From NCBI RefSeq assembly GCF_026626685.1, contig NZ_JAPNJX010000021.1, positions 41,329-105,328 on the forward strand: DNA of 64,000 bases. Direction: 5' to 3'. The notes beneath the pieces were generated by a model that saw nothing but the letters and a program-made list of their open reading frames with translations, had not been told where the DNA came from and searched no databases. Made by a program: the position numbers and the translations under genes. This document shows positions 1 to 64,000 of the stretch, piece after piece; positions within the stretch are counted from its first letter, which is position 1; each line of letters starts with the position of its first letter. The stretch comes from Nannocystis sp. SCPEA4 (lineage in GTDB: Bacteria > Myxococcota_A > Polyangia > Nannocystales > Nannocystaceae).

Positions 1-370
1 TGTGAGCATCGGCGCGTGACCTCGATCGCCGCAGCGATCGCCGCCCGAGGGTGTGGTTACGCCGCTGCCGTCCGTCGTGGCCGCACTGTCGATGTTGTCG
101 ATCGACGCGCGTGACCTCGCCGGTCGCGCGTCACGAGCAATGTGGCTTGAGCCTGCGAGTCGAGCCACCGAAGCCGCTCAACTGCCTGACCGTCCCGCCC
201 CACGTCGTCGGCCTCGCCCTGCGGCCCGTCCGCATCCCCCGCGCGGTCGACGAGCTGCGCCCGGGAATTTCCGGGGCCTTCATCGCCGCATCGCGGACTC
301 GCGGCCCGCACGTGACCCTTCGGCGGCGTCGCTCGACCGATCGACGAACGTGGAGTAAGACCAGCGCGTC

Positions 371-1495
371 ATGCTCCGCCCCTCGGTCGCCGACATCGCC
401 TTCGACGCCGCCCTGTTCGACGCCCTCCGTGCCGCCCTGGCTCGCGGCGAGCTGAGCCCCACGCGTTCGCGCTTGTCGGCGCCGCCACGGCCGCTCGGCG
501 AGGGCGACCTGCTCGACCTCGACCGCGCCGACGCGCGCCCGCGCTGGCGCGAGCGCGGCGAGGCGGCCCTGGGCGCGCGCAAGGTCGCGGCCCTGATCCT
601 CAACGGCGGCATGGCCACTCGCTTCGGCGGCGTGGTCAAGGGCGTGGTCCCGGTGCTACCCGATCGACCTGACCTTTCGTTCCTGGCCGTCAAGCTCGCC
701 GGGGTCCGCGCCGCCGGCGTCCCCGCGGTCGTCATGCACAGCTTCGCCACTGCGGCCGCCTCGGGTGATCACCTGGCGACCATCGGTTGGTCGGGCGTGC
801 CGGCGAGCGACCGTCTCGAGTTCCTGCAGTCGCTGCTCCCGCGCGTCCTGCCCGACGGCACCCCGCTGCTGAGCCTGCCGGGCGCCCACGCCCTGCCCGA
901 CACCACCGTCTACGCCGCGCCCGGCCACGGCGACACCCTCCGCCGCGTGCGTGACAGCGGCGTCGTCGCCGAGCTGCGCGCCCGCGGGGTCGAGCACGTC
1001 CTCGTCTCCAACGTCGACAACCTCGGCGCCTCGCTCGACCCGACGATCCTGGGCGCGCACCTCGAGGCCGTCGAGGCCGGCGCCGAGCTCAGCGTCGAGG
1101 TCGTCCCGCGCGCCCCCGACGACGCCGGCGGCTGCGTCGCCGAGGTCGACGGCCGCCCGATCATCGTCGAGTCGTTCCGCCTGCCCCCGGGGACAGCCCT
1201 CGATCAGTACCCGCACTTCAACACCAACACCCTGTGGATCTCGCTGAAGGCGCTCGAGCGCACGCACCCGCTGACGTGGTTCCCGGTCGAGCGCACCATC
1301 GAGTGGCCTGGCCGAGAGGACATGTCCGTCGTGCAATTCGAGCAGCTGATCGGCCAGCTCACCGAGTTCGCGCGCACCGCCTGCCTGCTGGTCGATCGCC
1401 GCCGCTTCTTGCCGATCAAGACGCGCGCCGACCTGGCCCAGGCGCGCCCGGCGATGGCCGAGATCGTCCGCGGCGTCGGCCTCGACCCCCGCTGA
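371..1495 (+). CDS. UDPGP-family nucleotide-sugar pyrophosphorylase (UTP-glucose-1-phosphate uridylyltransferase-like)
   Basis: 374 aa. Pyrophosphorylase motif ILNGGMATRFGG resembles the LNGGLGTxMG loop of eukaryotic-type UGPase/UAP family. GC3-rich codon usage. Sits upstream of pgi. Confidence 0.55.
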   Translation: MLRPSVADIAFDAALFDALRAALARGELSPTRSRLSAPPRPLGEGDLLDLDRADARPRWRERGEAALGARKVAALILNGGMATRFGGVVKGVVPVLPDRPDLSFLAVKLAGVRAAGVPAVVMHSFATAAASGDHLATIGWSGVPASDRLEFLQSLLPRVLPDGTPLLSLPGAHALPDTTVYAAPGHGDTLRRVRDSGVVAELRARGVEHVLVSNVDNLGASLDPTILGAHLEAVEAGAELSVEVVPRAPDDAGGCVAEVDGRPIIVESFRLPPGTALDQYPHFNTNTLWISLKALERTHPLTWFPVERTIEWPGREDMSVVQFEQLIGQLTEFARTACLLVDRRRFLPIKTRADLAQARPAMAEIVRGVGLDPR

Positions 1496-1568
1496 CCCAC
1501 CGCCTCATCGGGCGTGGGGCAGCTCTGGACAACGCCGTCCGCCCGCCCCGGAGCAACCTCGACGCGAA

Positions 1569-1865
1569 GCACATCGTCGCGTCGCGAGCGAGCGCCGGAT
1601 ACGACGCCCAGAGGTCCGTCCGAGGGATGGCCGGCCCCGGCCGTCCCTCGGGCGGAATGCACCTGCGCGAAGAGACAGCTCCCAGCGAAGCCCGCGACCG
1701 GCGCTCGGGCCACCCACGAGTGGGCCGTGCCAGCGGTCGGGGATGCGGTCCTTCGACCATCCGCAGCGAGATGGGCCCGACGAAGGAGGGTCCATCCGCG
1801 AGGACTGGGCGGAGGACCGCATCCCCGACCGCACGCGAGGCGCATTCGGCAGTTCGCGAAGCACG
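1569..1865 (+). repeat. Copy A of a ~297 bp structured interspersed repeat element
   Basis: Near-identical to 6651-6950 (reverse orientation) and 61172-61466. Contains two strong hairpins: ccgagggatggccgg/ccggccgtccctcgg, and gtcggggatgcggtcc...ggaccgcatccccgac flanking ~65 bp. Confidence 0.8.
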
Positions 1866-2000
1866 AACATCAGGCCGCCGCGAACCACGACCAAGCCGCC
1901 GCGAATCACGAACAGCCCGCCGCGAACCCCGAACACCAGGCCGCCGCGAACCACGACCAAGCCGCCGCGAACCAAGCCACCGGCCCCAGCCGAGCCAGCC
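1866..2000 (+). repeat. Tandem ~21 bp repeat (caagccgccgcgaaccacgac) x about 5-6 abutting element copy A
   Basis: Direct reading: caggccgccgcgaaccacgaccaagccgccgcgaatcacgaacagcccgccgcgaacccc... The repeat is periodic. Confidence 0.7.
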
Positions 2001-2064
2001 GCCCGCCCGCAGCGGCTCGTCGACCCCAGCCGTCGCCCCGCGACGCTGCTATAAAGCCGCGCAC

Positions 2065-3654
2065 ATGGCCGACACACTCGACCACTACCTCACCTGGCGC
2101 CTTTACCGTGCCGAACTCGACATCGAGCTCGACTTCGCCGACGCCCAGCTCGACGAGCCCTCGCTGACTGCCAACGCCTCGCGGCTCGAGGCTGCGCTCG
2201 ACGCTCTCCACCGGATCGAGGGCGGCGCCGTCGCCAACATCGACGAGGGGCGCATGGTCGGGCACTACTGGCTGCGCGACCCGGAGCGGGCGCCCGACCC
2301 CGAGATCGCCGTGGCGATCCACGCCAGCTGGCGGAACATCGAGGCCTTCGCGGCCGGCGTGCGCAGCGGCCAGATCGCCGGCGACGACGGGCGGCCGTTC
2401 ACCGGCGCGATCCTCGTCGGGATCGGCGGCAGCGCGCTCGGGCCGCAGCTGCTCGAGGCCGCGTTGACCCCGCGCGACAGCGGGCCCGGCTTCCGCCTGC
2501 GCGTGCTCGACAACACCGATCCCGCCGGCATCGCCGACCTGCTCGCAGAGACAGGTACTTTGGCGCAGACGCTGATCCTCGTCGTCTCCAAGTCGGGTTC
2601 GACCACCGAGACGCGCAACGGCATGCTCGAGCTGCGGGCCGCGTGTGCGCGCCAGGCGATCGAGTTCCCGAAGCGAGCCGTCGCCATCACCATGGAGGGC
2701 AGCCAGCTGGACGAGCTGGCGGCGCGCGAGGGCTGGCTGGCGCGCTTCCCGATGTGGGACTGGGTCGGCGGGCGCACCAGCGTCCTCTCGCCCGTCGGCC
2801 TGCTGCCGGCCGCGCTGCTCGGGCACGACTGGCGCGGCCTCTTGCGCGGGGCCGCGGCCATGGACCAGTGGGGCCGCGTGCGTCCGGCGCGGCGCAACCC
2901 GGCCGCGCTGCTGGCGTGGCTGTGGTACCAGCAGGGCCAGGGACATGGCCTTCGGGACATGGTCATTCTGCCATACAAAGATCGCCTGTCGCTGCTGTCG
3001 CGCTACCTGCAGCAGCTGGTGATGGAGTCGCTGGGCAAGCGGCTCGATCGCCAGGGGCGCGAGGTGTGGCAGGGCCTCGCGGTCTACGGCAACAAGGGCT
3101 CGACCGATCAGCACGCCTACGTGCAGCAGCTGCGCGACGGCCTTCACAACTTCTTCGCCGTGTTCGTGCGGGTGCTGCGCGACCTCGACGGTCAGGTCAC
3201 GGGTCCGGGCCAGGTCGAAGTCGAGCCGCGCGTGAGCTCGGGCGACTGCCTCGACGGCTTCTACCAGGGCACGCGCGCGGCGCTGGCCGAGCGCGGGCGC
3301 GCCAGCGCGACGCTCGTGCTGCGGGACGTCGACGCGGCCGCAGTGGGCGCCATGATCGCGCTGTTCGAACGCGCGGTCGGGATCTACGCCGAGCTGATCG
3401 ACGTCAACGCCTACCACCAGCCCGGCGTCGAGGCCGGCAAGCAGGCGGCGAAGGGCGTGCTGCAGCTGCAGGGCGCGGTGCTGTCGGCGCTGCCGGGCGG
3501 TCCTGGAGGCAAGACCTGTCGCGAGCTCGCGGAGGCGCTCGGCGCCGACCCCGTGGCCGTGTGGCAGGTCCTGCGCCACCTCGCCATCAACGGGCGCGTG
3601 AGCGTCGACAGCCTCGTCGATCCGGCGACTGCACAGTTCGCGCGCGCGCCCTGA
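2065..3654 (+). CDS. pgi: Glucose-6-phosphate isomerase
   Basis: 529 aa. PGI-family signatures present: ILVGIGGSALGP, LILVVSKSGSTTET, and C-terminal ...NAYHQPGVEAGK. ATG at 2065 is the first in-frame Met after the repeat element. Confidence 0.85.
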   Translation: MADTLDHYLTWRLYRAELDIELDFADAQLDEPSLTANASRLEAALDALHRIEGGAVANIDEGRMVGHYWLRDPERAPDPEIAVAIHASWRNIEAFAAGVRSGQIAGDDGRPFTGAILVGIGGSALGPQLLEAALTPRDSGPGFRLRVLDNTDPAGIADLLAETGTLAQTLILVVSKSGSTTETRNGMLELRAACARQAIEFPKRAVAITMEGSQLDELAAREGWLARFPMWDWVGGRTSVLSPVGLLPAALLGHDWRGLLRGAAAMDQWGRVRPARRNPAALLAWLWYQQGQGHGLRDMVILPYKDRLSLLSRYLQQLVMESLGKRLDRQGREVWQGLAVYGNKGSTDQHAYVQQLRDGLHNFFAVFVRVLRDLDGQVTGPGQVEVEPRVSSGDCLDGFYQGTRAALAERGRASATLVLRDVDAAAVGAMIALFERAVGIYAELIDVNAYHQPGVEAGKQAAKGVLQLQGAVLSALPGGPGGKTCRELAEALGADPVAVWQVLRHLAINGRVSVDSLVDPATAQFARAP

Positions 3655-3697
3655 CGCGCGAGACGTCGCGGGCGCGAGCGAGTATCCTCCCGCGCCC

Positions 3698-5113
3698 ATG
3701 TCCACGGTCCCGGGACTCCGCGCGCTCATCACCCTCGCCTGGCCGATCGTGCTCGCACGCTCGGCGCAGTCGGTGATCAGCTTCAGCGACGCGGCGATGG
3801 TCGCTCCGCTCGGCGACGACGCGCTCGCGGCCGCGACCACCGGGGCCCTGAACTCGTTCGCCCTCCTCGTGCTGCCGATGGGCATCACGTTCATCGTCCA
3901 GAGCTACGCGGCCCAGCTGGCCGGCCAGGGCGACCTCGTCAGCGCGCGCCGCTACGCCTGGTACGGCCTGTGGCTCGCCGTCCTGGCGATGATCGCGGGC
4001 GTCGCTGCGATCCCGGCGATCGACCCGCTCCTCTCGCTGACCGGCCACGCGCCGGCGGTGCGCGAGGTGATGGCCGACTACATGTCGATCCGCATCGTCA
4101 GCGCCGGCGTGGTCGTCGGCACCGAGGCGCTCGGCAACTGGTTCGCCGGCCTCGGCAACACGCAGGTGGCAATGCGCGCCAGCTTGACGGCGATGGTCGT
4201 CAACATCGTCGTCAACTGGGTCCTGATCTACGGCAACCTCGGCGCGCCGGCGCTCGGGGTTCAGGGCGCGGCGTGGGCCAGCGTGCTCGCCAGCGTCGCC
4301 GGCTTCGCCGTCGCCTGCCACGCGTTCTGGCGCGCGCGCAAGCAGACGGCCGTCGACCCCGCGACCATCGGCCCCGTCGAGCACGCCGTACCTGTCCTTG
4401 CAGCCAGCTCGGACGGCCGCCTCAACGCGCGCGAGTTCTCGCGGATGCTGCGGTTCGGCCTGCCGAACGGCCTCAACTGGTTCCTCGAGTTCGCGGCCTT
4501 CCTGATCTTCATCAACGTCGTGCTCGCCGAGCTCGGGACCGTCGCCGTCGCGGCGCTCATGGCGGTGAGCGCCGTCAACTCGGTGTCGTTCATGCCGGCG
4601 TTCGGCCTCGCCTCGGCGGGCGCCGTGCTGGTCGGTCAGGCGATCGGCGGCGGCCGCCACGACCAGGTGCCGCGGCTCGTGCGCCAGACCTTCTCGGTCA
4701 CCGCCTGCTGGCAAGGGCTGGTCGGCCTGCTCTACTTCGCCATCCCGGTGCCGTTGATGATGATCTTCGCCCGCGACGAGGTCGCGGGCTCGAGCGAAGT
4801 GGTGGTCCTCGGCGCCCAGCTGCTGGCGATCAGCGCGGTGTGGCAGCTCTCCGATGCCGCCGTGATGACGGTCAACGAGGCCCTGCGCGCCGCCGGCGAC
4901 ACCGCGTGGCCCCTCGCGGCCCGCATCACCGTCTCCTGGGTGATCTGGCTGCCACTGGCATGGCTCAGCGTGTTCGTGTGGAAGGGCGGCGCGGTCGCGG
5001 CGACGTGGAGCATGGTCGTGTACATGGTGTTCCTCGCGCTGGTGCTCGTGCTGCGCTTCCGCAACGGGGCATGGCGGCGCATCGACCTCACCGGCCAGGG
5101 CGCCACCGGCTAG
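3698..5113 (+). CDS. MATE family efflux transporter
   Basis: 471 aa, 12 predicted hydrophobic helices. N-terminus LITLAWPIVLARSAQSVISFSDAAMVAPLG is typical of the NorM/MATE family. Confidence 0.75.
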   Translation: MSTVPGLRALITLAWPIVLARSAQSVISFSDAAMVAPLGDDALAAATTGALNSFALLVLPMGITFIVQSYAAQLAGQGDLVSARRYAWYGLWLAVLAMIAGVAAIPAIDPLLSLTGHAPAVREVMADYMSIRIVSAGVVVGTEALGNWFAGLGNTQVAMRASLTAMVVNIVVNWVLIYGNLGAPALGVQGAAWASVLASVAGFAVACHAFWRARKQTAVDPATIGPVEHAVPVLAASSDGRLNAREFSRMLRFGLPNGLNWFLEFAAFLIFINVVLAELGTVAVAALMAVSAVNSVSFMPAFGLASAGAVLVGQAIGGGRHDQVPRLVRQTFSVTACWQGLVGLLYFAIPVPLMMIFARDEVAGSSEVVVLGAQLLAISAVWQLSDAAVMTVNEALRAAGDTAWPLAARITVSWVIWLPLAWLSVFVWKGGAVAATWSMVVYMVFLALVLVLRFRNGAWRRIDLTGQGATG

Positions 5114-5167
5114 CGCCGCGATCGCGGCACTTCGAGACTTCCTCGCGCCGGAGAACGAGCGAGGAAG

Positions 5168-6505
5168 TCAGTGGCACTGCAGCTCGCCGCGGGCCTGCGT
5201 CCAGTCGTGGCGCGCCAGCGCGTCGGCGGGGATCCAGAAGTAGAAGAAGCCGCCGTCCTGATTGAGCAGCAGGCCGTCCTGCTCGACGGCGTCGATCTGC
5301 AGCAGGAGCCGCCAGCGCAGTGACTGCTGCTGGATCTGCAGCGACTCCGCGGTGCCGTCCTCCCACCCCTCCCAGCCCTGCGGACGCGTGGCGATCTCGA
5401 TGTCGAGGTACGGGTCGCCCTGGATCGCCGCGGGGTGACCGAGCAGGCGGTGAAACGGACGCTCCGGCTCGTTGACCCGCTCGGCCCCGGCGATGAAGTA
5501 CGCGAGCGGCCCGGACGGGACGAGCTCCTCGCCGCTGCCCTGCCGACGCCCGCGGTGACAGGCGAGCACGCGCTCGAAGGGCAGCAGCGACTCGTAGAAG
5601 AAGTAGCTCTCGAGCGAGGGGAAGTGCACCTCGTCCTCGAGGTCGATCGCGTGAGCGCGCAACCTCTCGACCCCCGCGGGCACCGGACGCCGCGCGAGCT
5701 CGTCGAGGTCGGTGAAGTGCAGGACGCGGACGGGGTGGCCGCGGACGCCGTCAGGCGGGATCGGGGCGTAGAAGAAGCTCAGCAGGCCGTGCGCGGGCAG
5801 CTCGCCGGCGGCGGGCCGACCCGCGAGCTCGGCGAGGTCGAACTGGGCGACGAAGGTCAGCAGGACGCCGCCGTCCTCCGGCCACGCGAACGACGGCGGG
5901 AGGTCGGGGTCGCCGCCGAGGCGCGTCTGGCCGATCGGGCAGGTCGAATCGTCGTCCTCGTCGTCGGGGTCGAGGTGCAGCCGGAGCGCGGGACGAGCCA
6001 GCGCGCGCACCTCGGCGGCGTGTTCGGCGAGGCCGAGCGCCTCCAGCTCGTCGCGCCAGGCGGCTTCGCCGGCGGCCTCGTTCATGGCGGCCAAACGTTC
6101 GGGATCGCCGAGCGCAGCGGCGAATTCGTCGGCGTGCTGGAGCGCGTCGTCGGCGAGCAGGTCGGCGTAGGCGAACAGGTCGCAGGGCAACAGGGTGTCG
6201 GCGTCGTCGCCGTGGGCGGCGAGGATCGCCGGGATGGCGCGCAGGTTGCCCTCGAGGTAGGCCCGCAGGCGCGCCGGCGGGTGCTCGCGCTCGTCACCGA
6301 GGTAGACCTCCTGCTCCCGCACGTCGCGCGGGGTGTCGCTGTCGGGGGCATCGAAGTAGACGAGGGTGAGCGCGGCGCGGAGGTGGCCGTTCTCGTCGCG
6401 CCAGACCAGCTGGGGGTGGTCGGGGGCGAGCTGCAGGGCGATCGCGCCGGCGCGCTGGGGGAGGATGCGCTGGAACAGCTCGCGGAGGTCGTCTTGGGTG
6501 CTCAC
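5168..6505 (-). CDS. DUF1963 (YwqG-like) domain protein
   Basis: 445 aa. C-terminal block LGGDPDLPPSFAWP ... WRLLLQIDAVEQDG...GGFFYFWIPADAL matches DUF1963 conserved motifs. Confidence 0.55.
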   Translation of the reverse strand: MSTQDDLRELFQRILPQRAGAIALQLAPDHPQLVWRDENGHLRAALTLVYFDAPDSDTPRDVREQEVYLGDEREHPPARLRAYLEGNLRAIPAILAAHGDDADTLLPCDLFAYADLLADDALQHADEFAAALGDPERLAAMNEAAGEAAWRDELEALGLAEHAAEVRALARPALRLHLDPDDEDDDSTCPIGQTRLGGDPDLPPSFAWPEDGGVLLTFVAQFDLAELAGRPAAGELPAHGLLSFFYAPIPPDGVRGHPVRVLHFTDLDELARRPVPAGVERLRAHAIDLEDEVHFPSLESYFFYESLLPFERVLACHRGRRQGSGEELVPSGPLAYFIAGAERVNEPERPFHRLLGHPAAIQGDPYLDIEIATRPQGWEGWEDGTAESLQIQQQSLRWRLLLQIDAVEQDGLLLNQDGGFFYFWIPADALARHDWTQARGELQCH

Positions 6506-6650
6506 GCGGGGATTGTAGCGGCCGGCGGCGGGCTGCGCGAGCCTGTGCTTGTCGCTGGTGACGTCTGCTTATGGGGCGCTTGGGACATGTCCTTTTGAGC
6601 ATTGTCTTTTGGACATGACTGAATAGACAGTGTACTCGGCGGTGTGAGTG

Positions 6651-6950
6651 TCGTGCTTCGCGAACTGCCGAATGCGCCTCGCGGGCGGTCGGGGATGCGG
6701 TCCTCCGCCCAGTCCTCGCGGATGGACCCTCCTTCGTCGGGCCCATCTCGCTGCGGATGGTCGGAGGACCGCATCCCCGACCGCTGGCACGGCCCACTCG
6801 TGGGTGGCCCGAGCGCCGGTCGCGGGCTTCGCTGAGAGCTGTCTCTTCGAGCAGATTTATTCCGCCCGAGGGACGGCCGGGGCCGGCCATCCCTCGGACG
6901 GACCTCTGGGCGGAGTATCCGGCGCTCGCTCGTGACGCGACGATGTGCTG
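6651..6950 (-). repeat. Copy B of the ~297 bp structured interspersed element (inverted relative to copy A)
   Basis: The reverse complement aligns along its full length with 1569-1865 at more than 90 percent identity. Confidence 0.8.
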
Positions 6951-6952
6951 CG

Positions 6953-7145
6953 CGACAACCACGCGGTAACTCCGTCGCTCGCTCGTGACGCGACGATGAC
7001 TGCGAGACGACCGCGCTGCGACTCCGTCACTCGCTCCGCGACGACGTGCTGCACGACGACCATGCCGCGGCTCCGTCGCTCGCTCCGCGACGATCACTGC
7101 GCGACGACCACGCTGCGACTCCGTCGCTCGCTCCGCGACGATGAC
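6953..7145. repeat. Tandem ~42 bp repeat x about 4.5 abutting copy B
   Basis: Unit ...gcgacgaccacgctgcgactccgtcgctcgctccgcgacgatgactgc... The unit itself contains the terminal sequence of the element (cgctcgctcgtgacgcgacgatg). Confidence 0.75.
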
Positions 7146-7166
7146 TGCGAGACGACCGCGCCGGCG

Positions 7167-8159
7167 TCAGCGGCCGGTGAAGGCCGCCAACAGTTCGGCG
7201 GCGGCGTGGTCGGGGCTGAGGTGGCCGCTGCGGACGGCGGCTTCGAGCTCGGGGCGGCGGGCGAGCACGGCGGGGTCGGCGGCGAAGCGGCGCATCAGTT
7301 CGGCCTCGATGGCGCGCCACAGCCAGTAGACGTGCTGGGCCTCGCGCTGGGCCCGCCAGGCTGGACCTGACTGAAGGGCCAGGCGGTGACGCTCGACGGT
7401 CTGCCACAGCGCGGCGAGGCCGGCGCCCGTGACGGAGGAGGTGGTGACGACGGGCACGGACCAGCCGGGGTGCTTGGGGCGGATGAGGCGCATCGCCAGG
7501 GCGTACTCGGCGCGGGCGCGCTCGGCGGCGGCGGTGTTGTCGCCGTCGGCCTTGGTGATGGCGAGGATGTCGGCGAGCTCGAGGATCCCGCGCTTGATGC
7601 CCTGCAGCTCGTCGCCGGCGCCGGCGAGCATGAGGACGAGGAAGCAGTCGACGAGCTGGGCGACCATGACCTCGGACTGGCCGACGCCGACGGTCTCGAC
7701 GAGGACGACGTCGAAGCCGGCAGCCTCACACAAGAGCACGGTCTCGCGGGTGTGACGGGCGACGCCGCCGAGCTCGCCGAGCGAGGGCGAGGGTCGGATG
7801 AAGGCGCGAGGCTCGCGGGCCAGCTCCTGCATGCGCGTCTTGTCGCCGAGGATGCTGCCGCCGCTGCGCACGGAGCTGGGATCGACGGCCAGGACGGCGA
7901 CGCGACGGCCGAGGTCCCGCACGAGGTGGAGGCCGAGCGCCTCGATCAGCGTGCTCTTTCCAGCTCCGGGACTGCCGGTCACGCCGACGCGCAGCGAGCC
8001 GCCGGCGTCGGCCTGCAGCTCGGCCACCAGCTCACGCGCGAGCGCTTGATCGTCGGCGCGCTGGCTCTCGACCAATGTGATCGCCCGCGCCAGCACCGCT
8101 CGCTCGCCCGCCCTCACCCCCGCCGCGTACGCCTCGACGCTGAGCCGCCCCCGTGCCAT
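7167..8159 (-). CDS. meaB: Methylmalonyl-CoA mutase-associated GTPase MeaB/ArgK
   Basis: P-loop GVTGSPGAGKST, and VETVGVGQSE, ITKAD motifs typical of ArgK/MeaB G3E GTPases. Start chosen at MARGRL; the in-frame upstream extension is Arg-rich and unlikely to be coding. Confidence 0.8.
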   Translation of the reverse strand: MARGRLSVEAYAAGVRAGERAVLARAITLVESQRADDQALARELVAELQADAGGSLRVGVTGSPGAGKSTLIEALGLHLVRDLGRRVAVLAVDPSSVRSGGSILGDKTRMQELAREPRAFIRPSPSLGELGGVARHTRETVLLCEAAGFDVVLVETVGVGQSEVMVAQLVDCFLVLMLAGAGDELQGIKRGILELADILAITKADGDNTAAAERARAEYALAMRLIRPKHPGWSVPVVTTSSVTGAGLAALWQTVERHRLALQSGPAWRAQREAQHVYWLWRAIEAELMRRFAADPAVLARRPELEAAVRSGHLSPDHAAAELLAAFTGR

Positions 8160-8420
8160 CGCCGCCGCACCATACCCGCTGGCCGGTCGGCGCGACAAGC
8201 GGCGTGCCGCAAACATGTCTCTCGGGACCTGTCCCGTAGTGCCGAGACGCGGACGAGAGCGCATGCCGGACCGAAGAGCAACGCCGGCGCGGCAAAGAAC
8301 TGGCGAGGCTGCTCGAATGCCCGGTCGGGCGGTCAGAAAGCGCGACAGCCGACGCGGACGGCGCCGGCTCTCGCAAGGCGAAAGGCTCTATCAGGCTGCT
8401 CGGACGCGGCGGCTGGCGCG

Positions 8421-8648
8421 TCAGGGCGCCGCAGACGCTTGAGCGGCGGCACCACGGCTGGTCGGGCGGCTGTAGAACAGGGTGATGGTCAGGCAGTGGA
8501 ACTCGCTGTCGGAGCTCTGGGTGACCACCTTGTCGACGATCTCCACCCCGGGGTTGGCCTCGAGCCACTCGTTGATCCGATCGCTGATCTGCTCGCGCTC
8601 CCAAGCCTTGGTTGCCGAGAACACTTTGACTCCCGTAAATGCCACCAT
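8421..8648 (-). CDS. Small hypothetical protein (75 aa)
   Basis: Strong GC3 bias. GGGAGAGG Shine-Dalgarno 5 nt upstream of the ATG. MVAFTGVKVFSATKAWEREQISDRINEWLEANPGVEIVDKVV... No family recognised. Confidence 0.4.
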   Translation of the reverse strand: MVAFTGVKVFSATKAWEREQISDRINEWLEANPGVEIVDKVVTQSSDSEFHCLTITLFYSRPTSRGAAAQASAAP

Positions 8649-8892
8649 GTGCCTCTCCCTCTTGCAGCGCCCGGGGGATGTTGCGTCACAGCCAACCCCT
8701 CATGGGTCGCCGTCGCCGGAGGCGCCGCCCAGATCTGGCCACGAGGTATGGCAGAGGCTTCCGGGCGAATAAAGTTAAAAAGTGCGCACGGGCCCGCGGG
8801 CCGCGTGTCCGGAGCAGCCTATGCCGTTTTTGTAATTGAGCATGCAATTTGATCCGTCGAGTCTGCGACGAACTCGCCTACACTGCCGCGCC

Positions 8893-9867
8893 ATGCGAGA
8901 GACAGCAGAGACGAGCGCCGAACCATGGGCGACGCTTTTGGTCCAGCTCCGCGGCCGGTCCGAGGACGACGGCGCGAGTGGTGGCATCGACCCCACGGAG
9001 CTGGCGGAGGCGTCGGAGCGGCTCGAGGCGCTGGCGACGCTCATCGCCGAGGACCCGCGCGCCGCGGGCGTCGAGACGCGTGACGCGTCCACCCTCGGCA
9101 GTCGGTGCGAGATCCCCGAGCTGACGATTTACACCACCCCCGACGGCCTCGAGGGCCTCGTCGCCGAGGTCGAGCGCCTCGCCGCCGAGCTGCGCCTGGC
9201 GCTGCGGCTGACCCCGGCGGTCCGCACCGACGACGACTGGCGCGACACGTGGAAGCAGTTCTACGCGCCGCTGGTGTTCGCGGCCGCGAGCACGACGCTG
9301 CTGGTGCGGCCGAGCTGGATCGATCGCAAGGACGGCGACCCCGAGCTCGAGCTGGTCCTCGATCCCGGCCGCGCGTTCGGGACCGGACAGCACGAGACGA
9401 CGCGGCTCTGCCTCGAGGTGCTGGTGGCCCTGGCCGAGGCCGGCGTCCGCCCCGACCGCGTGCTCGACCTGGGCTGCGGCTCGGGGATCCTGGCCCTCGC
9501 GGCGGCACGGCTGTTCCCGCGGGCCGCCGTGGTCGCCGCCGACAACGACCCCGACGCCGCCGACACCGCCGCCGAGAACGCCGCCGCCAACGCGCTCGAG
9601 GACCGGCTCGAGATCCGGGCCGCGACCGTACTGGAACTTTCGGACAGCTTCGATCTGATCCTCGCCAACATCCGCCCGGGCGTGCTGATCCCGATCGCCG
9701 GCGAGGTCGCCCGTCGCCTCGCGCCCGGCGGGACGGTGGTCCTGAGCGGCGTGCTCGGCGAGGAGGCCGAGGCGGTGCTCGCGGCCTACGCGGCGGCGGG
9801 CCTCGGGCCGGTCGATCGCCGCGACCTCGCCGAGTGGTGCGCGCTGGTGCTGCGGGCCAGCCGATGA
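8893..9867 (+). CDS. prmA: Ribosomal protein L11 methyltransferase
   Basis: PrmA architecture: WKQFYAPLVF...RPSW...LDPGRAFGTGQHETTRLCLE...VLDLGCGSGILALAAARL...DNDPDA. Confidence 0.8.
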   Translation: MRETAETSAEPWATLLVQLRGRSEDDGASGGIDPTELAEASERLEALATLIAEDPRAAGVETRDASTLGSRCEIPELTIYTTPDGLEGLVAEVERLAAELRLALRLTPAVRTDDDWRDTWKQFYAPLVFAAASTTLLVRPSWIDRKDGDPELELVLDPGRAFGTGQHETTRLCLEVLVALAEAGVRPDRVLDLGCGSGILALAAARLFPRAAVVAADNDPDAADTAAENAAANALEDRLEIRAATVLELSDSFDLILANIRPGVLIPIAGEVARRLAPGGTVVLSGVLGEEAEAVLAAYAAAGLGPVDRRDLAEWCALVLRASR

Positions 9868-10553
9868 GCACGCGGGTGTTCGTCGGCGCGCCGGCCGATC
9901 CGGCGCACGTGCTGCTCGACGCCGGCGAGTCGCACTACCTCCGCCGCGTGCGGCGGGTGGCCGACGGCGCGACGATCGACGCGATCGACGATCGCGGCGG
10001 CCTGTGGACCGCCGAGGTCGTCAGCGGCGACGCGCGCGGCACGGTGGTGCGCCTCGTGACCGAGCGGGCGGTGCCGCAGCCGGCCCGCGAGGTCGTGGTC
10101 CTGCTCGGGATGCCGGAGCCGGCCGCGGTGCTCGACCTGTTGCCGGGGTTGTGCGAGCTCGGGGTCGCCGAGGTCGTGCTGGTCCGCTGCGCCCGTAGCC
10201 AGGGCGCGGCACCCGGCGCCGACCGGATCGCGCGGGTGCTGCGGGCGGCGCAGCGGCAGTGCGGGCGGCCGCGCGGGCCCGCGATCTCGGGCCCCGTGGA
10301 TCTCCGTGAGGCGACGACCCGGCGCGCCGACCTCCCGGGTTTGTTCGCGTGGGAGGAGTTGCGCGCGACATCGAGCGATGCACTGATCGTCAGCGCCGGT
10401 GCGCGCGTGTGCGTCGGCCCCGAGGGCGGCTTCACCCCCGACGAGGCGAGCGCCCTGCTCGCCGCGGGCTTCCGCGCGCTCAGCCTCGGGCCCTACACGC
10501 TGCGCACCGAGACCGCGGCGCTGGTCGCTGTCGCTCGCGTCATGTTCGCGTGA
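9864..10553 (+). CDS. rsmE: 16S rRNA (uracil1498-N3)-methyltransferase RsmE
   Basis: ATGA start/stop overlap with prmA. RsmE N-terminal PUA-like domain and C-terminal SPOUT motifs: VCVGPEGGFTPDE, LSLGPYTLRTETAAL. Confidence 0.75.
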   Translation: MSTRVFVGAPADPAHVLLDAGESHYLRRVRRVADGATIDAIDDRGGLWTAEVVSGDARGTVVRLVTERAVPQPAREVVVLLGMPEPAAVLDLLPGLCELGVAEVVLVRCARSQGAAPGADRIARVLRAAQRQCGRPRGPAISGPVDLREATTRRADLPGLFAWEELRATSSDALIVSAGARVCVGPEGGFTPDEASALLAAGFRALSLGPYTLRTETAALVAVARVMFA

Positions 10554-10589
10554 GCGGCCGCGCGGGGACCGGCCGGGAGGCCCGGGGCC

Positions 10590-11189
10590 GTGATATGGTG
10601 CGCGCCGATGGCGTTTTGGACTCGCAAGGAGCGACCCGCCCCGTGTCCGAGCTGCGACGCGGCGCTGGACATCGGTCTCGTCAAGGACGGGAGCCCGACG
10701 TGCCCCGCGTGCGGGCAAGCGCTGGTGCCGGTGCGCGTCGCCGGCTTCTGGCGCCGCCTCGCGGCCGCGCTGGTCGACGCGGCGCTCCTGCTGGTGACGG
10801 CCGGCCCGCTGCACCTCGGCCTGCAGCGCGTGCTCGGCCAGCCGAGCCCGGTGCGCGGCGGGTTCTCGTGGGCCGGCCTGCTGCAGCTGCTCACCGTCGA
10901 CCCGCTCGAGATCCTCGTGTGGTTCGCGCCGCTGCTGGTGATGGTCGCGCTGTACTTCGTGCTGTTCATCGCCCTGTCCGGAAGGACACCCGGGCAGAAG
11001 CTCACCGGGATCCGCGTGGTCCACCGCGCCGGCGGCAAGGTCGGTCCGGTGCGCGCGACGGTGCGGTTCGCGGGCACCGCCGTCGGCCTGGTGCCCGGCG
11101 GCCTCGGCTCGCTGTGGATGGCCTTCGACCGCGAGAAGCGGGCCTTCCACGACTACCTGACAGGCACCTACGTCGTGAGGGAACAGTGA
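10590..11189 (+). CDS. RDD family membrane protein with N-terminal zinc ribbon
   Basis: CPSCDAAL...CPACGQAL zinc-ribbon. RDD domain with WRRLAAALVDAALL...RTPGQKLTGIRVV...FHDYLTGTYVV. Confidence 0.65.
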   Translation: MIWCAPMAFWTRKERPAPCPSCDAALDIGLVKDGSPTCPACGQALVPVRVAGFWRRLAAALVDAALLLVTAGPLHLGLQRVLGQPSPVRGGFSWAGLLQLLTVDPLEILVWFAPLLVMVALYFVLFIALSGRTPGQKLTGIRVVHRAGGKVGPVRATVRFAGTAVGLVPGGLGSLWMAFDREKRAFHDYLTGTYVVREQ

Positions 11190-14100
11190 GCCTCCTCCTG
11201 CGCCACCTCGAAGCCAACGGTCCGCTGTCGCGCGCCGATCTCGAGGCCGCGAGCCGGCGGCAACAACAGGCCGGCGGCAGCCTCGACACCGCGATCCTCG
11301 AGCTCGGCCTGATGACCCCGCTCGCGCTCGACGCCCTGCTGCAGAGCGCCTGCGGCCTCCCGGGCGCGCCGGTGCGGCTGCTCGAGCGCGGACCGACCCG
11401 TCCCTGGGAACATGTCCCGAGAGACCTGGTCGACATCGGCTGGGCCATGCCCCTCGCGGCCGAGGAGGGGCGCCTGATCGTCGCCGTCCACCCCGACCTG
11501 CCCGACGCCAAGCTCGGCCAGCTGTACCGCCTGATCCGCGGCTTCTACCCGGTGGTCGCGCCCGAGTGCTGCCTGGCCAAGGTCGCCGTCGAGCGCACCG
11601 GCGCCATCCTGGCCCCGCGCTACGCGTTGATCCTGCTCGACTACCTCGAGGCGCTGCGCAGCACGACCCCCACGGTCCACCTGCCCGCCTCGGACGCGCC
11701 GCTCCAGGACATACCTGTCCCGGCGGACAGGCAGAACGCCGGCCCCCGCCCGGCCGCGATGTCGGGCCCGGCCGTGGCCGCGCGCGCCAGCACGACGCCT
11801 GTCTCTTCGGAGAGCAGCGGTGCGAGCTCGCCGGCGGCCGCGCCTGTCGCTTCGGACAGGGCCGAGACCGCTCACCCGTCCGCTGCGGCTGCAGCGGATG
11901 CCACGGCGCGAGCGCCGGAGCCGACCGCGGACAACAGCGGCGCGACGCCGGCCTCTGCCGACCTGGCCGCTCCGTCTGCGTCCGCGCCGCCCGCCTCGCC
12001 TTCACCTGTCCCTTCGGACAGCGGCGCGCCTGACCGCTCGGACAGCGGTCTCGAGCCCGGGCCCGCCGCTCCCCGCCCGACCGTCGCGCCTGACCGTTCG
12101 GACAGCACTGCCGAGGCTGCATCTGTCCCTTCGGGCAGCACCGCCGCCGACCCGGCTGCGCCGGCCCGTTCGCACAGCAGCGATGCCGCGGCCGCCTCCG
12201 AGCCTGTCTCTTCGGACAGCACAAGGGAGGTCGCCCCCCCCGCGGCCGTCGCCTCGGCTGCCCACGACCTCGGCGCGCCGCGCAGCAGCGCCGCGCAGGC
12301 CGAAGCGGACCGCTCCGCCGAACCGGCGAGCGGCCATCAACCTGTCTCCGAGGCCAGCACGGCGGCCCCGTCTTCGCCTGTCCTGAAGGACAGCCCGGCG
12401 AGCGAGCCCTCCGGCGCCCAGCCCGTCACGGGCGAGTCGACCACCGCCGCGTCCGAGCCGCGACCCGAGCCGGAGGCGCCCGCGCGAGCCGTATCTGTCC
12501 CTTCAGACAGGGCCGAAGAAGCAGCTCCGCGCGCCGCGACGTCGATCACCGACGCGCCTGCCCCCGAGCCCGCCCCCAGCCGGGCGACCGGGACCGCGCC
12601 GATGCCGATCGCCGCCGCCGTCGCCAACCGCCCGCCCGTCGGCATGGAGGCAGTCCCGGTGGCTCCCGACGCGCCGCTCGTCGCCCCGCGCGGCTTCGAG
12701 GGCTTCGGCGGCTCCTCGCTGTCGGGGCTGGCCATCGCTCCGGACACGCCACTCATCATCTTGCCGCCGGAGGGCGCCGCCCCGGAACGCACCGGCCCCG
12801 CCAAGTTCGCGGTCAGGGAGACCGCGGCGTGGCCGGCCGCCGCCCGCGAGCGGCCCAGCCAGAGCCCGCCGTTCGAGCGCCCGGCCGTGGCCCCCGCCTC
12901 GGACCGGCCTTCGCCTGTCTCTTCGGACAGCCTCGCGCCCGCCCCGGCCGCACACGGCCCGAGCAACGGCGTCGCCCATCCGGCGGCTGCCGCCGCCGCC
13001 GCTCCGATCACACCTGTCCCGACGGCCAGCTCGCGCCCGGCCGACCCGGCCCAGGATGCACCTGTCTCTTCGGCCAGCCATGGGATGGTCGAGTCGTCGT
13101 CCCGCAAGCCGCCGCCGCCGCCGCAGCCGATGGTCATGACCCTGGCGCAGCGGCTCGACGCCGCCCGGGCGACGCTGGCGACCGCGCGCGAGCGCGACCG
13201 GATCACCGAGGCGCTGGTGCGCGCGGCCTCATTGGTCGCCCCCCGCGTGGCCCTGTTCGGGGTCAAGCGCGAGGGTCTGCGCGTCCTGGCCGCGCCCGGC
13301 AGCGCCCTGCAGCTGGCCGAGGGCGTCGTGCTCGCCTTGCCCGAGGGCGGCCTGCTCGATCGCGCCGTCACCGGCCAGGGCCCGCTGCACCTGCTGGCCG
13401 AGCCGAGCCTGTCGTCCGCGGTGGGTCAGCCGCTCGGGATCCCCTGCATCTTCGAGCCGGTCCTCGCCGGCGGCCGCACCGTCCTGATGCTCTACCTCGA
13501 CCGGGCCGGCGTCGCCTTCGATCCGCGCGAGCGGACCGTCCTGCGCGAGCTGTGCGACACCGCGAGGCAGAGCCTCGAGGCCCTGCTCCGGCTGCTCGGA
13601 TGGGTCGTGCCCGGCGGCACGCCCGGAGCGGGTCCGGCCGATCGCTCGCGCCCGGCCGTGCGACCGCACCTGGCGACGCCGGTGGTCACGGTCGACGAGA
13701 CCGACGCCGCGAGCACGGACGACGCCGAGGACAGCGCGCCGCAGGTCGCCGCGGCGGCCCCGGCCGAGCCCACCCCCGAGGCCGAGGAGCCCGAGGCACC
13801 GCTGCCCCCCGCGGGCGGCACCATCGAGCCCGGCTTCGGTGACAGCGCCTCGACCAGCCGCTCGCGCGGCCGCGGCAACAACCGCGGGCGCGCGGTCATC
13901 ACGCTGAAGAACCCGATCCGGCGCGACGAGCTGTCGACCGTGACCCCGCTGCCGGTCCGCCCCGAGAGCTCCGCGGCCACGCGCGCGCCGACGCTGGTGC
14001 TCGAGGATGCGCCCACCGACGCCGACGCCGACGCCGACGAGTCCGGCGGGCTGGACGCCGCCGAGCTCGAGCGCGAAGAAGAAGAGGACCGCCGCGACGG

Positions 14101-16258
14101 GCCCGGCCTCGGGCTCGCGCCGGTGCCGGTGCCGCTCGGCCCCGAGGGCGGGGACAGCCCGCTGGTCGCCCGCTTCGCCGCCCTCTACTCCAAGCCGCTG
14201 CCGTCGGTCACCATCGACCTGTCCGATCGGCCCAATACTTTCGGACATGCGCGTAACGACATGTCCTCCGCGCCAGCCGAGAGCGGGCCCGACATGCCCG
14301 GCTGGATCGCCGACTCCGAGGCCTCGGGCATCGAGGATCCGCTGCCGGTGGCGGACGCGCTGCGGACCGCGGGCCTGGCCGCCGGCGCCGAACGGGGCCT
14401 CGACCTCGATCCCGCCGCGACCTTGCCGGGCGCGCCGCGGGTCGTCCTCGACGAGGCCACGCGGGCCCGGGCCGCCGCGCCCGACCCCGAGTTCGACGCC
14501 TGGCCGCGCGCCGCCTCCGACACGCCGACGGTCCTCGACCTCTCGCCGCCGCCGGCCCACGAGCCGCCGATGGTGGAGACGCGCGCGACACCCGACGCCA
14601 AGACGGTCCTCGACATCCCGCCGCTCGATCCCACGGTCCCGCCGTCGACGCTGATCCCCAACCTGATCGCCCCGCCCGGCACCCCGGGCGCCGGCCGCCG
14701 CCGTCGCACGCCCGCGCCGGTCGAGGACGAGCCGGTGCTCGTGATCCCGAAGACCCTGCGGCGCCAGGGCGGGCTCACGGCCACCCCGCACCCGATGGCG
14801 CGCCGCAGCGATCCGAGCGGCGAGGACAGCACGGCCACGCTGTCGATACCGACCACGCTGATCGGCCCGCGCAGCGGTCGGCGCCGCGGCAAGCAGGAGC
14901 CGCGCTCCGAGGCCTCCTCGAGCGCGCTCAGCATGCCGCGGCTGGTGCGCGAGCCGGGGACGGACGACGCGTCCGATGATCCGGCCAGCGCCTCGACCTC
15001 CCGCGGGGCCATCCGGCATGCCCCCGACGACTCGGCCAGCGCCTCGACCTCCCGCGGCGCCACGCGGCATGGCCCCGACGACTCGGCCAGCGCCTCGACC
15101 TCCCGCGGCGCCATCCGCCGCGGCCCCGACGATTCGGCCGGCGCCTCGACCTCCCGCGGCGCCATCCGACTCGGCCCCGACGATCCGGCCAGCGCCTCGA
15201 CCTCTCGCGGCGCCATCAAACATGTCCTTGAGGACATGCCCGCCGCGACCGGTCCCGAGGAGCAGGTCGCCAAGGACAGCCCGACTCCGGCCCCCGCCCC
15301 CGCCGAGGACCTGGCTGCCGAGGAGCCCGAGGCGACCAGCGCCGACGCGGTCGCGCAGGCGGCCCTCAGCGACGACGAGATCGACGCGATCATCGAGGTC
15401 TTCCTGCAGAACCCGGCCGAGTGGACCAGCGTGTCGCGGCTGCGGGCGCTCGACCAGCGCGGCCTGGCCCGCCTGGCCGCGCGCTTCCCCGGACCGATCG
15501 ACCTGGCGAACGCGACCAACTTCCCGCCGCCGAGCGCCCACGGCCCGCTGCTGCGCGCCTGCGTCGAGCTCGGGCACGCGGTCAGCCCGCACATCCTGGC
15601 GCTGTTCGCCAGCGTGCGGCCGCAGATCCGCTTCTACGCCGCGTTCCTGTTCCAGGAGCTGCGCGACCCCCGGTGCCTGCGCCCGCTCGGCGAGCTCGCG
15701 TTCGACACCGACCCCGACGTGCGCCTGATCGCCACCCGCGTGCTCGAGTCGTACAGCCGCGTGCCCGACTTCGTCGCGGTCGCCGCCGAGATCCGCGAGG
15801 AGCTCGAAAGCCGCGACCGCGACCGCCAGCTGCTCGCGGTCGAGGCCGCCGGCACGCTACGCGACACCCTCGCCGTGCCGCGGCTGATCGACCTCCTGGC
15901 CGTGCGCGACAAGCACGTCCGCGAGGCCGCGCTCGAGGCCCTGTGCTCGATCACCGCCAAGCACCACGGCTACCGCGCCGCCCGCTGGCGCGCCTGGTAC
16001 GCCGAGCACGGCCACGAGCCGCGCATCGAGTGGGTCATCGACGGCCTGCGCCACCGCGACGAGGCCGTCCGCCGCTGGGCCGCCGACGAGCTGGCGCGGA
16101 TCACCGGCCAGCGGATCCCGTTCCCCGCCGAGGGCGACCGCCGCAGCCGCGACCTCGCCCTGCGCGCCTGGCAGGCCTGGTGGGACAGCAACCGCGAGGA
16201 CTTCACGCCGGCAGCCGAGGCCCGCCCCGGCGATGCACCGGCCGCCGGCGAGGACTGA
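11186..16258 (+). CDS. Giant (1690 aa) multidomain protein: GspE-N-like N-terminus, Pro/Ala/Ser low-complexity core, C-terminal HEAT repeats
   Basis: GTG start overlaps the RDD stop (GTGA). N-terminus LLRHLEANGPLSRADLEAASRRQQQAGGSLDTAILELGLMTPLALDAL resembles the T2SS-E N-terminal domain. The C-terminus carries multiple HEAT/PBS-lyase-like repeats (VRLIATRVLES..., HVREAALEALCSI..., EAVRRWAADELARI). Confidence 0.6.
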   Translation: MSLLLRHLEANGPLSRADLEAASRRQQQAGGSLDTAILELGLMTPLALDALLQSACGLPGAPVRLLERGPTRPWEHVPRDLVDIGWAMPLAAEEGRLIVAVHPDLPDAKLGQLYRLIRGFYPVVAPECCLAKVAVERTGAILAPRYALILLDYLEALRSTTPTVHLPASDAPLQDIPVPADRQNAGPRPAAMSGPAVAARASTTPVSSESSGASSPAAAPVASDRAETAHPSAAAAADATARAPEPTADNSGATPASADLAAPSASAPPASPSPVPSDSGAPDRSDSGLEPGPAAPRPTVAPDRSDSTAEAASVPSGSTAADPAAPARSHSSDAAAASEPVSSDSTREVAPPAAVASAAHDLGAPRSSAAQAEADRSAEPASGHQPVSEASTAAPSSPVLKDSPASEPSGAQPVTGESTTAASEPRPEPEAPARAVSVPSDRAEEAAPRAATSITDAPAPEPAPSRATGTAPMPIAAAVANRPPVGMEAVPVAPDAPLVAPRGFEGFGGSSLSGLAIAPDTPLIILPPEGAAPERTGPAKFAVRETAAWPAAARERPSQSPPFERPAVAPASDRPSPVSSDSLAPAPAAHGPSNGVAHPAAAAAAAPITPVPTASSRPADPAQDAPVSSASHGMVESSSRKPPPPPQPMVMTLAQRLDAARATLATARERDRITEALVRAASLVAPRVALFGVKREGLRVLAAPGSALQLAEGVVLALPEGGLLDRAVTGQGPLHLLAEPSLSSAVGQPLGIPCIFEPVLAGGRTVLMLYLDRAGVAFDPRERTVLRELCDTARQSLEALLRLLGWVVPGGTPGAGPADRSRPAVRPHLATPVVTVDETDAASTDDAEDSAPQVAAAAPAEPTPEAEEPEAPLPPAGGTIEPGFGDSASTSRSRGRGNNRGRAVITLKNPIRRDELSTVTPLPVRPESSAATRAPTLVLEDAPTDADADADESGGLDAAELEREEEEDRRDGPGLGLAPVPVPLGPEGGDSPLVARFAALYSKPLPSVTIDLSDRPNTFGHARNDMSSAPAESGPDMPGWIADSEASGIEDPLPVADALRTAGLAAGAERGLDLDPAATLPGAPRVVLDEATRARAAAPDPEFDAWPRAASDTPTVLDLSPPPAHEPPMVETRATPDAKTVLDIPPLDPTVPPSTLIPNLIAPPGTPGAGRRRRTPAPVEDEPVLVIPKTLRRQGGLTATPHPMARRSDPSGEDSTATLSIPTTLIGPRSGRRRGKQEPRSEASSSALSMPRLVREPGTDDASDDPASASTSRGAIRHAPDDSASASTSRGATRHGPDDSASASTSRGAIRRGPDDSAGASTSRGAIRLGPDDPASASTSRGAIKHVLEDMPAATGPEEQVAKDSPTPAPAPAEDLAAEEPEATSADAVAQAALSDDEIDAIIEVFLQNPAEWTSVSRLRALDQRGLARLAARFPGPIDLANATNFPPPSAHGPLLRACVELGHAVSPHILALFASVRPQIRFYAAFLFQELRDPRCLRPLGELAFDTDPDVRLIATRVLESYSRVPDFVAVAAEIREELESRDRDRQLLAVEAAGTLRDTLAVPRLIDLLAVRDKHVREAALEALCSITAKHHGYRAARWRAWYAEHGHEPRIEWVIDGLRHRDEAVRRWAADELARITGQRIPFPAEGDRRSRDLALRAWQAWWDSNREDFTPAAEARPGDAPAAGED
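14976..15235 (+). repeat. Tandem 60 bp (20 aa) repeat x about 5 inside the giant protein
   Basis: Encodes DDSASASTSRGAIRHGP-like units repeated five times. Confidence 0.7.
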
Positions 16259-16274
16259 CCGCGCGCGACCGCAG

Positions 16275-16375
16275 CAGCCTGCGGTTCAGGACATGTCGTC
16301 CTGCACATGTCGCCGAGGACATGCGGTCAGTGACATGTGAAAAAGGACATGGCCTCACGGCCATGCCCTTTCAGT
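16275..16375. repeat. Array of about 6 (G)GACATG motifs in a convergent intergenic region
   Basis: aggacatgtcgtcctgcacatgtcgccgaggacatgcggtcagtgacatgtgaaaaaggacatggcctcacggccatgccc. Confidence 0.5.
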
Positions 16376-16391
16376 CATGGGGCCGCGCGGC

Positions 16392-17309
16392 TCAGAACTC
16401 GCCGACCACCGCGCCGCCGGTCTTCGGGCTGGCGATCTTGCCCATCTTGACCCTGTGAGGCTCCACGGGCGGCGGCGGCGGCTCCGGAGCGACGGCGATG
16501 TCGCCCATCAGCGCGGGCTGAGGCGGCGGCGGCGGCGCCGCGACCGGGACGGCTCCGCCCATCAGCGCCGGCGGGGGCGGCGGAGCGACGGCCGGCACCA
16601 CCGCCTGGCCCATCTGCAGCGGGGGCGGCGGCGGGGCGAAGCCGGGCTGCGGATCGCAGGGCTCCTTCACCTCCGGCATCGCCTCGCCCATCTTCACGTG
16701 CTCGACCGGCGGCGCCACCTTGCCCATCAGCTCCTCCGTCACCGGCGGCGGCGGCGGCGGCTGGGCCGGCTCCTCTGCGCCCATGACGAACGCCGGCGGC
16801 GGCGGCGGCTCGACGATCGGGGTCGGTGGTTTGACCTGATCACCGAGGTCGGCCACGTTGCGGCACACCTCGTGGCCGCGCGGGAAGTGCATCGTCGTGA
16901 ACGGCCCGGTCTGGACCTCGCAGCCGCCCTCGGGCGAGGGCTTGGCGTCGCGGGCCATGGTCTCGATGGCGATGTCGCCGAGGTCCTGGATCGCCGGGCC
17001 ATCGCCGTGCGGGGTGCAGGCCGCCAGCATCATCGCCGCGAAGGCCGTCCGCGCGGTGCGGAGGCGCGACACGGGGACCACGGGCGTGTCGCGGAACGCG
17101 ATCTGGCCGTCTTCCTGGTTCGAGTAGCGGACGCACAGGTGCTGGCCCTTGTTCGCCTCGAGGAGATCGGTGGCGGCCTGTCGGGTCATCGCCGAGAGGT
17201 TGTGCACGTGCTTGGCGCAGACATCGCAGAAGCGGCGCGCATCATCGCCGTGCATGGCGTCCCACGACTCGTGGCAGGGGCTCTTGATCTCGACGTTGCG
17301 ACTGTGCAT
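16392..17309 (-). CDS. Cys-rich N-terminal (putative zinc-binding) protein with poly-proline repeat tail
   Basis: SPCHESWDAMHGDDARRFCDVCAKHVHNLS Cys/His cluster. C-terminal repeats of PPPPP...LMG / ...MGK. Start chosen at MHSRNV; the upstream extension is Arg/Pro junk. Confidence 0.45.
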   Translation of the reverse strand: MHSRNVEIKSPCHESWDAMHGDDARRFCDVCAKHVHNLSAMTRQAATDLLEANKGQHLCVRYSNQEDGQIAFRDTPVVPVSRLRTARTAFAAMMLAACTPHGDGPAIQDLGDIAIETMARDAKPSPEGGCEVQTGPFTTMHFPRGHEVCRNVADLGDQVKPPTPIVEPPPPPAFVMGAEEPAQPPPPPPVTEELMGKVAPPVEHVKMGEAMPEVKEPCDPQPGFAPPPPPLQMGQAVVPAVAPPPPPALMGGAVPVAAPPPPPQPALMGDIAVAPEPPPPPVEPHRVKMGKIASPKTGGAVVGEF

Positions 17310-17371
17310 GGCGGCGGGACAACGCGCGTGTTCGGGGCCGGGTCTCCGGCGGGAGGCCGGCCCGGCGCGTC

Positions 17372-18415
17372 GTGAGGACCAGCGTATCCCCGGCCCGTGA
17401 AGCTTGGTATAGGGCCGACGTGCCCCACGTCCCTGCCCTTTTGGCGCGACTGCGCGACGAGCCGCGCTACCTCGCCGCGCTGGCGGCGCTGCTGGTCGAC
17501 GAGGTCCTGGCAACACCGGCGCGTCGCTTGGTCGATCCGGTGCGGCTGACCCCGCTGCTCGTCACCGGCCTGCAGGCCGTCGCCGCCGCGCCCGGTCACG
17601 CGGCGTGGCTCGAGCAGCGCCTGCGCGACGCGCTCGGGCGGATCCGCCCGCGCCCGACCACGCTGCGGGCGCGGATCCCCGGCGATCTGCAGCCGCTGCT
17701 GCGCACCGTCGTCCGCCGGCCGTACACGCCGAGCCGCGCGCTCGTGCGGGCCGTCGTCGATCAGGCGACCACGCGCGACCTCTCGCGCACGATCCTCCAC
17801 ACCACCCTGCTCGACTTCGCCAAGAAGGTCGGCTCGATCTTGCCGGACACCAGCAAGATCCCCGGCGCCGGCGTGACCTCCAAGCTGTTCGGGGTCGCCA
17901 AGGGCGTCGCCTCGGTGGTCGGGCTCGACGCCTCGGTCGAGGAGCGCGTGCGCGGCTTCGTCGACGGGGCCGTCGGGCGCGTGATCGACATGATCGTCGA
18001 TCGCGTCAGCGACCCCAAGAACGCCGGCGACGGCGCGGCCTTCCGCGCCGACGTGCTGGCCTCGCTGCTCGAGCTGCCGGAGTCCGCCGTGCACGCCGAG
18101 TTGGTCAAGCTCGACCCGGCGGTGGTCGCCGCCGACCTCCACGCCGCCCTCGTCGGGCTCGCCGCGTGGGACCGCCTGCCGGTCGAGATCGAGGCCGCGC
18201 TGACGGAGGTCGTGAACGGCCTCGGCGACGCGACCATCGGCGAGCTGCTGGCCGGCTCGGGCGAGGTCGAGGCGTGGCGCGGCGCGGTCGAGGCCGAGCT
18301 GGCGCTCCACCTCGGGCACGCGTTCGCCGGCGAGCGCTTCGCGGCGTGGCTGGGACATCTGGTCGAAGGGACATTGCCGGAAGCGCAGGTCCCCGCGGAC
18401 AGCCCGACGACGTGA
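17372..18415 (+). CDS. Hypothetical protein
   Basis: 347 aa ORF with good GC3 bias. No recognisable motif. The 3' end overlaps a ~50 bp tandem duplication. Confidence 0.4.
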   Translation: MRTSVSPAREAWYRADVPHVPALLARLRDEPRYLAALAALLVDEVLATPARRLVDPVRLTPLLVTGLQAVAAAPGHAAWLEQRLRDALGRIRPRPTTLRARIPGDLQPLLRTVVRRPYTPSRALVRAVVDQATTRDLSRTILHTTLLDFAKKVGSILPDTSKIPGAGVTSKLFGVAKGVASVVGLDASVEERVRGFVDGAVGRVIDMIVDRVSDPKNAGDGAAFRADVLASLLELPESAVHAELVKLDPAVVAADLHAALVGLAAWDRLPVEIEAALTEVVNGLGDATIGELLAGSGEVEAWRGAVEAELALHLGHAFAGERFAAWLGHLVEGTLPEAQVPADSPTT

Positions 18416-18495
18416 GCGACGCGCTGGGGGAACCCGGCTGCAGGGACATTGCCCCAAGCGCAGGTCCCTTCGCACAGCCCGTCGACGTGAGCAGC
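18345..18495. repeat. Tandem duplication (~50 bp x2) containing GGGACAT half-sites
   Basis: gggacattgccggaagcgcaggtccccgcggacagcccgacgacgtgagc / gggacattgccccaagcgcaggtcccttcgcacagcccgtcgacgtgagc. Confidence 0.6.
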
Positions 18496-18535
18496 GGGTG
18501 CTCAAGGGCCTGGTCGACGGGCTACCGCAAGCCGT

Positions 18536-20935
18536 TCACGCTCCGGCGGCCTGGGCCACCTCGCCGAGCGGGCGGGCGCGGCCGATCGCCGGGTCGGCCG
18601 ACGCGAGCTCCTCGTAGGCCTCCGGGTTGGCCTGCTTGAGCGCCCCGCCGGGCGCGTCGGCGGTGCCGATGAGCTCGCGGATCCCGCGGGCCGATCCGTA
18701 GTAGTTGCCGTTGTTGTGGTCCTCGTCGCTGTTGCAGCGGCGGATCAGCGAGCGTGACAGGCGCGGCAGGTGCAGCATGTCGAGCGCCATCTCCCACAGA
18801 CCGTCGACGAAGTTCTGATCGGCCGGGAACTCGAGCAGGCCCGCGAGCAGGAGCAGCAGCCCGGCGCGCTGGCCGAGCGGCGTGTCGAGCGGGGCGGCGT
18901 CGCCGAGGTAGCCGAGGTCGATCGCGCGCCACCACGCCTCGGCGCCGACCAGCAGGCGCTTCAGCTCCTGCGCGCTGTGGCTGAGGTGGCTGTGGAACAG
19001 CACGTCGGCCGTCAGCGCCTCGCCGGCGGGGTCGCGGACGTAGCGGACCACCGCGGGCAGGCGCCCCAGCTCGCCGCGCGGGCCCTTGCCGGCCGGCACG
19101 TCGCGCGGGGGCTCGGCGCCGCTGAAGAAGCCGCCGGCCCGGAACGCGTAGAGGATCTCGGCCTGCCCCGGCAAGCTGTCCCAAAGTTCAGAGTACTGCG
19201 TGACCCGGTTGAGGCTGCCGGCGGCCCAGCCGAGCCCGCGCGCTGCGTCGCCGCTGATCTGCGACGGCGAGGCCCCGGGGTCGCGCGGGACGGCCGAGTC
19301 CTTGAGGCTCTCGGCGATCTCGACCAGGCGGAAGTCGAGGAAGCCGTCGTAGTAGTCGGCCTTGCCGTCGCGGTTGATGTCCTGGTAGCGCGCGACCACC
19401 AGCGGGTGGGCCGGGCCGATGAACTGCACGAAGTCCGGCGTGCGGCTCTGGCGGTGGTGCCACTGGGCCTTGCGGATCCGCTGGTCGATCGCCGCGAAGT
19501 CCTCCTCCTCGGCGAGCCCGCGCAGGATCGCCACGAAACAGTCGATGCCCTCGGACGCGACCACCTTGTCGTGCTCGCCGGTGCGGAAGTACGTCGAGTC
19601 CCAGCTCGAGAAGATGTCGGCGTCGGGGAACATGCGGGCGATGGCGAAACGCGTGGTCAGGCCGGCGCACTGGCAGTTCATCATCAGCTTGTAGCCGACC
19701 TGCTGGGTCTGGATCGCCGAGGCGCGCATGTCGTAGGCGCCGAGGTTGGCGTGGCGGCTGACCAAAAGGCCAGTGAAGAACTCCTGCGACATCTCGAAGT
19801 TCTCGTCGCGCGGCGAGGCCGAGCGGGCGAACACCACGATCTCGCGCCCGCCCTTGCCGACGAACGGCGCCTGCAGCACCTCGTAGCCGTCGCCCCACAT
19901 GTTCGGCGGCTTCGGCGTGCCCTCCGGCGCGGCGATCTTGGTGAAGCCGTATTTGGTCTGCAGCAGCTCGACCTCGCCGGGGAAGAACTCGGCCGCCGAG
20001 GCGAGCGCGAACCGCCACGGGCCGGACAGCTCGGCGTACGGCGGGGCCTGCCGCGACAGCGAGCGCAGCAGCGCCTGCGCGCGCGTCTGCTGCTCGGGGC
20101 GCAGGGCCGGGCCGCGCAGCGACAGCAGCGAGATCGCGTGCGCCCGCAGCTCGCTGCGCCCGCCGGGCCCGGCCTCCTCGTCGACCAGCCGGAAGATGCG
20201 CTCGGCGGCCGCGTCGGCGGCGGCGCGGAACTCGGGGTCCTTGAGCGCGGTGGCGACCACGTGGGACAGCACCGTCAGCGCCGCCGAGCGCAGCTGCACC
20301 GCGTCGTCGACCGCCGCGTTGGGCCCGCCCGGGGCCGCGGCCGCGAGCACGGCCTCGACCTGCCCGAGCAGCGCCCCGGCCTGGCTCGGCGTGAGCCGCT
20401 CGGTCCGCAGCGGCTCGTCGGGGAAGAACGCGCTCGGCGGGAACAGGCACTCGAAGCTCGACGTCCGCCGGGCCGAGATCCAGCGCGCCGCGGCGACGAA
20501 CACCGGCAGAGCGGACATGTCCTTCAGGGCAGGTCCGGCGGCGTCGCCGGCCAGCTCGCCGCTCGGCAGCAGGAACAGGGGCGCCGCGCCGTGGATACCC
20601 GCGGTCAGATCGAGCGCGGCCGCCGGCGGCTCGGGCCTGTCCTGAAGACCCTGTCCCGAGAGACTGGCGAGGCGCTGACGGACGGCGCGGCGGCCGGGGA
20701 AGTCGAGCAGGATCTTCTGGCCGACGGCGGACAGCAGCAGCGCCCTGTCGGCGGCCGAGGGCTCGCCGGCGAGGGTGAGGTGGTAGTTGCGCTCGCCGGT
20801 GAGGTGGAGCTGCACGCCGGCGCCGCTGCGGGCGCGCTCGAAGCTGCGGGTGGCCGTGCTGCCCGACTTGACGAGGACGGCGGCGAAGCGCGGCGCCTGG
20901 TCGCCGCGCCCGATCCGAATTTCGACTTCCTTCAT
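18536..20935 (-). CDS. Large hypothetical protein (~800 aa)
   Basis: GGAGGGG Shine-Dalgarno 7 nt upstream of the ATG at 20935. Long GC3-biased ORF lying downstream of the NtrC-type regulator. No recognised domain. Confidence 0.5.
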   Translation of the reverse strand: MKEVEIRIGRGDQAPRFAAVLVKSGSTATRSFERARSGAGVQLHLTGERNYHLTLAGEPSAADRALLLSAVGQKILLDFPGRRAVRQRLASLSGQGLQDRPEPPAAALDLTAGIHGAAPLFLLPSGELAGDAAGPALKDMSALPVFVAAARWISARRTSSFECLFPPSAFFPDEPLRTERLTPSQAGALLGQVEAVLAAAAPGGPNAAVDDAVQLRSAALTVLSHVVATALKDPEFRAAADAAAERIFRLVDEEAGPGGRSELRAHAISLLSLRGPALRPEQQTRAQALLRSLSRQAPPYAELSGPWRFALASAAEFFPGEVELLQTKYGFTKIAAPEGTPKPPNMWGDGYEVLQAPFVGKGGREIVVFARSASPRDENFEMSQEFFTGLLVSRHANLGAYDMRASAIQTQQVGYKLMMNCQCAGLTTRFAIARMFPDADIFSSWDSTYFRTGEHDKVVASEGIDCFVAILRGLAEEEDFAAIDQRIRKAQWHHRQSRTPDFVQFIGPAHPLVVARYQDINRDGKADYYDGFLDFRLVEIAESLKDSAVPRDPGASPSQISGDAARGLGWAAGSLNRVTQYSELWDSLPGQAEILYAFRAGGFFSGAEPPRDVPAGKGPRGELGRLPAVVRYVRDPAGEALTADVLFHSHLSHSAQELKRLLVGAEAWWRAIDLGYLGDAAPLDTPLGQRAGLLLLLAGLLEFPADQNFVDGLWEMALDMLHLPRLSRSLIRRCNSDEDHNNGNYYGSARGIRELIGTADAPGGALKQANPEAYEELASADPAIGRARPLGEVAQAAGA

Positions 20936-21098
20936 GTCAGCCCCTCCGAGAGGCAGCGATCGTAGCACGGGGCCACGACCGGCCCTGGGAGCGCACCAGG
21001 GCGCGCCCGCGCGCGGCGGGGATGGAGCGAACGAAGATGTCCTTTCGGACAGGCGTTCACCCGCGCGAGGACATGCATCGCGCGGTTCGATGTTCCGA

Positions 21099-22520
21099 CT
21101 ACTTCAGCGCGCCGCGATGGGCGTGCGGTTCCGGCGGAACGGGGGGCATCCCCGCCTGCGGAGCGACGCGGTACTCGTTGAGGCGGTACTGGATCTTGCG
21201 CGGCGAGATCCCGAGGATCTTGGCCGCCTTGCTGGTGCTGCCGCCGACGTGCTCGAGCGTCCGCAGGATGGCGTAGCGCTCGATCTCTCGCAGCGACGCG
21301 CCGGGGATGACCGGCGCGGAGTCGTCTCCGCGCATCTTCGACATCAGCTCGCGCGGCAGGTCGCGCGGCTCGACCTCGGTGCCGCGCGCGAGCACCACCG
21401 CCCGCTCGACGCTGTTCTCGAGCTGACGGATGTTGTCGGGCCAGTCGCAGCCGAGCAGCACGCCGAGCGCCCGCTCGCTGAAGCCGACCACCGGGCGGTG
21501 CGCCTGGGCGGCGAACTGGCGCAGGAAGTACATCGCCAGCAGCGGGATGTCGTCCCGGCGCTCGCGCAGCGACGGCATGCGCAGGCTGACGACGTTGAGG
21601 CGGTAATAGAGGTCCTCGCGCAGGCGGCCGTCCTGCTTCGCCGCGCCGATCTCGTGGCTCGTGGCCGCGATCACGCGCACGTCGGCGTGCAGTGGTTCGC
21701 TGTCGCCGACGCGACAGAACCCTCGCTCTTGCAGGAAGCGCAGCAGCGCGGCCTGGACCCCGTGCGGCAGCTCGTCGACGTCGGCGAGGAAGAGCGTGCC
21801 ACCGTCGGCCTCGCGCAGCCGACCCTCGCGCAGCACGGCGCCGCCGTCGCGCACGCCGAACAGCTCGCGCGCGCAGGCCTCGTCGGTGAAGCCGCTGCAC
21901 TGCAGGCTGACGAACGGGCCGCGTCGCCCGCTCCAATGATGGATGAGGCGCGCGAGGTGTTGCTTGCCGGTGCCGCGCTCGCCGGTGACGAGCACCGACA
22001 CCGGCGAGTCGGCGACCTGCCGCGCCAGGCCGAGGAGGTCGCGGAACACCTTCGACTGGCCGATCACGCCGGTGCGCTGGTCGGCGCGCTGACTCTCGAG
22101 CGCCGAGCGCAGATGCCTCGCCTCGCGCTGCAGCGCGCGGTGACGCAGGACCCGCTGCAACACGATCAGCAGCTGCGGAAGATCGACGGGCTTGCTCAGG
22201 TAATCGTCGGCGCCGAGATGGAGCGCCTCGACCGCGCCCTCGACCGAGCCAAAAGCGGTCATCACGACGACAGCGACGTCAGGGTAGATTTCACGGAGCT
22301 TGGATATGAGCTCCAGACCGTTGAGACCCGGCATCTTCACGTCGGTGATCACGACGTCCGGTTCCCACTGATCGACCCGTCCGAGCGCCTTGTAACCGTC
22401 GGCGGCGGACTGGACCTCATAACCTTCCTCTCGCAGCAACTCGCTCAACGCTGATCGAGCGCTCGACTCGTCATCGACCACCAAAATTCGGGTCGGCCTG
22501 GGCTCTTCAAAGTTCGTCAT
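21099..22520 (-). CDS. Sigma54-dependent response regulator (NtrC family)
   Basis: Receiver ILVVDDE...DVVITDVKMPGLNG. AAA+ sigma54-interaction domain with GERGTGKQHLA and the GAFTGA-equivalent. C-terminal Fis-type HTH. Confidence 0.85.
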   Translation of the reverse strand: MTNFEEPRPTRILVVDDESSARSALSELLREEGYEVQSAADGYKALGRVDQWEPDVVITDVKMPGLNGLELISKLREIYPDVAVVVMTAFGSVEGAVEALHLGADDYLSKPVDLPQLLIVLQRVLRHRALQREARHLRSALESQRADQRTGVIGQSKVFRDLLGLARQVADSPVSVLVTGERGTGKQHLARLIHHWSGRRGPFVSLQCSGFTDEACARELFGVRDGGAVLREGRLREADGGTLFLADVDELPHGVQAALLRFLQERGFCRVGDSEPLHADVRVIAATSHEIGAAKQDGRLREDLYYRLNVVSLRMPSLRERRDDIPLLAMYFLRQFAAQAHRPVVGFSERALGVLLGCDWPDNIRQLENSVERAVVLARGTEVEPRDLPRELMSKMRGDDSAPVIPGASLREIERYAILRTLEHVGGSTSKAAKILGISPRKIQYRLNEYRVAPQAGMPPVPPEPHAHRGALK

Positions 22521-22583
22521 AGGCGGTACCTCCGCGGGCTTCGCCTACTCTGCGGGCGGAAGATGCGCGGGTGTAATGCATAC

Positions 22584-22601
22584 TTTGCGCGCTCGCGCAA
22601 A
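22584..22601. promoter_or_regulatory. Operator-like inverted repeat TTTGCGCG-N2-CGCGCAAA
   Basis: 8 bp perfect arms in the 160 bp gap between the gspN end and the regulator start. Confidence 0.25.
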
Positions 22602-22678
22602 CCCGCGACCCCCGCCGGGATCGTTTCTCCTATTGTTGCGGGGTTTTCCCCGCTGGCACGAGATCCGCAATCCCCCGG

Positions 22679-24229
22679 TCAACCGCCGGTGGGCGCGTCA
22701 CTCGTAGCCGCCGCCTCGCCCTCGCGCGGCGCTTCACCCTGCTGCTGGCCGTCCTGCTGCCCCTCGGGCATCCCCTGGCCATCCCCCTGGCCCTGGCCCT
22801 GACCACCCTCGGGAGGCGGCTCCTCGACCGGCGGCGGTTCGGCGGGCCGCTCCTCCGGCTGCGGCTGAGGTTCGGGCTCCGGCGGCGGCGGCAGCGTCGA
22901 CGGCATCGTCGACGGCGTCGGCGGCGGCTCGGCCGGCTCGGACGGCTCGGACGGACGGGCGTCGGCCTCCGGCATCTTGTTGTCCTTGTCGGGCCCGCCG
23001 GTGTCGCCGCCGACCTGCGGCCCCTGGTTGCGCTCGAGCGCGTCCTCGGGCGACTCGCTCTTCTTGGTCGAGCGCGCCTTGCTGCGGGCCTTGCGGGCCG
23101 CGTCGCGCTCGGCATTCTTCTGCCGCCGCTCGAGCATGCGCTCCTCGGCGGTCTTGCTCTTGATGCCCATGAAGCGCGGCTTGCCGACGGTGCCGCGCAG
23201 CTTGAAGCCCAGCCAGCCGTCGTCGGGCGGATCCATCTTCGACGACGGACCGGCCGTCTGGACCGCGAAGCGCAGCGTCTCGCTCTTGTCCTGCAGCGCC
23301 TGCGTGACCAGCAGCTTCATCTGGAACGCGAACTCGGACTTCGAGAACGGGTCCTTCAGCGGCATGTCGCCGGTGACCTCGAGCTCGATGTCGGCGCTCT
23401 TGGTCTTGAAGTCCTCGACGGTGACCCTGCCCTCCGCCACCTTCAGCTTGCCGATCAGCGTGCCGAGGTCGATCTCGGGGATCGTGATGCCCTTGGCGGT
23501 GATGCCCGACGAGCCGGGGATGAACAGCAGCTCCTCGCCGTCGCCGATGGTGCACGAGGCACACTCGAGCGAGATGCTGCCCTCGGCCTTCTCGAACAGG
23601 TTCTCCGGCATCGTCATGTCGACGTGCAGGGCGAACAGGCCGCGCAGCGGCGCGCCCAGGGCCTGCTGCATCTTCGGCACCGAGCCGAGCGGCAGCTCGG
23701 AGATGTCGATCTTGATGCTCGACTCGCTGCCGCTGCGCGCGTACTCGGCGTGGATCGGCGCCTCGTCGAGCACCGTGTCGACCTCGACGTCGAGGTTGCC
23801 GAGCAACATGTACTTGAGGACAGAGAAGTCGACGTGGACGCTGTCGAGCACCATCTGGTGCGGGATCTGGCCCGGGTGCGACGGCGCGTAGGTCCACGTG
23901 ACGTTGTAGAGCGTCGCGCTGCCCCACGGCCGCACCGACATGTCCTCGATGTCGATCAGGTAGCCGGCGTTGCGCGCCTGCTGGCCGATCCGCCAGGCGA
24001 GCGCGCGGGTCGGCAGGCTGATCCAGATGAAGGTGAAGAACACGAACACGGCCAGGAACACCCAGCCGGCGGAGCTGCGGAGGCGGCGCGACAGCAGGCG
24101 CAGGCGATCGCCGAGGCCGCCGATCGGGGTCGCGGGCGCGATGAGTGTGCCGCTCGGCGCCGGTGCGGCCGGGGGCGCCGCGTCGCCGCCGCGGCGCAGG
24201 CTGGCGAGGTTGGGCAGGCGGATCTTCAC
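22679..24229 (-). CDS. gspN: Type II secretion system protein GspN-like
   Basis: Last gene of the gsp operon. GTG start overlaps the gspM stop. N-terminal TM segment (WVFLAVFVFFTFIWISL), large periplasmic domain, acidic Pro/Gln-rich tail. Confidence 0.5.
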   Translation of the reverse strand: MKIRLPNLASLRRGGDAAPPAAPAPSGTLIAPATPIGGLGDRLRLLSRRLRSSAGWVFLAVFVFFTFIWISLPTRALAWRIGQQARNAGYLIDIEDMSVRPWGSATLYNVTWTYAPSHPGQIPHQMVLDSVHVDFSVLKYMLLGNLDVEVDTVLDEAPIHAEYARSGSESSIKIDISELPLGSVPKMQQALGAPLRGLFALHVDMTMPENLFEKAEGSISLECASCTIGDGEELLFIPGSSGITAKGITIPEIDLGTLIGKLKVAEGRVTVEDFKTKSADIELEVTGDMPLKDPFSKSEFAFQMKLLVTQALQDKSETLRFAVQTAGPSSKMDPPDDGWLGFKLRGTVGKPRFMGIKSKTAEERMLERRQKNAERDAARKARSKARSTKKSESPEDALERNQGPQVGGDTGGPDKDNKMPEADARPSEPSEPAEPPPTPSTMPSTLPPPPEPEPQPQPEERPAEPPPVEEPPPEGGQGQGQGDGQGMPEGQQDGQQQGEAPREGEAAATSDAPTGG

Positions 24230-24831
24230 GACTCTCCCTCCTCGGCGGCCGCCGGCGCGGCGACCTCTTCTTGCTTCTGCAGCTCCCAGGTGGCGAGCTC
24301 CACCTCGGCGTTGAGGCGGTCCTCGAGCGCCGACGGCGAGCGCAGCATCAGCCGCTCGACGAACAGGATGTTGCCCGGCTGCGCCTCGAGCTTGGCGAGG
24401 AAGTTCAGCAGCTCCTCGAGCGCGACGTTGCGGACCTCGAACGCGACCACGGTCTTGATCAGGCCCTTGTCGTCGACGGCGACCGGCGGGCGCACCTCTT
24501 CGCCGCGCAGCGTGCCGGTGACGAGGTCCTTCTGGGCCTCCTCGAGCAGGATGGAGAACACGATCGGCTGCGCGTTGGCGATCTTGGCCTCGCGCGCCTC
24601 CTTCTCCTTCTTCTTGGTGTCGTACGCGGTGCCCTTGGTGCGCACGAGCGCCAGGCCCTCGCGCAGCTCGGCGATCTCGGCGCGGGCGGTGTCGAACGAG
24701 CTCTTGCGCATCATGAACAGCACGCCGACCGCGGTGACGAAGAACACCAGCATCAGCACGCCGAGCAGCGCCCGCTCCCGCGGGTTGAAGCGGGACATGA
24801 ACCCGAACAGGGTGGAGTCGATGGCGCTCAC
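24226..24831 (-). CDS. gspM: Type II secretion system protein GspM
   Basis: ~200 aa bitopic protein (LLGVLMLVFFVTAVGVLFMM) placed between gspL and gspN. GTGA overlap with gspL. Confidence 0.55.
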   Translation of the reverse strand: MSAIDSTLFGFMSRFNPRERALLGVLMLVFFVTAVGVLFMMRKSSFDTARAEIAELREGLALVRTKGTAYDTKKKEKEAREAKIANAQPIVFSILLEEAQKDLVTGTLRGEEVRPPVAVDDKGLIKTVVAFEVRNVALEELLNFLAKLEAQPGNILFVERLMLRSPSALEDRLNAEVELATWELQKQEEVAAPAAAEEGES

Positions 24832-26591
24832 GAGTCGGCCTCCGTGCTGGCAAAGCAGTCGTGCTCGATGGTCGGGTCGAACACCTTCTTCATGCCCTCG
24901 TCGCGCACCTTGGCGGTGGGGAACGGGACGACGCAGGGCAGCGCCTGCAGCAGCTTGGTCTTGAACCGCTCCTGCGCCGACGAGCGCGTGGCCGAGGCCC
25001 GGAACTGGATCGCGCGCGGCCGGATCTCGATCAGCGACAGCACGAACTCGTCGTCCCACTGCAGGCCGGCCGTCGGATCGACCGAGGGCAGCTGGACGGT
25101 GGTCGGGCCCGCGGGCGTGGTGCCCGAGCCGTCGGACGACTCGGGGCTGCCGGTGCCCTCCTCGCCCATCACCGGCGCCGGCACCGGCGGCGGCTTCGCG
25201 CCGCTCGGCGTGGCCGCCTTGACGAACCCGGCCAACACGTCGAGCGCACCGCGGGCCGGGATGAGCTTGGTGATGTCGCGGCCGTCGACGGCGTTGAGGC
25301 GCTCCTCGATCTCGGCCTTGGAGGTGAGCGTCTCGCCGAACACCTTGTTGCTGGCCACGCCGAGCTCTTCCTCGTAGGCGAGGCGCTCCGCCTCGAGGGC
25401 GCTCATGCCGACCACGGTGTCGACGACGCCGAACGCGAGGATGGCGAAGCCGAGCGCGGCGACGGTGGCGATCCGCTCGGCGATCCAGCTGCCGTCGCTG
25501 CCGCGCTGCACCGCGGCGTCCTTGTGCAGCTGGATCAGCGGCCGGCGAGCGCAGCCGACCGCGCCGCCGAGCGCGGCGCACGTGGCCGTCCAGTCATGTC
25601 CCGCAAGACCTTTCAGCCCGAGACTCTCGCGTGGGCGGGCGCGCTCGGTCGGCAGCCCGAGCTGCTCGGCGAGGTAGGCGTCGAGGCCGCGCAGGTTGGC
25701 CCCGCCGCCCGACAGGCGCAGCTGCACGACCTCGCTGCCGAACTCGGCGCGCAGCCACATGCGCGTGTGCTCGATCTCCCGCACCACCGGCTCGAGCGCG
25801 CGGGCCACGAGCGTCGCCGACTCGAGCTGCTCGGCGCTGAGGTCGCCCTGGCCGCGGTGGGGCAGGAACGCGTTGGCCCGCTTGGCCGCCTCGGCGTCGG
25901 CGTCGCTGAGCTGGTAGCGCTGCTGCAGCGCGCGCGTGACGTGCACGCCGCCGCGGCGGAGCATGCGGGCCGCGACCGGGCCCTTGGACCCGAACGCGAC
26001 CAGGTCGGTCGTCGCGTGGCCGATGTCGAGGCCGAGGACCACCGGCGTGCGAGCGTCGGCGGGCGCGCCCTTGGCCGGCTCGGGCAGGTCGGCGGTGAGC
26101 ACCTGCGCGGTCGCCAGCACGTCGACGGTGATGAGCTTGAGGTCGATCGTCGCCGCCTTGAACGCGGCCTGCACCTGGTCGATGGCCGAGCGACGCACCG
26201 CGACGGCGAGCGCCTGACCGCCGCCACCCGCGGCCGTCGCGGGCACGTGGTCGAGCTCGAGGTTCTCGAGCGGGACCGGGAACTGGCCCTCGGCCTCGAA
26301 CGCGATCGCCTGGGCGATCCGGCGCGGGTCGTTGAACGGGAACTTGAACACGCGATAGGCGGCGAAGCTGCCCGGCAGCACCACGCCGATCGGGTAGTGG
26401 TTCCAGCCGCGGCGGCGCAGCACGCTGATGCCGATGTCGAGCGCGGCGGCCAGCGAGGTGTCGCCCTGCGGCGCGAGCGTGACCGGCTCGACGACCACAT
26501 CGAGCACCTGGATGGTGCGCAGGCCGGCGTTGATGAGCACGGCCTTGACTTCGGAGGTGCCGAGGTCGAGTCCTACGTACTTCTGAGCCAC
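24828..26591 (-). CDS. gspL: Type II secretion system protein GspL (PilM/actin-like N-domain)
   Basis: MAQKYVGLDLGTSEVKAVL actin-like ATPase fold start. Central TM segment. Operon position after gspK. Confidence 0.6.
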   Translation of the reverse strand: MAQKYVGLDLGTSEVKAVLINAGLRTIQVLDVVVEPVTLAPQGDTSLAAALDIGISVLRRRGWNHYPIGVVLPGSFAAYRVFKFPFNDPRRIAQAIAFEAEGQFPVPLENLELDHVPATAAGGGGQALAVAVRRSAIDQVQAAFKAATIDLKLITVDVLATAQVLTADLPEPAKGAPADARTPVVLGLDIGHATTDLVAFGSKGPVAARMLRRGGVHVTRALQQRYQLSDADAEAAKRANAFLPHRGQGDLSAEQLESATLVARALEPVVREIEHTRMWLRAEFGSEVVQLRLSGGGANLRGLDAYLAEQLGLPTERARPRESLGLKGLAGHDWTATCAALGGAVGCARRPLIQLHKDAAVQRGSDGSWIAERIATVAALGFAILAFGVVDTVVGMSALEAERLAYEEELGVASNKVFGETLTSKAEIEERLNAVDGRDITKLIPARGALDVLAGFVKAATPSGAKPPPVPAPVMGEEGTGSPESSDGSGTTPAGPTTVQLPSVDPTAGLQWDDEFVLSLIEIRPRAIQFRASATRSSAQERFKTKLLQALPCVVPFPTAKVRDEGMKKVFDPTIEHDCFASTEADS

Positions 26592-26631
26592 GGGCTGCTG
26601 TCCTTGCGGTTGAAGATGGGAGCCATGGAGG

Positions 26632-28002
26632 TCAGTCCTCGCGGAGGTAGAGCCACGCGCCGGTGCCCTTGGTGCCCTCGCTGCGGACGAATTGCATGTC
26701 GTAGATGGAGGTGACCCGCTTCTTCACGGCGCCGACCTCGGCGATGATCTCGATGCGATAGACCCGCTCGGGCGCGATGGTGGCGATGTCGCTGAGGCCG
26801 CCGAGCTGCTCGCCCGAGCTCTTGTCCTCTTCGCTGTTCTCGCGGATCATCATGCCCTCGGGGATCCGCGGCAGGTTGGCCCGGTTGAGCGCCTGCGCGG
26901 CCGAGCCGCCGCCGCCGAGCGCGGCCAGCGGGTTCATGAACTTGTCGGGCTTCTCGACGAACTCCTTGAACGCCTTCATGTCGGCGAACAGGCTCATGGT
27001 CCGCGAGTCGACGATGTAGCGGGCCAGCGGCAGCGTCTTGATCAGGAAGTTCTCGCCCTCGGTCTTCCACTTGTCCTCGGCGGTGACCGAGTGGCGCAGC
27101 ACGAGCGCGATCTGGTCGGCGCTGGCGAAGTTGAGGTTGACCTTGCAGCCGCCGTAGACGGTGAGGTCGGCGGCGATCGCCGTCATCAGGTCGTCGTCGA
27201 CGCCCTGGACCAGGTGCAGCTCCTCGATGCTGTCGAGCCGGGCGTTGCGCGGCTGGTACGGGTCGAAGATCTCGGTGTAGCGGTAGCGCTCCTGCGTCGA
27301 CGACGACGCCAGCTTGACCATGTCCCACGACTTGATGTCCTCGTCGATGTAGTCGACGATCGCCTGGATGACGCTGGCCCGGGTGTAGCGCTGACCGTCG
27401 CTCTTCTCCTCGTCGAACAGCGGGTCGTAGAGCGTCGGCATCAGCATCGCCTCGAGCGTCTCGACGGTGCGCGCCTGCGAGTTGTCCTTGCCCTGCCCCG
27501 CCTGCGCCAGGCAGTTGACGTTGAGCTTGCCGCTCTCGGCCTCGACGCGGATCTCGAAGCCGCCGTGCTCGATGGCGAGGTCCTTGAAGGTCGAGTTGTC
27601 GAGGCCGACCAGCCCGGCGATGCCCTCGTGGCCGTCCTTCGAGCCGAACGCCGACATCAGGTACGGCGCGACCTGGGTGATGTCCCAGGTGCCGAGCATC
27701 TGCCGGAACTGCTTCTGGTTGAACACCATGCGCTGCAGCTCGAACAGCAGCAGCGACAGGCGCATCCCGCCGCGGGTCAGGTTGCGCGCCGAGATCTCGT
27801 CGCGCAGGTTGATCGCGGCCTGCCAGTCGACGCGCGTGGTGTAGCTGAACGCGGCCGTGAACGGCAGCAGCACGGCGATGCAGGCCAGGACCATCAGCAG
27901 GGCGATGCCGTGCTCCTTGCCGCCGGCGCGGCGCCGGCCCGCGCCGGACCTGGCCTTACGGACATGTCGCTCGGGCGGGGTATGTGCGGAGGACGCGGTC
28001 AT
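26632..28002 (-). CDS. gspK: Type II secretion system minor pseudopilin GspK
   Basis: N-terminal hydrophobic segment GIALLMVLACIAVLL, ~450 aa, operon position. Confidence 0.6.
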   Translation of the reverse strand: MTASSAHTPPERHVRKARSGAGRRRAGGKEHGIALLMVLACIAVLLPFTAAFSYTTRVDWQAAINLRDEISARNLTRGGMRLSLLLFELQRMVFNQKQFRQMLGTWDITQVAPYLMSAFGSKDGHEGIAGLVGLDNSTFKDLAIEHGGFEIRVEAESGKLNVNCLAQAGQGKDNSQARTVETLEAMLMPTLYDPLFDEEKSDGQRYTRASVIQAIVDYIDEDIKSWDMVKLASSSTQERYRYTEIFDPYQPRNARLDSIEELHLVQGVDDDLMTAIAADLTVYGGCKVNLNFASADQIALVLRHSVTAEDKWKTEGENFLIKTLPLARYIVDSRTMSLFADMKAFKEFVEKPDKFMNPLAALGGGGSAAQALNRANLPRIPEGMMIRENSEEDKSSGEQLGGLSDIATIAPERVYRIEIIAEVGAVKKRVTSIYDMQFVRSEGTKGTGAWLYLRED

Positions 28003-28011
28003 GGCGAAAAC

Positions 28012-28737
28012 TCAGCGGGAGAAGTCGATGCGCTCCTGCAGCGGGATGAGGGCCTGGGTGACGTACTTGACCTCCTTGCCGAGGTCCGGGTCCCACACGC
28101 CCAGCGTGATCTTGACCCGCTCCGGCAGGCGGTTCGGCTGCATGTCCTGCTTCATCGTGCGCCACTCGTCGCGCCACTCGATGCGCTTGTTGTCCCAGTA
28201 CTTGACGTCGAACGACTTGATGTCCTCGCAGAACACGTAGGCCGGGAAGAACTCTTCGAGCTTCTCCGGCAGGTCGCCCATCAGCCGCCGCGCCTCGCGC
28301 TTGTACAGGTGGGTGCGCGTGCCGTCGTTCGGGTCCTTGAACAGGAAGTACTGGATGACCGACTGGTCGCTCTCGTTGGCGTCCTTGCGCATGCGGATGT
28401 GGGCGAACGCCGAGAACGTGAGGCTGTCGGAGTAGAACAGGTCGCGGCCCTCGAACAGCGTGTAGTGCTTCTCGTCCCCGGCCGGGCGGTTGTGCGACAG
28501 GTAGGCCATCGACAGCTCGGCGCCCATGCGCGCCAGGCAGTTGCGCAGCACCGCGTACTTCTGCTGCACCTTCTCGGCGTGGCGCATGCTGGTCGCGGTG
28601 GTGCTGAAGCTGGCGTAGACCGAGGCGATCATCATCGTGATCATGGTGACCGCGACGAGGATCTCGATCAGCGACATGCCGCGCTGGCTGGCTGCCCGCC
28701 GGGACATGGTCGAAGGGACATGGCGGATGGGACTCAT
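28012..28737 (-). CDS. gspJ: Type II secretion pseudopilin (GspJ-like)
   Basis: Prepilin-type N-terminus RGMSLIEILVAVTMITMM. Confidence 0.6.
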   Translation of the reverse strand: MSPIRHVPSTMSRRAASQRGMSLIEILVAVTMITMMIASVYASFSTTATSMRHAEKVQQKYAVLRNCLARMGAELSMAYLSHNRPAGDEKHYTLFEGRDLFYSDSLTFSAFAHIRMRKDANESDQSVIQYFLFKDPNDGTRTHLYKREARRLMGDLPEKLEEFFPAYVFCEDIKSFDVKYWDNKRIEWRDEWRTMKQDMQPNRLPERVKITLGVWDPDLGKEVKYVTQALIPLQERIDFSR

Positions 28738-29507
28738 CGCTTCATCCCTCCCATCTGCATGCTCGACCCCGGGCCCGTGCCGCCGGCCGCCGGCTGACGC
28801 CCCCCACCGGCGCCGCCCGTCGGCTTGCCCGCGCCCGCGCCCGCACCCGCCCCCTGCCCCTGCCCCTGCTCGTCGCCCATGTCGCCCTCCTTGGCCTCGC
28901 CGCCGAGGCCGGGCAGCTGCTTGAGCTTCTCGGGGTCGGCCCAGAAGGTGTTGACGATGAACTCCTCGTCGAGGTTGCCGTTCTTCCACTTGACCGTGCA
29001 CTTGACCTTGCGGATCGAGCGCTCGATCGCCTGCTTGACCGGCGTCCACACCATGCCGAGGGCGGTGAACGCCTGATCGCCGGCGCTCTTGTAGTACATG
29101 CTGCTCTCGCCGCGCTTGGACCGGTCGCTCTCGTCCTTGGCCGCGCGCAGCTCGGTGTACTCGGGCAGCTTGAGGAAGTCGACGATGCACTTGTACTTGA
29201 CGTCGGGCCAGCCCTGGTCGGCGAAGCTGCCCTCGTAGAACTTGTCCTCGAGCACCCAGCCGCCCTCCTTGCGGACGATGTACTCGGTCTCGATCAGCTG
29301 GTAGTCGGCCAGGAACGCCACCGAGGTGATCGTCTGCGCGTAGCGGGTGGCGCGGAGGCTGGCCATCTGCGACGTCAGCATCGACGTCAGCGACAGCGCC
29401 AGCACGGCCATCGCGATCATGACCTCGAGCAGGGTGAAGCCGGCGGCGGCGTAGCGCTGCTCGGGCGGCCGCAGCCGGGTCGGACGGGGGGAGCTCGGCG
29501 CGGTCAT
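28734..29507 (-). CDS. gspI: Type II secretion pseudopilin (GspI-like) with Gly/Gln-rich tail
   Basis: Prepilin N-terminus AGFTLLEVMIAMAVLAL. Confidence 0.6.
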   Translation of the reverse strand: MTAPSSPRPTRLRPPEQRYAAAGFTLLEVMIAMAVLALSLTSMLTSQMASLRATRYAQTITSVAFLADYQLIETEYIVRKEGGWVLEDKFYEGSFADQGWPDVKYKCIVDFLKLPEYTELRAAKDESDRSKRGESSMYYKSAGDQAFTALGMVWTPVKQAIERSIRKVKCTVKWKNGNLDEEFIVNTFWADPEKLKQLPGLGGEAKEGDMGDEQGQGQGAGAGAGAGKPTGGAGGGRQPAAGGTGPGSSMQMGGMKR

Positions 29508-29508
29508 G

Positions 29509-30522
29509 TCAGAACGCCCTCCGGTTCATCTTCTTGCCGAGGTCGTCGCGGATCGACGTCGGGTCCTCCGGCAGCGCGAGGTCGACGTGGCCGTCCTTCA
29601 CCTCGACGCGGCCGGTCAGCGGCTTGACGATGATGGTGAACTCGTTCTCCGGATTGGCGACCTCCTGCACGTGGATGTGCGCCAGCTGGGTGTGGCCCTG
29701 CGGGAAGAAGTACAGGCTCGCCTCGCCCTTGGTGATCGGCTTGAGGTCCTCGGCCGTGCGCACCGCGATCACCTTGACCTCGGCCGGGAACTTGAACGGC
29801 TTCTTGAGCTCCGACAGGCTGTTGTCGTCGTCGAAGGCGCCGAAGATCGGCGGCTTGCGCCGCGGGACCTTCTTCGGCGGGGTGATGTACTTGTCGGGCT
29901 GCGTCGTCGTCGACGGCGGCGTGGTGCCCGGCTTGGCCGCGCCGGCCGGCTGCCCCGGCGCGCCCGGCGTGGTGCCGCTCTTGGCCGGCTGCCCCGGCTG
30001 CCCCGGCTGTCCCGGAGTACCTGTCCCAGGAGTCACGCTCGCCATCGGCTGCCCGAGCGGGCCCATGGTCTGGCCCGGCTTGCCGACCGGCGCGCCCTTG
30101 ACCGCGTCGAGCACCCGCGCCTGCAGCGAGCGGTTGTAGTTCTCCTCGGCCCGCTTGTCGCGCTCCTCTTTCTCCTTCACCTTGCCCGGGTCGATGACGA
30201 CGATCCGGCCGTAGCGATCGGTGGCCGGCAGGTACATGCGATCGTCGCCGCGCTGCAGGGTGAAGCTGTTCTTGTCGATGTCGATGAGGAGCCGGTAGTA
30301 GGTGCCGGTGACGCGCGCCTTGTTGTAGGCGAAGCGGATCGTGTTGGCGAGCTGGTTGGTGACGCGGGCCACCTGCGCCTGCTTGCCGGCGCCGAGGCCG
30401 GTGAGCACCGAGCCGATGAGCAGCGCGAGGATCCCCATGATCACGAGGACCTCGATCAACGTGAAGCCGAGGCTCCCTCGCCGAGCGCGCGCCGCTGTGT
30501 GTCGGAACCCCATCGCCATCAC
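29509..30522 (-). CDS. gspH: Type II secretion pseudopilin (GspH-like) with long Pro/Gly/Thr-rich insert
   Basis: Prepilin N-terminus LGFTLIEVLVIMGILALL. Insert PGTGTPGQPGQPGQPAKSGTTPGAPGQP. Confidence 0.6.
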   Translation of the reverse strand: MMAMGFRHTAARARRGSLGFTLIEVLVIMGILALLIGSVLTGLGAGKQAQVARVTNQLANTIRFAYNKARVTGTYYRLLIDIDKNSFTLQRGDDRMYLPATDRYGRIVVIDPGKVKEKEERDKRAEENYNRSLQARVLDAVKGAPVGKPGQTMGPLGQPMASVTPGTGTPGQPGQPGQPAKSGTTPGAPGQPAGAAKPGTTPPSTTTQPDKYITPPKKVPRRKPPIFGAFDDDNSLSELKKPFKFPAEVKVIAVRTAEDLKPITKGEASLYFFPQGHTQLAHIHVQEVANPENEFTIIVKPLTGRVEVKDGHVDLALPEDPTSIRDDLGKKMNRRAF

Positions 30523-30561
30523 GATCCTTCTTGCGGAGAAACGACCGGGCCTAGCGCCCGA

Positions 30562-31011
30562 TCACTTCTTCTCCTCCTTGGCCGCCTCGATGTCCTTCGG
30601 GTCCTCCCAGCTGTTGACGTCGTCGCCGCCGGAGGGCTTCTTGTCGGGGCCGTTGGAGGTGACGTCGACCGGGCCGTGCTGACCGGGGCAGACGATGACG
30701 TACTCCTCGCCCCACGGGTCCTTCTTGACGCGCGCCGTGACGCCGGCGGCCTTGAGGTCCGCCATGCTCTTCGGGCACTTGTCGTTCTTCTGCAGCATGT
30801 ACTGCTCGCTGAGCTTCTGGATCTCGACCACCTCGTTGTAGGCGACCTTGACCTTCGAGTCCGAGAGCGCGTTGAAGGCGACGACGCTGACGCCGCCGAC
30901 GATGAGGCCGATGATCGCCAGCACGACGAGGATCTCGATCAGCGTCATGCCGCGGCTGCGGCGGCGGCGGCGGACGGCCTGGCGGACGGTGTGAAGTTGC
31001 GGGTTCATGGG
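30562..31011 (-). CDS. gspG: Type II secretion major pseudopilin GspG
   Basis: RGMTLIEILVVLAIIGLIVGG prepilin leader plus conserved GspG core (DPWGEEYV). Confidence 0.8.
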   Translation of the reverse strand, partial: PMNPQLHTVRQAVRRRRRSRGMTLIEILVVLAIIGLIVGGVSVVAFNALSDSKVKVAYNEVVEIQKLSEQYMLQKNDKCPKSMADLKAAGVTARVKKDPWGEEYVIVCPGQHGPVDVTSNGPDKKPSGGDDVNSWEDPKDIEAAKEEKK

Positions 31012-31034
31012 TGGTCTCTCCTGAGGTACTCGGG

Positions 31035-32276
31035 CTACTGCGCGGCCATTTCGTTGAGCATCATGATCGGCTGCATGATCGAGAACACGATAAAGCCGAC
31101 GCTGCCGCCCATGACGACGATCATGAGGGGCTCCAGCAGCGCGGTCATGCGCGTGAGGGCGGTGTTGACCTCGCGGTCGTAGGCGTTGGCGACGTCGGTG
31201 AGCATCTGCTCGAGCTGGCCGGAGCGCTCGCCGACCGCGATCATGTGCGTCACCAGGGCGGGGAACTCGCCGCTGCGCTTGAGCGCCGGGGCGATGCCCT
31301 CGCCCTCGCGGATGTTGTCGCGGGCCGTGGCGACGACCTTCTCCAGCACCCAGTTGCCGAGCAGCGCGCGCACGATGTCGAGCGCTGCCAGCAGTTGCAC
31401 GCCGCTCGCGAGCATGGTCGCAAGTGTACGGGCGAAGCGCGCGATCGCCAGCTTGCGCGCGAGGTCGCCGATGATCGGCAGCTTGAGCAGGATGGTGTCG
31501 CCGGTCGCGCGGCCGATGTCGGTCTTGCGCCAGCGCCGGAACAGCCAGCCGAGGCCGAAGAACCCGGCGATGAGCAGGTACCACCACGCGGCCACGAAGT
31601 CGCTGAACCAGATCAGGAACGCGGTGTTCCACGGCAGCTGGGCGTTCATGCCCTCGAACATCTCCGTGATCTGCGGGACCACGTTGAGCATCAGCATCAT
31701 GATGATGCCGCCCGACAGCACGGTCATGATCGCCGGGTAGATCATCGCCGAGGTGACCTTGCCCTTCAGCTCCTCCTGCTGATCCATGAAGTCGGCGATG
31801 CGCAGGAGCACCGTCTCGAGCGAGCCCGAGGCCTCGCCCGCGCGGACCATGTTGATGAACAGCGGCTGGAAGACGTCGGGGTAGCGCGCGCACGCGTCGG
31901 CCAGCGAGCTGCCCTCGTTGACCTTGTTGGCGATGTCGCTGAGGATGCCCTTGAGCCGCCGGCTCTCGCTCTGCTCGGTGATCGCCGCCAGCGACTCCGG
32001 CAGCGTGACGCCGGCGCACAGCAGCGTGGCCAGGAGCCGCGTCGTGCGCGACACGGTCTTCTGCGACACACGGTCGAACAACGCGCCGAGGTCGACCTCG
32101 CGGCCCATGCCCGAGCCGCCGTTGGCCGCAACCTGCGCCGTGGTCTCGCTGACCGCGGTGAGGAAGATGCCGGCGCGCTTGAGGTTGGCCTTGAGCGCGG
32201 CGACCGTGTCGGCCGACTCGACGCCCTTGACCGTCTTGCCGTCCTTGCGCAGGCCTGTGTACGCGTACGCCGGCAT
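31035..32276 (-). CDS. gspF: Type II secretion inner-membrane platform protein GspF
   Basis: 413 aa. Duplicated GspF/PilC domains. Confidence 0.8.
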   Translation of the reverse strand: MPAYAYTGLRKDGKTVKGVESADTVAALKANLKRAGIFLTAVSETTAQVAANGGSGMGREVDLGALFDRVSQKTVSRTTRLLATLLCAGVTLPESLAAITEQSESRRLKGILSDIANKVNEGSSLADACARYPDVFQPLFINMVRAGEASGSLETVLLRIADFMDQQEELKGKVTSAMIYPAIMTVLSGGIIMMLMLNVVPQITEMFEGMNAQLPWNTAFLIWFSDFVAAWWYLLIAGFFGLGWLFRRWRKTDIGRATGDTILLKLPIIGDLARKLAIARFARTLATMLASGVQLLAALDIVRALLGNWVLEKVVATARDNIREGEGIAPALKRSGEFPALVTHMIAVGERSGQLEQMLTDVANAYDREVNTALTRMTALLEPLMIVVMGGSVGFIVFSIMQPIMMLNEMAAQ

Positions 32277-32282
32277 GCTCTG

Positions 32283-34151
<1,869 letters not shown>

Positions 34152-34170
34152 GTCAGACGAGAGGATAGCC

Positions 34171-36591
34171 TCAGGGCTCGCGCCGGATCACCGGCGCGGG
34201 TGTCACCGTCGGCGTGGGCGTGGCCGCGCCCCCGTCGCCGCCGCCGCCGACGTTGTCGTCGACCGCGGCCGAGCGCGGGCTGAGGCCGAGCTCGCCGGTG
34301 ATGATCTCGCGCCGCATCTCCTCCTCGGCGCGGCGCAGCAGCAGCTCCTCCTGCTCCATGCGCCGGGCCTCCTTGTCGATCGCGGCCAGGATCCCCGACT
34401 TCTTGCGGTAGTTGATGTTGCTCTTGAGCTCGCGCTTGCGGAAGTTGGTCTCGCGCTCGATGAACTCGAGGCGCTCCCGATCGCGCCGCTCGTGGATCCG
34501 GCGCACGTCGTCGGGGCTGTCGATGATGTGCGGCACCATGACGAGCAGGAGGTTGATCTTCTCCTTCTCCTTGACGCGGTTCTTGAACAGCCAGCCGAGG
34601 AGCGGGATCGACCCGAGGCCGGGGACCTGACGCACGTTCTCGGCCTCGCGGTCGCGGATGAGGCCGCCGAGGACCACCGGCTGGCCGTCGCGGCCGACGA
34701 TCTTGTCGAGCTTGATGCGCCGCTTGGTGGTGGTGACGCCGAGCACCGGGTCCTTCTCGGTGATGTCGCGGTCCTCGACCTCGACGTCCATCGTCACGTT
34801 GCGCTCGTCGTTGATGTACGGCTTGACCTTGATGCGCAGGGTGACGTCCTGGCGCTCGACCGACTGCAGCGGGACCAGGCCGGTGCCGCCGCCGCCACCT
34901 GCTCCGAAGGACAGGGCGCCGGGCGTGGGCACGTTGCGACCGACCTCGATGGTCGCCTCCTGGTTGTCGGCCGCGTACATGTGCGGCTCGCTGACGACGT
35001 TGACGTCGCTGCTGGTCTGCAGGGCCTGGATCACCGCGCCGAACGCCGGCACGTCGCGGCCGGTGCCGAGGATCGTGCCGGAGTTGGGGAGCAGCGGGCC
35101 GATGAGGCCGACGGTGAAGTTCTTCAGCGACTCGGGCGACAGCAGCAGCGAGTTGAGCGCGGCCGTGGGCGCGCTGCTGACCAAACCGATCGCGTTGCCC
35201 TGCTGTCCTGCCAGCTCGGTCGGGAACGCGTAGCCGAAGTGGCCGCCCGCGCCGGCGTCGGTGCCGTGCTTGATGCTCACCTCGAGCATGTAGATCTCGA
35301 TGTAGAGCTGGCGGCGCTCGCGGTCGAGCTTCTCGATCACGGGCTCGAGGTTCTTGTAGTCGGCCGCGGAGGCGATGATGACGAGCGAGCGCGTCGCCGG
35401 ATCGGGCGTGACCTTGACGTCGCCGGAGAACAGGTCGGCGCTGACCGGGTTGCCCGCGGGCGGCTTCTGCCCGCCCTGCTGCGAGGCCTGGGCGGCCTGC
35501 TTGGCGCCGGTGGCCAGCTGCGACAGCACCTGCGCGACCTCGGTGGCGTCGGCGTTCTTGAGCTTGTAGACGTGGATCCGGCCGCCACCGCCGGGCAGCT
35601 TGACGTCGAGGCGCTCGATCAGCTTGCGGATGACGACGTAGTCGGACTCGGTGGTGACGATGATGAGCGTGCTGCTGCGCTCGTCGACGATCACGCGGCT
35701 GATCGCGGACTCGGTCGCGCCCCCGCCGCCCCCGCCTCCGCCGCCCCGGCGACCGGCGCGGCTGCCGGTGCCGCCGCCGCCACCGCCACCGCCGCCGCTG
35801 CTGGCCTTGGACTCGCCGAAGATGTCGCGGATGATCTGCGCGACCTCTTCGGCGTTGGCGTACTGCAGCTGGTAGAAGAAGATCTTCTCGCTGCCCATCG
35901 GCTGGTCGAGCTCGGAGACGAAGGTCTCGAGCCGCCGCACCATCGAGCCCTTGTCGGTGATGATGAGCAGGTTGCCGACCATGTCGACGCTGCCCGCCTT
36001 GCTCTTCAGCTGGCCGATGACGTCGCTGATCTCCTTGGCGTTGCCGTGGCGGACGCGGAGCAGCTTGGTGACGAAGCGGTCGCTGTTGGGCGCGTCGGCG
36101 TCGTCGCCGTAGGTCGGCAGCGTGCGGTTCTTGGCGTCGGCGGTCTCGACGATCTTGAAGTACTTGCCCGAGGGCTCGACCGTCAGGCCCATCGTCTCGA
36201 GCGCCGCGTAGAAGGCGGCGTACGCCTCCTCGGCCGTGACTGGCTCGGGGGACAGGATCGTCACCTTGCCGGAGCGCACCTTGCGATCCCAGATGAACTT
36301 CTGACAGGTGATCGACATGATCCAGTTGACGAGGTCCTCGAGCTCGGTCTCCTTCGGCAACGTGATCGTGAACTTGGCCCCCTTCGGGGTCTTCTTGCAG
36401 GTGTTGAACGGGATCGGGCCGCCGCCGGGCGTGCCGCCGCCTTCGTCGCCGATCAACTCGCCGCCGCGGCTGGGGCCGCCGGTGGTCGGATCCTGCGCGG
36501 AGACGGTGGTCGGGCCGAGCGTCAGAGCGGCCAGACCGAGGGAGACGAGGCCCAACGCGGTGGGGCGAACGGGGGTGCTACGCGCAATCAT
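34171..36591 (-). CDS. gspD: Type II secretion secretin GspD
   Basis: Signal peptide. N0-N3 domains. Gly-rich spacer. Secretin C-domain (VPGLGSIPLLGWLFKN). Confidence 0.85.
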   Translation of the reverse strand: MIARSTPVRPTALGLVSLGLAALTLGPTTVSAQDPTTGGPSRGGELIGDEGGGTPGGGPIPFNTCKKTPKGAKFTITLPKETELEDLVNWIMSITCQKFIWDRKVRSGKVTILSPEPVTAEEAYAAFYAALETMGLTVEPSGKYFKIVETADAKNRTLPTYGDDADAPNSDRFVTKLLRVRHGNAKEISDVIGQLKSKAGSVDMVGNLLIITDKGSMVRRLETFVSELDQPMGSEKIFFYQLQYANAEEVAQIIRDIFGESKASSGGGGGGGGGTGSRAGRRGGGGGGGGGATESAISRVIVDERSSTLIIVTTESDYVVIRKLIERLDVKLPGGGGRIHVYKLKNADATEVAQVLSQLATGAKQAAQASQQGGQKPPAGNPVSADLFSGDVKVTPDPATRSLVIIASAADYKNLEPVIEKLDRERRQLYIEIYMLEVSIKHGTDAGAGGHFGYAFPTELAGQQGNAIGLVSSAPTAALNSLLLSPESLKNFTVGLIGPLLPNSGTILGTGRDVPAFGAVIQALQTSSDVNVVSEPHMYAADNQEATIEVGRNVPTPGALSFGAGGGGGTGLVPLQSVERQDVTLRIKVKPYINDERNVTMDVEVEDRDITEKDPVLGVTTTKRRIKLDKIVGRDGQPVVLGGLIRDREAENVRQVPGLGSIPLLGWLFKNRVKEKEKINLLLVMVPHIIDSPDDVRRIHERRDRERLEFIERETNFRKRELKSNINYRKKSGILAAIDKEARRMEQEELLLRRAEEEMRREIITGELGLSPRSAAVDDNVGGGGDGGAATPTPTVTPAPVIRREP

Positions 36592-37646
36592 TGGATCGTG
36601 ATGTCCTTGGTGATCGACTCGCCCTTGCGCTCAATCGTGACCTGAAGGTTGCTGGCGCTGCGCATCTTGGTCAAAAGGCCCATGACCTGGTCGACCGACT
36701 TCAGCTCGATGCCGTTGACCGAGGTGAGGAGGTCGCCGTTCTTCATGCCGAGCAGCTTGGGCAGGCTGCCCGGGCGGATCCCGTAGAACTTGAAGCCCTT
36801 GGTCTCGCCGTCCTTGATCGACGGCATCACCCGCGCCTGCTTGGTCAGCGCGGCCGGGTTGGCGAACAGGCTGTCGATGAACATGCGATCGACGGTGCAC
36901 GAGTTCTCGCTCTCGCACTTGATCGCGTCCTCGGCCCCGGGGATGGCCCCGGCCGCCGGCGCCGCTTCTTCCTTCTTCTCGGCCACCTGCAGCGGCTTGG
37001 CGGTCGGCTTCGGCGGCTCGACGCCGAGCTCGATGTACTCGAGCGCGCCGCCGTTCTTGACGTGCACGAGGCTGCGCTCGACGCTGACGAGGTAGACGCC
37101 GGTGCGGATGCGATCGCCGGGCCAGTACGGGCCGACGCTGCCGTCCTCCTCGTCGCGGATGGTCGCCCACGAGTACTCGGGCATGTTGGTGGTCTCCATC
37201 GTGGCGATGAGCCGCAGCGGCTGCGTGCACGGGCCCTCGCCGGGCTGCTTGCCGGAGACCTGCGGCAGCTCGCCGGGGCCGAGGTCGGGCACCGCGGCGG
37301 GGCCACCCGTGGGCGACTCGGGGGTGACGACCTTGGTGCAGGTCGGGCAGAACAGGTTGAGCGAGAGGATCGTCTGCGTGACCTTGTTGCGGTCGGCCGC
37401 GCTCGGTCCACGCGAGGGGCTCGACATCATCCGCGGGTTGATGAGCGGCTTGTCCTCCTCGTCCTCCTCGTCGACCTTGGCCTCGCCGTCGGTGTCCGTG
37501 CCCGTGGCGACCGCCTCGTCCTCGCCGGCGTCGTAGATGTACGACGTGCCGAGCCAGGTGGTCAGCGCCGACGCGGCGAAGGCCGCAGCGACGCTCACGC
37601 CGAGCGCCTTGACGACCCAGAAGTGCTGCTTGAAGACGGCTTCCAT
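36588..37646 (-). CDS. gspC: Type II secretion protein GspC (C-terminal PDZ)
   Basis: N-terminal TM. C-terminal PDZ-like GIRPGSLPKLLGMKNGDLLTSVNGIEL. ATGA overlap with gspD. Confidence 0.7.
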   Translation of the reverse strand: MEAVFKQHFWVVKALGVSVAAAFAASALTTWLGTSYIYDAGEDEAVATGTDTDGEAKVDEEDEEDKPLINPRMMSSPSRGPSAADRNKVTQTILSLNLFCPTCTKVVTPESPTGGPAAVPDLGPGELPQVSGKQPGEGPCTQPLRLIATMETTNMPEYSWATIRDEEDGSVGPYWPGDRIRTGVYLVSVERSLVHVKNGGALEYIELGVEPPKPTAKPLQVAEKKEEAAPAAGAIPGAEDAIKCESENSCTVDRMFIDSLFANPAALTKQARVMPSIKDGETKGFKFYGIRPGSLPKLLGMKNGDLLTSVNGIELKSVDQVMGLLTKMRSASNLQVTIERKGESITKDITIQ

Positions 37647-37655
37647 CGCTCTCCG

Positions 37656-39068
<1,413 letters not shown>

Positions 39069-39089
39069 CGCTCGAGTCGAACCCGGCTC

Positions 39090-39107
39090 TGCAATTCGGG
39101 GTCCCGG
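39090..39107 (-). promoter_or_regulatory. Candidate sigma54 (-24/-12) promoter: ccGGgaccccgaaTTGCa
   Basis: GG-N10-GC spacing with a good -12 TTGCA, located ~25 bp upstream of the regulator ATG in an unusually AT-rich island. Confidence 0.3.
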
Positions 39108-39233
39108 GTCAAAAGCGAATGATTCTAAGGCATTTCCTGGAGCCAAGGAGGGGCTGTCACGCGCAATTGTCAGGCCGTCCGAGGGCCGCTGCCAAAATGG
39201 CAATCGCGCTCCTCGCGCGCGACAGGCGGCGCC

Positions 39234-40589
39234 TCAGACGCCACCCCCCTGCCCCACCCTGCCGGCGCGCCGGGCGGCCCGCTTCGCCGGCGCGGCGGAG
39301 GCTGTCTTTGCGGCCAGGTCGGGTGTGGAGAGCGCCGGGAACAGGTCGGTCTGAACTGTCCCTTCGCGCATGTTGGCCGGCGCACTCGCGGCTGGCTCTC
39401 GGGTCATGTTCGTGGGGATCTCCGCGGCTGTCTCTCGAGGCAGGCTCGTGGAGGCGTCCGCGAGTGTGTCTCCGGTCAGGTTCTTGGGGACGGTCGCGGG
39501 TGTCTCTCGGGTCAGGTCGCCCGCGGTGGGATGCGCCGGAGCTGGCGCATAGGACAGGGCGTCGGAGGCTGTCCCGGCGGACAGGTCCCCGCGGAAGTCG
39601 CGGACGCTGCGGATCGCCACCCGCCGCTTCTCGAACACGAGGAAGTACGAATGGTTCTTGCGCGCGTGGACCTGGGCCTTGAGCCGGCTGACGCCGGGGC
39701 TGTTGGGCCGCACGAGCACGAACAGGTCCTTGCAGTAGAGGCCGAGCGACTCGCCGCCTGTTATCAGTTCGACATGGGTGAGGCGCTGTTTGTTGGCGCT
39801 CACCTCGTCCTGGCACTTGACGATCAGGACGCCGCCCGGCACCAGCACGCGGGCGGCCTCGCGGCAGGCTTTCTCGTAGAGGTCGACGACCGCGTCGTGC
39901 CACTTGGGCCCGGCCTCGGTGGCGGCCGCGGCCGAATAGGCACGACGAAACGCGGCGTGGGTGCCGGAGCCGGCCATGTGGTCGACGCTGCGGCGGTACA
40001 TGCCCTCCATGTACGGCGGGTCGAGGACGACGCAGTCGAGGCTCGAGTCGCGGTACGGCAGGGCGCGGCAGTCGACGCCGCTCGTCAGCGTGGCGCCGGC
40101 GCGCGCGCTCACATCCGGCTTGAGGGCGATGTCGCTGGCGAGCAGCGTGTAACAGCCGGCCGGGACGCAGCGCCAGAACACGCCGAGGCCGTAGGTGACG
40201 TCGGCGACGGTGCTGCCCTTCGGGACATGCAGCGCGAGGATCTGCGCGAACAGCTCGGCGTTGTCGCCGACGCGCGCGGACACGACGACGTCGGTGGTGG
40301 CCACCCCACCCTGCACGCGGCGCGCGACGAGACGCGGAGCGGTCGCGGGCTCGCTCGCCGCGGAGTTCGGCTTCGCGGTGGCACCCTTCGGTCGCCCGCG
40401 GGGTGCCGTGGCGGGCGTCGAGACGCCGGAGGACTCACCCTGTCCACGACGGGCCCCGGAGTTCGGCTCCGCGGGGCCCTTCGGTCGCGCCTGGCGAGGA
40501 CGCGCCTCGGTGGCTTCTCCACGACCTCGACGCGGCTCTCGGCGCGTGGCGGGACGCGGCGCGGCGGCGGTACGGGGTCGGGCGGCCAT
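39234..40589 (-). CDS. Putative SAM-dependent methyltransferase (DPPY motif; N6-adenine/RsmD-like class) with disordered termini
   Basis: VTYGLGVF ... LLASDIA ... [15 protein letters not shown] ... LVPGGVLIV follows the order motif I - II - IV(DPPY) of amino-methyltransferases. Arg/Pro-rich N-terminus and repeat-built C-terminus. True start uncertain. Confidence 0.45.
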
Positions 40590-40695
40590 GGGGGGCCGGA
40601 CGGTACCCCATCTCGCGGGCGCTGGCCCGAAATGCGCATGCCGGCGCGGCCCGCTCGTGGCGGGGCGGCGCCGGCCTGCGGGCCACCGATCGGGT

Positions 40696-42603
40696 TCAGC
40701 GCCCCGAGGCGGCCTCGTCCTGCTGCTGCTCGCGGAGCTGGGCCAAGAGGCGGTCGCCCCGGGTCGTGATCTCCTCGTAGAGGGCGTTGCAGCGCGGCTC
40801 GGCGCGCTCCAGCCAGCGCTCGAGGATGCTGCGCCGCTCGGGGTGCTTCCGCGACTGCTCGAGGAGGATCTCGACGATCGCGACGTCGGCCAGGAGGCGC
40901 GTCAGCCGCTCGGCGTGCAGCATGGCGTAGGCGAAGTCGCGCTTGGGGTCCCAGTTCTGGAAGAACTCCTTGGACCACTCGGTGATCTTGTGCTTGCCGA
41001 GGCCGCGCAGCTTGTCGGCGGCGGTGCGCTGGATCAGGTGCTGCTGGGCCGCGAGCGACAGCGCGGTGAGGCGGGCGACACGGCGCTCGAGCGCGTCGAG
41101 GGCCGAGAGGCTGCGCCAGCGGGCCTGGGCGACGCGGGTGAGGAAGCGCTGCGGGTTGCGCATGATGCTGCTCATCGCGTCCTTCATCGCCATGAGCGAC
41201 TGGATCTGGCTGGTGCCCTCGTAGATCGGCAGGACCATGGCGTCGCGCAGCAGCTTCTCGGCCCCGTACTCGCGGATGTAGCCGGCGCCGCCGAGGATCT
41301 GGATGCACTTGCGCGACATCTCGACGGCCTTCTCGCTGGCGATGTACTTGAGCAGCGGGGTGAGCCGGCGGGCCCGGTTGCCGTGGCGCTTGGCCTGCTT
41401 GAGCACGCGCGCCCGCTCGATGCTGTCGGGGTCGGTGTCGAGGATGCCCTGCATCTTGGTCCGCTGGTGCAGCTCCTCGTGGTAGGCGCACTGCATGGCG
41501 AGGGCGCGCAGGCCGAGGATCTCGGTCTGCATCTCGTCGAGGAAGTCGGCGATCATCTCGTGGCGATCGATCGACTTGCCCATGCTGCGGCGCTCGGCGG
41601 CGTAGGCCTTGGCCTTGCGGTAGGCGGCCTCGCAGGCGCCGATCGACTCGAAGCCGACGCCGACGCGGGCGTTGTTCATCAGCAGGAGCATCAGCTGGAA
41701 GCCCTCGCCGCGCTTGCCGATCAGGCGCCCGGGCGCGCGGTCGAAGCTGACCGCGGCGGTGGCCGAGCCGTGGTGGCCGAGCTTCTCCTCGAGCCGGTCG
41801 ATGACGGCGATCCGGCGACGTGTCCCATCGGGCATGTCCTCGTAGGCAGGGACGTGGAACAGCGACAGGCCGCCGAGGCCGGGCTTGTCGGGCTCGGTGC
41901 GGGCGATGACGATGTGGTGCTTGCCGTGGCCGGAGGTCAGGAAGATCTTCTGGCCGGTGATGTACCAGTTGCCCTGCTCGTCCTGCTCGGCGCGGGCCTT
42001 GAGCGCGGCCATGTCGCTGCCGGCGTCGGGCTCGGTGATGTCCATGCTGCCCCACGCGTCGCCGCGCAGGATCTCGGCGATCTCCGCCTGGAAGCGCGTG
42101 CCGGTGATGACCCGCTGCTCGCGGTCGAAGGTGGTGCTGCCCTCGTGCACCGAGTACAGCAGGAGCATCAGGGCGATGCCGCTGTAGAAGTTGTAGTGCG
42201 TCATGACGACGTTGTCGGCCCGCGCCAGCAGCTCGCACACCATGAAGTGCACGGTCGCCGGGCAGCCGATGCCGCCGAGCTCGCGCGGCAGCGCCAGACC
42301 GTGGAGGTCGAGGCCCTTGATCTGCTCGAACAGCGCGTCGGTCTCGGGCGCGAGGTGGCCCTCGCCGTCCTTCAGGTGCACGCCCTTCTGATCGATGGCC
42401 ATCGAGCGCGGCGCGACCTGCTCGGCCGCGAACTCGCCGACCATGCCGAGGATGTCGCGGTAGGCCGCGAGCGCCTCGTCGGCGGAGGCGTACCCGCCCG
42501 GCACGCGGAAGTCCTGCTCGACGAGGCCGATGATCGGCGCCCAGTCGAGGCCGCGCTCCAAGTAGTACCGAAGGTCTTCGTTGTCGTCGAAGTAGTTGGC
42601 CAC
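40696..42603 (-). CDS. Acyl-CoA dehydrogenase (large FadE-type)
   Basis: 635 aa. ACAD N/M/C domains (…YEGTSQIQ…). GTG start. Confidence 0.85.
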
Positions 42604-42768
42604 GAGACGACACTAGCCGACGGCGATATGCTGAGCAAGCTCAGGAAAAGTCCGTGCAGGCGACAGGCTGGAGGCGGTTTGGCCCAATGTGGACCCTGCG
42701 CATCCGGCGCAACCCGGTCGAATGTCCGCGCCGCCGATCGGCCGCTGGTGGTTTATAAGAGGAGGACC

Positions 42769-43500
42769 GTGAGCCGAAACTCCCGCATGCGGAGCCGCGA
42801 GCACGTGTCGTTCCGCCGCGAGGCCACGTTCCACGCGGCGCCCCACGCGCTCGTGGAGCCGGTGCTCGACGCGGAGCGCGAGGCGACCGCCCGCCGCGAG
42901 GAGGTAGCGCCGGGGGTGCATGTGCTGCACGGGGTGATGTCGCCGAAGGAGTGCAAGCGCCTGATCGCGGCGGCCGAGGCGATCGGCTTCACCCACGCGG
43001 GCCTGGCGATCGGCGACGATACGTACCGGGTCAACCTGGCGGCGCGCAACAACCTGCGCGTGGTGTTCGACGCGCCCGAGCTGGCGGCCGGACTGTGGCC
43101 GCGGATCCGCGAAGTGGCCAACAGTCAGCACGAGGGCGCTCCGTTGCGCGGGCTGAACAGTCGCTTCCGCGTGTACCGCTACGAGGTCGGGATGCGCTTC
43201 TCGCCGCACGTCGACGTCCGCACGACGGTGCCGCTCGGCGAGACGCGCGAGTCGCTGGTGATCTTCCTGAACGCGGAGTTCGAGGGCGGCGCGACCCGCT
43301 TCTTCGAGACGAAGGACAAGTCGCAGCGCCGCGGCGAGGGCCGCGGGCGCAAGTTCGACAACAAGGTGCGGTTCGCGTTGACGCCGGAGGTCGGCGGCGC
43401 GGTGGTGTTCGACCACCTGCTGCTGCACGAGGGCGCCGAGGTGACAGGGGGCGTGAAGTATGCGGTGCGCTCGGACGTGATCTACGGGCCGCCGCGGTAG
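42769..43500 (+). CDS. 2OG-Fe(II) oxygenase (prolyl 4-hydroxylase-like)
   Basis: AAGAGGAGGA Shine-Dalgarno then GTG. HxD...H facial triad (FSPHVDV ... LLLHEGAEV). RxS 2OG-binding residue. Confidence 0.7.
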   Translation: MSRNSRMRSREHVSFRREATFHAAPHALVEPVLDAEREATARREEVAPGVHVLHGVMSPKECKRLIAAAEAIGFTHAGLAIGDDTYRVNLAARNNLRVVFDAPELAAGLWPRIREVANSQHEGAPLRGLNSRFRVYRYEVGMRFSPHVDVRTTVPLGETRESLVIFLNAEFEGGATRFFETKDKSQRRGEGRGRKFDNKVRFALTPEVGGAVVFDHLLLHEGAEVTGGVKYAVRSDVIYGPPR

Positions 43501-43553
43501 CGGCTCTGGCACATGTCCATCGGGACATTTCCCGAAGGACATGTCTCTCGGTG

Positions 43554-44633
43554 TCACTGCGGGATCAGGCAGCCGCAGGCGTCCTTGTCGCCGTCGTCGG
43601 GGGCGTAGTCGAAGCAGGTGGCGTCGTAGGCCTCGCACAGCCAGGCGTGGCCGTTGCCGCACAGGGTGAGGACGGCGTCGGGCAGCATCGGCGCGCCGCC
43701 GAGGAGCGGGGCCTCGGCGAGGCCGAGCTTGGTCGCGGGGACGACGACGGCGCCGAGCGGGTCGATGATGGCGGCGCGGGCGTCGGGCGCGGTGCTCATG
43801 ACGAGGAAGTTCTCGCTGCCGGCGATCAGGGCGATGCCGTCGAAGCCGGTCAGGCCGACCTGGCCGGGCATGTCGACGCGACGGATCTCCGTCATGCCGT
43901 CGCGCGAGAGGACGACCAGCTCGTCGGTGCCGTAGCTGGCGATGTAGAGGTTGTCGTCGAGGCCGAGGGCGAGGCCGGCGCAGATGCTCATGCCGAAGCC
44001 GAGCTGCTGCGGCGGCTCGAGCACCGCGAGGGTGACGGGGTCGACCTCGTTGAGGATGCAGCTCTGATTGATGAGCAGGCCGCGCTGCTGCTTGGCGTCG
44101 TAGGTGGCGCCGTCGAGCTGCGGCAGGGCCTCGGGCGGGACGTCGATGACGTCGCCCTTGGGCGTGCCGTCGGTGGTGAAGCGGCGCGCCTTGCCGCTGA
44201 ACGACATGATCATGACCTCGTCGGCGTCGCCGTTGTAGAACGAGGCCTGCAGCACCATGTCCGGGATGCCGGTGTCGAACTTCTTGACGTAGGTGAAGGC
44301 GGTCGTGTCCGCCACGGCCTGCGGGTCGCAGAAGTCGGGGCTGGTGGTGCTCGTCGACGGATCGACGGTGGTGGTGAGCGTCGTCGACGTCGAATTCGCG
44401 GCGGTGGTGCCGGTCGGCTCGTCCGTCGTCGAGGTGGTCGCGGCGGTGCTCGTGGTGCCGGTGAGCGCGTCGGTGGTCGTGCTCGAGGTCGGGGCGTCGA
44501 CGGTGGTGCTCGCCGCGGAGGTCGTCGTCGACACGGGGGTCGTCGCCGAGGCGCTGTCGTCGGCACGACCAGAGTCGCCGCAGGCCGCGAGGGCGCACGA
44601 GAGGAGCGTGATGACGAACGGGCGCACGTACAT
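43554..44633 (-). CDS. Lipoprotein with Thr/Ser-rich linker
   Basis: Lipobox LLSCALAAC. ~80 aa T/S-rich linker. Globular C-domain with conserved Cys pairs. Confidence 0.5.
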   Translation of the reverse strand: MYVRPFVITLLSCALAACGDSGRADDSASATTPVSTTTSAASTTVDAPTSSTTTDALTGTTSTAATTSTTDEPTGTTAANSTSTTLTTTVDPSTSTTSPDFCDPQAVADTTAFTYVKKFDTGIPDMVLQASFYNGDADEVMIMSFSGKARRFTTDGTPKGDVIDVPPEALPQLDGATYDAKQQRGLLINQSCILNEVDPVTLAVLEPPQQLGFGMSICAGLALGLDDNLYIASYGTDELVVLSRDGMTEIRRVDMPGQVGLTGFDGIALIAGSENFLVMSTAPDARAAIIDPLGAVVVPATKLGLAEAPLLGGAPMLPDAVLTLCGNGHAWLCEAYDATCFDYAPDDGDKDACGCLIPQ

Positions 44634-44824
44634 CGGCCGACGATAGCGTGAGGGGATCGAGCGTGGGGCTCGATCGCGCTCCGACGATGCGAGCGCGGCG
44701 ACGCGGTCGCCGGGCCGACGGCGCACGCAGGCATCGACACACGCCTGCCGGCGCGGGACGGCACGATGCAGACCTCGGGTCGAACAGGAGTCGGCGGATT
44801 CGCCGGTGATCCGGTGCCGACCGC

Positions 44825-45055
44825 TCACGCGCCTTGAACCGCGAACACGTCGATCGAGGTCGCGGCGCACGAGCCCACCCGGGCGGGCCTGGGCCAGGTG
44901 ATGCGGTGCTTCTTGATCCGGCGCTTCATCGCCTGCCGCGTGATGCCGAGGCGGTGGGCGGCGTCGACGATGTTGCCGGCGAGCTCGAGCGCCTCGACGC
45001 AGAAGTGCCGCTCGATGGCGTCCAGATCGAACTCTTGCGGGAGGGCCGAAGGCAT
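44825..45055 (-). CDS. Stand-alone Fis-family HTH DNA-binding protein
   Basis: FDLDAIERHFCVEALELAGNIVDAAHRLGITRQAMKRRIKK matches the C-terminal HTH_8 of NtrC/Fis. Confidence 0.4.
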   Translation of the reverse strand: MPSALPQEFDLDAIERHFCVEALELAGNIVDAAHRLGITRQAMKRRIKKHRITWPRPARVGSCAATSIDVFAVQGA

Positions 45056-45115
45056 GGCGCGCCTTGTACTGCCCTCGCCTGGTCTCGCGCAGATCGAGCG
45101 CGCGTGTCCGGACGG

Positions 45116-46090
45116 TCACGGCACGAGGACGATTTTGCCGCGCACCTCGCGTCGCTCGAGCCGCGCGAGCGCCTCGCCGGCGCGGGCGAACGGCACGGCC
45201 TCGTCGACGTGCGGCCGTAGCTGGCCCGCGGCGACGGCGGCGAGGATCCGCTCGGCGTTGGCGCGGCTCCTGGCCGGTTCGCGCGCGGCGAACGAGCCCC
45301 AGAACACGCCGACGATCTGGCAGCCCTTGAGCAGCACGAGGTTGAGCGGGATCTTCGGGATCTCGCCGGCCGCGAAGCCCACCACGAGGTAGCGCCCTTC
45401 CCAGGCGATCGATCGCAGCGCCGGCTCGGCGAACGGGCCGCCGACCGGATCGTAGACGACGTCGACGCCCTCGCCGCGCGTGAGCTGCTTGCAGCGCTCC
45501 TTGAGATCCTCGCGGGTGTACTGAATGCCCTCGTCGGCGCCGTGCTCGCGGGTGAAGGCCAGCTTGTCGTCGCTCGAGGCGGCCGCGATCACGCGCGCGC
45601 CGAGGAACTTGCCGATCTCGACCGCGGCGATGCCGACCCCGCCGGCGGCGCCGAGCACGAGCAGGGTCTCGCCTGCTTTCAGGGCGGCGCGATCGACGAG
45701 CGCGTGCATCGTCGTGCCGTAGGTCAGCAGCGTGGCGGCGGCGACCTCGAAGCCGACGGCGTCGGGCAGCTTCACGACGGCGCTCTCGGGCATGACGATC
45801 CGCTCGGCGAAGGCGCCGTGGACCATCGTCGTGGCCACGCGATCGCCGACGGCGACGGCGCTCACCCCGGCGCCGACGGCCGTGACCACGCCGGCCGCCT
45901 CGAGCCCGGGCACGAACGGCGGCGGCGGCTTGAACTGGTACTTGCCGTACGAGAGCAGCACGTCGGGGAAGTTGACCCCGGCGGCGCGAACATCGACGAG
46001 CACCTCGCCGGGGCCCGCCTCCGGCTCCGGCAATTCGTCGACGCGGAGGCCCGAGGGACCGGCGAATTCATGACAGCGGACGGCGCGCAT
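45116..46090 (-). CDS. NADPH:quinone oxidoreductase / zinc-type MDR family
   Basis: GLEAAGVV...VGDRV. Rossmann fold LVLGAAGGVGIAAVEIGK. Confidence 0.8.
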   Translation of the reverse strand: MRAVRCHEFAGPSGLRVDELPEPEAGPGEVLVDVRAAGVNFPDVLLSYGKYQFKPPPPFVPGLEAAGVVTAVGAGVSAVAVGDRVATTMVHGAFAERIVMPESAVVKLPDAVGFEVAAATLLTYGTTMHALVDRAALKAGETLLVLGAAGGVGIAAVEIGKFLGARVIAAASSDDKLAFTREHGADEGIQYTREDLKERCKQLTRGEGVDVVYDPVGGPFAEPALRSIAWEGRYLVVGFAAGEIPKIPLNLVLLKGCQIVGVFWGSFAAREPARSRANAERILAAVAAGQLRPHVDEAVPFARAGEALARLERREVRGKIVLVP

Positions 46091-46122
46091 GCGGCCGCCA
46101 CTCTAGCAAACGCGCCGCGGAA

Positions 46123-46758
46123 CTAAACGTCCGAGTTCGGCTCGTCGGCGAGGAGCCGGCTCAGGAGCGGGCGGATGTCCTTCTGCGTCACCGCGGCGAG
46201 GTGGTCCGCGGCGAGCGCCGCGTGCCCTGCCCCCTTGTCCTGCGCCAGCTTGAAGATCGCCCGCATGTCGACGATCTCGAGCTCGAAGCCGAAGACCATG
46301 GCGAGGAAGCGCTCGAAGTTCTTCTGGTCGGCGCGGAGGCGGTAGCCGGAGTCGTTCGGCTCGTGCAGCTCGGCGAGGCGGAACAGGATGTCGCGCACGC
46401 GCTCGCGGTCGGTCAGCGGGCGCGCGAGCGCCTGCACGTGCACGGTCACGTAGTTCCATCCGGGGTACTGCTCGGTCGGGTAGATCGACGGCGAGATGTA
46501 ATGATTGGGGCCGTGGAACAGCGCGTAGACCCGCGGGTCGGCGCGCAGGACCTCGCCGTGGGGGTTGTTGCCGTCGAAGTGGCCGAGCAGGACACCCGCA
46601 GCGCTGCGCGCGTCGTCGAGGACGAGCGGTACCTGCGTCACCGTCGGCCACTCGGGGCCGGCGGAGATCAAGGTGGCGAGCGGATAGGCCCGGATCACCG
46701 CGTGCAGCTTGGCGCGGGCGACGGAGCGGAACGGGGCGAGCGGATAACTCGAGGTCAT
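46123..46758 (-). CDS. FMN-binding negative transcriptional regulator (PaiB family)
   Basis: PLATLISAG...PTVTQVPLVLD...GHFDGNNPH typical of PaiB. Start chosen at MTSSYPL. Confidence 0.65.
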   Translation of the reverse strand: MTSSYPLAPFRSVARAKLHAVIRAYPLATLISAGPEWPTVTQVPLVLDDARSAAGVLLGHFDGNNPHGEVLRADPRVYALFHGPNHYISPSIYPTEQYPGWNYVTVHVQALARPLTDRERVRDILFRLAELHEPNDSGYRLRADQKNFERFLAMVFGFELEIVDMRAIFKLAQDKGAGHAALAADHLAAVTQKDIRPLLSRLLADEPNSDV

Positions 46759-48506
46759 GGCAGGCAGAGGTGCGCGGCGATGATGTCGTCGACGCCGAGC
46801 GCGGGCGGGGCGAACTTCCCGTCGCCGTAGCCGACGATCACGGGCATGCCGGTGCTGAGCGCGGCGATGAAGCCCTGGTGCTCGTCGTCGACGGTGCCGA
46901 GCTGGTGGGTCCACTGCTTGACGCCGCTGGCGCTGTACTTGGCGACGAACAGGTCCCAGCCGCCCTTCGAGACGTGGCCGTCGAAGTCGCCGTCGGTCGA
47001 GCCGCCGATCAGGAGGTCGCCGGCTCCATCGACGACGATGTCGCGGCCGGAGTCGGCGTCACTGGTGCCGAGTTGACGGATCCACTGCTTCACCCCGTCG
47101 GCGTCGAGCTTCATCACCAACAGGTCGCCGAACCCCTTGTAAGGGTTGCCGTCGAGGCTGCCCGAGACACTGCCGGTGACGTAGATGTCGCCGGCGTCGT
47201 CGGTCGCCACGGCGGCGGCGTAGTCGCCGTACTCCAGGCCGAACTGACGCGTCCACAGCTTGGTGCCGTCGGCGTCGAACTTGGCCACGAAACCGTCGCT
47301 GTCGCCCAGATAGACGTTGCCGTCGAGGCTGCCGTAGACGTAGCCGACCACGATGATGTTGCCGGCGCTGTCGGTGGCGACCCCGTAAGCCTGGTCGTCG
47401 CCGCTGCTGCCGAACTGACGGATCCACTGCTTTTCGCCCTGCGCGTCGTACTTCGCCAGCAGGACGTCGTAGACGCCGCCGAGGACGTGGCCGTCGATGC
47501 TGCCGCGAGAGTTGCCGGCGACGATCACGTTGCCCGCGGCGTCGGTGGCGGCGTCGAGCGCGACTTCGTTGTCGTCGCTGCCGAACTGCCGCGTCCACTG
47601 CTTGTTGCCGTCGTTGTCGTACTTGACGATGAAGACATCGTCGTACCCCTGGGAGATGTTGCCGTCGAGGTCGCCCTGAGTGTCGCCGGTGACGAAGACG
47701 TTCCCGGCATTGTCCGTGGCGACGCCGTAGGCGCCGTCGAACTCGGACGAGTCGATGTACCGGGTCCACTGCTCCTGGCCGGCCGCGTCGTATTTCCGCA
47801 CAGCGCCCATCTTGCTGGACTGGATGTGGGCGGAGACGAAGATGTTGTCGTCGCCGTCGACGGCGACGCCGGAGCCGCCGTCGGAGTACTGGGTGCCCCA
47901 TTGCCGGGCCCACGGCACGCACCCGTCGACGCACTGATTCGCCTCGCATGTTCCGCTGAGGCAGTCGCCGTCGCCGCCGCAACCCTGCCCCACGGCGCAG
48001 CCGCCACAGCTGCCGCCGCAGTCGAGGTCGCTCTCGTCGCCGCTCTCGAGGCCGTCGCTGCAGCTCGGGGCGTTGCACAACGTGGTGCACGCGTCGGTCT
48101 CGTCGGCATTGCCGTCGTCGCAGGCCTCGCCCGGATCGAGGATGCCGTTGCCACAGCTGGCCGGTGGTGCGGTGGTCGAGGTGTCGGTCGCGGTCAGCGG
48201 TTCGGTGGTCGCGTCGGTGGTCGCGTCGGTGGTCGTCGACGGATCTGCCGTCGTGCTCGCGGTCGGCTCCGCGGTGGTCGGCCCCTCGGTCGTCGCAGTC
48301 GTCCCTTCCGTCGGCGGCCCTGACGTCGTCGCGGGCTCGCTCGTCGTCGTGTCGCTCGGAGCCGTCGTCGGCCCTGCGGTCTCGGGTTCCGCCGTCGCGG
48401 CCGAGTCCGTACCGGGCACCATGTACTGCGGAGTACCCGAGTCGCCGCAACCGGTGAGGAACGCCAGAAGGCTCAGGGAATACCGCAATTCACTGGTTGT
48501 TCGCAT
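46755..48506 (-). CDS. SBBP-repeat beta-propeller lipoprotein with Myxococcales Cys-rich repeat
   Basis: Lipobox LLAFLTGC. Thr-rich linker. CGNGILDPGEACDDGNADETDAC repeat. Seven or more SBBP units (WTRQFGS..D...GVATD.AGN..V.G). Confidence 0.65.
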   Translation of the reverse strand: MRTTSELRYSLSLLAFLTGCGDSGTPQYMVPGTDSAATAEPETAGPTTAPSDTTTSEPATTSGPPTEGTTATTEGPTTAEPTASTTADPSTTTDATTDATTEPLTATDTSTTAPPASCGNGILDPGEACDDGNADETDACTTLCNAPSCSDGLESGDESDLDCGGSCGGCAVGQGCGGDGDCLSGTCEANQCVDGCVPWARQWGTQYSDGGSGVAVDGDDNIFVSAHIQSSKMGAVRKYDAAGQEQWTRYIDSSEFDGAYGVATDNAGNVFVTGDTQGDLDGNISQGYDDVFIVKYDNDGNKQWTRQFGSDDNEVALDAATDAAGNVIVAGNSRGSIDGHVLGGVYDVLLAKYDAQGEKQWIRQFGSSGDDQAYGVATDSAGNIIVVGYVYGSLDGNVYLGDSDGFVAKFDADGTKLWTRQFGLEYGDYAAAVATDDAGDIYVTGSVSGSLDGNPYKGFGDLLVMKLDADGVKQWIRQLGTSDADSGRDIVVDGAGDLLIGGSTDGDFDGHVSKGGWDLFVAKYSASGVKQWTHQLGTVDDEHQGFIAALSTGMPVIVGYGDGKFAPPALGVDDIIAAHLCLP

Positions 48507-48824
48507 GACAGCAGCGCTCGACGACGCTCAGCAGGTCTTTCGCGTCAGCGGGCCGAGCATATGCCACGCTCGTCGCCACGGACAAGGACCTCGCTCTCGC
48601 GTCAGGGGCTGCGCAGGAGCGTGCGACGACCTCGCGGTGGCCGGCCGAGAGTCCGGCGAAGGTGCCGATCGATCCGCCCGCTGGCGAGCCCGAAGGCCAC
48701 GAAGACGAGGACGAGGACGCCGGAGGTGCCGAACCTATCGGTGTTGTAGTCGGCTGTCCCGAAGGACACCTCGCCGCGCGCCCGCGCCCCTCCCGGCGCC
48801 CGCGTCCGACGCTACACTCGCCGC

Positions 48825-49631
48825 ATGTCCACCGATCCCCTGACCTCGGCGTGCGCGAGCGCGGCGCCCAGGATGCTGCTCGTGGTCACCGGCGCCGGCG
48901 TCAGCCTGGCCAGCGGGATCCCGACCTTCCGCGGCGCCGATCCGGGGGCCGTGTGGTCGGTCGACGTCACCGAGCTCGGGACGATCGGGTACTTCCGCCG
49001 CGATCCGGTCGGCTCGTGGCGGTGGTACCTGCGCCGCTTCGGCGCCCTGCACGACGCCCGTCCGAACCCGGCGCACCTCGCCCTCGCCGCGCTCGAGCGC
49101 TGGCACGTCGGCCGCGGCGGCGAGTTCCTGCTCGTCACGCAGAACGTCGACGGCCTGCACGAACAGGCCGGCACCAGCGCGCTGGTGCACGTGCACGGGC
49201 GGGCCGATCGGGTCCGCTGCAGCAGCCACGGCTGTCTGCACGGCGCGCCGAAGGGCTGGCTGCCGCGCGACCCCGAACGCGACGCGGCGTTCCTCCGCGA
49301 GCCGGGCGAGGCCACCCTCCCGCGCTGCCCCGCCTGCGACGCGCCGCTGCGCCAGCACGTGCTGTGGTTCGACGAGTACTACACGGGCCACCGCGACTAC
49401 GAGATCGAGCGGGTGCTGAAGGCGGCCAAGCGGGCCGCGGTGGTGCTGTTCGTCGGCACCTCGTTCGCCGTCGGCATCACCGACCTGATCCTGACGCGCG
49501 CGCTGGCGAGGAACGCCAAGGTATTCGCGCTCGACCCCGTCGCCCGCTACCCGCACCCGAGCGTCGTCCCCGTGGTCGCCGCCGCGGAGGAGCGGCTACC
49601 CGCGCTGTGCCGGGCGCTCGGCGCCGCCTGA
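48825..49631 (+). CDS. cobB: NAD-dependent protein deacylase, Sir2 family
   Basis: GAGVSLASGIPTFRG, QNVDGLH, Zn ribbon CSSHGC...CPACD. Confidence 0.85.
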   Translation: MSTDPLTSACASAAPRMLLVVTGAGVSLASGIPTFRGADPGAVWSVDVTELGTIGYFRRDPVGSWRWYLRRFGALHDARPNPAHLALAALERWHVGRGGEFLLVTQNVDGLHEQAGTSALVHVHGRADRVRCSSHGCLHGAPKGWLPRDPERDAAFLREPGEATLPRCPACDAPLRQHVLWFDEYYTGHRDYEIERVLKAAKRAAVVLFVGTSFAVGITDLILTRALARNAKVFALDPVARYPHPSVVPVVAAAEERLPALCRALGAA

Positions 49632-49701
49632 GGGGCAGCGCTCGCACCTGTCCGATTCGCCATGTCGGATGTCCTTTCGGACATCCACCCTCGCCGCCGC
49701 C

Positions 49702-50859
49702 TCAGCCGCAGCGCTCGCAGGCCTCGCCGCGTCCGAGCGCGCCGAGGTCGGCGAGCTGGCGGCGCAGGTGCTCGGCCTCGTCACGCACGACCTGGGGCAG
49801 CCGCGCCGGGTCGAGCACCTCCAGCCACTCGCCGCGCGCCGCCGCGCCCAGCGGCGACCACTGCTCGACCGGCAGCGCCAGCAACAACAGGGCGGCCGCC
49901 TCCGCTGGCCAGGCCGGCCCCAGCGCCTCGACCCGCGCGAACACCTGCGTGTCGCGCAGCGCCGACAGCAGCGCCTCGCTGGCCTGCGCGTGCTCGGCGA
50001 GCGCCAGCGGCCGGCGCTCGAGCGCCAGCGGCAGCCGCGGGAGCACCCCCAGGACCGCGAGCAACATGGCCTTCAGGTCATGTCGTGGCGCGCCGGCGAT
50101 CGCCGCCCGCAGCCGCTCCAGCGCCGCCGTGAACGCCTCGTAGCCGCCCTCGCCGACGCACCGCGCCGTGAACAGCAGGCTCGCCGGACGCGGGCTGCGG
50201 CGCAGCGTCACCCAGCCGCGCGGGCGCCCCGTGACCGGGTCGTGCGGCTGCGTCGCGGAATAAAGCGCGGGCAGCGGGATCCAGTGCGGCGGGTACTTGA
50301 AGCGCGCCACGTCGAGCACGAGCACGTGATCGCTGGCCGGCTCGTAGCCGCCGATCGGCGAGAAGTGACCCGTGCCCGTCTGCCCGAGCGCGCCGCGGTC
50401 GTAGCTGACGACCAGCGCCGGATCGACGGCCGAACCCGTGGCCGCGCGGAGGGTCGCCCGGAAGCCGGCGAGGTCGGTCGCGTCGGGCCGGAACACCTCC
50501 GCGCTGGCGCCGTTGCAGCGCGCGAGGCAGGCGAACTCGTCGAGGCTGATGCCCTGGGCTCGGACCCGCTCGAGCGGCGTGCAGCAGTCGAGCAGATCCT
50601 CGCTGAACCACCGCCACGGGCCCTTCCACAGCCGGCCCGGATCGACGCCGAGCGCGTTGAGGGCGACCACCAGGGTCCCGAGGCCGCAGAACGCCGGATC
50701 GGCCTGCGTGTGGAACTGCTCGATGAGCGGGAAGAACGACTCCATCCCGCCCGCCGCCCGCGCCGCGTCGAACAGCGCCCGCCCGGCGGGCGACGCGAAC
50801 GCGACCAGCTGGGCCGGCAACGGACGGCGGTACAGGCTCGGCGACGGTGCGGCGGTCAT
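49702..50859 (-). CDS. Phytochelatin synthase-like (glutathione gamma-glutamylcysteinyltransferase family) protein
   Basis: FFPLIEQFHTQADPAFCGLGTLVVALNAL matches the PCS catalytic Cys region (QxxPxxCGxxSLxxVLNAL). His/Asp residues lie downstream. Confidence 0.6.
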   Translation of the reverse strand: MTAAPSPSLYRRPLPAQLVAFASPAGRALFDAARAAGGMESFFPLIEQFHTQADPAFCGLGTLVVALNALGVDPGRLWKGPWRWFSEDLLDCCTPLERVRAQGISLDEFACLARCNGASAEVFRPDATDLAGFRATLRAATGSAVDPALVVSYDRGALGQTGTGHFSPIGGYEPASDHVLVLDVARFKYPPHWIPLPALYSATQPHDPVTGRPRGWVTLRRSPRPASLLFTARCVGEGGYEAFTAALERLRAAIAGAPRHDLKAMLLAVLGVLPRLPLALERRPLALAEHAQASEALLSALRDTQVFARVEALGPAWPAEAAALLLLALPVEQWSPLGAAARGEWLEVLDPARLPQVVRDEAEHLRRQLADLGALGRGEACERCG

Positions 50860-51221
50860 GCGCGGTCATCCTGCGAGTGTGGGGACGGACGGGGAGGCAC
50901 GGACGCCATTCGCGGAGGATAGCACCGCGCCCAGCATCGCTGACGTGCGGTCCGCTGCCACGAGCGCCCCCGTCTGCGCGGGCCGGCGATCTGTCCTTTA
51001 CGCCATATCACATGTCCCTTCAGCCATACCTCCATCACCTCGCGTGGGGCCGACGGACAGGCCTGGGCCCGCCCGCTTCGCCTCGGGCCCGGCCTGAAGC
51101 ACAGGGGAAGACGCCGCCGTCCCCTCTGTCCCTTGAGCCAGATGGAGGACCCGGCGCGGATCCGCCCACATGGCCCACATCGACAAGCGCGGCCCCTTTT
51201 GCGACCCTCGATGGTGCCATC

Positions 51222-52283
51222 ATGCCGATCGTCCAGCAGCTCGTCCCCACCTCGCGCCTCCGCGTCCACACCCGCATCGCCGGCCCGGCCGGGGCGCCGC
51301 TCGTCGTGCTGGTCCACGGCAACGTGTCGACCGGCGCCTTCTTCGAGCCGCTGATGGAGTCGCTCGCCGAGCGCTTCCACGTGATCGCCCCGGACATGCG
51401 CGGCTTCGGCGACAGCGAGCCGGCGCCGATCGACGCGACCCGCGGGGTGCGCGACTTCGCCGACGACCTGCGCGCGCTGCTGGTCGCGCTCGACCTGTCC
51501 TCGCGGCCAGCCGTGTTCGTCGGCTGGTCGGCCGGCGGCGGCGTGATCATGCAGTACGCGATCGACAACGCGGCCCACATCGCCGGCCTCGTGCTCGAGA
51601 ACCCGATGTCGCCGTTCGGCTTCGGCGGCTCGAAGGGCGTGCGCGGCACCCCGTACACCGACGATTTCGCCGGCTCCGGCGGCGGCACGGCCAACCCCGA
51701 GTTCGCGCGCCTGATCCGCGCCGGCGACCGCGGCAACGACAATCAGACGTCGCCGCGAAACGTCATGAACGCGTTCTACTTCAAGCCGCCGTTCCGGGTC
51801 GAGCCGGCGCTCGAGGACGCGTTCGTGGCGGCGATGCTGAAGACGCAGATCGGCGACGACCACTACCCCGGCGACACGACGGCGTCGCCGAACTGGCCGG
51901 GGGTCGCGCCGGGCACGCGCGGCATGAACAACGCGATCTCGGCCAAGTACACCGACCTGTCGAGCTTCGCCCGCATCGAGCCGCGGCCGCCGGTGCTGTG
52001 GATCCGCGGCGCCGACGACCAGATCGTCAGCGACACCTCGCTGTTCGACTTCGGCTTCCTCGGCAAGCTCGGCGCGGTGCCGGGCTGGCCCGGCGACGAC
52101 GTCGCCCCGCCGCAGCCGATGGTCGGCCAGATGCGCGCGGTCCTCGACGACTACGCGGCCGCCGGCGGGCGCTACCACGAGGAGGTGTTCGTCGAGTGCG
52201 GACACTCCCCGCACATCGAGCAGCCCGAGCGTTTTCTTACCGCGGTGCAAAAATTCGCCGCCGAGGCCTTCCAGGCCCACTAG
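51222..52283 (+). CDS. Alpha/beta hydrolase
   Basis: HGNVSTG...GWSAGGG nucleophile elbow. Catalytic His near the C-terminus (ECGHSPHIEQP). Confidence 0.7.
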   Translation: MPIVQQLVPTSRLRVHTRIAGPAGAPLVVLVHGNVSTGAFFEPLMESLAERFHVIAPDMRGFGDSEPAPIDATRGVRDFADDLRALLVALDLSSRPAVFVGWSAGGGVIMQYAIDNAAHIAGLVLENPMSPFGFGGSKGVRGTPYTDDFAGSGGGTANPEFARLIRAGDRGNDNQTSPRNVMNAFYFKPPFRVEPALEDAFVAAMLKTQIGDDHYPGDTTASPNWPGVAPGTRGMNNAISAKYTDLSSFARIEPRPPVLWIRGADDQIVSDTSLFDFGFLGKLGAVPGWPGDDVAPPQPMVGQMRAVLDDYAAAGGRYHEEVFVECGHSPHIEQPERFLTAVQKFAAEAFQAH

Positions 52284-52326
52284 CACCGCATTTGAGCACT
52301 TCTGCGCCGGTCCGGAATGGGCTAAA

Positions 52327-53838
52327 TTGCTGCACATGCGAACACGCCGTCCCTGCGCCGCCCTCACCCTCCTCCTGGCCTGCACGCCGTCCGACGGCGG
52401 CGACACCGACGCGACGACCGCGACCACCGCGACGAACGCCACGCCAGGCACCGACTCGAGCGACCCGACGAGCACCACGGACCCGACGTCGACCGGCGAC
52501 GAGCCGCCGACCGGCACCACCGCCGGCGACCCGGCGTCGACGACCGACGCGACGGCGACGACCGACGCGCCGCCGACGAGCACGACCGACGCGACCACCG
52601 GCGACAACCTGCACGGCCTCGTGCTCGAGGACACCTTCGAGGACGGGATCGCCAACGGGTGGGTCCGCGTCGAGCGGTGGTTCGACCCCGATCCGTTCTT
52701 CATTCAGGAGGACCGCTTCGACCTCGATCAGCGGGCCCACCAGACCGGCCAGCGGCTCGAGTTCTTCGGCAACGACCCGGTGCCCCACAGCGGACGGTTC
52801 CTCCTCTACTACGCGCCCGGCTGGAACAACGGCACCAAGGCGACGGTGCTGCTGGCCCACGGCGCCAACGACCAGGCCGATCGCGCGTGGGCCAACCCGG
52901 GCGAGAGCGGCGATTTCGGCTGCGGCCAGTCGAGCTGCCCCGACATCGGCCTGATGCAGGAGCTGGCGGCCGCGGGCCACCGCGTGTTCGCCGTCTCGCA
53001 CGCGCACAGCCAGGGCGACAACGTGTTCTGGGCGCTGCAGATCGCGTGGGCGATCGACATCATCCGCGAGCGCACCGGCGCCGACAAGGTCGACGTGATC
53101 GGGTGGAGCAAGGGCGTGATGTCGACGCGCATGTACGCGTCGGGGCTCACCGGCGGCAAGCTCGAGTACCGCGACGACATCGGCAAGCTGATCCTGATCG
53201 GCGGGCCGAACCTCGGCTTCGACTACATCTTCCGCTACGGCACCGCCCACAACGCCGGCGTCTACGCCGACTTCGGCGGCAAGATCCACGCGCCCGGGCC
53301 GCACGACGAGCTGCTGATCTTCGGCCTGTGGGAGGACCGCTCGGAGTACGGCATCTTCAAGTCGGCCGCCGGCGACAACTACCGCGGCCAGCTGCAGATG
53401 CTCGCGGCGTGGGACGACGTCTATCCGCTGACCGGCACCGCCAACAACGGCATCACGACGTGGCCGGTCGGCGACAGCGAGTCGACCTACTACGGCGAGG
53501 GCCAGTACAAGGGCGTGTACGGCCGCGGCAAGGGCATCGACTACGCGATCGAGCAGGGCTCGGTGATCGCCGACATGGTCGACGCCGGGATCCCGGCCTC
53601 CGTCTCGACCTACCTGCTGTGCGGCGACATCGACCTCAACGACAACACCGTGCTGATCCCCGGGATCCCCAACGAGATCGCCGGGCCGAGCGACGGCGTG
53701 GTGTTCGTCGACAGCTGCGCCGCGCCTGACGGCATCGGCACGCTCACCGACACGGCTGTCCTTCCGGACATCAACCACCTCAAGCTGGGCTGGCACCCCA
53801 CGGCCGCCGCCCAGATCTCGACGTGGCTGGCGCAGTGA
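52327..53838 (+). CDS. Secreted lipoprotein, lipase/esterase-like alpha/beta hydrolase with Thr-rich linker
   Basis: Lipobox LLLACTP. T-rich linker. GWSKG (GxSxG). LLAHGAND. Confidence 0.6.
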   Translation: MLHMRTRRPCAALTLLLACTPSDGGDTDATTATTATNATPGTDSSDPTSTTDPTSTGDEPPTGTTAGDPASTTDATATTDAPPTSTTDATTGDNLHGLVLEDTFEDGIANGWVRVERWFDPDPFFIQEDRFDLDQRAHQTGQRLEFFGNDPVPHSGRFLLYYAPGWNNGTKATVLLAHGANDQADRAWANPGESGDFGCGQSSCPDIGLMQELAAAGHRVFAVSHAHSQGDNVFWALQIAWAIDIIRERTGADKVDVIGWSKGVMSTRMYASGLTGGKLEYRDDIGKLILIGGPNLGFDYIFRYGTAHNAGVYADFGGKIHAPGPHDELLIFGLWEDRSEYGIFKSAAGDNYRGQLQMLAAWDDVYPLTGTANNGITTWPVGDSESTYYGEGQYKGVYGRGKGIDYAIEQGSVIADMVDAGIPASVSTYLLCGDIDLNDNTVLIPGIPNEIAGPSDGVVFVDSCAAPDGIGTLTDTAVLPDINHLKLGWHPTAAAQISTWLAQ

Positions 53839-53841
53839 GGC

Positions 53842-54936
53842 TCAGGCCGAGGGCAACGGCTCGCTGTGCTCGCCGAGCCAGCCCGCGACCTTCGGCCAGA
53901 TGACCTTGGGGCCCTTGCTCGAGGTCGACAGGCCGATGTGCCCGACCGGGAAGCGCAGCAGCGTCTTGTCGGTGCTGGCGACCGCGCCGAGCAGCGCCTC
54001 GGACGAGGCCGGCGGGGCGATGGTGTCGTTGTCGGCGACCAGCACGAGCAGCGGGCAACCGATCGCGCCGAGCTCGACGCGGCGGCGGCCGACGACCATT
54101 CGGCCCTCGAAGAAGTTGTTCTCCTGGTAGCAGTCCTTGATGTACTGCCGGTACACCTCGCCGGGGAACGGCACGTTGTCGGCCGCCCAGTGCTCCATCG
54201 CCAGGAAGTTGGTGACGAACTCGCGGTCTTCGAGGCGGCGGAACACCTCGAACCACTTCGAGATCCGCTGCACCGGCGCCATCATCGAGAAGCCGGCCTC
54301 CATGAGGTCGATGGGCACGTTGCCGTAGGCGTCGACCATGGCGTCGACGTCGAAGAACTCGGGGTCGGTCCAGGTGGTGAAGATGCCGCCGTGCTTGAAG
54401 TCGACCGGCGTGGCCTGGGCGACGAAGTTGCGCACGCCCTGCGGGTACAGGGCCGCGGCCGCGAGCGCCATGGTGCCGCCCATGCAGTAGCCGTACATCG
54501 TCAGGTCGTCGGCGCCGGAGATCTTGCAGACCCACCGCTTGGCCGCCTCGACGAACCCGCCGAGCAGGTCGTCCCACGTCAGATCCTGCTCGACCGGCCC
54601 CGGCGTGCCCCAGTCGATCGCGTACACGTCGAAGCCCTGGTTCGTCATGAACTCGATCAGGCTGCGACCCGGCAGGAAGTCGAGGATGTAGTAGCGGTTG
54701 ATCAGCGAGTAGACGAACAGGATCGGCGTGCGGAAGCGGCGGACCGCCGGCTCGAAGCGGATCAGCTTCATGCCGCCGCGCGCGTACACCACCCGCTTCG
54801 GCGTCGCGTTGACCGGCGGATCGCCGACGCCGGCGGCCCGCTTGACCAGCGGCGCCAGGTAGCGCGTCGGTCTGACCGCGCGGTCGCGGAGCGCCCGCTG
54901 CCACGCGCTCGAGATCGCGGCTGTCCCCTGGGCCAT
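53842..54936 (-). CDS. phaC: Poly(R)-hydroxyalkanoate synthase PhaC (class III/IV type)
   Basis: Lipase box GYCMGG. ~360 aa like class III/IV PhaC. An alternative GTG start at 54998 overlaps the upstream ORF stop (GTGA). Confidence 0.8.
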   Translation of the reverse strand: MAQGTAAISSAWQRALRDRAVRPTRYLAPLVKRAAGVGDPPVNATPKRVVYARGGMKLIRFEPAVRRFRTPILFVYSLINRYYILDFLPGRSLIEFMTNQGFDVYAIDWGTPGPVEQDLTWDDLLGGFVEAAKRWVCKISGADDLTMYGYCMGGTMALAAAALYPQGVRNFVAQATPVDFKHGGIFTTWTDPEFFDVDAMVDAYGNVPIDLMEAGFSMMAPVQRISKWFEVFRRLEDREFVTNFLAMEHWAADNVPFPGEVYRQYIKDCYQENNFFEGRMVVGRRRVELGAIGCPLLVLVADNDTIAPPASSEALLGAVASTDKTLLRFPVGHIGLSTSSKGPKVIWPKVAGWLGEHSEPLPSA

Positions 54937-54995
54937 GTCGGCCAGGCGCTGCGCCGCGCCCTTGACCCGCGCGAACGGCCCGCCGTCGCTCGCGC

Positions 54996-55394
54996 TCACG
55001 CGGCCCCCCGGAGCGAGCGCGCCAGCTCGGTCTGCACCTTCTCGAGCAGCTCGAGCGCGAGCTCCAGCTGCGTGGTGGTGATCTCGAGCCGGTCCTCGGC
55101 GCGGCGCAGCTGCGCGCGCACCTCGTCGAGGTCGCCGAGGGTGGGCACGCGCCAGAAGTGCAGGACCTCCTCGGTGAGGTCGACCAGGTCGCGGTGGAGG
55201 TGGAACATCCGCTTGAGCCCGCGGCCGGCGAACCGCAGGTAGCGCGGGCTGGTGGCCAGACGCGTCATGACGCCGGTCGAGGCGCCCTCGAAGCGCATCC
55301 ACAGCTTGCCGGGCCCGCTCCTGGGGTCGGTGAGGTAGCCGACGAGCCGGAGGATCCGCGCGGTGACGTTTTGCGGTGCTGTCTCTTTGGACAT
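54996..55394 (-). CDS. Short coiled-coil PHA synthase partner (PhaE/PhaR-subunit-like)
   Basis: 132 aa, C-terminal coiled coil LDEVRAQLRRAEDRLEITTTQLELALELLEKVQTEL. Sits immediately upstream of phaC and is translationally coupled to it. Confidence 0.45.
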   Translation of the reverse strand: MSKETAPQNVTARILRLVGYLTDPRSGPGKLWMRFEGASTGVMTRLATSPRYLRFAGRGLKRMFHLHRDLVDLTEEVLHFWRVPTLGDLDEVRAQLRRAEDRLEITTTQLELALELLEKVQTELARSLRGAA

Positions 55395-55406
55395 GTCGAA
55401 AAAGTC

Positions 55407-56930
<1,524 letters not shown>

Positions 56931-57066
56931 CGTGGATCCTCCGTCGACGAGGCTACCCGAAGGCCGGGCCGTGCTGCACGTGCGAAAAGGCGGCCTCGGG
57001 CCTGGTGGGCGCGTGTACGGCTGTCCGGGGCAGAATCGGGCCGCGAATTGTGCAGCGCACAAAAGC

Positions 57067-57621
57067 TCACGAGGCGGGCCGCCTGCCCTTGCGGGCGGGC
57101 CGGCTGTCCTCGACGGTGCGACGCAGCTCGGCGAGCTCGCGGCGCAGCGCGGCGAGCTCGTCGGTCATGTCGGGGCTGTCCGCGGGCGGCTCGTCGGGGA
57201 ACGGCGGGGGCGCAGGCTCACCGGCCGCGGGTGGGTTGCCGCCGAACCAGCGCTTGAGGATCCCCGGCATCGCCAGGTCGGCGAGCGGATTCCACGGGAC
57301 CACCGCCCGCGCGTTGCCCTTGAGCTGCAGGTACACCTCGAGGGCCCAGGCGACGTAGCGGCCGAAGAATTCGGCGAGCGCGTCGTCCCGCATGCGCACC
57401 AGCTGCTTGAGCAGGGACACCGGCAACAGCCGCGCGGCCCCGCGGCTCTCGAGGATGATCTGCGCGAGCGTGACCTGGGTGAGGTCCTGCCCGCTCTTGG
57501 CGTCCACGACCTTGAGGTCCTCGCCCATGCGGACGCGCTCTGCGATCTCCTCGAGGGTGACGTAGCGGCTGCCCTCGGTGTCGTAGAGCCGACGATTGCC
57601 GTACTTCTTGACCTGCAACAT
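57067..57621 (-). CDS. phaR: PHA synthesis repressor PhaR
   Basis: N-terminal PHB_acc_N signature LQVKKYGNRRLYDTEGSRYVTLEEI. Confidence 0.75.
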   Translation of the reverse strand: MLQVKKYGNRRLYDTEGSRYVTLEEIAERVRMGEDLKVVDAKSGQDLTQVTLAQIILESRGAARLLPVSLLKQLVRMRDDALAEFFGRYVAWALEVYLQLKGNARAVVPWNPLADLAMPGILKRWFGGNPPAAGEPAPPPFPDEPPADSPDMTDELAALRRELAELRRTVEDSRPARKGRRPAS

Positions 57622-57784
57622 CGCCGCGACACGGTAGCCGAGGTCGTGCTGCGCGTGCGAGGAGTGATTCCGCACATCGCGTCGTTTCGCCGGCCGTCAC
57701 GGGCAGGCTCGACCATCGTGGGGCCCCGCACGCGGGCGGATGCGCGGCGGTCGACAGCCGCGCAACGTGGCGAACACTCGGAGC

Positions 57785-59464
57785 ATGCGGGGTGTGGGGT
57801 CGGTGGTGGGGTTGGCGATCGTCACCGCGTGTTGCAGCTGCACGCCGCGGCCGCTCGACGGCGACGAGCACGGCGACACGAGCGTCGCGCCGCCGGCGAA
57901 CGAGCACGACGGCACGAGCGGCGCGCCGACCTCCGGCGAGCACGACGAGCCCGACGACACGAACGGCGCGACGACCTCCGGCGAGCCGTCGCCCGCGACG
58001 ACCGTAGCACCGCCCGACTCGAGCGAGACGGGCCTGCCCGACGACGGCTCCACGGGCGACGCCGAGCCGGGCGACCTGGCGAACACGGTGTGCGGCGAGT
58101 TCGTGATCGAGGATCCGGGCCTGGCGGCGAGCATCCTCCATCACCTCGACCTCGGCGGCGGCCCGATCTCCGCCGAACAGGCCGCGTCGCTGCTCGGACT
58201 GACGTACCACTCGTACTACGGCCCGTTGCAGACGCTGGCCGGGATCGAGTGCCTCACGCAGCTGCAGCTGCTTTCGTTCCGGGGCGCGGCGGAGGATCCA
58301 CAGCTCGATCTCGGCCCGGTCGCGGCCCTGCAGCAGCTCACCACGCTCTCCGTGTCCGACACGCCGTTGAGCGACCTGGCCCCGCTCGCAGGCTTGCCCG
58401 AGCTCGGCGCGATCTATTTGTACGGGGGACAGGTCAGCGACTTGAGCCCGCTGGCGCAGCTGCCCAAGCTCGAGCGGCTGCTCGTGAGCGACCACCCGAT
58501 CGCGTCGTTCGAGCCGCTGGTGGGTTCGCCGCTGCGTCACCTGGAGGCGCACACGATACCTCTGGCGGCCTTCGCCAGCGTGGGCCAGCTCGTGCAGCTG
58601 GAGCACCTCGACATGCGGGCGAGCGGGCTCACCGACATCTCGCCGCTCGCACCGTTGACCGGGCTCGTCTTCCTCGCGCTGTCCGACAACCAGATCTCCG
58701 ACGTCGGGCCGCTCGCGGGTATGAGCGCGTTGCAGCACCTGGACCTGGACCGCAACGCGATCGTCGATGTGGGGCCGTTGAGCGGCCTGAACGCGCTGCA
58801 GACCCTGGGCGTGGTCGACAACGCCATCGTCGACCTCGAGCCGCTGGCGGGCCTGGGCCAGCTGACGGACCTGTACGCCGCGGGCAACGAGATTGTCGAC
58901 CTCGAACCACTGGCGGGGCTGAGCGCGCTCGCACGGCTCTCGGCCGACGGCAACGCGATCGTCGACCTCCAGCCGCTCGCCGGGCACCCGGCGCTCGCTT
59001 CCCTCACCGTGGGGAGCAACGCGATCGTCGACGCGAGCCCGCTGGGCACGGCGCTGAAGCTCGAGTACCTCGACCTCTCCCACAACCCCCTGCAGCAGGG
59101 CCTCGACGTATTGACGGCGCATCCGGCTCTGACGTGCGTGTTCCTGAACGGGGTTGGGCTGACCGAGCTGCCGGTCCTCACGCCGCACCTGGTGGAGACG
59201 CTGGAACTGGAGAGCAACGCGATCGCCGACCTCGCGCCGCTCCAGGCCTACCAGTCGCTGACCACCGTCAGCCTCGTCGACAACGCGATCACGAGCATCG
59301 CGCCGCTGCTCGGCGCGCCGTGGCTCGCCCCCGAGGCCTGGATCGACCTCGATCTCAACCCGCTCAGCGCCGAGACGCTGGCGCACGACCTCCCGGCGCT
59401 GTGCGCCGAGATCTCGGTCAGGTGGAGCGCGGACGCCACATGCGGCGATCACGACTCGATCTAG
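57785..59464 (+). CDS. Leucine-rich repeat (internalin-like) lipoprotein
   Basis: Lipobox AIVTACCSC. Acidic linker. About 15 consecutive 22-aa LRRs (L..L.L..N.I.D..PLAGL). Confidence 0.7.
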   Translation: MRGVGSVVGLAIVTACCSCTPRPLDGDEHGDTSVAPPANEHDGTSGAPTSGEHDEPDDTNGATTSGEPSPATTVAPPDSSETGLPDDGSTGDAEPGDLANTVCGEFVIEDPGLAASILHHLDLGGGPISAEQAASLLGLTYHSYYGPLQTLAGIECLTQLQLLSFRGAAEDPQLDLGPVAALQQLTTLSVSDTPLSDLAPLAGLPELGAIYLYGGQVSDLSPLAQLPKLERLLVSDHPIASFEPLVGSPLRHLEAHTIPLAAFASVGQLVQLEHLDMRASGLTDISPLAPLTGLVFLALSDNQISDVGPLAGMSALQHLDLDRNAIVDVGPLSGLNALQTLGVVDNAIVDLEPLAGLGQLTDLYAAGNEIVDLEPLAGLSALARLSADGNAIVDLQPLAGHPALASLTVGSNAIVDASPLGTALKLEYLDLSHNPLQQGLDVLTAHPALTCVFLNGVGLTELPVLTPHLVETLELESNAIADLAPLQAYQSLTTVSLVDNAITSIAPLLGAPWLAPEAWIDLDLNPLSAETLAHDLPALCAEISVRWSADATCGDHDSI

Positions 59465-59596
59465 CCGGCGTATCGGACGAATGCGGCCGTGTTCTGCCCG
59501 AAGAGACATGGTGTCGGCCGGCGGGGGCTCTCCAGCCACCTGCCCTCAGGGACAGGTCGCATGAACCCGGCGAGCGGCGACGCTCACCGCATGCCC

Positions 59597-60562
59597 TCAA
59601 GGACATGTCGCAGGAGCCAGCTTGCAGTCGACGAACCAGGCGGCGACGTCGCGGCACTGCGGGTCCGAGCCGTCCTGGACGCAGGCGGTGAAGGCGGCGC
59701 GGTCGCGGAGGGAGCACAGGCGCGGCAGCTCCCACTTGCGGTCGCGGCAGCTGTGGTCGCGCGGGTCGCAGGTGCTGCGCATCCAGGTCGCGGTACCGTC
59801 GCCGCGGAGGAACACGCGGTCGTCGACGTTGCGATCGTCGGTGAGCGTGCTGACGCGCAGGCTGGCGGCGGCCGCGGCGGCGAGGGCCTGGTAGAGGCAG
59901 GCGTCGCCGTCGCCCGGGCTGTCGACGCAGGGGCGCGGCGAGGCGCAGGCGTCGAGCAGCGCCAGCGCGACGTCCCCCGGGCACCGCCCGGCCGCGCACA
60001 CGCATGCGCACTCGGGCGGGTCGTCGGTCCCGAGTCCGCACTCGGTCCAGCCTGCAGGGTGCTCGGGCCCGGGGAAATCGCTGGCCTTGCGGCCCACGCG
60101 GCGCACGTGGACCACGTCGCCGATCTTCTTGTAGAAGGCGCTGTCGTAGTCCCCGTCGCCTGTCGACGCGCTCGCGGTGGCGCACACGCCCGCCGACTCG
60201 AGGGCGCAGGTGGCCCGGTCGGCGATGCGCTCGGTGGCGAACCAGATGCAACCGGCGGCGTCGCAGTCGGCCTCGGCGGCGTGCGATTCGCACGGCTCGA
60301 CGGGCGTGGTAGCGACCTCGGGCGCGACCTCGCCGGTCGCGGTCGTCGTCGCGGTCCCCATCGCGATGGTGGTCGCGTCGCCGGTCGAGGTCCCGGGCGC
60401 GCCGGTGGTGGCACCCTCGCTGGCCTGCGACGGAGCGGCGCCGTCCGAGTCGGTGCCGCGCGACGACGCGTCGGACCGGCCGGGGCTACACCCGGTCGTC
60501 ACCAGCCACGAGAGGAAGCAGGCGGCGCCAGCCGGGCGCGCGCCAAAACCAAACCGCACGAT
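59597..60562 (-). CDS. Cys-rich secreted lipoprotein
   Basis: GTG start. Lipobox LVTTGC. Thr/Gly linker. About 20 Cys in the C-domain. Confidence 0.45.
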   Translation of the reverse strand: MVRFGFGARPAGAACFLSWLVTTGCSPGRSDASSRGTDSDGAAPSQASEGATTGAPGTSTGDATTIAMGTATTTATGEVAPEVATTPVEPCESHAAEADCDAAGCIWFATERIADRATCALESAGVCATASASTGDGDYDSAFYKKIGDVVHVRRVGRKASDFPGPEHPAGWTECGLGTDDPPECACVCAAGRCPGDVALALLDACASPRPCVDSPGDGDACLYQALAAAAAASLRVSTLTDDRNVDDRVFLRGDGTATWMRSTCDPRDHSCRDRKWELPRLCSLRDRAAFTACVQDGSDPQCRDVAAWFVDCKLAPATCP

Positions 60563-61171
60563 CCCAAGATGCCAGAGCGGCGCTCCGCGATCAAGAATCC
60601 ATCGCGCTGGCGGGTGCGGCGCGAGTGATGCGTGCCGCGACCTGTCGCCGGCCATGTGGGCCCGCGTCGCCGGTGTAAGAAGGCCCTGTTCGCCGGCAAC
60701 GATGACGCTTCATCGCCGGACTGTGCTTCCACCTCGTGGGCCTGGCCGGCGAGCAAGACGCTTCGCAGCTCGCGGTGCCTGCCCGGCGCGAACCACTTTG
60801 CTGACGACGGCCGCGGTGCCGAGCCGGCGGGCACCGCTCAGCGAAGTGCGGTGCACGAATCGCGGCGAAATGCCTCCATGATCGGCGTGTCGTGGTAAGG
60901 GCCGAGGTAACAAGGACAGCTGTCCGCGACGCCTCGCCGCGCGACGGACCGGAGCGCCGCAATGTGAGGGCGACCGGAAGTGATGACGGTGCAACGTCGC
61001 CGCAAGCATCGGCACCGCGCCGGCCCTCCGGGCGGACCCGCCCTGTCGCATCTTGCGACACAGCACCCCGCGGCAACCGGCACCGAGCGGAGCAGCCTCC
61101 GCCTGGCAGTCCGCGTCGGCGAGGCATCGCCGCGCGACCGACAGCCGGCACTCCGACCGCCCGCATCGCGC

Positions 61172-61466
61172 GGCACATCGTCGCCTCACGATCGAGCGCC
61201 GGCTACGACGTCCAGAGGTCCGTCCGAGGATGGCCGGCCCCGGCCGTCCCTCGGGCGGAATGCACCTGCGCGAAGAGACAGCCTGCAACGGAGCCCGCGA
61301 CCGGCGCTCGGGCCACCCACGAGTGGGCCGTGCCAGCGGTCGGGGATGCGGTCCTCCGACCATCCGCAGCGAGATGGGCCCGACGAAGGAGGGTCCATCC
61401 GCGAGGACTGGGCGGAGGACCGCATCCCCGACCGCTCGCGAGGCACATTCGGCAGTTCGCGAAGCA
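61172..61466 (+). repeat. Copy C of the ~297 bp structured interspersed element
   Basis: Aligns along its full length with 1569-1865. Confidence 0.8.
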
Positions 61467-61558
61467 GAACTCGGCGCTCCTCGCACATTCTTCAGGACAT
61501 GCCCGAAGCAGCATGTCCCATCAGACATGCCCAAAGCCGCATGCTCTCAGGACCAGCC

Positions 61559-62641
61559 TCAGCGTATCCCCGGAATGATGTCGAGCGAGGCGAGAAAGCG
61601 CCCGAGCTCGCGAATGTAGTCGCGCCGTCCGAGCTGCAGAAAGTGCCCCCCCGTGAAGCGAAACCGCCGGGGCCGCTGCCAGTGCTCCCACAGCAGGTCC
61701 GCATGCGCATCGGTAACCAGCGCGTCGCCGCGAGCCGTCACGACCAGACGGCGCTCCCACGGCACCTTCGGCGCGTACGACAGCGGGCTGTGCAGCGCCC
61801 ACGACTGGTGAAAGCGCTCGCGCGTCATCCCGAGCGCCTCCGCCTGGCGGCGGAACGGGTCGCCCTCCCCGTGATCCCACAGCAGGTACGCGAACGACGC
61901 CGGCGCCATGATCGGGACCACGAACGACAGCCGCGGATCGATCGAGGCGATCAGCGCCGACGTGTAGCCGCCGAGGCTCGATCCCATCATCCCGAGCGGC
62001 GCCGGGCTGTGGCGCAGGATCGCCGTGATCGCCGCGCGCACGTCCTGGGCCGTCTGGATGAACGCCTCGTTGGTGCGCACCAGGTCGGTCGACGGGAACA
62101 GCTCGCCGGAGAAGCGCGCCGCCGTCGGCTTGCGCGCGCTGTGGTACGGCTGGACGTAGAAGTACACGTCGAGCCCGAGGTCGCGGTAGAGCGTCGAGAT
62201 GCTGAACTCGATCTCGTGCAGGCGGCGGTGACCCACGCACCAGCCGTGCGCCAGCAGGATCGACGCCGGCGCCGGGCGGTCGTGCTGCCACGCGTGCAGG
62301 TGCACCGTGTCGACGCGGTCGTAGCTGGCGTACTCGCGCGCGTAGTCGGGGTCGCGCGGGCGGTACGGCGACGCGAACGTGAAGTGGGTCGCGCGGCCGT
62401 CGGCCAGGCGGCGCACCGACAGCGGGGCCAGGCGCGGCGGCGCGGCCGGGGGCGCGAGCATGCGATCGGGCTCGGCCAGCACCGCGGGGTCGGTGTAGCG
62501 GCCGACGGCCTCGAGCCGCCGCTCGTGTTCGGCGCGGGCGAGGCGGTCGAGCTCGTTGCGCTGCATGAGGACGCGGCGCAGGCCGTGGCGCATGACACGG
62601 TCGAAGCGGGCGCAGGCGTGGTCGGCGAGGGCGCTGAACAT
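61559..62641 (-). CDS. Alpha/beta hydrolase
   Basis: GSSLGG nucleophile elbow. HGW oxyanion region. Start at ATG 62641. Confidence 0.65.
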   Translation of the reverse strand: MFSALADHACARFDRVMRHGLRRVLMQRNELDRLARAEHERRLEAVGRYTDPAVLAEPDRMLAPPAAPPRLAPLSVRRLADGRATHFTFASPYRPRDPDYAREYASYDRVDTVHLHAWQHDRPAPASILLAHGWCVGHRRLHEIEFSISTLYRDLGLDVYFYVQPYHSARKPTAARFSGELFPSTDLVRTNEAFIQTAQDVRAAITAILRHSPAPLGMMGSSLGGYTSALIASIDPRLSFVVPIMAPASFAYLLWDHGEGDPFRRQAEALGMTRERFHQSWALHSPLSYAPKVPWERRLVVTARGDALVTDAHADLLWEHWQRPRRFRFTGGHFLQLGRRDYIRELGRFLASLDIIPGIR

Positions 62642-62737
62642 GCGGGTCTCGATTTTCGTTGTAGGCGCGCGGACGGCGTTTGAGAAGCGAAACCTGGCCT
62701 TGCGCACGGGGGCCGGCCGGTGCGAGGCTGGCTGCGC

Positions 62738-64000
62738 ATGCGAGTCGCGGTGGCCGGAGCGAGCGGGTTCATCGGACAGGCGACCGTGGCGGCGCTGCTG
62801 CAGGCGGGGCACGAGGTGGTCGGGCTGTCGCGGGGCCGTCGCGGCCGGGCCGAGCGCGCCGGGCTGACCTGGCGTGAGGTCGACGTCGGCCGCGGCGGCC
62901 CCGAGCTGGCAGCGGCGATCGCGGGCTGTACGGCGGTGGTCAACCTGGTGGGCATCAAGCGGCCCGAGCGCGAACAATCATTCGCGGCGGCCCACGTGGC
63001 GACGGTCGAGGCGATCGCGGCGGCGATGCAGGCCGCGGGGGTGCGGCGGCTGGTCCACGTCAGCGTGGCCGGACCGCGGGCGGAGCCGCGGGACCCGGGC
63101 CCGTACATGGCGAGCAAGCGCGCGGGAGAACGAACGGTCATGTCCTCGGGGACAGATTGGACGATCCTCCGCCCGGGGCCGGTGGCCGGGCCCGGCGACG
63201 ACTTCGTGCGCAACCTGGCGGCGACGATCCGCCACGCCGGGGTGTTCCCCGCGCCCGACGGGGGGAGGGCCCCGCTGATGCCGGTGCTGGTCGAGGACGT
63301 CGCCCTGGCCGTGGTCGCGGCGCTCGAGCGGCCGGCGGCGATCGGGCGCAGCTACGACGTCGTCGGGCCGGAGATCTTGACCCTGCGCGAGGTGGTCCAG
63401 CGGGTCGCCGACGCGATCGGGCTGCCGCTCACGCTGGTGCCCTGCCCTGCCCCGCTGCTGGCGGTCGCCGTGACCGCGCTGGAGAAGCTGCCCGATCCGC
63501 TGCTCACGCGGGCGCAGCTCGGGCTGCTCCGCCACGGGCTGGTCGGCGATCCGGGGCCTGCCGCCGCGGAGCTCGGCGTGGTGACGCGGCCGCTCGGGCC
63601 CGAGCGGATCGTCGCGCTCGCGGCCGGGGTCGAGCCGTGGCTGGGCCTGTCGCTGCGGCTGCGACGAGGCGACGAGGACATGTTTTTCAGAACATGTTCT
63701 AAAGGCCTAGTCCACGTCGCGTGGCTGGTGCCGCTGGCGATCGCGCTGATCTGGGCCCTGGGCGGGCTGACGGAGCACGTGTGGTATCGGATGCTGGCGG
63801 CCAACCTGGTGCTCGTGCCGCTGTGCCTGGCGACGGTGCGGCTGCCGTGGGCAGCTCTTTGGCGGCCGAGCGGGCGGGCGCTGCTGCAAGGGGTGCTCGC
63901 GGCCATCGTGCTGCTCGCGGCCGGCTGGGTCGGCAGCCGGGTCCTGTTCGCGCTGACGCCGGAGGCGCGCGTCGAGGTGGCCGCGGTGTACGGCTGGGTC
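62738..64000 (+). CDS. NAD(P)-binding NmrA/epimerase-like domain fused to C-terminal membrane domain (partial, runs off window)
   Basis: VAGASGFIGQATVAAL Rossmann. After ~310 aa, hydrophobic helices (VHVAWLVPLAIALIWALGG...). No stop codon before the window end. Confidence 0.55.
   Translation, partial: MRVAVAGASGFIGQATVAALLQAGHEVVGLSRGRRGRAERAGLTWREVDVGRGGPELAAAIAGCTAVVNLVGIKRPEREQSFAAAHVATVEAIAAAMQAAGVRRLVHVSVAGPRAEPRDPGPYMASKRAGERTVMSSGTDWTILRPGPVAGPGDDFVRNLAATIRHAGVFPAPDGGRAPLMPVLVEDVALAVVAALERPAAIGRSYDVVGPEILTLREVVQRVADAIGLPLTLVPCPAPLLAVAVTALEKLPDPLLTRAQLGLLRHGLVGDPGPAAAELGVVTRPLGPERIVALAAGVEPWLGLSLRLRRGDEDMFFRTCSKGLVHVAWLVPLAIALIWALGGLTEHVWYRMLAANLVLVPLCLATVRLPWAALWRPSGRALLQGVLAAIVLLAAGWVGSRVLFALTPEARVEVAAVYGWV

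Follow-up and report, generated by a model that had tools for sequence, protein, structure and literature searches.

Retrons are anti-phage systems that also serve as tools for genome editing, and their RNA template is assumed to lie adjacent to the gene of the reverse transcriptase (RT) that copies it. To our knowledge, dispersed and enzyme-less copies of such templates (msr/msd) have been reported only once, in 1997 and from the genus Nannocystis, and that report was never revisited with genomes. Sequences are very different between retrons, and a retron RNA is defined by rules of layout: outer ends that hybridize, one to three msr hairpins, usually of 3-10 bp, and one long msd hairpin (PMC7736814). 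The repeats of N. exedens (Retron-Nex1/Ne160) are described as hairpin-rich, msr/msd-like sequences without an RT, present in several copies and with parts of the msr side duplicated (Lampson and Rice, 1997, as relayed in PMC6868368). Among the myxobacterial retrons, those of type XIII (Mx162, Sa163, Mx65, Ne144) have RNAs of ~300 nt that run from a closing stem through short 5' hairpins to a long 3' hairpin. The genuine type XIII RNAs lie ~40-80 nt upstream of the RT gene, near WD40/HEAT accessory genes.

A repeated element with a similar layout occurs in Nannocystis sp. SCPEA4. The window, by which we mean the whole 64-kb stretch of DNA that was analysed, holds three copies of ~300 nt that are 87-99% identical in a MAFFT multiple alignment. 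Each was delimited by MAFFT, a repeat finder and a profile:

1562..1866, + strand: copy 1, core element (~305 nt)
6651..6955, - strand: copy 2, core element
61166..61469, + strand: copy 3, core element, with a 1-nt deletion in hairpin 1

The similarity among the three begins and ends abruptly, both in the alignment and in the repeat finder, which pairs the copies over 323 nt at 94% identity (I1), 239 nt at 97% (D2) and 239 nt at 95% (I2). Within the 64-kb window, the profile derived from the copies matches these three sites only (E = 1e-100 to 4e-102). Codon-position GC and Pfam matches place all three between genes. Copy 1 is flanked by a UDPGP gene (371-1495, +) and a PGI gene (2065-3654, +), while copy 2 lies between a MeaB gene (7167-8264, -) and a DUF1963 gene (5168-6505, -) in the orientation of both. 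Copy 3 sits within a spacer of ~1 kb, antisense to both of its minus-strand neighbours (59597-~60480 and 61559-62977), 54 kb from copy 2 and 59.6 kb from copy 1. Copies 1 and 2 are the two arms of a 323-nt inverted repeat (1563-1885 / 6632-6954) around a 4.7-kb segment with the PGI, MatE and DUF1963 genes, the order of which bears no sign of inversion. The window as a whole has a GC content of 71.5% and ~96% identity to N. radixulma, and the PGI protein that it encodes matches that of Nannocystis sp. SCPEA4 at 100% identity. Apart from the copies, it is ordinary chromosome with a type II secretion cluster, sigma-54 activators and metabolic genes.

The initial annotation had described three intergenic copies in both orientations, each with two strong inverted repeats and strong structure, and in all these respects the description held. 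The first repeat, CCGAGGGATGGCCGG/CCGGCCGTCCCTCGG, is found at 1620/1637, and its first arm contains the 1-nt deletion of copy 3. The second, GTCGGGGATGCGGTCC/GGACCGCATCCCCGAC, is found at 1736/1814, encloses 62 nt and is merely the core of a hairpin of 132 nt. Single copies fold with energies of -191 to -204 kcal/mol, at a z of about -10 against shuffled sequence (copy 1: -204 kcal/mol, z = -10; copy 2: -198.5 kcal/mol, z = -9.9). A consensus fold was obtained with RNAalifold from six copies, three of SCPEA4 and three of N. radixulma, and its parts are given here in the coordinates of copy 1:

1562..1570, + strand: 5' arm of the closing stem P1, consensus UCGCGCAGC, pairing with 1852-1859 (RNAalifold, alignment)
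1852..1859, + strand: 3' arm of P1, GUUCGCGA (RNAalifold)
1574..1706, + strand: 5' domain (folds, RNAalifold consensus)
1574-1587, + strand: 4-bp hairpin of the 5' domain
1590-1598 paired with 1698-1706, + strand: stem P2, 9 bp, invariant
1614-1660, + strand: 20-bp hairpin inside P2, alongside two small hairpins
1717..1848, + strand: long 3' hairpin, 132 nt, about 54 base pairs (folds, repeat finder, RNAalifold consensus)
6669-6800, - strand, and 61320-61451, + strand: counterparts of the long 3' hairpin in copies 2 and 3 (repeat finder I5, I8, I10)

From 5' to 3', therefore, the element consists of a closing stem, a 5' domain of short hairpins and a near-perfect 3' hairpin of 132 nt. P1 comprises 8 bp with one bulge, each pair of which is intact in four to six of the six copies. 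Its 5' arm ends in AGC in five of the six copies and in GGC in copy 3 of SCPEA4, a motif that is too short to be specific. The long hairpin is nearly palindromic and folds on either strand, and the difference in folding energy between the plus and minus strands is inconsistent among the copies, as it is in genuine retrons.

Set against the retron rules, the hairpins come in the proper layout, with the 4-bp hairpin, the 20-bp hairpin and the two small ones followed by the hairpin of about 54 bp, although the 20-bp hairpin on the msr side exceeds the usual 3-10 bp (PMC7736814). In bulk properties, the element resembles type XIII, namely in length, GC content, folding energy and order of parts. 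For a direct comparison, loci of the Mx162 family were fetched with an approximate RT probe, which is 98% identical to a real M. xanthus protein. Four genuine retron RNAs from Myxococcus, Sorangium and Archangium (L027-L030) were located within ~400 nt of the enzyme gene, on its upstream side, and used for a profile and a covariance model. The Mx162 RNA of M. xanthus has 299 nt and folds at -194.8 kcal/mol (z = -12), very similar in plan, size and stability to the element with its 304 nt, -198 to -204 kcal/mol and z = -10. In Mx162, the branching G stands in UCAGCC at the end of a2, and the AGC of the element is found at the same place, at the end of the 5' arm. The closing stem differs, with about 34 bp in Mx162 as opposed to 8 bp with a bulge in the element, and neither the RT gene nor the WD40/HEAT genes that accompany genuine type XIII RNAs are present at the element. 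Moreover, the nhmmer profile of the four RNAs does not match the element, nor does their msr covariance model at E <= 10, which scores its own members at 91-98 bits. Since retron RNA types share no sequence, this excludes membership in the Mx162 subfamily but not a retron origin.

The neighbourhoods of the four reference retrons are themselves of two kinds. In three (L027, L028 and L030), a protein of ~620 aa and a WD40/HEAT protein of ~2200 aa are encoded upstream of the retron, and in the fourth (L029), genes for a Tox-REase-5 toxin and an Imm52 immunity protein are found there instead.

A second comparison, with the N. exedens repeats, is one of description only. Like Retron-Nex1/Ne160, as far as that system is portrayed in the secondary account, the element belongs to the genus Nannocystis, is multi-copy and msr/msd-like and has no RT nearby. 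Parts of the msr side are duplicated there, and the 5' module is tandemly duplicated here. The candidate template block spans about 165-171 nt, against 160 nt for the msDNA reported from N. exedens. The two organisms are distant, with the PGI of N. exedens only ~65% identical to that encoded in the window.

Taken together, the layout of a retron appears to be present in the element, while a link to retrons is suggested and not proven. The reading that we favour most, at a probability of roughly 35%, is that each copy is a retron-type msr-msd non-coding RNA module of the N. exedens kind, without an RT of its own. The order of parts on the folded plus strand agrees with the retron order of a2, branching G, msr hairpins, msd hairpin and a1. 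The copies would then descend from a retron. A retron RT encoded elsewhere in the genome, if it recognises the copies, would prime at the G of AGC and copy about 165 nt, corresponding to the following block, into multicopy single-stranded DNA:

1689..1859, + strand: uniform 3' block, 171 nt, with zero fixed differences between copies

The uniformity of this block would mirror either selection on the template hairpin or homogenization between copies. The neighbourhood of the copies offers no enzyme for such a process. No RT gene lies directly downstream on the same strand at any copy: on the 3' side, copy 1 is followed by PGI and copy 2 by DUF1963, and copy 3 points towards the end of a convergently oriented gene. 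Neither an RT nor a transposase or integrase is encoded within the 64-kb window, in which no RT-like open reading frame with YxDD and no RVT_1 match was detected. A closing stem and hairpins are also a common plan among RNAs, which could arise without any retron ancestry.

A more far-reaching version, which we regard as improbable, would make the copies live 'orphan' templates: a distant RT copies the ~165-nt block, and the resulting single-stranded DNA serves as a recombination donor that keeps exactly this block identical. If true, it would amount to natural trans-acting retron templates and to concerted evolution driven by a retron. Even the plainer retron reading, should it be correct, would provide exact coordinates at which to test whether a retron enzyme works on distant templates, whether retron products are re-inserted into the chromosome and why the template block is uniform. 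If the element is unrelated to retrons, it is a small, young and lineage-restricted family of highly structured non-coding repeats, of local interest only.

The pattern of sequence change within the element speaks for the retron reading and also for a different explanation, akin to the multi-copy structured RNA gene of the initial annotation, in which the function resides in the RNA fold itself, a protein-binding or regulatory RNA being one example. The three copies would then be a lineage-specific family of genes for structured small RNAs, or else RNA elements that form part of read-through transcripts, and no retron would lie in their past. Variation in the long hairpin affects 3 of 108 paired columns as opposed to 6 of 24 unpaired ones (Fisher p = 0.001), a contrast that is partly circular because the structure was predicted from the same sequences. 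Of the three changes at paired columns, two are from C to U opposite a G and keep a wobble pair on the plus strand. Between SCPEA4 and N. radixulma, the core differs by 1.3-3.3%. Divergence is 3.6-6.6% at third codon positions in neighbouring genes and 7-15% in the flanking tails and repeats; the core evolves more slowly than third codon positions. The differences between copies are not spread evenly along the element. The 5' block (127 nt) has 10-14 differences fixed between copies (87-97% identity), whereas the 3' block has none and is 96.5-98.8% identical between copies, which implies either stronger selection or homogenization between them.

These observations, along with the very stable folds and the lack of homology to Mx162-type retron RNAs, are what a small-RNA family would lead one to expect. 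Other expected traits are missing. Consensus scans found no promoter-like or terminator-like sites around any copy and no T-run after the hairpins, and the alignment contains no conserved sequence upstream of the copies that could be a shared promoter. No covariation is seen in the six-copy alignment either, since the copies, all more than 87% identical, are too similar to one another. The Rfam scan proposed in the initial annotation was carried out and gave no gathering-level match in the window (Rfam 15); at the level of E-values, the three copies matched only generic hairpins (miRNA precursors) below the threshold, and a tRNA/tmRNA scan of the window found none. While the silence of Rfam counts against a small-RNA family, it is no evidence against a retron origin, because the genuine Mx162-type RNAs (L027 2660-2960, L028, L029 and L030) do not match any Rfam 15 family at gathering level. 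Finally, the element is absent from close relatives, so that any function as a small RNA would have to be very young. On balance, we consider this explanation possible, if doubtful.

That absence was established in two ways. First, the genomes of bacteria and archaea, one for each species, were scanned for a 20-mer taken from the long hairpin, a search that may miss diverged copies. It recovered the element in N. radixulma only, with three copies at sites syntenic with those of SCPEA4 (L001 corresponding to copies 1 and 2, L002 to copy 3). Second, the orthologous loci of relatives were reached through their PGI homologues, and the spacer between UDPGP and PGI was without the element in every relative fetched, namely those with PGI identities of 91% (L032), 85% (L033), 79% (L013-L015) and 76% (L016). 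In L032 the empty spacer has a length of 121 nt, in L013 one of 92 nt. In the latter, MatE adjoins MeaB and the DUF1963 gene is missing, from which it follows that the DUF1963 gene and copy 2 are both additions; they may have arrived together. The absence from relatives and the identical sites in both strains indicate a recent gain that is now fixed: the gain falls between two splits, that from the L032 lineage and the later one of SCPEA4 and N. radixulma, and the element has not moved since.

The other ten loci of the 20-mer scan were rejected as chance matches within coding sequence, four of which (L007, L008, L010 and L011) fall in a gene common to several deltaproteobacterial genomes. Metagenome contigs contained no related element when searched with one 21-mer from the 3' end, which happens to coincide with a coding motif; the eight matches obtained (L019-L026) were rejected as a conserved coding motif that translates as CRMCLV, presumably that of an Fe-S protein. 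Exact-word scans with GC-rich probes thus call for caution, as the patterns of the element recur by chance in conserved coding motifs. Four scans of viral contigs and blastn searches of plasmids and phages gave no match.

The initial annotation had also proposed a MITE/REP-like mobile element, and of this proposal the insertion itself stood up, being lineage-specific with the corresponding spacer empty in relatives, while the assignment to these classes did not. MITEs and the relics of non-autonomous transposons are likewise small and devoid of genes, lie between genes in either orientation and are missing from the corresponding site in relatives. The element departs from MITEs in having no target-site duplication, a weak terminal repeat of 8 bp and a copy number of three, and in lacking insertion polymorphism between the two strains. 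Both REP units (20-40 nt) and REPINs (about 100 nt) are numerous, with copies in the tens to hundreds, and have an associated RAYT transposase. The element shares with them the character of a GC-rich intergenic hairpin that can fold on either strand, but it is a multi-domain unit of 300 nt in three copies.

The edges of the element and their surroundings are as follows:

1874..1974, + strand: 21-nt tandem repeat (GCCGCCGCGAACCACGACCAA, 4.7 units), directly 3' of copy 1 (repeat finder D5)
6936..7161, - strand: 48-nt tandem array (4.6 units), 5' of copy 2 (repeat finder D8, D17, profile)
6560..6650, - strand: 3' tail after copy 2, low in GC (50%), in which GACATGYCC motifs recur; homologous to its counterpart at copy 3
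61470..61558, + strand: 3' tail after copy 3, low in GC (60%), in which GACATGYCC occurs three times

A search for target-site duplications, which had been suggested for a mobile element, came out negative, in that the flanks of the three copies contain no direct repeat; the GCGMRGCAC words common to both ends are part of the element. The only terminal inverted repeat is the imperfect 8-bp pair UCGCGCAGC/GUUCGCGA. On the left, the element passes gradually into tandem repeats of its own 5' module, each unit of the 48-nt array being a copy of it. In N. radixulma, this module (~48-52 nt) is amplified beside copies 1 and 3 (L001 860-912; L002 1241-1970), and copy 3 has ~560 extra bases upstream, in which a partial 5' module lies among degenerate repeats of ~120 nt. 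These module-bearing flanks evolve much faster than the core. The GCCGCCGCGAACCACGACCAA array has fewer units in N. radixulma and is therefore unstable. In the tails of copies 2 and 3, the GACATGYCC motifs are spaced about 14-25 nt apart; copy 1 is without such a tail, and the one shared by the other two could be a protein-binding site or the remnant of a longer ancestral unit. With three fixed copies (by the one 20-mer scan), no target-site duplication and fuzzy 5' edges, the element is not a typical MITE or REP.

This does not dispose of mobile DNA of a less typical kind. A non-autonomous, hairpin-ended element that leaves no target-site duplication, such as an IS200/IS605-type derivative or another single-strand transposon relic, could have been moved by a transposase encoded elsewhere and be immobile now. 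Three unrelated intergenic sites in both orientations, a spacer that is empty in relatives, hairpins near both ends and the absence of an internal gene are all in keeping with such a history, and the lack of target-site duplications is what the IS200/IS605 class would predict. We nevertheless find it unlikely: in N. radixulma, the 20-mer scan found three copies only, all syntenic between the strains, the window is without a transposase, the left boundary is not sharp but runs into tandem 5' modules, the two end hairpins are unlike each other, and plasmid, phage and viral collections contain no related element.

The same surroundings raise the question of whether the copies are passive duplicates at the level of DNA. 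An intergenic hairpin cassette, acting as a terminator, mRNA stabilizer or insulator, would have been spread by recombination and kept alike by gene conversion. Copies 1 and 2 do separate co-directional genes, a position at which a terminator or stabilizer would have its effect, the near-palindrome folds on either strand, unstable tandem repeats flank the copies, and the 3' block is uniform between them. However, a conserved multi-domain structure of 300 nt far exceeds what a terminator needs, the hairpins are not followed by a T-run, copy 3 stands 54 kb from copy 2 in an unrelated context, and relatives do without the cassette at the same spacer. Its chances appear slim to us.

Least credible of all is an origin of the copies as pieces of a duplicated protein-coding gene. 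In copy 1, none of the six frames is interrupted, which at 72% GC is what chance predicts. No frame has a homologue: the concatenated six-frame translation, which might also have caught frames mis-called over related elements elsewhere, found none among 5.8 billion proteins, in agreement with the initial annotation, which had seen no gene inside the element. In addition, copy 3 carries the 1-nt indel, which shifts the frame, stops occur in several frames of copies 2 and 3, and there is no codon-position GC signal across the spacer of copy 3. On the absence of a homologue, the frameshift and the stops, this reading was ruled out.

Several features of the window lie apart from the element. The type II secretion/pilus-like cluster (24828-36630, -) encodes a PilM-like protein, GspK, pseudopilins, GspF, GspE and a secretin, and genes for sigma-54 activators flank it at 21099-22544 and 37656-39233. 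In this region, at 28278-28375, the Mx162 msr covariance model has a weak match of 19.7 bits (rough E = 0.004) that is probably due to chance. Two large genes contain in-frame tandem repeats, at window positions 14922-15246 and 46881-47640: one set has 51-nt units within an open reading frame for a HEAT-repeat protein of 1969 aa, and the other has 171-nt units within a gene for a beta-propeller (SBBP) protein.

Follow-up and report, generated by a model that had tools for sequence, protein, structure and literature searches.

The tandem array at positions 6936-7161 of the window (the 64,000-nt stretch of Nannocystis sp. SCPEA4 DNA analyzed here) is probably a locus-specific VNTR built from the 5' boundary of a stably folded, non-coding element of about 300 nt, through slippage or template switching that took place in situ at the folded structure. 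Such arrays form in place, repeatedly and independently at different copies of the element, with at least three duplications recognizable, and their units have been gained and lost within the divergence of strains that are still about 96% identical to each other. A shorter array of 21-24-nt units at 1855-1978 is the mirror image of the first, located at the 3' boundary of another copy. The copies of the element present in the window and the arrays adjoining them are listed in Table 1.

Table 1. Positions in the window of the element copies and of the tandem arrays at their boundaries.
Feature	Position	Strand	Remarks
Copy A	1558..1866	+	ancestral UDPGP-pgi intergenic site; without 5' array in this genome
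Copy B	6651..6950	-	MeaB-DUF1963 site; profile match E = 5e-97
Copy C	61164..61470	+	antisense to both flanking genes; without array in this genome
5'-boundary tandem array of copy B	6936..7161	-	TRF, register, unit identities
Units of the copy B array	7147-7100, 7099-7052, 7051-7003, 7002-6951	-	48, 48, 49 and 52 nt
3'-boundary tandem array of copy A	1855..1978	+	TRF, repeat search, pattern search

Tandem arrays at the boundaries of copies A and B

TRF delimited the array beside copy B with a period of 48 and 4.6 copies (81% matches) or, alternatively, with a period of 97 and 2.1 copies. On the minus strand the units start at 7147, 7099, 7051 and 7002 and run head-to-tail, with no spacer, into the element's own head at 6950, and the MeaB stop codon (7167-7169) is directly followed by a partial unit tail (7166-7148). 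Each unit is made up of the element's first ~30-33 nt, corresponding to the 5' strands of the helices designated P1 and P2 below, and of a tail of ~20 nt. Both TRF and the unit register thus confirm the tandem array that the preliminary description of this DNA had reported next to copy B. Its span had been placed at 6953-7145, which is roughly right and falls slightly short of the true extent, and the estimated 4.5 or so units resolve in register into four units plus the element's first ~33 nt. The period of 42 bp assigned to the array was wrong, since the register gives units of 48-53 bp.

The further claim that the unit contains the terminal sequence of the element is borne out by the 23-mer cgctcgctcgtgacgcgacgatg, which has two exact occurrences in the window, one at the element terminus (6923-6945) and one in the proximal unit (6976-6998), 53 nt apart. 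The three distal units hold the same sequence minus 4 nt, removed by a deletion. Furthermore, a 28-nt head pattern allowing up to 3 mismatches matched only the 5' ends of copies A, B and C and the proximal B unit, with 0.00 matches expected in shuffles. The array keeps in register with the element terminus, with which its unit boundaries therefore coincide. Among the distal units, pairwise identities amount to 90% (u1-u2), 88% (u1-u3) and 78% (u2-u3).

No excess of structure was detected in the copy B array relative to shuffled controls (z = +1.66), its GC3 of 0.57 indicates that it is not coding, and the fold predicted for the element is the same with or without the array attached. A CRISPR array was considered as an identity for this region and rejected, because whole units, including their tails, are repeated without unique spacers.

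Beside copy A, TRF reported a repeat at 1874-1974 with a period of 21 and 4.7 copies (80% matches) or, alternatively, at 1855-1974 with a period of 45. The units measure 21-24 nt; the first begins inside the element, at 1855, the next ones at 1879, 1900, 1921 and 1945, and position 1966 opens a partial unit. Every unit opens with CGCGAA, the 3' strand of the closing helix P1, and the first one (CGCGAAGCACGAACATCAGGCCGC, 1855-1878) is the element's own 3' end, revealing that both arrays are amplified termini, one per end. The "different tandem repeat" initially noted at copy A is hence real and does differ in sequence, but its own derivation from an element terminus had been missed. This 3' array is also unstructured when compared to shuffled controls (z = +0.63).

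A folded, strand-specific element of Nannocystis

The predicted fold of copy A reaches -204 kcal/mol (z = -11) in the A(+) orientation, compared to -187 kcal/mol (z = -5.5) for the opposite strand. Using RNAalifold on a structure alignment of 12 copies and orthologues, we obtained a consensus of 94 pairs, 12 of which present changes on both sides. Paired cells make up 98.9% in the alignment, a value that drops to 34-43% once partners are slid by 1-3 columns, and the same displacement reduces the 12 compensated pairs to 0-3. The presence of ~60 G·U cells against 3 A·C cells in the alignment identifies the A(+) orientation as the folded strand.

The consensus fold is composed of a short closing helix of 6-10 bp made by both termini (P1), which shows no covariation, an invariant helix of 9 bp (P2) within which lie a 19-bp GC hairpin and a variable linker, one small hairpin, and an interrupted long hairpin of ~45 bp with sequence-conserved internal loops. 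At a distance of 5 nt past P1 there is an invariant GAGCG, whose bases are predicted to pair in P2, and the G directly after P1 varies. We therefore regard the element as a selected, strand-specific and functional structure that is most simply, and probably, an RNA.

Several other identities were tried and discarded. A decaying transposon was rejected in view of the covariation, the strand-specific G·U pairs and the conserved site, all of them indicative of a ~300-nt non-coding structure under selection. A coding reading was likewise rejected: nearly all six frames are open through GC content alone, a 1-nt deletion in copy C counts against translation, and the ORFs called over the element have GC3 values of 0.57-0.73, as opposed to 0.87-0.96 in real genes. 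A CsrA sponge, suggested by GGA loop motifs, was dropped because these motifs do not exceed expectation in number and N. exedens does not share the apical AAGGAGG.

Searches of Rfam with the window, with copies A and B and with copy A of N. exedens returned nothing at the gathering threshold, and only generic hairpin (miRNA) matches below it. The tRNA/tmRNA search found no genes, no promoter or terminator was found on scanning 1300-7400, and the six-frame translation of three element versions, compared with 5.8 billion proteins for mis-called ORFs over other copies, produced no matches.

In all species, a conserved box is located 7-12 nt before the start codons of the genes following copies A and B, reading TATAAA for pgi and TA[CT][ACG]AT for DUF1963 (2041-2067 and 6506-6530 in the window). 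The position of these boxes suggests that the pgi and DUF1963 mRNAs may be leaderless, and the closeness of the TATAAA box to the pgi start argues that the element is not the pgi leader.

We retrieved orthologous loci via pgi homologues. The pgi product encoded in the window shows 100% identity to the one of Nannocystis sp. SCPEA4, and the syntenic DNA of the window is ~96% identical to that of N. radixulma NCELM. Copy A is found between UDPGP and pgi, at 75-83% identity, in six further genomes of the genus, namely those of N. exedens, N. punicea, two N. pusilla strains, ILAH1 and RBIL2, whereas the surrounding intergenic DNA is unalignable between species. The same site is empty in more distant relatives with a pgi 91%, 85% and 79% identical (loci L049, L048 and L045, respectively). 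Site B, between MeaB and DUF1963, lacks the element in all six of the other Nannocystis genomes, with a gap of 86-88 nt in the pusilla-type genomes, and a further site, D, which follows a CopD-like gene, holds no element in ILAH1 and RBIL2 and is occupied in N. radixulma and in the radixulma-type strain GCA_020073745.1.

An exact 20-mer scan covering one genome per species detected the radixulma-type sequence only in N. radixulma, in four copies, and four is the copy number of the element in the N. radixulma/SCPEA4 lineage. Paralogues (92.5-98% identity) are as close to one another as are orthologues between the window's strain and N. radixulma (96.6-99%), pointing to recent duplication or gene conversion. 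The element is genus-specific, is conserved at one site in every named Nannocystis species that was examined, and has undergone a recent multiplication in a single lineage. A conserved 25-mer had 0 matches in metagenome and viral collections, and blastn against phage and plasmid collections yielded no match.

Copy D sits inside the remnant of a methyltransferase-like frame (L032 5640-5760, L050 3541-3762) that is still called as a 73-aa ORF in ILAH1 and RBIL2, and ~110-150 nt of native DNA are missing at the occupied site, which is hence not a simple insertion. The 86-88-nt gap at two empty B sites (L042 10506-10594, L043 10537-10623) contains GCGAGCGCGGGAATCCGGCAGGTCG, which looks like a junction between the end of the element head and its tail (p 0.05-0.09 for each gap versus shuffles) and could be either a remnant or a product of chance. 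Just upstream of copy A, an indel of ~320 nt distinguishes N. radixulma (L001 560-912) from the window (1531-1560), comprising ~270 nt of unrelated DNA and the 5' array.

Variation and origin of the arrays

The preliminary description called for other genomic copies to be checked for terminal arrays, and these do recur, at A, B, C and D, in numbers that vary between strains. At locus B, the window has 4 units and N. radixulma NCELM has 2. The proximal units of the two strains are 91% alike and hence orthologous, and the distal unit has expanded to three in the window. The 5' end of locus A presents 0 units in the window and a 52-nt unit repeated 2.3 times with 100% identity in NCELM; at its 3' end, the 4.7 copies of the window (80% matches) correspond to 3.8 perfect copies (100%) in NCELM and to only about two loose units in other species. 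Locus C has 0 extra heads in the window and one extra head, 128 nt upstream, in NCELM. At locus D, a 53-nt unit is repeated 5.8 times at 98% in NCELM, as five identical units plus a partial one, and GCA_020073745.1 carries ~6 degenerate head-like units of 42-54 nt. The degenerate D units (L052) keep the core ATCGTCGCGTCACCAGCGAGC.

In the other genomes examined no such arrays were seen, with weak direct repeats of 22-33 nt at the 5' boundary at most, and arrays of at least two full 5' units were observed only in the lineage where the element multiplied. A unit profile search located units only at element 5' ends, indicating that they do not constitute an independent dispersed family. Insertion of the element into a pre-existing repeat family was rejected on this basis, and also because the unit tail is absent from the 3' flank. 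Identity within arrays is 98-100% for the D units and 100% for those at the 5' end of A in N. radixulma (A'), falling to 64-81% between loci, and the B array, which is older, matches at only 81% overall. Loci B and D are unrelated, and the tails of their units are ~75% alike.

Each 5' unit combines ~20 nt of upstream DNA (93 nt in one case) with the element's first ~33 nt, and each carries the P1 and P2 5' strands, unaccompanied by the strands that pair with them, together with the invariant GAGCG. The right breakpoints fall after GCCGGA (+33) at B and D, after GGATACG (+37) at A' and after GGCTAC (+36) in the extra head at C (C'), within 5 nt of one another and 11-15 nt short of the base of the 19-bp hairpin. 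On the left, the breakpoints are scattered, lying at about -20, -15 and -93. At locus D, the joint lies between GCGCCGGA, from the element, and GCGCCGAA, from the flank. Other species have part of this flank in their empty site as well.

The positions of the breakpoints suggest that DNA synthesis entering the element would be blocked at the base of the first long GC hairpin. The nascent end may then slip back to a short upstream match, such as GCGCCG[A/G]A, and copy the boundary again; from two units on, slipped-strand mispairing or unequal recombination would alter the number of units. The 3' array could be generated by the same process acting from the opposite side, and the arrays would then be by-products of the element's structure and not parts needed for its function. 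Of the three origins contemplated in the preliminary description, replication slippage is the best supported, by virtue of the in-phase arrays, the strain-variable unit number, the occurrence of at least three origins and the uniformity within arrays in several cases. Some observations do not sit easily with a neutral stutter: at B and at D, two strains each retain an array, with the core kept in the degenerate D units, and selection could be involved. The restriction of full arrays to the multiplied lineage makes a lineage-specific activity possible, and the ~75% similarity between B and D tails is not explained by simple in-place duplication.

Judging from these sequences, it is unlikely that the arrays are functional in their own right, with the repeated 5' recognition segment either bound, as DNA or RNA, by a protein that recognises the element end (such as a regulator, or a retron RT acting in trans) or supplying additional 5' strands through which RNA folding is tuned. 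Their maintenance at loci B and D in two strains each would fit such a role, as would the common core in the degenerate D units of L052 and the P1 and P2 5' strands and invariant GAGCG found in every unit, but the element is still conserved where it has no 5' array, as in copies A and C of the window and in six other Nannocystis genomes. Furthermore, unit number, length (42-128 nt) and tail sequence vary by locus, the arrays have no structure of their own, and the predicted fold of the element is unaffected by them. It appears quite improbable that the arrays are scars of the element's spread, left either by RT template jumping during retro-integration of an msr-msd-like transcript or by abortive or one-ended transposition. 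The perfect 2.3-copy array at the ancestral locus A in N. radixulma postdates the strain split and does not mark a new insertion, unit numbers at B and D changed after insertion, and species in which only one copy is known also have the 3' array, in a proto-form of about two units; moreover, the genes scanned in the window and up to ~3 kb from D included no RT, transposase or integrase. These points outweigh the confinement of full arrays to the lineage with extra copies, the ragged 3' ends without visible target-site duplication that retro-copies could show, and the precedent of the Retron-Nex1 (Ne160) repeats, which have no RT within a kilobase and, according to the account in PMC6868368, were possibly inserted by a distant one.

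The aborted transposition envisaged at the outset finds no support: the scanned genes include no transposase, integrase or RT, the 3' ends are ragged, no target-site duplication was seen, a perfect array formed at a locus that is ancestral and non-transposed, and the element is a selected structured locus and not a decaying transposon. The idea that the array is a fortuitous resemblance, or arose from faulty assembly of a low-complexity, GC-rich region, can be considered refuted. Although the genome has ~70% G+C and most of the 147 rows listed by TRF are trivial, the scores at issue are 279-294, the head pattern is expected 0.00 times, and homologous arrays appear at the same loci in the independent assemblies of other strains, which excludes assembly artefacts.

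The arrays and the element have partial parallels in known systems. Mycobacterial MIRU loci are intergenic VNTRs of GC-rich bacteria, with head-to-tail units of ~50 bp whose variation is ascribed to slipped-strand mispairing. The Nannocystis arrays resemble them in their intergenic, head-to-tail units of ~50 bp and in the variable number of these units between close strains, but they are anchored to, and partly made of, the end of one structured element. REP units measure 20-40 nt and occur in hundreds of copies, together with a RAYT transposase. The element shares with REP, BIME and REPIN sequences its intergenic location, the formation of hairpins, compensatory changes and, in some cases, tandem clusters of variable size; in contrast to REP and REPIN sequences, it spans ~300 nt, has multiple helices and is present in four copies (exact 20-mer scan), and the repeated sequence is its boundary and not a palindrome.

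Like MITEs and IS-derived non-autonomous elements, the element is short, non-coding and multi-copy, with partly complementary ends, but it differs from MITEs in lacking clear terminal inverted repeats beyond the 6-10-bp helix, in having only four copies and in the strong purifying selection on its structure at the orthologous site. Its ends are not precise: the 3' ends of copies B, C and D stop at different points, and 5' homology fades over ~30 nt. At the empty sites A, B and D, which are too diverged or rearranged for exact junctions, no direct repeat indicative of target-site duplication was seen, and microhomology between element ends and empty sites is not significant for A and D and borderline for B (p 0.05-0.09). 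In mouse LINE-1, the variable tandem monomers at the 5' end are a retrotransposon promoter module of demonstrated function. The likeness to the Nannocystis arrays, in which the 5' terminus of a repeated element is likewise reiterated in tandem to a variable degree, is one of analogy only, and the scan of 1300-7400 found no promoter-like sequence.

VNTR formation by slippage is an ordinary class of change, and the strict anchoring of the arrays to both element boundaries is more useful than the repeats themselves. The independent events, with breakpoints clustered by the first hairpin, present a naturally occurring case in which structure drives tandem duplication in the chromosome of a bacterium. 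The arrays could also be used as strain-typing markers for the N. radixulma/SCPEA4 lineage. The element is the more valuable by-product of the analysis, combining a covariation-supported structure and the architecture of a retron ncRNA with the absence of an RT.

Retron-like outline and neighboring features

Retron-Nex1 (Ne160) of N. exedens has been described as consisting of duplicated msr-msd repeats that lack an RT within one kilobase of them and may have been inserted by a distant one (PMC6868368, citing Lampson & Rice 1997 Mol Microbiol 23:813). Work on the N. exedens msr-msd repeats also includes Lampson et al. 2002 (Gene 299:251), again as summarised in PMC6868368. Generically, a retron ncRNA has ends paired through terminal inverted repeats (a1/a2), one to three hairpins in its 5' half and one long stable stem-loop in its 3' half (PMC7736814), and this is the architecture found in the element, where the ends pair and the 5' hairpins are followed by a long 3' stem-loop (~45 bp). 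The comparison with the N. exedens msr-msd repeats, which is one of descriptions only, extends to the genus, the several dispersed copies, the lack of an RT within kilobases and the fitting architecture; the summaries of those repeats consulted here do not mention terminal VNTRs. From the P2 3' strand to the P1 3' strand the element measures ~145-160 nt, in the range of msDNA-Ne144/Ne160, although the free choice of end points makes this count only suggestive.

The element departs from retrons in several respects. Retrons have a conserved priming G, in an AGC context, at the inner end of the 5' repeat, and no conserved unpaired G of this kind was found in the element; no copy has an RT next to it, and no Rfam msr match was obtained. 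The genes downstream of the copies are pgi, DUF1963 and a convergent hydrolase, and a Pfam scan of ~30 of the 40 candidate ORFs in the window and of the genes around D (~3 kb) detected no RT (RVT domain), transposase or integrase. Unlike a dead retro-copy, copy A is orthologously conserved and displays compensatory changes.

The agreement in genus, copy pattern and architecture makes the link to the RT-less msr-msd repeats of N. exedens a strong lead by analogy. If the element corresponds to the family seen by hybridisation in N. exedens (1997), genome data allow tests of the function and spread of RT-less msr-msd sequences. A more specific proposal, which we put forward as a speculative and rather doubtful one, is that the element constitutes an orphan retron-type msr-msd family, kept by purifying selection at a fixed chromosomal site across Nannocystis, served in trans by a distant RT and occasionally copying itself to new sites, in which case the 5' arrays might represent expansions of the a2/priming segment, either as RT template-switch scars or as modulators of the msDNA yield of each locus. 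If true, this would make the proposal of 1997, that msDNA-like repeats retrotranspose in bacteria, accessible at the level of sequence.

Several features in the vicinity of the element and elsewhere in the window were recorded along the way. CATG arrays with an exact 14-nt spacing, frequently with the core GGACATGTCC, occur in the window at 16292-16379 (a run of seven), 61498-61543 (a run of four) and 6560-6640. Triple matches number 7 versus 0.02 expected, and GACATGYC has 29 matches versus 3.9 expected. These clusters are found 3' of copies B and C and, in other species (L040-L044), 5' of copy A; they are also found after the MeaB stop codon in species without copy B, and their adjacency to the element may be coincidental.

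A 51-nt repeat present 4.6 times at 14982-15217 (91% matches) is coding, specifies a 17-residue protein repeat and is unrelated to the element, and a 43-nt motif bearing the small hairpin CTGTCCCTTCGGGACAG occurs four times at 11993-12944. One of the site D loci (L032 2-2710, minus strand) encodes a protein of ~900 aa with Major Vault Protein repeat and shoulder domains, which are unusual in bacteria. Lastly, the minus strand of the window at 24800-37600 holds a gene run with PilM-like and T2SS-K-like proteins and repeated prepilin-type N-termini, bordered by two sigma-54 response regulators at 21099-22520 and 37656-39203.

Follow-up and report, generated by a model that had tools for sequence, protein, structure and literature searches.

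A Nannocystaceae-specific, hyper-abundant interrupted palindrome, kept at the nucleotide level, recurs in frame in the disordered core of a giant Nannocystis protein

The gene for a 1690-amino-acid protein of Nannocystis sp. SCPEA4 (11186-16258, + strand, delimited by ORF and GC3 frame analysis) carries in its core one short palindromic DNA unit many times over, always in the same reading frame. This raises the question: is the repeated entity the DNA or the peptide, how did the copies come to be there, and what might read them? The analysis, of the whole 64,000-nucleotide stretch of DNA (the window, whose positions are used throughout) and of related loci, shows that the palindrome, with the consensus 5'-(A)CCTGTCC-N4-GGACAGG(T)-3', is Nannocystaceae-specific, hyper-abundant and kept at the nucleotide level.

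The giant protein combines an N-terminal GspE_N-like domain, a disordered Pro/Ala/Ser core and C-terminal HEAT repeats (Pfam HEAT_2 match at residues 1536-1589), and its gene has syntenic orthologs in six other Nannocystis genomes. Searched with up to three mismatches, CCTGTCYCTTCGGACAGC gave 12 copies between 11714 and 13078, all on the + strand, against 0.18 expected by chance, with exact copies at 12005, 12203 and 12914. Two loop variants (12377 and 12341) bring the total to 14 units of the form (a)CCTGTCC-N4-GGACAG(G/C), every one in frame 0. Unit 1 (11714-11731, CCTGTCC-CGGC-GGACAGG, PVPADR) is a palindrome with perfect 7-bp arms and an RNA hairpin energy of -12 kcal/mol; its ortholog adjoins a conserved DRQ.AGPRPAAMSGP block, and both arms are kept in all seven species around five different loops. 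Unit 2 (11798-11815, CCTGTCTCTTCGGAGAGC, PVSSES) has a degenerate 3' arm, unit 3 (11843-11860, CCTGTCGCTTCGGACAGG, PVASDR) is identical in the window and in the loci L001 and L002, and unit 4 (12005-12022, CCTGTCCCTTCGGACAGC, PVPSDS; -11.4 kcal/mol) matches exactly the unit described in an initial annotation of this DNA. Units 5 (12029-12046, CCTGACCGCTCGGACAGC) and 6 (12089-12106, CCTGACCGTTCGGACAGC) both read PDRSDS, the former being absent from L001. They are followed by unit 7 (12122-12139, TCTGTCCCTTCGGGCAGC, SVPSGS), unit 8 (12203-12220, CCTGTCTCTTCGGACAGC, PVSSDS), again an exact match, and unit 9 (12341-12358, CCTGTCTCCGAGGCCAGC, PVSEAS), a degenerate copy. Unit 10 (12377-12394, CCTGTCC-TGAA-GGACAGC, PVLKDS; -8.2 kcal/mol) has intact arms around a different loop. 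The remaining units are 11 (12494-12511, TCTGTCCCTTCAGACAGG, SVPSDR), 12 (12914-12931, CCTGTCTCTTCGGACAGC, PVSSDS), another exact match, 13 (13013-13030, CCTGTCCCGACGGCCAGC, PVPTAS), whose 3' arm is degenerate, and 14 (13061-13078, CCTGTCTCTTCGGCCAGC, PVSSAS), which keeps its 5' arm and does not fold (-1.3 kcal/mol). The initial annotation had placed the units correctly to within a few bases, except that its '12055' is two separate units, 12029 and 12089, and that the one at 11714 had been overlooked. Its single frame holds for 14 of 14, whereas its peptide, P-V-(S/P)-S-D-(S/R), is too narrow for what the units encode (PDRSDS, PVLKDS and SVPSGS, for example). A further copy, CATGTCC-TTGA-GGACATG (15221-15238, + strand, HVLEDM), belongs to a CA..TG flank class and lies in the C-terminal part of the gene, in the frame of the core units; it is found in L001, and L006 has a version with a CCGA loop.

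The motif is not confined to the core. Nine more TGTCC-N4-GGACA sites lie outside it, against about 0.1 expected for the whole window, in coding and intergenic DNA (the initial annotation had already noted non-coding copies), and all nine spacers are exactly 4 nt long; within two mismatches of a 14-position consensus, the window holds 23 sites against 0.7 expected. Among the coding copies, GCT GTC CTT CCG GAC ATC (53755-53772, + strand, AVLPDI), in the gene at 52327-53838, is of the giant-gene frame type, and a loop of a MatE gene has a decayed copy (4391-4408, + strand, CCTGTCCTTGCAGCCAGC), where the orthologs in L003 and L006 show a perfect palindrome. A DNA methyltransferase gene (39234-40316), which no restriction-enzyme gene adjoins, has a C-terminal tail that had also been taken as built from the palindromic element. 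The tail does contain a decayed array of about 36-nt period (39301-39585, - strand), of which one unit is good (39568-39585) and about six are degenerate; it is read in the LSxGT frame, not that of the giant gene, giving D-L-S-A-G-T and similar peptides. Intergenic copies include CATGTCC-ATCG-GGACAT (43512-43529), 26 nt past a stop codon, GCTGTCC-CGAA-GGACACC (48753-48770), in a divergent intergenic region, and GATGTCC-TTTC-GGACATC (49668-49685), between convergent genes whose stops are 38 nt and 18 nt away. CCTGCCC-TCAG-GGACAGG (59539-59556, one mismatch) and CATGTCC-TCGG-GGACAGA (63139-63156) lie in stretches without a called gene. The unit GATGTCC-TTTC-GGACAGG (21036-21053), 47 nt past the stop of a sigma-54 activator gene, is recognisable at the same position in seven of seven loci (the window and six orthologous loci) with different loops, that of L006 being CCTGTCTCTTCAGCCAGC. 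In the convergent intergenic region 3' of the giant gene, abutting and partly degenerate 14-bp units (…GGACA|TGTCC…) form an array at 16287-16360 (TRF period 14), kept in L001 and L002. Such abutting units explain an excess of the heptamer GGACATG, which was rejected as a separate element. A 305-bp dispersed repeat that has the 11-mer CTGTCTCTTCG in common with the units was rejected as their parent, because intergenic units elsewhere lack such flanks. Rfam returned nothing at gathering threshold over the whole window.

When the 18-mer was scanned against the genomes of 185,579 species, at least 120 loci were found. The 65 Nannocystis or Nannocystaceae loci among the matches listed hold 122 further perfect TGTCC-N4-GGACA sites (0.25 per kb), versus two in 412 kb from the other taxa among the matches listed, and in 20.6 kb of L128, a related MAG outside this group, there is no such site. 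The Nannocystaceae DNA, 603 kb from loci picked because they bear the motif, contains 212 perfect sites against 0.5 expected, an excess of about 400-fold. With genes called by a simple GC3-based method, 123 of the 212 (58%) fall within genes and 89 between them, so that intergenic DNA has 0.8 sites per kb and coding DNA 0.25. Counted by frame over the same 603 kb, as the initial annotation had proposed, the coding copies divide 83:24:16, reading PVxxD[SR], LSxGT and CPxGQ, so that all three frames are used; the dominant one, xxT GTC Cxx xxG GAC AGx, has GTC and GAC, both preferred codons, within the arms. Ser/Thr kinases and a lipoprotein likewise have arrays in their linkers. CCTGTCC has 215 occurrences and GGACAGG 145, where chance predicts about 78 of each, and a single arm was rejected as the repeated unit since the excess, on a rough estimate and not a direct count, consists mostly of arms inside palindromes. 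A search of the literature on palindromic repeats of Nannocystis and myxobacteria, and on the TGTCC/GGACA motif, found nothing relevant.

In the units of the giant protein the constraint acts on the nucleotides and not on the peptide. The arms are spelled with codons that are rare in the genome (CCT, TCT and AGG). CCT makes up 2.1% of the Pro codons of the other window genes; in the giant gene it accounts for 18 of the 81 Pro codons of the core, of which 15 lie within units, and for 0 of 132 in the rest, and TCT and AGG are distributed in the same way. In a genome of 72% GC, any A or T that the motif imposes on the third position of a codon is conspicuous, which makes its signatures unusually readable. 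Across 108 in-frame copies from seven orthologs the first codon ends in T in 106 (CCT, TCT, GCT, ACT or CAT) and the last alternates between AGC (Ser) and AGG (Arg). The codon preceding the unit, which lay outside the search criterion, ends in A in 64 of the 108 (59%, against a background of 1.8%) and in C in two (against 55%), whatever its amino acid. Both within arrays and among the seven species the arms are fixed and the loops and spacers variable, and rare codons are kept while amino acids vary (P/S/A/T/H at codon 1, S/R at codon 6). The signature of a peptide repeat, with amino acids kept and synonymous codons free, is not what the units display; the pattern is the opposite. Thus, the P-V-x-x-D-(S/R) peptide is a by-product of a DNA motif, and the claim of the initial annotation that the palindromic DNA unit is what repeats is borne out: a check for the same peptide encoded by divergent, non-palindromic DNA found instead that all seven orthologs keep the DNA arms and the rare codons.

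Of the ways in which such a motif might act, a REP-like hairpin at the RNA level, serving as a 3'-end terminator or exonuclease block with the intragenic copies as copying spill-over, has several observations in its favour. Perfect units fold at -6 to -12 kcal/mol, the 16287-16360 array folds into four consecutive hairpins (z = -4.8), and the 21036 unit scores as terminator-like. Intergenic density is three times that of coding DNA and highest in convergent intergenic regions (2.4 sites per kb), some short ones being little besides one or two units; of the intergenic sites, 38% are no more than 30 nt from a gene 3' end (7% background) and 21% no more than 10 nt (3% background), and 5' ends are depleted. 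Such a distribution is just what a 3'-end hairpin in RNA or a REP-like element would lead one to expect. However, a canonical Rho-independent terminator was rejected because the hairpin is present and the U-tract is not, T standing at 0.15 3' of oriented intergenic units versus about 0.14 overall. It also counts against an RNA hairpin that 58% of perfect sites are intragenic, including a conserved copy in an RDD-family gene that reflects synonymous substitution, that the sequence of the arms is itself fixed, beyond mere complementarity, and that the loop length is invariant (strictly 4 nt in 212 sites, with N3, N5 and N6 found 1, 0 and 0 times). Covariation and G·U tests, which covered a few hundred sites from loci chosen for containing the motif, disfavour a hairpin recognised by structure only: at the central pair, single-arm variants reach about 20 times chance and compensated double variants equal chance, while G·U-giving sense-strand variants and their mirror images number 22 versus 23 in coding DNA and 14 versus 11 in 3' intergenic regions. 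Positions -3/+3 have a symmetric purine/pyrimidine preference, each independent of the other, and degenerate units that do not fold still retain one arm. A weak hint of pairing comes from loop-closing T-A doubles (9 versus about 4 expected under independence), and in intergenic sites the -1/+1 flank covaries (C..G or A..T), which could equally be attributed to two subfamilies or to abutting units. The strict 4-nt spacing, the absence of compensatory covariation and the lack of G·U bias favour sequence-specific, strand-symmetric recognition over a plain hairpin. As far as sequence comparison can tell, recognition looks sequence-specific and symmetric rather than structural, and I consider the RNA-level hairpin rather unlikely. 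The unit also resembles the PadR-type ATGT-N8-ACAT and CRP/FNR-type 5-N4-5 sites of known regulators, which is a likeness only.

The origin of the copies is best followed where orthologs can be compared. The RDD-family gene (10590-11189) has its copy at 10973-10990 (+ strand, C CTG TCC GGA AGG ACA CC, LSGRT, in a different frame), built of the rare codons GGA (2.5%), AGG (1.7%) and ACA (3.8%); its arms are identical in seven of seven Nannocystis species, a single base of the loop being changed in L006 (GGGA for GGAA). All family members have G-R-T at this place, without any indel, and a distant Nannocystaceae MAG has the same ALSGRT residues in the preferred codons GGC CGC ACG and no palindrome there. 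This copy arose purely through synonymous rare codons, without insertion, which means that insertion is not the sole origin of copies. In arrays whose growth is traceable, a unit and its spacer are duplicated together in tandem, the period being 27, 36 or 42 nt. The orthologs supply one clean presence/absence case: at the junction GCG GTC|AGG GAG (12809-12823, + strand), which has the rare codon AGG, L002 (N. pusilla) has 18 bp more, ACGCCTGTCTCTTCGAGC, between 12814 and 12815 within otherwise conserved flanks, either an insertion or a deletion as outgroups are unalignable there. The other length differences are whole repeat periods. From the 18-bp indel and the tandem arrays it is evident that copy-number processes play a part beside selection. 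Of the suggestion that the linker was built by insertion or amplification, amplification in disordered linkers is supported and independent insertion is improbable. Individual copies, namely those at RDD 10973, at intergenic 21036, in MatE and at giant-gene unit 1, hold their positions across species, which argues against an actively transposing element, although these are single cases and not a genome-wide count.

A small mobile palindrome, with each unit an independent in-frame insertion of an 18-bp element mobilised in trans, would account for the clean 18-bp difference inside a conserved flank, for unit 12029 being present in the window and missing from L001, and for the dispersal of units at unrelated loci without conserved flanks. 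It accords poorly with the origin of the RDD copy without insertion, with arrays that reflect tandem duplication, and with positions kept between species at about 60% protein identity; moreover, no target-site duplications or terminal repeats were seen. The likeness to Rickettsia palindromic elements proposed in the initial annotation is weak. Those elements are MITE-like insertions of about 150 bp, each with a conserved encoded peptide, that lie in frame inside protein-coding genes and add tolerated peptide segments (PMC10969869). The Nannocystis palindrome is likewise in frame within a protein-coding gene, but at 18-20 bp it is much shorter than any MITE or Rickettsia palindromic element described, it has no conserved flanks, its peptide varies with frame and loop, and some of its copies stem from point substitution and others, in arrays, from tandem duplication. 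A mobile element is on these grounds improbable, and the comparisons suggest that the copies are selected or driven, beyond mere insertion.

Two explanations at the level of translation or protein fare worse. Clusters of rare codons combined with a hairpin might slow ribosomes in interdomain linkers and so aid co-translational folding, as the coincidence of a stable hairpin with rare codons (CCT, TCT, AGG, NNA) and the location of units in disordered linkers between folded domains of several proteins would allow. Yet untranslated intergenic DNA carries the unit at three times the coding density, it is also found antisense to genes and in each of the three frames, and selection for rare codons in general would leave the exact nucleotide sequence free to vary, all of which makes such a device very improbable. 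An ordinary peptide repeat or short linear motif PVxxDS, its DNA likeness due to recent duplication and gene conversion, would fit the recurrence of the peptide in linkers of several proteins and the tandem arrays with similar spacers in orthologs, but is scarcely credible and in practice refuted by identical units that lie between genes or are read in two further frames and by the codon data, that is, rare codons kept in seven species although amino acids change and a preceding third base constrained regardless of amino acid.

Among known systems the palindrome comes closest to HIP1, to REP elements and to DNA uptake sequences, and Rickettsia palindromic elements are further off. HIP1, whose function is still debated, is a contiguous 8-bp palindrome, unlike the Nannocystaceae unit with its 7-8 bp arm, free 4-nt spacer and second arm. 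In cyanobacteria this Highly Iterated Palindrome 1 (GCGATCGC) is short, lineage-specific and 15- to 300-fold over-represented, occurs within and between ORFs without evident peptide or RNA role, and is kept at orthologous positions, which implies selection and not neutral replenishment (PMC5861425); it also has cognate methyltransferases (PMC4390886). The Nannocystaceae palindrome is similarly in large excess in coding and intergenic DNA, holds orthologous positions in individual cases (RDD, 21036, giant-gene unit 1) and has no evident peptide or RNA role, its variation being strand-symmetric. It differs from HIP1 in its strong bias to gene 3' ends and in its tandem arrays in disordered protein linkers. 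DNA uptake sequences, such as the DUS of Neisseria and the USS of Pasteurellaceae, are 9-12-mers without a palindrome, each a site by itself, and run to hundreds or thousands of copies both inside and outside coding DNA, whereas the Nannocystaceae unit is the whole palindrome with exact N4 spacing. In uptake sequences the choice of frame follows preferred codons, and sites fall where the protein is poorly conserved, with a distorting effect on peptide frequencies (PMC2817400). The dominant Nannocystaceae frame with its preferred GTC and GAC, and the concentration of copies in disordered linkers, are alike in this respect. REPs are extragenic, imperfect palindromes of 20-40 bp that replicate as inverted doublets and are tied to a RAYT gene; the Nannocystaceae unit has perfect arms in 18-20 bp and most of its perfect sites are intragenic. 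REPs and REPINs are short, high-copy palindromes after genes, often clustered (PMC3116915), as Nannocystaceae units are enriched past stop codons and in convergent intergenic regions, sometimes two to six in a row.

Of the explanations considered, I favour a lineage-specific DNA palindrome that is read as duplex and held abundant by selection or drive, with the peptide as a by-product, and give this reading an even chance of being right. By analogy with HIP1 and uptake sequences, the palindrome would most likely be read as double-stranded, strand-symmetric DNA by a putative dimeric, sequence-specific factor, and selection or molecular drive would keep it abundant. Copies would build up where they cost least, in short intergenic regions at gene 3' ends and in disordered protein linkers, and within coding DNA mainly in the frame that uses preferred codons; the disordered core of the giant protein, with its 14 copies, may be a permissive sink. 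Copy number would shift by tandem duplication of unit and spacer and by occasional whole-unit indels, and point substitution could also create new copies. The putative reader may serve to organise the nucleoid, or may act in DNA uptake or self-recognition, in a methylation-linked process or in the handling of transcript 3' ends. A more specific version, to which I give somewhat less than an even chance, is that the Nannocystaceae have an undescribed, hyper-abundant 20-bp interrupted palindrome under purifying selection, read by a predicted dimeric DNA-binding system for nucleoid organisation or uptake/self-recognition, and that it incidentally puts recurrent PVxxDS and LSxGT peptides, along with clusters of rare codons, into disordered linkers across dozens of proteins. 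If true, a genome-level DNA signal would drive protein sequence evolution.

If the palindrome reading holds, it would add a well-delimited case to the few hyper-abundant bacterial motifs such as HIP1, REP and uptake sequences. In low-complexity, disordered protein segments the main shaping influence could then be a signal in the DNA and not the function of the peptide, which would matter whenever repeats in disordered proteins are interpreted. Finally, the 20-bp palindrome would offer a concrete probe for its putative reader in these little-studied myxobacteria with very large genomes.

The giant gene at 11186-16258 (+) in this ~72% GC window encodes a 1690-aa product identical to a Nannocystis sp. 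SCPEA4 protein, with a long variable Pro/Ala/Ser-rich core between conserved N-terminal and middle domains and with HEAT repeats at the C-terminus. The initial annotation described an in-frame 18-bp palindromic unit, CTGTCC-CTTC-GGACAG, recurring in this core, with the motif also present elsewhere in the window, and both claims were borne out. The stretch 11714-13078 contains 12 matches to the 18-mer CCTGTCYCTTCGGACAGC at ≤3 mismatches where chance predicts 0.18, all on the + strand and in frame, and the core holds 14 units of the interrupted palindrome CCTGTCC-N4-GGACAG(G/C) once loop variants are included; those at 11714 (CGGC) and 12377 (TGAA) keep both arms intact despite an altered loop. 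Spacers between the core units are heterogeneous, from 6 to >500 nt. Outside the core there are nine TGTCC-N4-GGACA sites, spacer 4 in all, where chance would give about 0.1 over the entire window, and the everted arm arrangement with a 3-6 nt spacer does not occur in the window. The C-terminal half of the gene also carries a 51-bp tandem repeat at 14982-15217 (+) (4.6 copies, 91% matching), which encodes DDSASASTSRGAIRHGP and is non-palindromic and separate from these units.

Syntenic orthologs of the giant gene were available from six further Nannocystis genomes (L001-L006; protein identity 91% to about 57%), and the evidence on its units points to constraint on DNA rather than peptide. In the other genes of the window, CCT, TCT and AGG have shares of 2.1%, 0.6% and 1.7% among the codons for their own amino acids; in the core they account for 18 of 81, 9 of 69 and 5 of 27, nearly all within units, and in the giant gene outside the core none of the 132 Pro codons is CCT. 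Across 108 in-frame copies from the seven orthologs, the first codon of the unit is CCT, TCT, GCT, ACT or CAT, so that the amino acid changes while the final T is retained in 106, and the unit closes with either AGC (Ser) or AGG (Arg). The codon preceding the unit, which lay outside the search criterion, ends in A in 64 of the 108 copies (third-position background 1.8%) and in C in 2 (background 55%), an A-ending bias that is independent of the encoded amino acid. Units of outgroup species have the same arms with loops CTGC, CCGC and TTGC, giving PVPADR and PVLADS, and in the unit adjoining the conserved block DRQ.AGPRPAAMSGP all 14 arm bases are unchanged across seven species, among which five different loops occur. 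The outcome named in the initial annotation as telling against a DNA element, a peptide kept over divergent, non-palindromic DNA, is thus the opposite of what the orthologs have: arms kept, loops changed.

The proposal that the linker was built by insertion or amplification of the element fared less evenly. In N. pusilla (L002), in L006 and in the metagenome-assembled Nannocystaceae locus L127, units sit in 27-45 nt tandem repeats with similar spacers, and these arrays therefore grew by tandem duplication; inside them loops and spacers have diverged and arms have not. There is only one clean 18-bp difference: N. pusilla carries ACGCCTGTCTCTTCGAGC between GTC and AGG at a site that reads GTC AGG in the window (12814/12815) and in L001, a difference that may be a gain or a loss. 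Insertion does not hold as the sole route to new copies, because the copy at 10973-10990 in the RDD-family gene (10590-11189), TGTCC-GGAA-GGACA, is written as CTG TCC GGA AGG ACA (L-S-G-R-T) over a G-R-T that is invariant family-wide, with no indel, in codons that are rare here (GGA 2.5%, AGG 1.7%, ACA 3.8%). Its arms are identical in seven of seven Nannocystis species, one loop base differing in L006, and L127 reaches the same residues through GGC CGC ACG, with no palindrome. The intergenic copy at 21036 and the copy in a loop of the MatE protein (4391-4408) have likewise stayed in place from species to species, with changes to the loop or partial decay of the copy. The L127 ortholog of the giant gene (10579-16389) has a different repeat in its N-proximal disordered region (…ADPRVADPRTADPR… and TRTVLDGPRVAHDRPADPRL…) and a palindromic-unit array in another, more C-terminal linker (14674-15030); the family's linkers therefore turn over independently.

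The unit is a genome-wide element. A scan of the genomes of 185,579 species with CCTGTCYCTKCGGACAGS returned at least 120 loci; among the matches listed, 65 of 120 belonged to Nannocystis or Nannocystaceae assemblies and lay at many unrelated loci, and the remainder were single hits spread over unrelated phyla. Further perfect TGTCC-N4-GGACA sites, again among the matches listed and with the selecting match excluded, number 122 in 488 kb at Nannocystaceae loci, 2 in 412 kb at non-Nannocystaceae loci, and 0 in 109 kb at those non-Nannocystaceae loci with GC ≥66%. The 603-kb Nannocystaceae set (loci picked for containing the motif, plus the window) holds 212 perfect sites against 0.5 expected, and its extended consensus is (A/G)CC-TGTCC-N4-GGACA-G(G/C)(T/C). 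The more distant L127 has 14 sites in 20.6 kb, and no unit sites were found in L128, a related Myxococcales MAG.

By my own simple GC3-based gene calls, which are approximate, chiefly in low-GC3 disordered regions, 123 sites are coding (0.25 per kb) and 89 intergenic (0.8 per kb; convergent 2.4, tandem 0.7, divergent 0.55), densities that are biased upward because loci were picked for containing the motif. Intergenic sites are depleted close to gene 5' ends; 21% of them are no more than 10 nt, and 38% no more than 30 nt, from a gene 3' end, against backgrounds of 3% and 7%. This proximity to stop codons is explained well by the main rival reading, a REP-like RNA hairpin at 3' ends, and perfect units do fold as RNA at -6 to -12 kcal/mol. 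That reading leaves the conserved intragenic copies unexplained, however. All three frames occur among the coding copies (83:24:16); in the dominant one, xxT GTC Cxx xxG GAC Axx, the preferred codons GTC (61%) and GAC (90%) fall in the arms, and the second gives L-S-x-G-T, as in a methyltransferase tail at 39568 and in the RDD gene. Arrays also occupy disordered linkers of further proteins, two Ser/Thr kinases and a lipoprotein among them.

Nor does a 3'-end hairpin explain arms that are sequence-specific and do not covary. Variants in a single arm at the central T-A pair reach about 20 times chance and compensated doubles (C-G, G-C, A-T) are at chance level, while sense-orientation G·U variants match their C·A mirror images (22 vs 23 coding, 14 vs 11 3' intergenic). 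Positions -3/+3 have a symmetric purine/pyrimidine preference without pairing covariation, spacer length is 4 nt in 212 cases and 3, 5 or 6 nt in 1, 0 and 0, degenerate units that no longer fold retain one arm with its rare codons, and oriented intergenic units have no U-tract on their 3' side. Two weak signals favour pairing: T-A doubles are modestly over-represented at the loop-closing pair, and in intergenic sites the -1/+1 flank covaries as C..G or A..T, although the latter may instead reflect abutting units. The variation is better matched by two half-sites that are recognised independently than by selection for a stem.

Several other features of the window deserve mention. The methyltransferase gene at 39234-40316 (-) (Pfam N6_N4_Mtase) is flanked by genes for a sigma-54 activator and an acyl-CoA dehydrogenase, with no adjoining restriction-enzyme gene; its C-terminal tail is a decayed palindromic-unit array with a period of roughly 36 nt, and analysis of the window found no link between the enzyme and the palindrome. 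GGACATG and CATGTCC, each expected about 3 times in the window, occur 23 and 19 times and form intergenic clusters with 14-nt spacing (16287-16360, 6583-6617 and 43512-43543); this excess, like the 33 occurrences in 603 kb of the 10-bp palindrome GGACATGTCC, is accounted for by 14-bp units that directly abut one another (…GGACA|TGTCC…). The unit's terminal ATG is the start codon of the next gene in a few tandem gene pairs. An intergenic dispersed repeat of about 305 bp, with an internal 20-bp inverted repeat (GGTCGGGGATGCGGTCCTCC…GGAGGACCGCATCCCCGACC) and no Rfam match, has three copies 94-96% identical at 6650-6965 (+), 1563-1866 (-) and 61166-61466 (-). Its presence at orthologous intergenic positions (95-97% identity in L001 and L002, 79-82% in L003-L006) is suggestive of a structured RNA that has been conserved, or of an old MITE. 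One copy falls within 59464-61559, about 2 kb without a confident gene call by GC3 criteria, where GGACATG words and a palindromic unit (59539) also occur.

I found no description of the Nannocystaceae unit in the searchable literature. It has features in common with each of four known systems, but REPs, which are extragenic and tied to RAYT transposases (PMC3116915), Rickettsia palindromic elements, which are in-frame insertions of about 150 bp (PMC10969869), and uptake sequences, whose frame choice follows preferred codons and which favour poorly conserved positions (PMC2817400), each have at least one defining feature that it fails. HIP1, over-represented 15- to 300-fold and conserved in and between ORFs with no evident peptide or RNA role (PMC5861425), differs in that the Nannocystaceae unit has an interrupted architecture, a 3'-end bias and arrays in protein linkers. 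The favoured interpretation is that the unit is a hyper-abundant palindrome acting as DNA, similar in type to HIP1 or to uptake sequences. A putative dimeric factor would read it symmetrically, selection or drive would maintain it, and its copies would cost least in disordered linkers and in 3' intergenic regions.

What the first reader, a model, noticed from the sequence alone, without database searches (positions are those of the whole stretch)
16275..16375. Over-represented GGACAT/ATGTCC half-site family clustered in convergent intergenic regions
The perfect 10-mer GGACATGTCC occurs at 1318-1327 (inside the pyrophosphorylase gene), 6582-6591 and 20513-20522. Roughly 0.06 occurrences are expected by chance at this base composition. 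Many more 8-mer and half-site variants occur in two main arrangements. The head-to-head form is ATGTCC-TTTC-GGACAT near 49650-49690, and CTGTCC-N4-GGACAG elsewhere. The direct form is GGGACATGG-N5-GGGACATGG at 2937, 18350 and 28690. Arrays of 3 to 6 sites fill the short spacers between convergently transcribed genes at 16275-16375, 43505-43550, 49640-49700 and 59525-59620. They also sit about 70 bp upstream of sir2 and at several start codons such as cgacATGTCC at 55394. The pattern suggests either a binding site for an abundant DNA-binding protein (nucleoid, partition or regulatory) or small hairpin terminators, or both.
Basis: seen in the sequence. Interest (0 to 1): 0.7.

Follow-up and report, generated by a model that had tools for sequence, protein, structure and literature searches.

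The report
Palindromic 14-bp repeat arrays at gene ends
The motif is real: a short palindrome (GGACATGTCC plus 4 free bases) repeated head to tail every 14 bases fills the gaps behind gene ends throughout the genus Nannocystis, where ordinary terminators are almost absent, and I found no description of it in the searchable literature.

Summary
The window comes from Nannocystis radixulma (72% GC).

- **Structure.** The half-sites GGACA and TGTCC are not scattered. They sit on a rigid 14-bp lattice: a 10-bp palindrome GGACATGTCC plus 4 unconstrained bases. The region 16289-16386 holds seven such units.
- **Spacing.** Across about 460 kb of Nannocystis DNA, CATG-to-CATG distances peak at 14, 28, 42, 56, 70 and 84 bp. 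TGxCC-N4-GGyCA occurs 292 times, against 3-24 times for any other spacing.
- **Location.** Arrays occur at 2.1 per kb in convergent spacers, 0.6 in tandem spacers, 0.1 in divergent spacers and 0.08 in coding DNA. About 71% of convergent spacers carry at least one unit, usually tens of bases past a stop codon.
- **Terminators.** Canonical hairpin-plus-T-run terminators are at background level.
- **Folding and conservation.** Neighbouring units pair into stems of up to 10 bp with tetraloops (z -4 to -6). In orthologous units the stems diverge 8% and the loops 33%.
- **Distribution.** An exact two-unit pattern hits 48 Nannocystis loci among 185,579 species genomes.

Best reading: a genus-level hairpin-repeat family resembling REP/BIME elements, acting at mRNA 3' ends. 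The factor that reads the fixed sequence is unknown. A double-stranded-DNA protein-binding array remains a serious rival.

The parts
16289..16386 (.). Main array. Seven 14-bp units (GGACATGTCGTCCT / GCACATGTCGCCGA / GGACATGCGGTCAG / TGACATGTGAAAAA / GGACATGGCCTCAC / GGCCATGCCCTTTC / AGTCATGGGGCCGC) fill the convergent spacer 16259-16391.
   Evidence: Sequence read directly. Lattice chains. RNA fold z = -4.8 on the plus strand and -5.7 on the minus strand. The orthologous spacer in L068 also carries a 5-unit array, but with different units.
43509..43550 (.). Three-unit array (GCACATGTCCatcg GGACATTTCCcgaa GGACATGTCTctcg) filling convergent spacer 43501-43553.
   Evidence: It folds as one long hairpin on either strand: -25.9 and -24.3 kcal/mol, z = -4.3 and -5.1.
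49644..49683 (.). Two degenerate units followed by a perfect hairpin unit ATGTCC-TTTC-GGACAT (49668-49683), in the convergent spacer between sir2 and the phytochelatin-synthase-like gene.
   Evidence: An 8-9-bp stem with a tetraloop is predicted on both strands.
59537..59612 (.). Scattered units in and around convergent spacer 59465-59596: CCTGCCC-TCAG-GGACAGG, and CATGCCC-TCAA-GGACATG, which overlaps the stop of the minus-strand gene.
   Evidence: Hairpins are predicted on the minus strand.
21036..21075 (.). Hairpin unit TGTCC-TTTC-GGACA plus one GGACATG half-site, about 25-60 nt past the stop of the sigma-54 activator gene (tandem spacer).
   Evidence: The stem is conserved in L068 with a changed loop (TTCG).
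61495..61532 (.). Three-unit array (GGACATGCCCgaag CAGCATGTCCcatc AGACATGCCCaaag), 27-64 nt past the stop of gene 61559-62641 (minus strand).
6583..6620 (.). Perfect GGACATGTCC followed on the lattice by two further units, in the long spacer upstream of the DUF1963 gene and next to the 323-bp repeat.
28693..28730 (.). Direct-type units (GGACATGGTCgaag GGACATGGCGgatg GGGAC) lying inside the prepilin leader-peptide codons of the T2SS J pseudopilin gene.
27946..27969 (.). Two units (GGACCTGGCCttac GGACATGTCGctcg) at the 5' end of the T2SS K gene.
   Evidence: Conserved in L068.
48755..48768 (.). Isolated hairpin unit TGTCC-CGAA-GGACA, 70 bp upstream of the sir2 start codon (ATGTCC at 48825).
   Evidence: Fold.
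14215..14266 (.). Units on the lattice inside the disordered part of the giant ORF 11186-16258. The core CGACCTGTCC...TTTCGGACATGC is almost perfectly conserved (one mismatch in about 40 nt) in L068.
15218..15255 (.). ACATGTCC-TTGA-GGACATG hairpin unit plus one more lattice unit inside the same giant ORF.
55380..55398 (.). CTGTCT-CTTT-GGACATG unit. Its ATG, read on the minus strand, is the first start codon of ORF 54996-55406.
1318..1327 (.). Perfect GGACATGTCC inside the UTP-glucose-1-phosphate uridylyltransferase gene. It is a solitary copy and not part of an array.
20513..20536 (.). Perfect GGACATGTCC plus one degenerate lattice unit inside gene 18536-20935.
   Evidence: Conserved at the general coding level in L068.

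Best explanation
**What it is (shown).** A lineage-specific family of very short interspersed palindromic repeats.
- The unit is 14 bp: the palindrome GGACATGTCC plus 4 free bases. The same unit can be read as the hairpin (A/C)TGTCC-N4-GGACA(T/G).
- Units occur singly or as head-to-tail arrays of up to about 7 on a rigid 14-bp lattice.
- They sit overwhelmingly just past gene 3' ends, in Nannocystis and close uncultured relatives.

**How it most likely works (inferred).**
- The arrays are transcribed as the tails of mRNAs. In convergent spacers this happens from both sides.
- They fold into tetraloop hairpins. Because every unit carries the same self-complementary 10-mer, any two neighbours can pair into a 10-bp stem with the 4-nt spacer as the loop.
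- In a genome that almost lacks hairpin-plus-U-tract terminators, these hairpins define and protect 3' ends. They could block 3'-to-5' exonucleases and attenuate read-through, as E. coli REP/BIME elements do.

**Spread and maintenance (inferred).**
- Arrays grow and shrink by replication slippage on the self-complementary lattice.
- The invariant stem sequence implies a sequence-specific reader. Candidates are a REP-type tyrosine transposase or an RNA/DNA hairpin-binding protein. None was identified.
For: **Reality and structure.**
- 14-bp lattice in the window and in 417 kb of Nannocystis DNA: CATG-CATG distance counts are 135 at 14 bp, 55 at 28, 45 at 42, 23 at 56, 15 at 70 and 17 at 84, over a background of about 5.
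- Multi-unit arrays: 93 with 2 units, 14 with 3, 8 with 4, 7 with 5 and 5 with 6, against none in a Markov-2 control.
- Spacing is fixed at N4: 292 occurrences against 3-24 for N0-N10.

**3'-end location.**
- Arrays per kb: convergent 2.07, tandem 0.62, divergent 0.10, coding 0.077.
- Spacers with at least one unit: 71% convergent, 36% tandem, 23% divergent.
- In tandem spacers, units lie a median 49 nt from the upstream stop against 145 nt from the next start. In convergent spacers the median distance to the nearer stop is 28 nt.

**Hairpin potential.**
- Fold z-scores of -4.3 to -5.7 for arrays on both strands.
- The 6th pair appears as A..T or C..G more often than as mixed forms.
- Isolated units are mostly CTGTCC-N4-GGACAG, and some carry extra complementary flanks of arbitrary sequence.
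- The third pair shows T-A to C-G co-variation across the spacer (OR 3.0, p = 0.003) but not across CATG.

**Constraint.**
- In orthologous units, stems diverge 8.3% (35/420) and loops 33% (56/168). Codon position 3 diverges 14.8% and alignable intergenic DNA 16.1%.
- The hairpin at 21038 keeps its stem but has a changed loop in L068.

**A vacant niche.** Canonical terminators are at background level.

**Slippage.** Many neighbouring units share identical spacers, such as tcac/tcac, acat/acat and atcg/atcg.

**Lineage specificity.** 48 of 65 exact two-unit matches across one genome for each of 185,579 species are Nannocystis.

**Known precedent.** E. coli REPs act as partial terminators and mRNA stabilisers in 3' UTRs (bioRxiv 10.64898/2026.03.23.713779).
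Against: - **No sign of selection on sense-strand RNA.** In tandem spacers, G-U-compatible mismatches (39) are no commoner than A-C mismatches (32). Loop composition is symmetric with respect to the upstream gene.
- **Weak co-variation.** It is modest and partly explained by transition bias and by neighbours within arrays. Among double variants at the third pair, 11 of 32 are Watson-Crick, about the expected 35% (my calculation). For isolated units the 6th-pair test is not significant (p = 0.14).
- **Asymmetric arrays.** Some arrays, especially in relatives L071 and L074, are direct repeats of GGACATGCCC, which leave a C-A mismatch in the 5-bp stem.
- **Wrong side of a terminator.** In the few spacers that also hold a hairpin-plus-T-run, some units lie past it and so outside the upstream mRNA.
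- **Possible inflation of stem conservation.** Slippage could align paralogous units, which would make stems look more conserved than they are.
- **No direct data.** No transcript data were available, no transposase or binding protein was found, and membership in the RAYT-REP family is untested.
Confidence: 0.45

Rival explanations
1. The arrays are binding sites on double-stranded DNA for an abundant dimeric protein. Each dimer would read one TGTCC-N4-GGACA unit, with half-site centres 9 bp apart, and neighbours would pack cooperatively every 14 bp. Possible roles at gene ends are a transcription roadblock, a topological or nucleoid boundary, or recruitment of gyrase.
For: - The sequence is strictly conserved while the spacer is free, and the 5-N4-5 geometry is rigid.
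- Degeneracy is strand-symmetric and shows no RNA wobble signature.
- The bases next to the half-sites show independent preferences (Y after TGTCC, R before GGACA) without pairing. This looks like a longer half-site, RGGACAK.
- Direct-repeat arrays that keep only GGACATG exist.
- Some units lie beyond canonical terminators.
- Convergent gene ends are where positive supercoils build up. From my own knowledge, BIME-2 elements bind gyrase.
Against: - Co-variation at the 3rd and 6th pairs, and extra complementary flanks of arbitrary sequence, are not expected for independent half-site reading.
- Abutting 14-bp sites leave little room for typical helix-turn-helix dimers.
- No candidate protein was identified.
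- Sites are rare exactly where regulators usually act, in divergent spacers.
Confidence: 0.25
2. The repeats are selfish or neutral: a micro-satellite-like palindrome that expands by slippage and hairpin-templated copying. It persists only where it does no harm, behind genes, and has no cellular function.
For: - Neighbouring units share identical spacers, and some arrays are whole-array palindromes.
- Units turn over quickly between species. The orthologous spacer at 16259-16391 carries unalignable arrays in L068.
- Loops diverge at twice the neutral proxy.
- Copies are tolerated in frame within low-constraint coding DNA, and 42 bp equals 3 units or 14 codons.
Against: - Slippage alone cannot place the same 10-mer at thousands of separate loci, or keep it the same across all sampled Nannocystis species and more distant relatives.
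- Stems diverge at about half the neutral rate despite an ascertainment bias in the opposite direction.
- About 70% occupancy of convergent spacers is very high for junk DNA.
Confidence: 0.13
3. The motif is a DNA-uptake-type sequence, analogous to the DUS of Neisseria and the USS of Pasteurellaceae. It would accumulate by biased uptake and recombination, with inverted pairs surviving in terminator-like positions.
For: - It is a genus-specific short motif at about 0.7 per kb (42 GGACATG/CATGTCC in 64 kb).
- Inverted pairs lie behind genes, as with DUS and USS. About half of those, and 70-90% of their inverted pairs, lie in predicted terminators (bioRxiv 10.1101/2025.10.24.684340).
- Some copies lie inside genes.
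Against: - Known uptake sequences are 9-12-nt asymmetric motifs. They do not form rigid 14-bp tandem lattices.
- The half-site here is only 5-7 nt.
- Density in coding DNA is 10-fold lower than in spacers.
- As far as I know, neither competence nor an uptake receptor is known for Nannocystis.
Confidence: 0.06
4. The motif is a chance or codon-usage by-product (for example Asp-Met-Ser GAC-ATG-TCC, or Met-Ser gene starts) with no real clustering.
For: - Several single ATGTCC copies coincide with Met-Ser start codons (3698, 48825, 55394).
- Solitary copies inside genes evolve like the surrounding codons.
Against: - Matches at 9 or more of 10 positions: 22 against 1.0 expected.
- Multi-unit arrays: 127 against 0 in the control.
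- The lattice peaks.
- A 27-fold excess in convergent spacers over coding DNA.
Confidence: 0.01

Closest known systems
REP / BIME elements of enterobacteria and pseudomonads (REPINs mobilised by RAYT transposases)
   Same: - Short palindromes in hundreds to thousands of extragenic copies.
- Specific to a lineage.
- Found behind genes and between convergent genes, and avoiding promoters.
- Occur singly or in regular clusters that grow by duplication.
- Predicted hairpins in single-stranded DNA or mRNA.
- Conserved arms with a less conserved spacer (PMC3116915).
- Shown to act as partial terminators and mRNA stabilisers in 3' UTRs (bioRxiv 10.64898/2026.03.23.713779).
   Different: - The unit here is far shorter: 14 bp with a 10-bp perfect palindrome, against roughly 20-40 nt for an imperfect REP palindrome.
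- Units abut with no linker motifs, on a rigid 14-bp lattice.
- Every unit is self-complementary, so any neighbours can pair.
- There is no GTAG/CTAC-type tetranucleotide.
- No RAYT gene was found or could be searched for genome-wide.
Inverted-repeat DNA uptake sequences (DUS/USS) in Neisseriaceae and Pasteurellaceae
   Same: - A lineage-specific short motif at roughly one per kb.
- Inverted pairs form stem-loops behind genes.
- Some copies lie inside coding DNA.
   Different: - Uptake sequences are asymmetric 9-12-mers and do not form tandem lattices.
- Here the motif is itself a palindrome, with a fixed 4-bp spacer and arrays of up to 7 units.
- Nothing links it to competence.
Tandem palindromic operator arrays such as the MetJ met-boxes (8-bp palindrome repeated 2-5 times) or the heptad arrays of the omega repressor
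   Same: A short palindromic or heptad unit is repeated on a rigid lattice with no linker. This suggests that one protein dimer per unit could bind cooperatively. The comparison rests on my own knowledge and is an analogy only.
   Different: Those arrays sit in promoters of a few operons or on plasmids. Here the arrays are depleted from divergent (promoter) spacers and spread over a large fraction of gene 3' ends.
Intrinsic (Rho-independent) terminators
   Same: Stable stem-loops just past stop codons. They are bidirectional in convergent spacers. One case (16340-16375) has A- and T-rich flanks.
   Different: - No U-tract follows the hairpins in general.
- All stems share one sequence.
- A few spacers also contain a separate canonical terminator.
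Mesorhizobium 44-nt palindrome CCCCCCTC-TGTCC-TGCC-GGACATGTCC-GGCA-GGACA-GAGGGGGG
   Same: It contains exactly the same two-unit core and is repeated across 14 Mesorhizobium species.
   Different: - It is a single long perfect palindrome with G/C-rich clamps and fixed, mutually complementary spacers.
- There are 1-2 exact copies per genome rather than a dense lattice family.
- The relationship may be coincidental.

Membership tests
REP/BIME (REPIN-RAYT) elements | Many dispersed extragenic copies of one short palindromic sequence within a genome | tested here: met
   - 343 single units and 127 arrays of 2 or more units in 417 kb, against 150 singles and 0 arrays in the control.
- Intergenic density is 10-27 times the coding density.
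REP/BIME (REPIN-RAYT) elements | Imperfect palindrome of about 20-40 nt forming a hairpin; doublets in inverted orientation form a longer hairpin | tested here: inconclusive
   - Hairpins are predicted, with z from -4 to -6.
- The unit is only 14 bp, and the best stems (10 bp) arise from two abutting identical palindromes, not from a REP doublet with a spacer.
REP/BIME (REPIN-RAYT) elements | Conserved tetranucleotide (GTAG/CTAC type) at the foot of the hairpin | tested here: not met
   Flanking positions beyond +/-3 show no conservation. The only invariant tetranucleotide is the central CATG of the palindrome.
REP/BIME (REPIN-RAYT) elements | A cognate single-copy RAYT (Y1 transposase) gene flanked by the repeats | not testable with these tools
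   - tblastn with E. coli RayT found nothing in 538 kb. That sample is under 1% of the pooled genomes, so the result is uninformative.
DNA uptake sequences (DUS/USS) | Asymmetric 9-12-nt motif, frequent in both coding and non-coding DNA | tested here: not met
   The motif is a palindrome with 5-7-nt half-sites. Perfect units occur at 0.069 per kb in coding DNA against 0.69 per kb in spacers.
DNA uptake sequences (DUS/USS) | Motif-dependent DNA uptake through a dedicated receptor in a naturally competent organism | not testable with these tools
   This requires uptake or transformation assays.
Intrinsic terminators | G+C-rich stem-loop immediately followed by a U-tract | tested here: not met
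   - T frequency downstream of units is 0.09-0.47 with no run.
- Hairpin-plus-T-run sites are at or below the shuffle expectation in the window, and are present in only 4-18% of 3' spacers.
Transcription-factor operator arrays | Location in promoter or 5' regulatory regions of target genes | tested here: not met
   - Divergent spacers hold 0.10 arrays per kb against 2.07 in convergent spacers.
- Units in tandem spacers lie near the upstream stop.
Known RNA families (Rfam 15) | Match to a curated covariance model at its gathering score | tested here: not met
   No match in the whole window.
Minisatellite / VNTR-type tandem repeats | Head-to-tail copies of one unit that vary in number between relatives | tested here: met
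   - Period-14 arrays, some with identical neighbouring units.
- 7 units against 5 in the orthologous spacer of L068.
- Unlike ordinary VNTRs, the same unit recurs at very many loci.

The most novel reading that the evidence does not exclude
Nannocystis and its relatives have largely replaced U-tract intrinsic terminators with a dedicated, sequence-specific 3'-end system. A so far unknown protein would recognise the (A/C)UGUCC-N4-GGACA(U/G) hairpin or its DNA form. It would work much as SLBP recognises the 6-bp/4-nt histone stem-loop, or as mTERF-type roadblocks bind DNA. It would terminate or cap transcripts in both directions, and the 14-bp lattice would set how many copies bind.
Probability: 0.15. 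Interest if true: 0.85.

Novelty: new variant of a known kind. Interest (0 to 1): 0.62.

Why it matters
- **Gene expression in GC-rich genomes.** If the arrays mark or protect mRNA 3' ends, they would explain how a 72% GC, 11-13-Mb myxobacterial genome with almost no recognisable intrinsic terminators ends and insulates its transcripts, especially between convergent genes. They would also give a simple sequence rule for annotating transcript ends in this genus.
- **An unidentified reader.** One invariant 10-mer maintained at what extrapolates to thousands of loci points to a hairpin- or DNA-binding reader yet to be found: a transposase, a terminator or stabiliser factor, or a nucleoid protein.
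- **Practical uses.**
  - The motif is a compact genus marker for binning metagenomic contigs.
  - It is a likely source of assembly and slippage errors.
  - It is a candidate part for controlling expression in Nannocystis, a genus studied for natural products.

Tried and rejected
- **Maximal-order Markov k-mer model.** It hid the motif because the sub-words themselves are enriched. Lower orders were needed.
- **Rfam.** No family matched the window at gathering score. Low-score microRNA-model hits on the 323-bp repeat merely reflect its long hairpins.
- **Literature.** Nothing on a Nannocystis repeat or on GGACATGTCC in bacteria. No myxobacterial RAYT/REPIN report surfaced.
- **Viral contigs.** No exact two-unit match.
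- **RNA-level signatures.** Excess G-U wobble and sense-strand loop bias were both absent.
- **Array polarity relative to the upstream gene.** Weak and not significant: 12 against 5, and variance test p = 0.044.
- **Order of units relative to canonical terminators.** Too few terminators to decide.
- **Genes flanked by units on both sides, as RAYT candidates.** Only ordinary genes were found.
- **E. coli RayT tblastn against 538 kb.** Nothing found, but uninformative.
- **Methyltransferase link.** Not supported. L069 keeps the methyltransferase, acyl-CoA dehydrogenase and T2SS neighbourhood but has no arrays.
- **Other ideas considered and dropped.**
  - CsrA-type GGA sites: here the GGA lies in the stem, not the loop, and the arrays lie behind genes rather than at ribosome-binding sites.
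  - DnaA boxes (TTGTCCACA): the bases following TGTCC are not conserved.
  - CRISPR: the spacers are only 4 bp.
  - The p53-type decamer resemblance is coincidental.
Full report
**Source and gene context**

An exact protein look-up places the window on contig JAQNDN010000023.1 of assembly GCA_028369095.1. The JAQNDN records are titled Nannocystis radixulma strain NCELM. The window is 72% G+C.

I built a gene map from codon-position G+C and a codon log-odds model and checked it against Pfam. It shows ordinary housekeeping genes and a type II secretion operon. The region 16259-16391 is the spacer between two convergent genes. One is the giant ORF ending at 16258. The other is a proline-rich ORF on the minus strand ending at 16392.

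**Checking the observation**

GGACATGTCC occurs at 1318, 6583 and 20513, against 0.03 expected. Other counts:
- GGACAT/ATGTCC: 64 against 17-27 expected.
- AGGACATG and ACATGTCC: 19 each against about 1 (Markov orders 1-2; about 3 under order 3).
- 10-mers matching GGACATGTCC at 9 or more of 10 positions: 22 against 1.0.

There are two small corrections: 6583 rather than 6582, and the pair at 18353/18369 is 16 bp apart.

Same-strand GGACA copies are spaced 14, 28 and 42 bp apart. Opposite-strand copies are at -9, +5 and -23. This is what a repeating 14-bp unit TGTCC-N4-GGACA produces, or equally GGACATGTCC plus 4 bases. The flagged region is a tandem array of seven such units, 16289-16386.

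**Distribution across genomes**

I scanned one genome for each of 185,579 species for the exact two-unit pattern TGTCCNNNNGGACATGTCCNNNNGGACA. My own estimate of the chance expectation is about 0.5 hits. The scan returned 65 loci:
- 48 from Nannocystis (N. punicea, bainbridge, pusilla, exedens, radixulma, strain RBIL2 and several MAGs);
- 14 from Mesorhizobium;
- 3 singletons.

The Mesorhizobium hits are a different object: a 44-nt perfect palindrome with the same core. No viral contig matched.

Arrays also fill convergent spacers in more distant uncultured relatives (L071, L073, L074). L072 has a single unit. L069, whose orthologue is 70% identical, has none in 17.8 kb.

**Anatomy, from the window plus 48 Nannocystis loci (417 kb; about 460 kb once L068 and L071 are added)**

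- Units matching at 8 or more of 10 positions form arrays of 2 (93), 3 (14), 4 (8), 5 (7) and 6 (5) units. A Markov-2 control gives 150 singles and no arrays.
- CATG-CATG distance counts are 135 at 14 bp, 55 at 28, 45 at 42, 23 at 56, 15 at 70 and 17 at 84, over a background of about 5.
- The unit logo is GGA-CATG-TCC followed by four nearly free, somewhat A/T-richer bases with a weak YYRR tendency.
- The spacer length is fixed. TGxCC-Nn-GGyCA occurs 292 times for n = 4 and 3-24 times for every other n from 0 to 10.
- Many neighbouring units share identical spacers, which points to slippage. Some arrays are palindromic as a whole.

**Location**

| Region type | Arrays of 2 or more units per kb | Spacers with at least one unit |
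|---|---|---|
| Convergent spacers | 2.07 | 71% |
| Tandem spacers | 0.62 | 36% |
| Divergent spacers | 0.10 | 23% |
| Coding DNA | 0.077 | not applicable |

These figures exclude the matches and spacers that were used to select the loci. The spacer percentages fit a probability of roughly 35-45% per gene 3' end.

In tandem spacers, units lie a median 49 nt from the upstream stop and 145 nt from the next start, and 75% fall in the first half. In convergent spacers the median distance to the nearer stop is 28 nt. Many arrays start 2-20 nt after, or overlap, a stop codon.

Perfect units also occur in coding DNA at about one tenth of the intergenic density. Examples:
- the leader-peptide codons of the T2SS J pseudopilin;
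- the disordered part of the giant ORF, where one core is almost perfectly conserved in L068.

Three units make 42 bp, or 14 codons, so array changes in steps of three units keep the reading frame.

**Terminators**

Classical hairpin-plus-T-run terminators are at background level. My scan found them in 5 of 130 tandem, 8 of 45 convergent and 4 of 52 divergent spacers. The tool's own scan found 1 per 20 kb against 3.5-4.4 in shuffles. The motif hairpins are therefore the dominant recognisable structure behind genes in this genus. They are not followed by T-runs themselves. In a few spacers they sit beside a canonical terminator.

**Structure or sequence?**

Evidence for hairpins:
- Spacer 16259-16391 folds with z = -4.8 on the plus strand and -5.7 on the minus strand.
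- The 3-unit array at 43501-43553 folds as one long hairpin of about -25 kcal/mol, z = -4.3 and -5.1.
- By inspection, two abutting full units form a 10-bp stem with the 4-nt spacer as loop, because each unit is the same self-complementary 10-mer.
- The base pair outside the 5-bp core is A..T (31) or C..G (25) more often than A..G (16) or C..T (11).
- Truly isolated units are mostly CTGTCC-N4-GGACAG, and some have further complementary flanks of arbitrary sequence.
- The third pair co-varies across the spacer (OR 3.0, p = 0.003) but not across CATG.

Evidence against a purely RNA-structural reading:
- G-U-compatible and A-C mismatches are equally common on the sense strand (39 against 32).
- Loop composition is symmetric with respect to transcription.
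- Array polarity is weak.
- Some of the co-variation can be explained by transition bias and by neighbours within arrays (my calculation).
- Some arrays are direct repeats of GGACATGCCC.

**Constraint**

In 42 orthologous unit pairs from seven species pairs, stem positions differ at 8.3% (35/420) and loop positions at 33% (56/168). In the same alignments, codon position 3 differs at 14.8% and alignable intergenic DNA at 16.1%. The stems are therefore maintained while the spacers are free or turn over.

Slippage could align paralogous units, which would exaggerate both effects. Anchored single units show the same pattern, for example 21038 in the window against L068. Whole arrays turn over quickly: the orthologous spacer of L068 has five units that cannot be aligned to the window's seven.

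**Interpretation**

The best-supported reading is a lineage-specific family of very short palindromic hairpin repeats at gene 3' ends, closest in kind to REP/BIME elements. Those elements share the location, the clustering, the conserved-arm and free-spacer pattern, and the lineage specificity (PMC3116915). A 2026 preprint shows that they act as partial terminators and mRNA stabilisers in 3' UTRs.

The steps shown here are the lattice, the distribution, the 3'-end bias, the hairpin potential, the stem conservation and the scarcity of canonical terminators. The steps inferred are transcription of the arrays, their effect on 3' ends, growth by slippage, and the existence of a sequence-specific reader.

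Membership in the RAYT-REP family is not established. The tetranucleotide feature is absent, and the transposase association could not be tested.

The main rival is a cooperative double-stranded-DNA binding array for an abundant protein. It explains the strand symmetry and the fixed sequence at least as well, and it cannot be excluded without experiments. Uptake-sequence, neutral-satellite and codon-usage explanations are progressively less likely, for the reasons given under each.

**Novelty**

Full-text searches found no description of this motif or of any Nannocystis repeat family, and Rfam has no match. Short dispersed palindromes behind genes are a known kind. The 14-bp abutting lattice of a self-complementary 10-mer, its very high occupancy of gene ends and its genus-wide conservation make this a new variant of that kind.

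Noticed in passing
window 1563-1885 (+), 6632-6954 (-), 61166-61466 (+): A second, unrelated interspersed repeat of about 300-323 bp, in three copies that are 94-97% identical. It is predicted to fold into two long hairpins (consensus energy -188 kcal/mol) and has no Rfam match above threshold. It looks like a MITE or a structured non-coding element. Motif arrays (6583-6620, 61495-61532) and short tandem repeats (about 1860-1990 and 6930-7190) lie next to copies.
   Followed up: partly
L005, L008, L010, L014, L019, L038, L041, L044, L053, L054, L058, L060, L065, L067 (Mesorhizobium): A 44-nt perfect palindrome, CCCCCCTC-TGTCC-TGCC-GGACATGTCC-GGCA-GGACA-GAGGGGGG, is shared by 14 Mesorhizobium species at different loci. 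In L058 it is embedded in a much longer inverted repeat. It has the same two-unit core as the Nannocystis motif. Whether this is coincidence or reflects a related reader is unknown.
   Followed up: partly
window 28693-28737 (minus-strand gene 28012-28737): The prepilin leader peptide of the T2SS J pseudopilin (MSPIRHVPSTMSRRAASQRG, followed by MSLIE) is encoded by motif units. Repeat DNA therefore appears to have been absorbed into, or tolerated in, a low-constraint coding segment. Several gene starts also use the ATG of a CATG unit (3698, 48825, 55394).
   Followed up: partly
window 11186-16258: A giant ORF of about 1,700-1,970 aa is largely disordered, with a HEAT-like C-terminus. It contains a 51-bp (17-aa) tandem repeat in five copies (14922-15246). 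It also holds at least four perfect CTGTCC-N4-GGACAG or ATGTCC-N4-GGACAT units (11716, 12007, 12379, 15223). G+C at codon position 3 dips at the two motif clusters (14140-14260 and 15160-15220).
   Followed up: partly
L069 (metagenome ERZ1066117, 17.8 kb): This relative has a 70%-identical orthologue of gene 17441-18415 and the same neighbourhood of acyl-CoA dehydrogenase, N6/N4 methyltransferase and T2SS. It carries no motif unit at all, whereas relatives at 45-52% identity (L071, L073, L074) do. It is a useful contrast for phylogenetic profiling of the unknown reader.
   Followed up: partly
window 63676-63713: An A/T-rich stretch, GGACATGTTTttcaGAACATGTTCtaaaGGCCTAGTCC, lies on the 14-bp lattice inside what my gene caller took as one ORF (62750-64000). 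The epimerase-type domain ends before it, so a gene boundary or a frameshift probably lies here.
   Followed up: no
window 18353-18392 and 18444-18467; L068 10949-11086: A block of about 35-42 bp, GGACATTGCC(G/C)GAAGCGCAGGTCC(C/T)CGCGGACAG, equals about three lattice units. It straddles the 3' end of gene 17441-18415 and is present three times in L068. It is an example of multi-unit duplication across a stop codon.
   Followed up: partly
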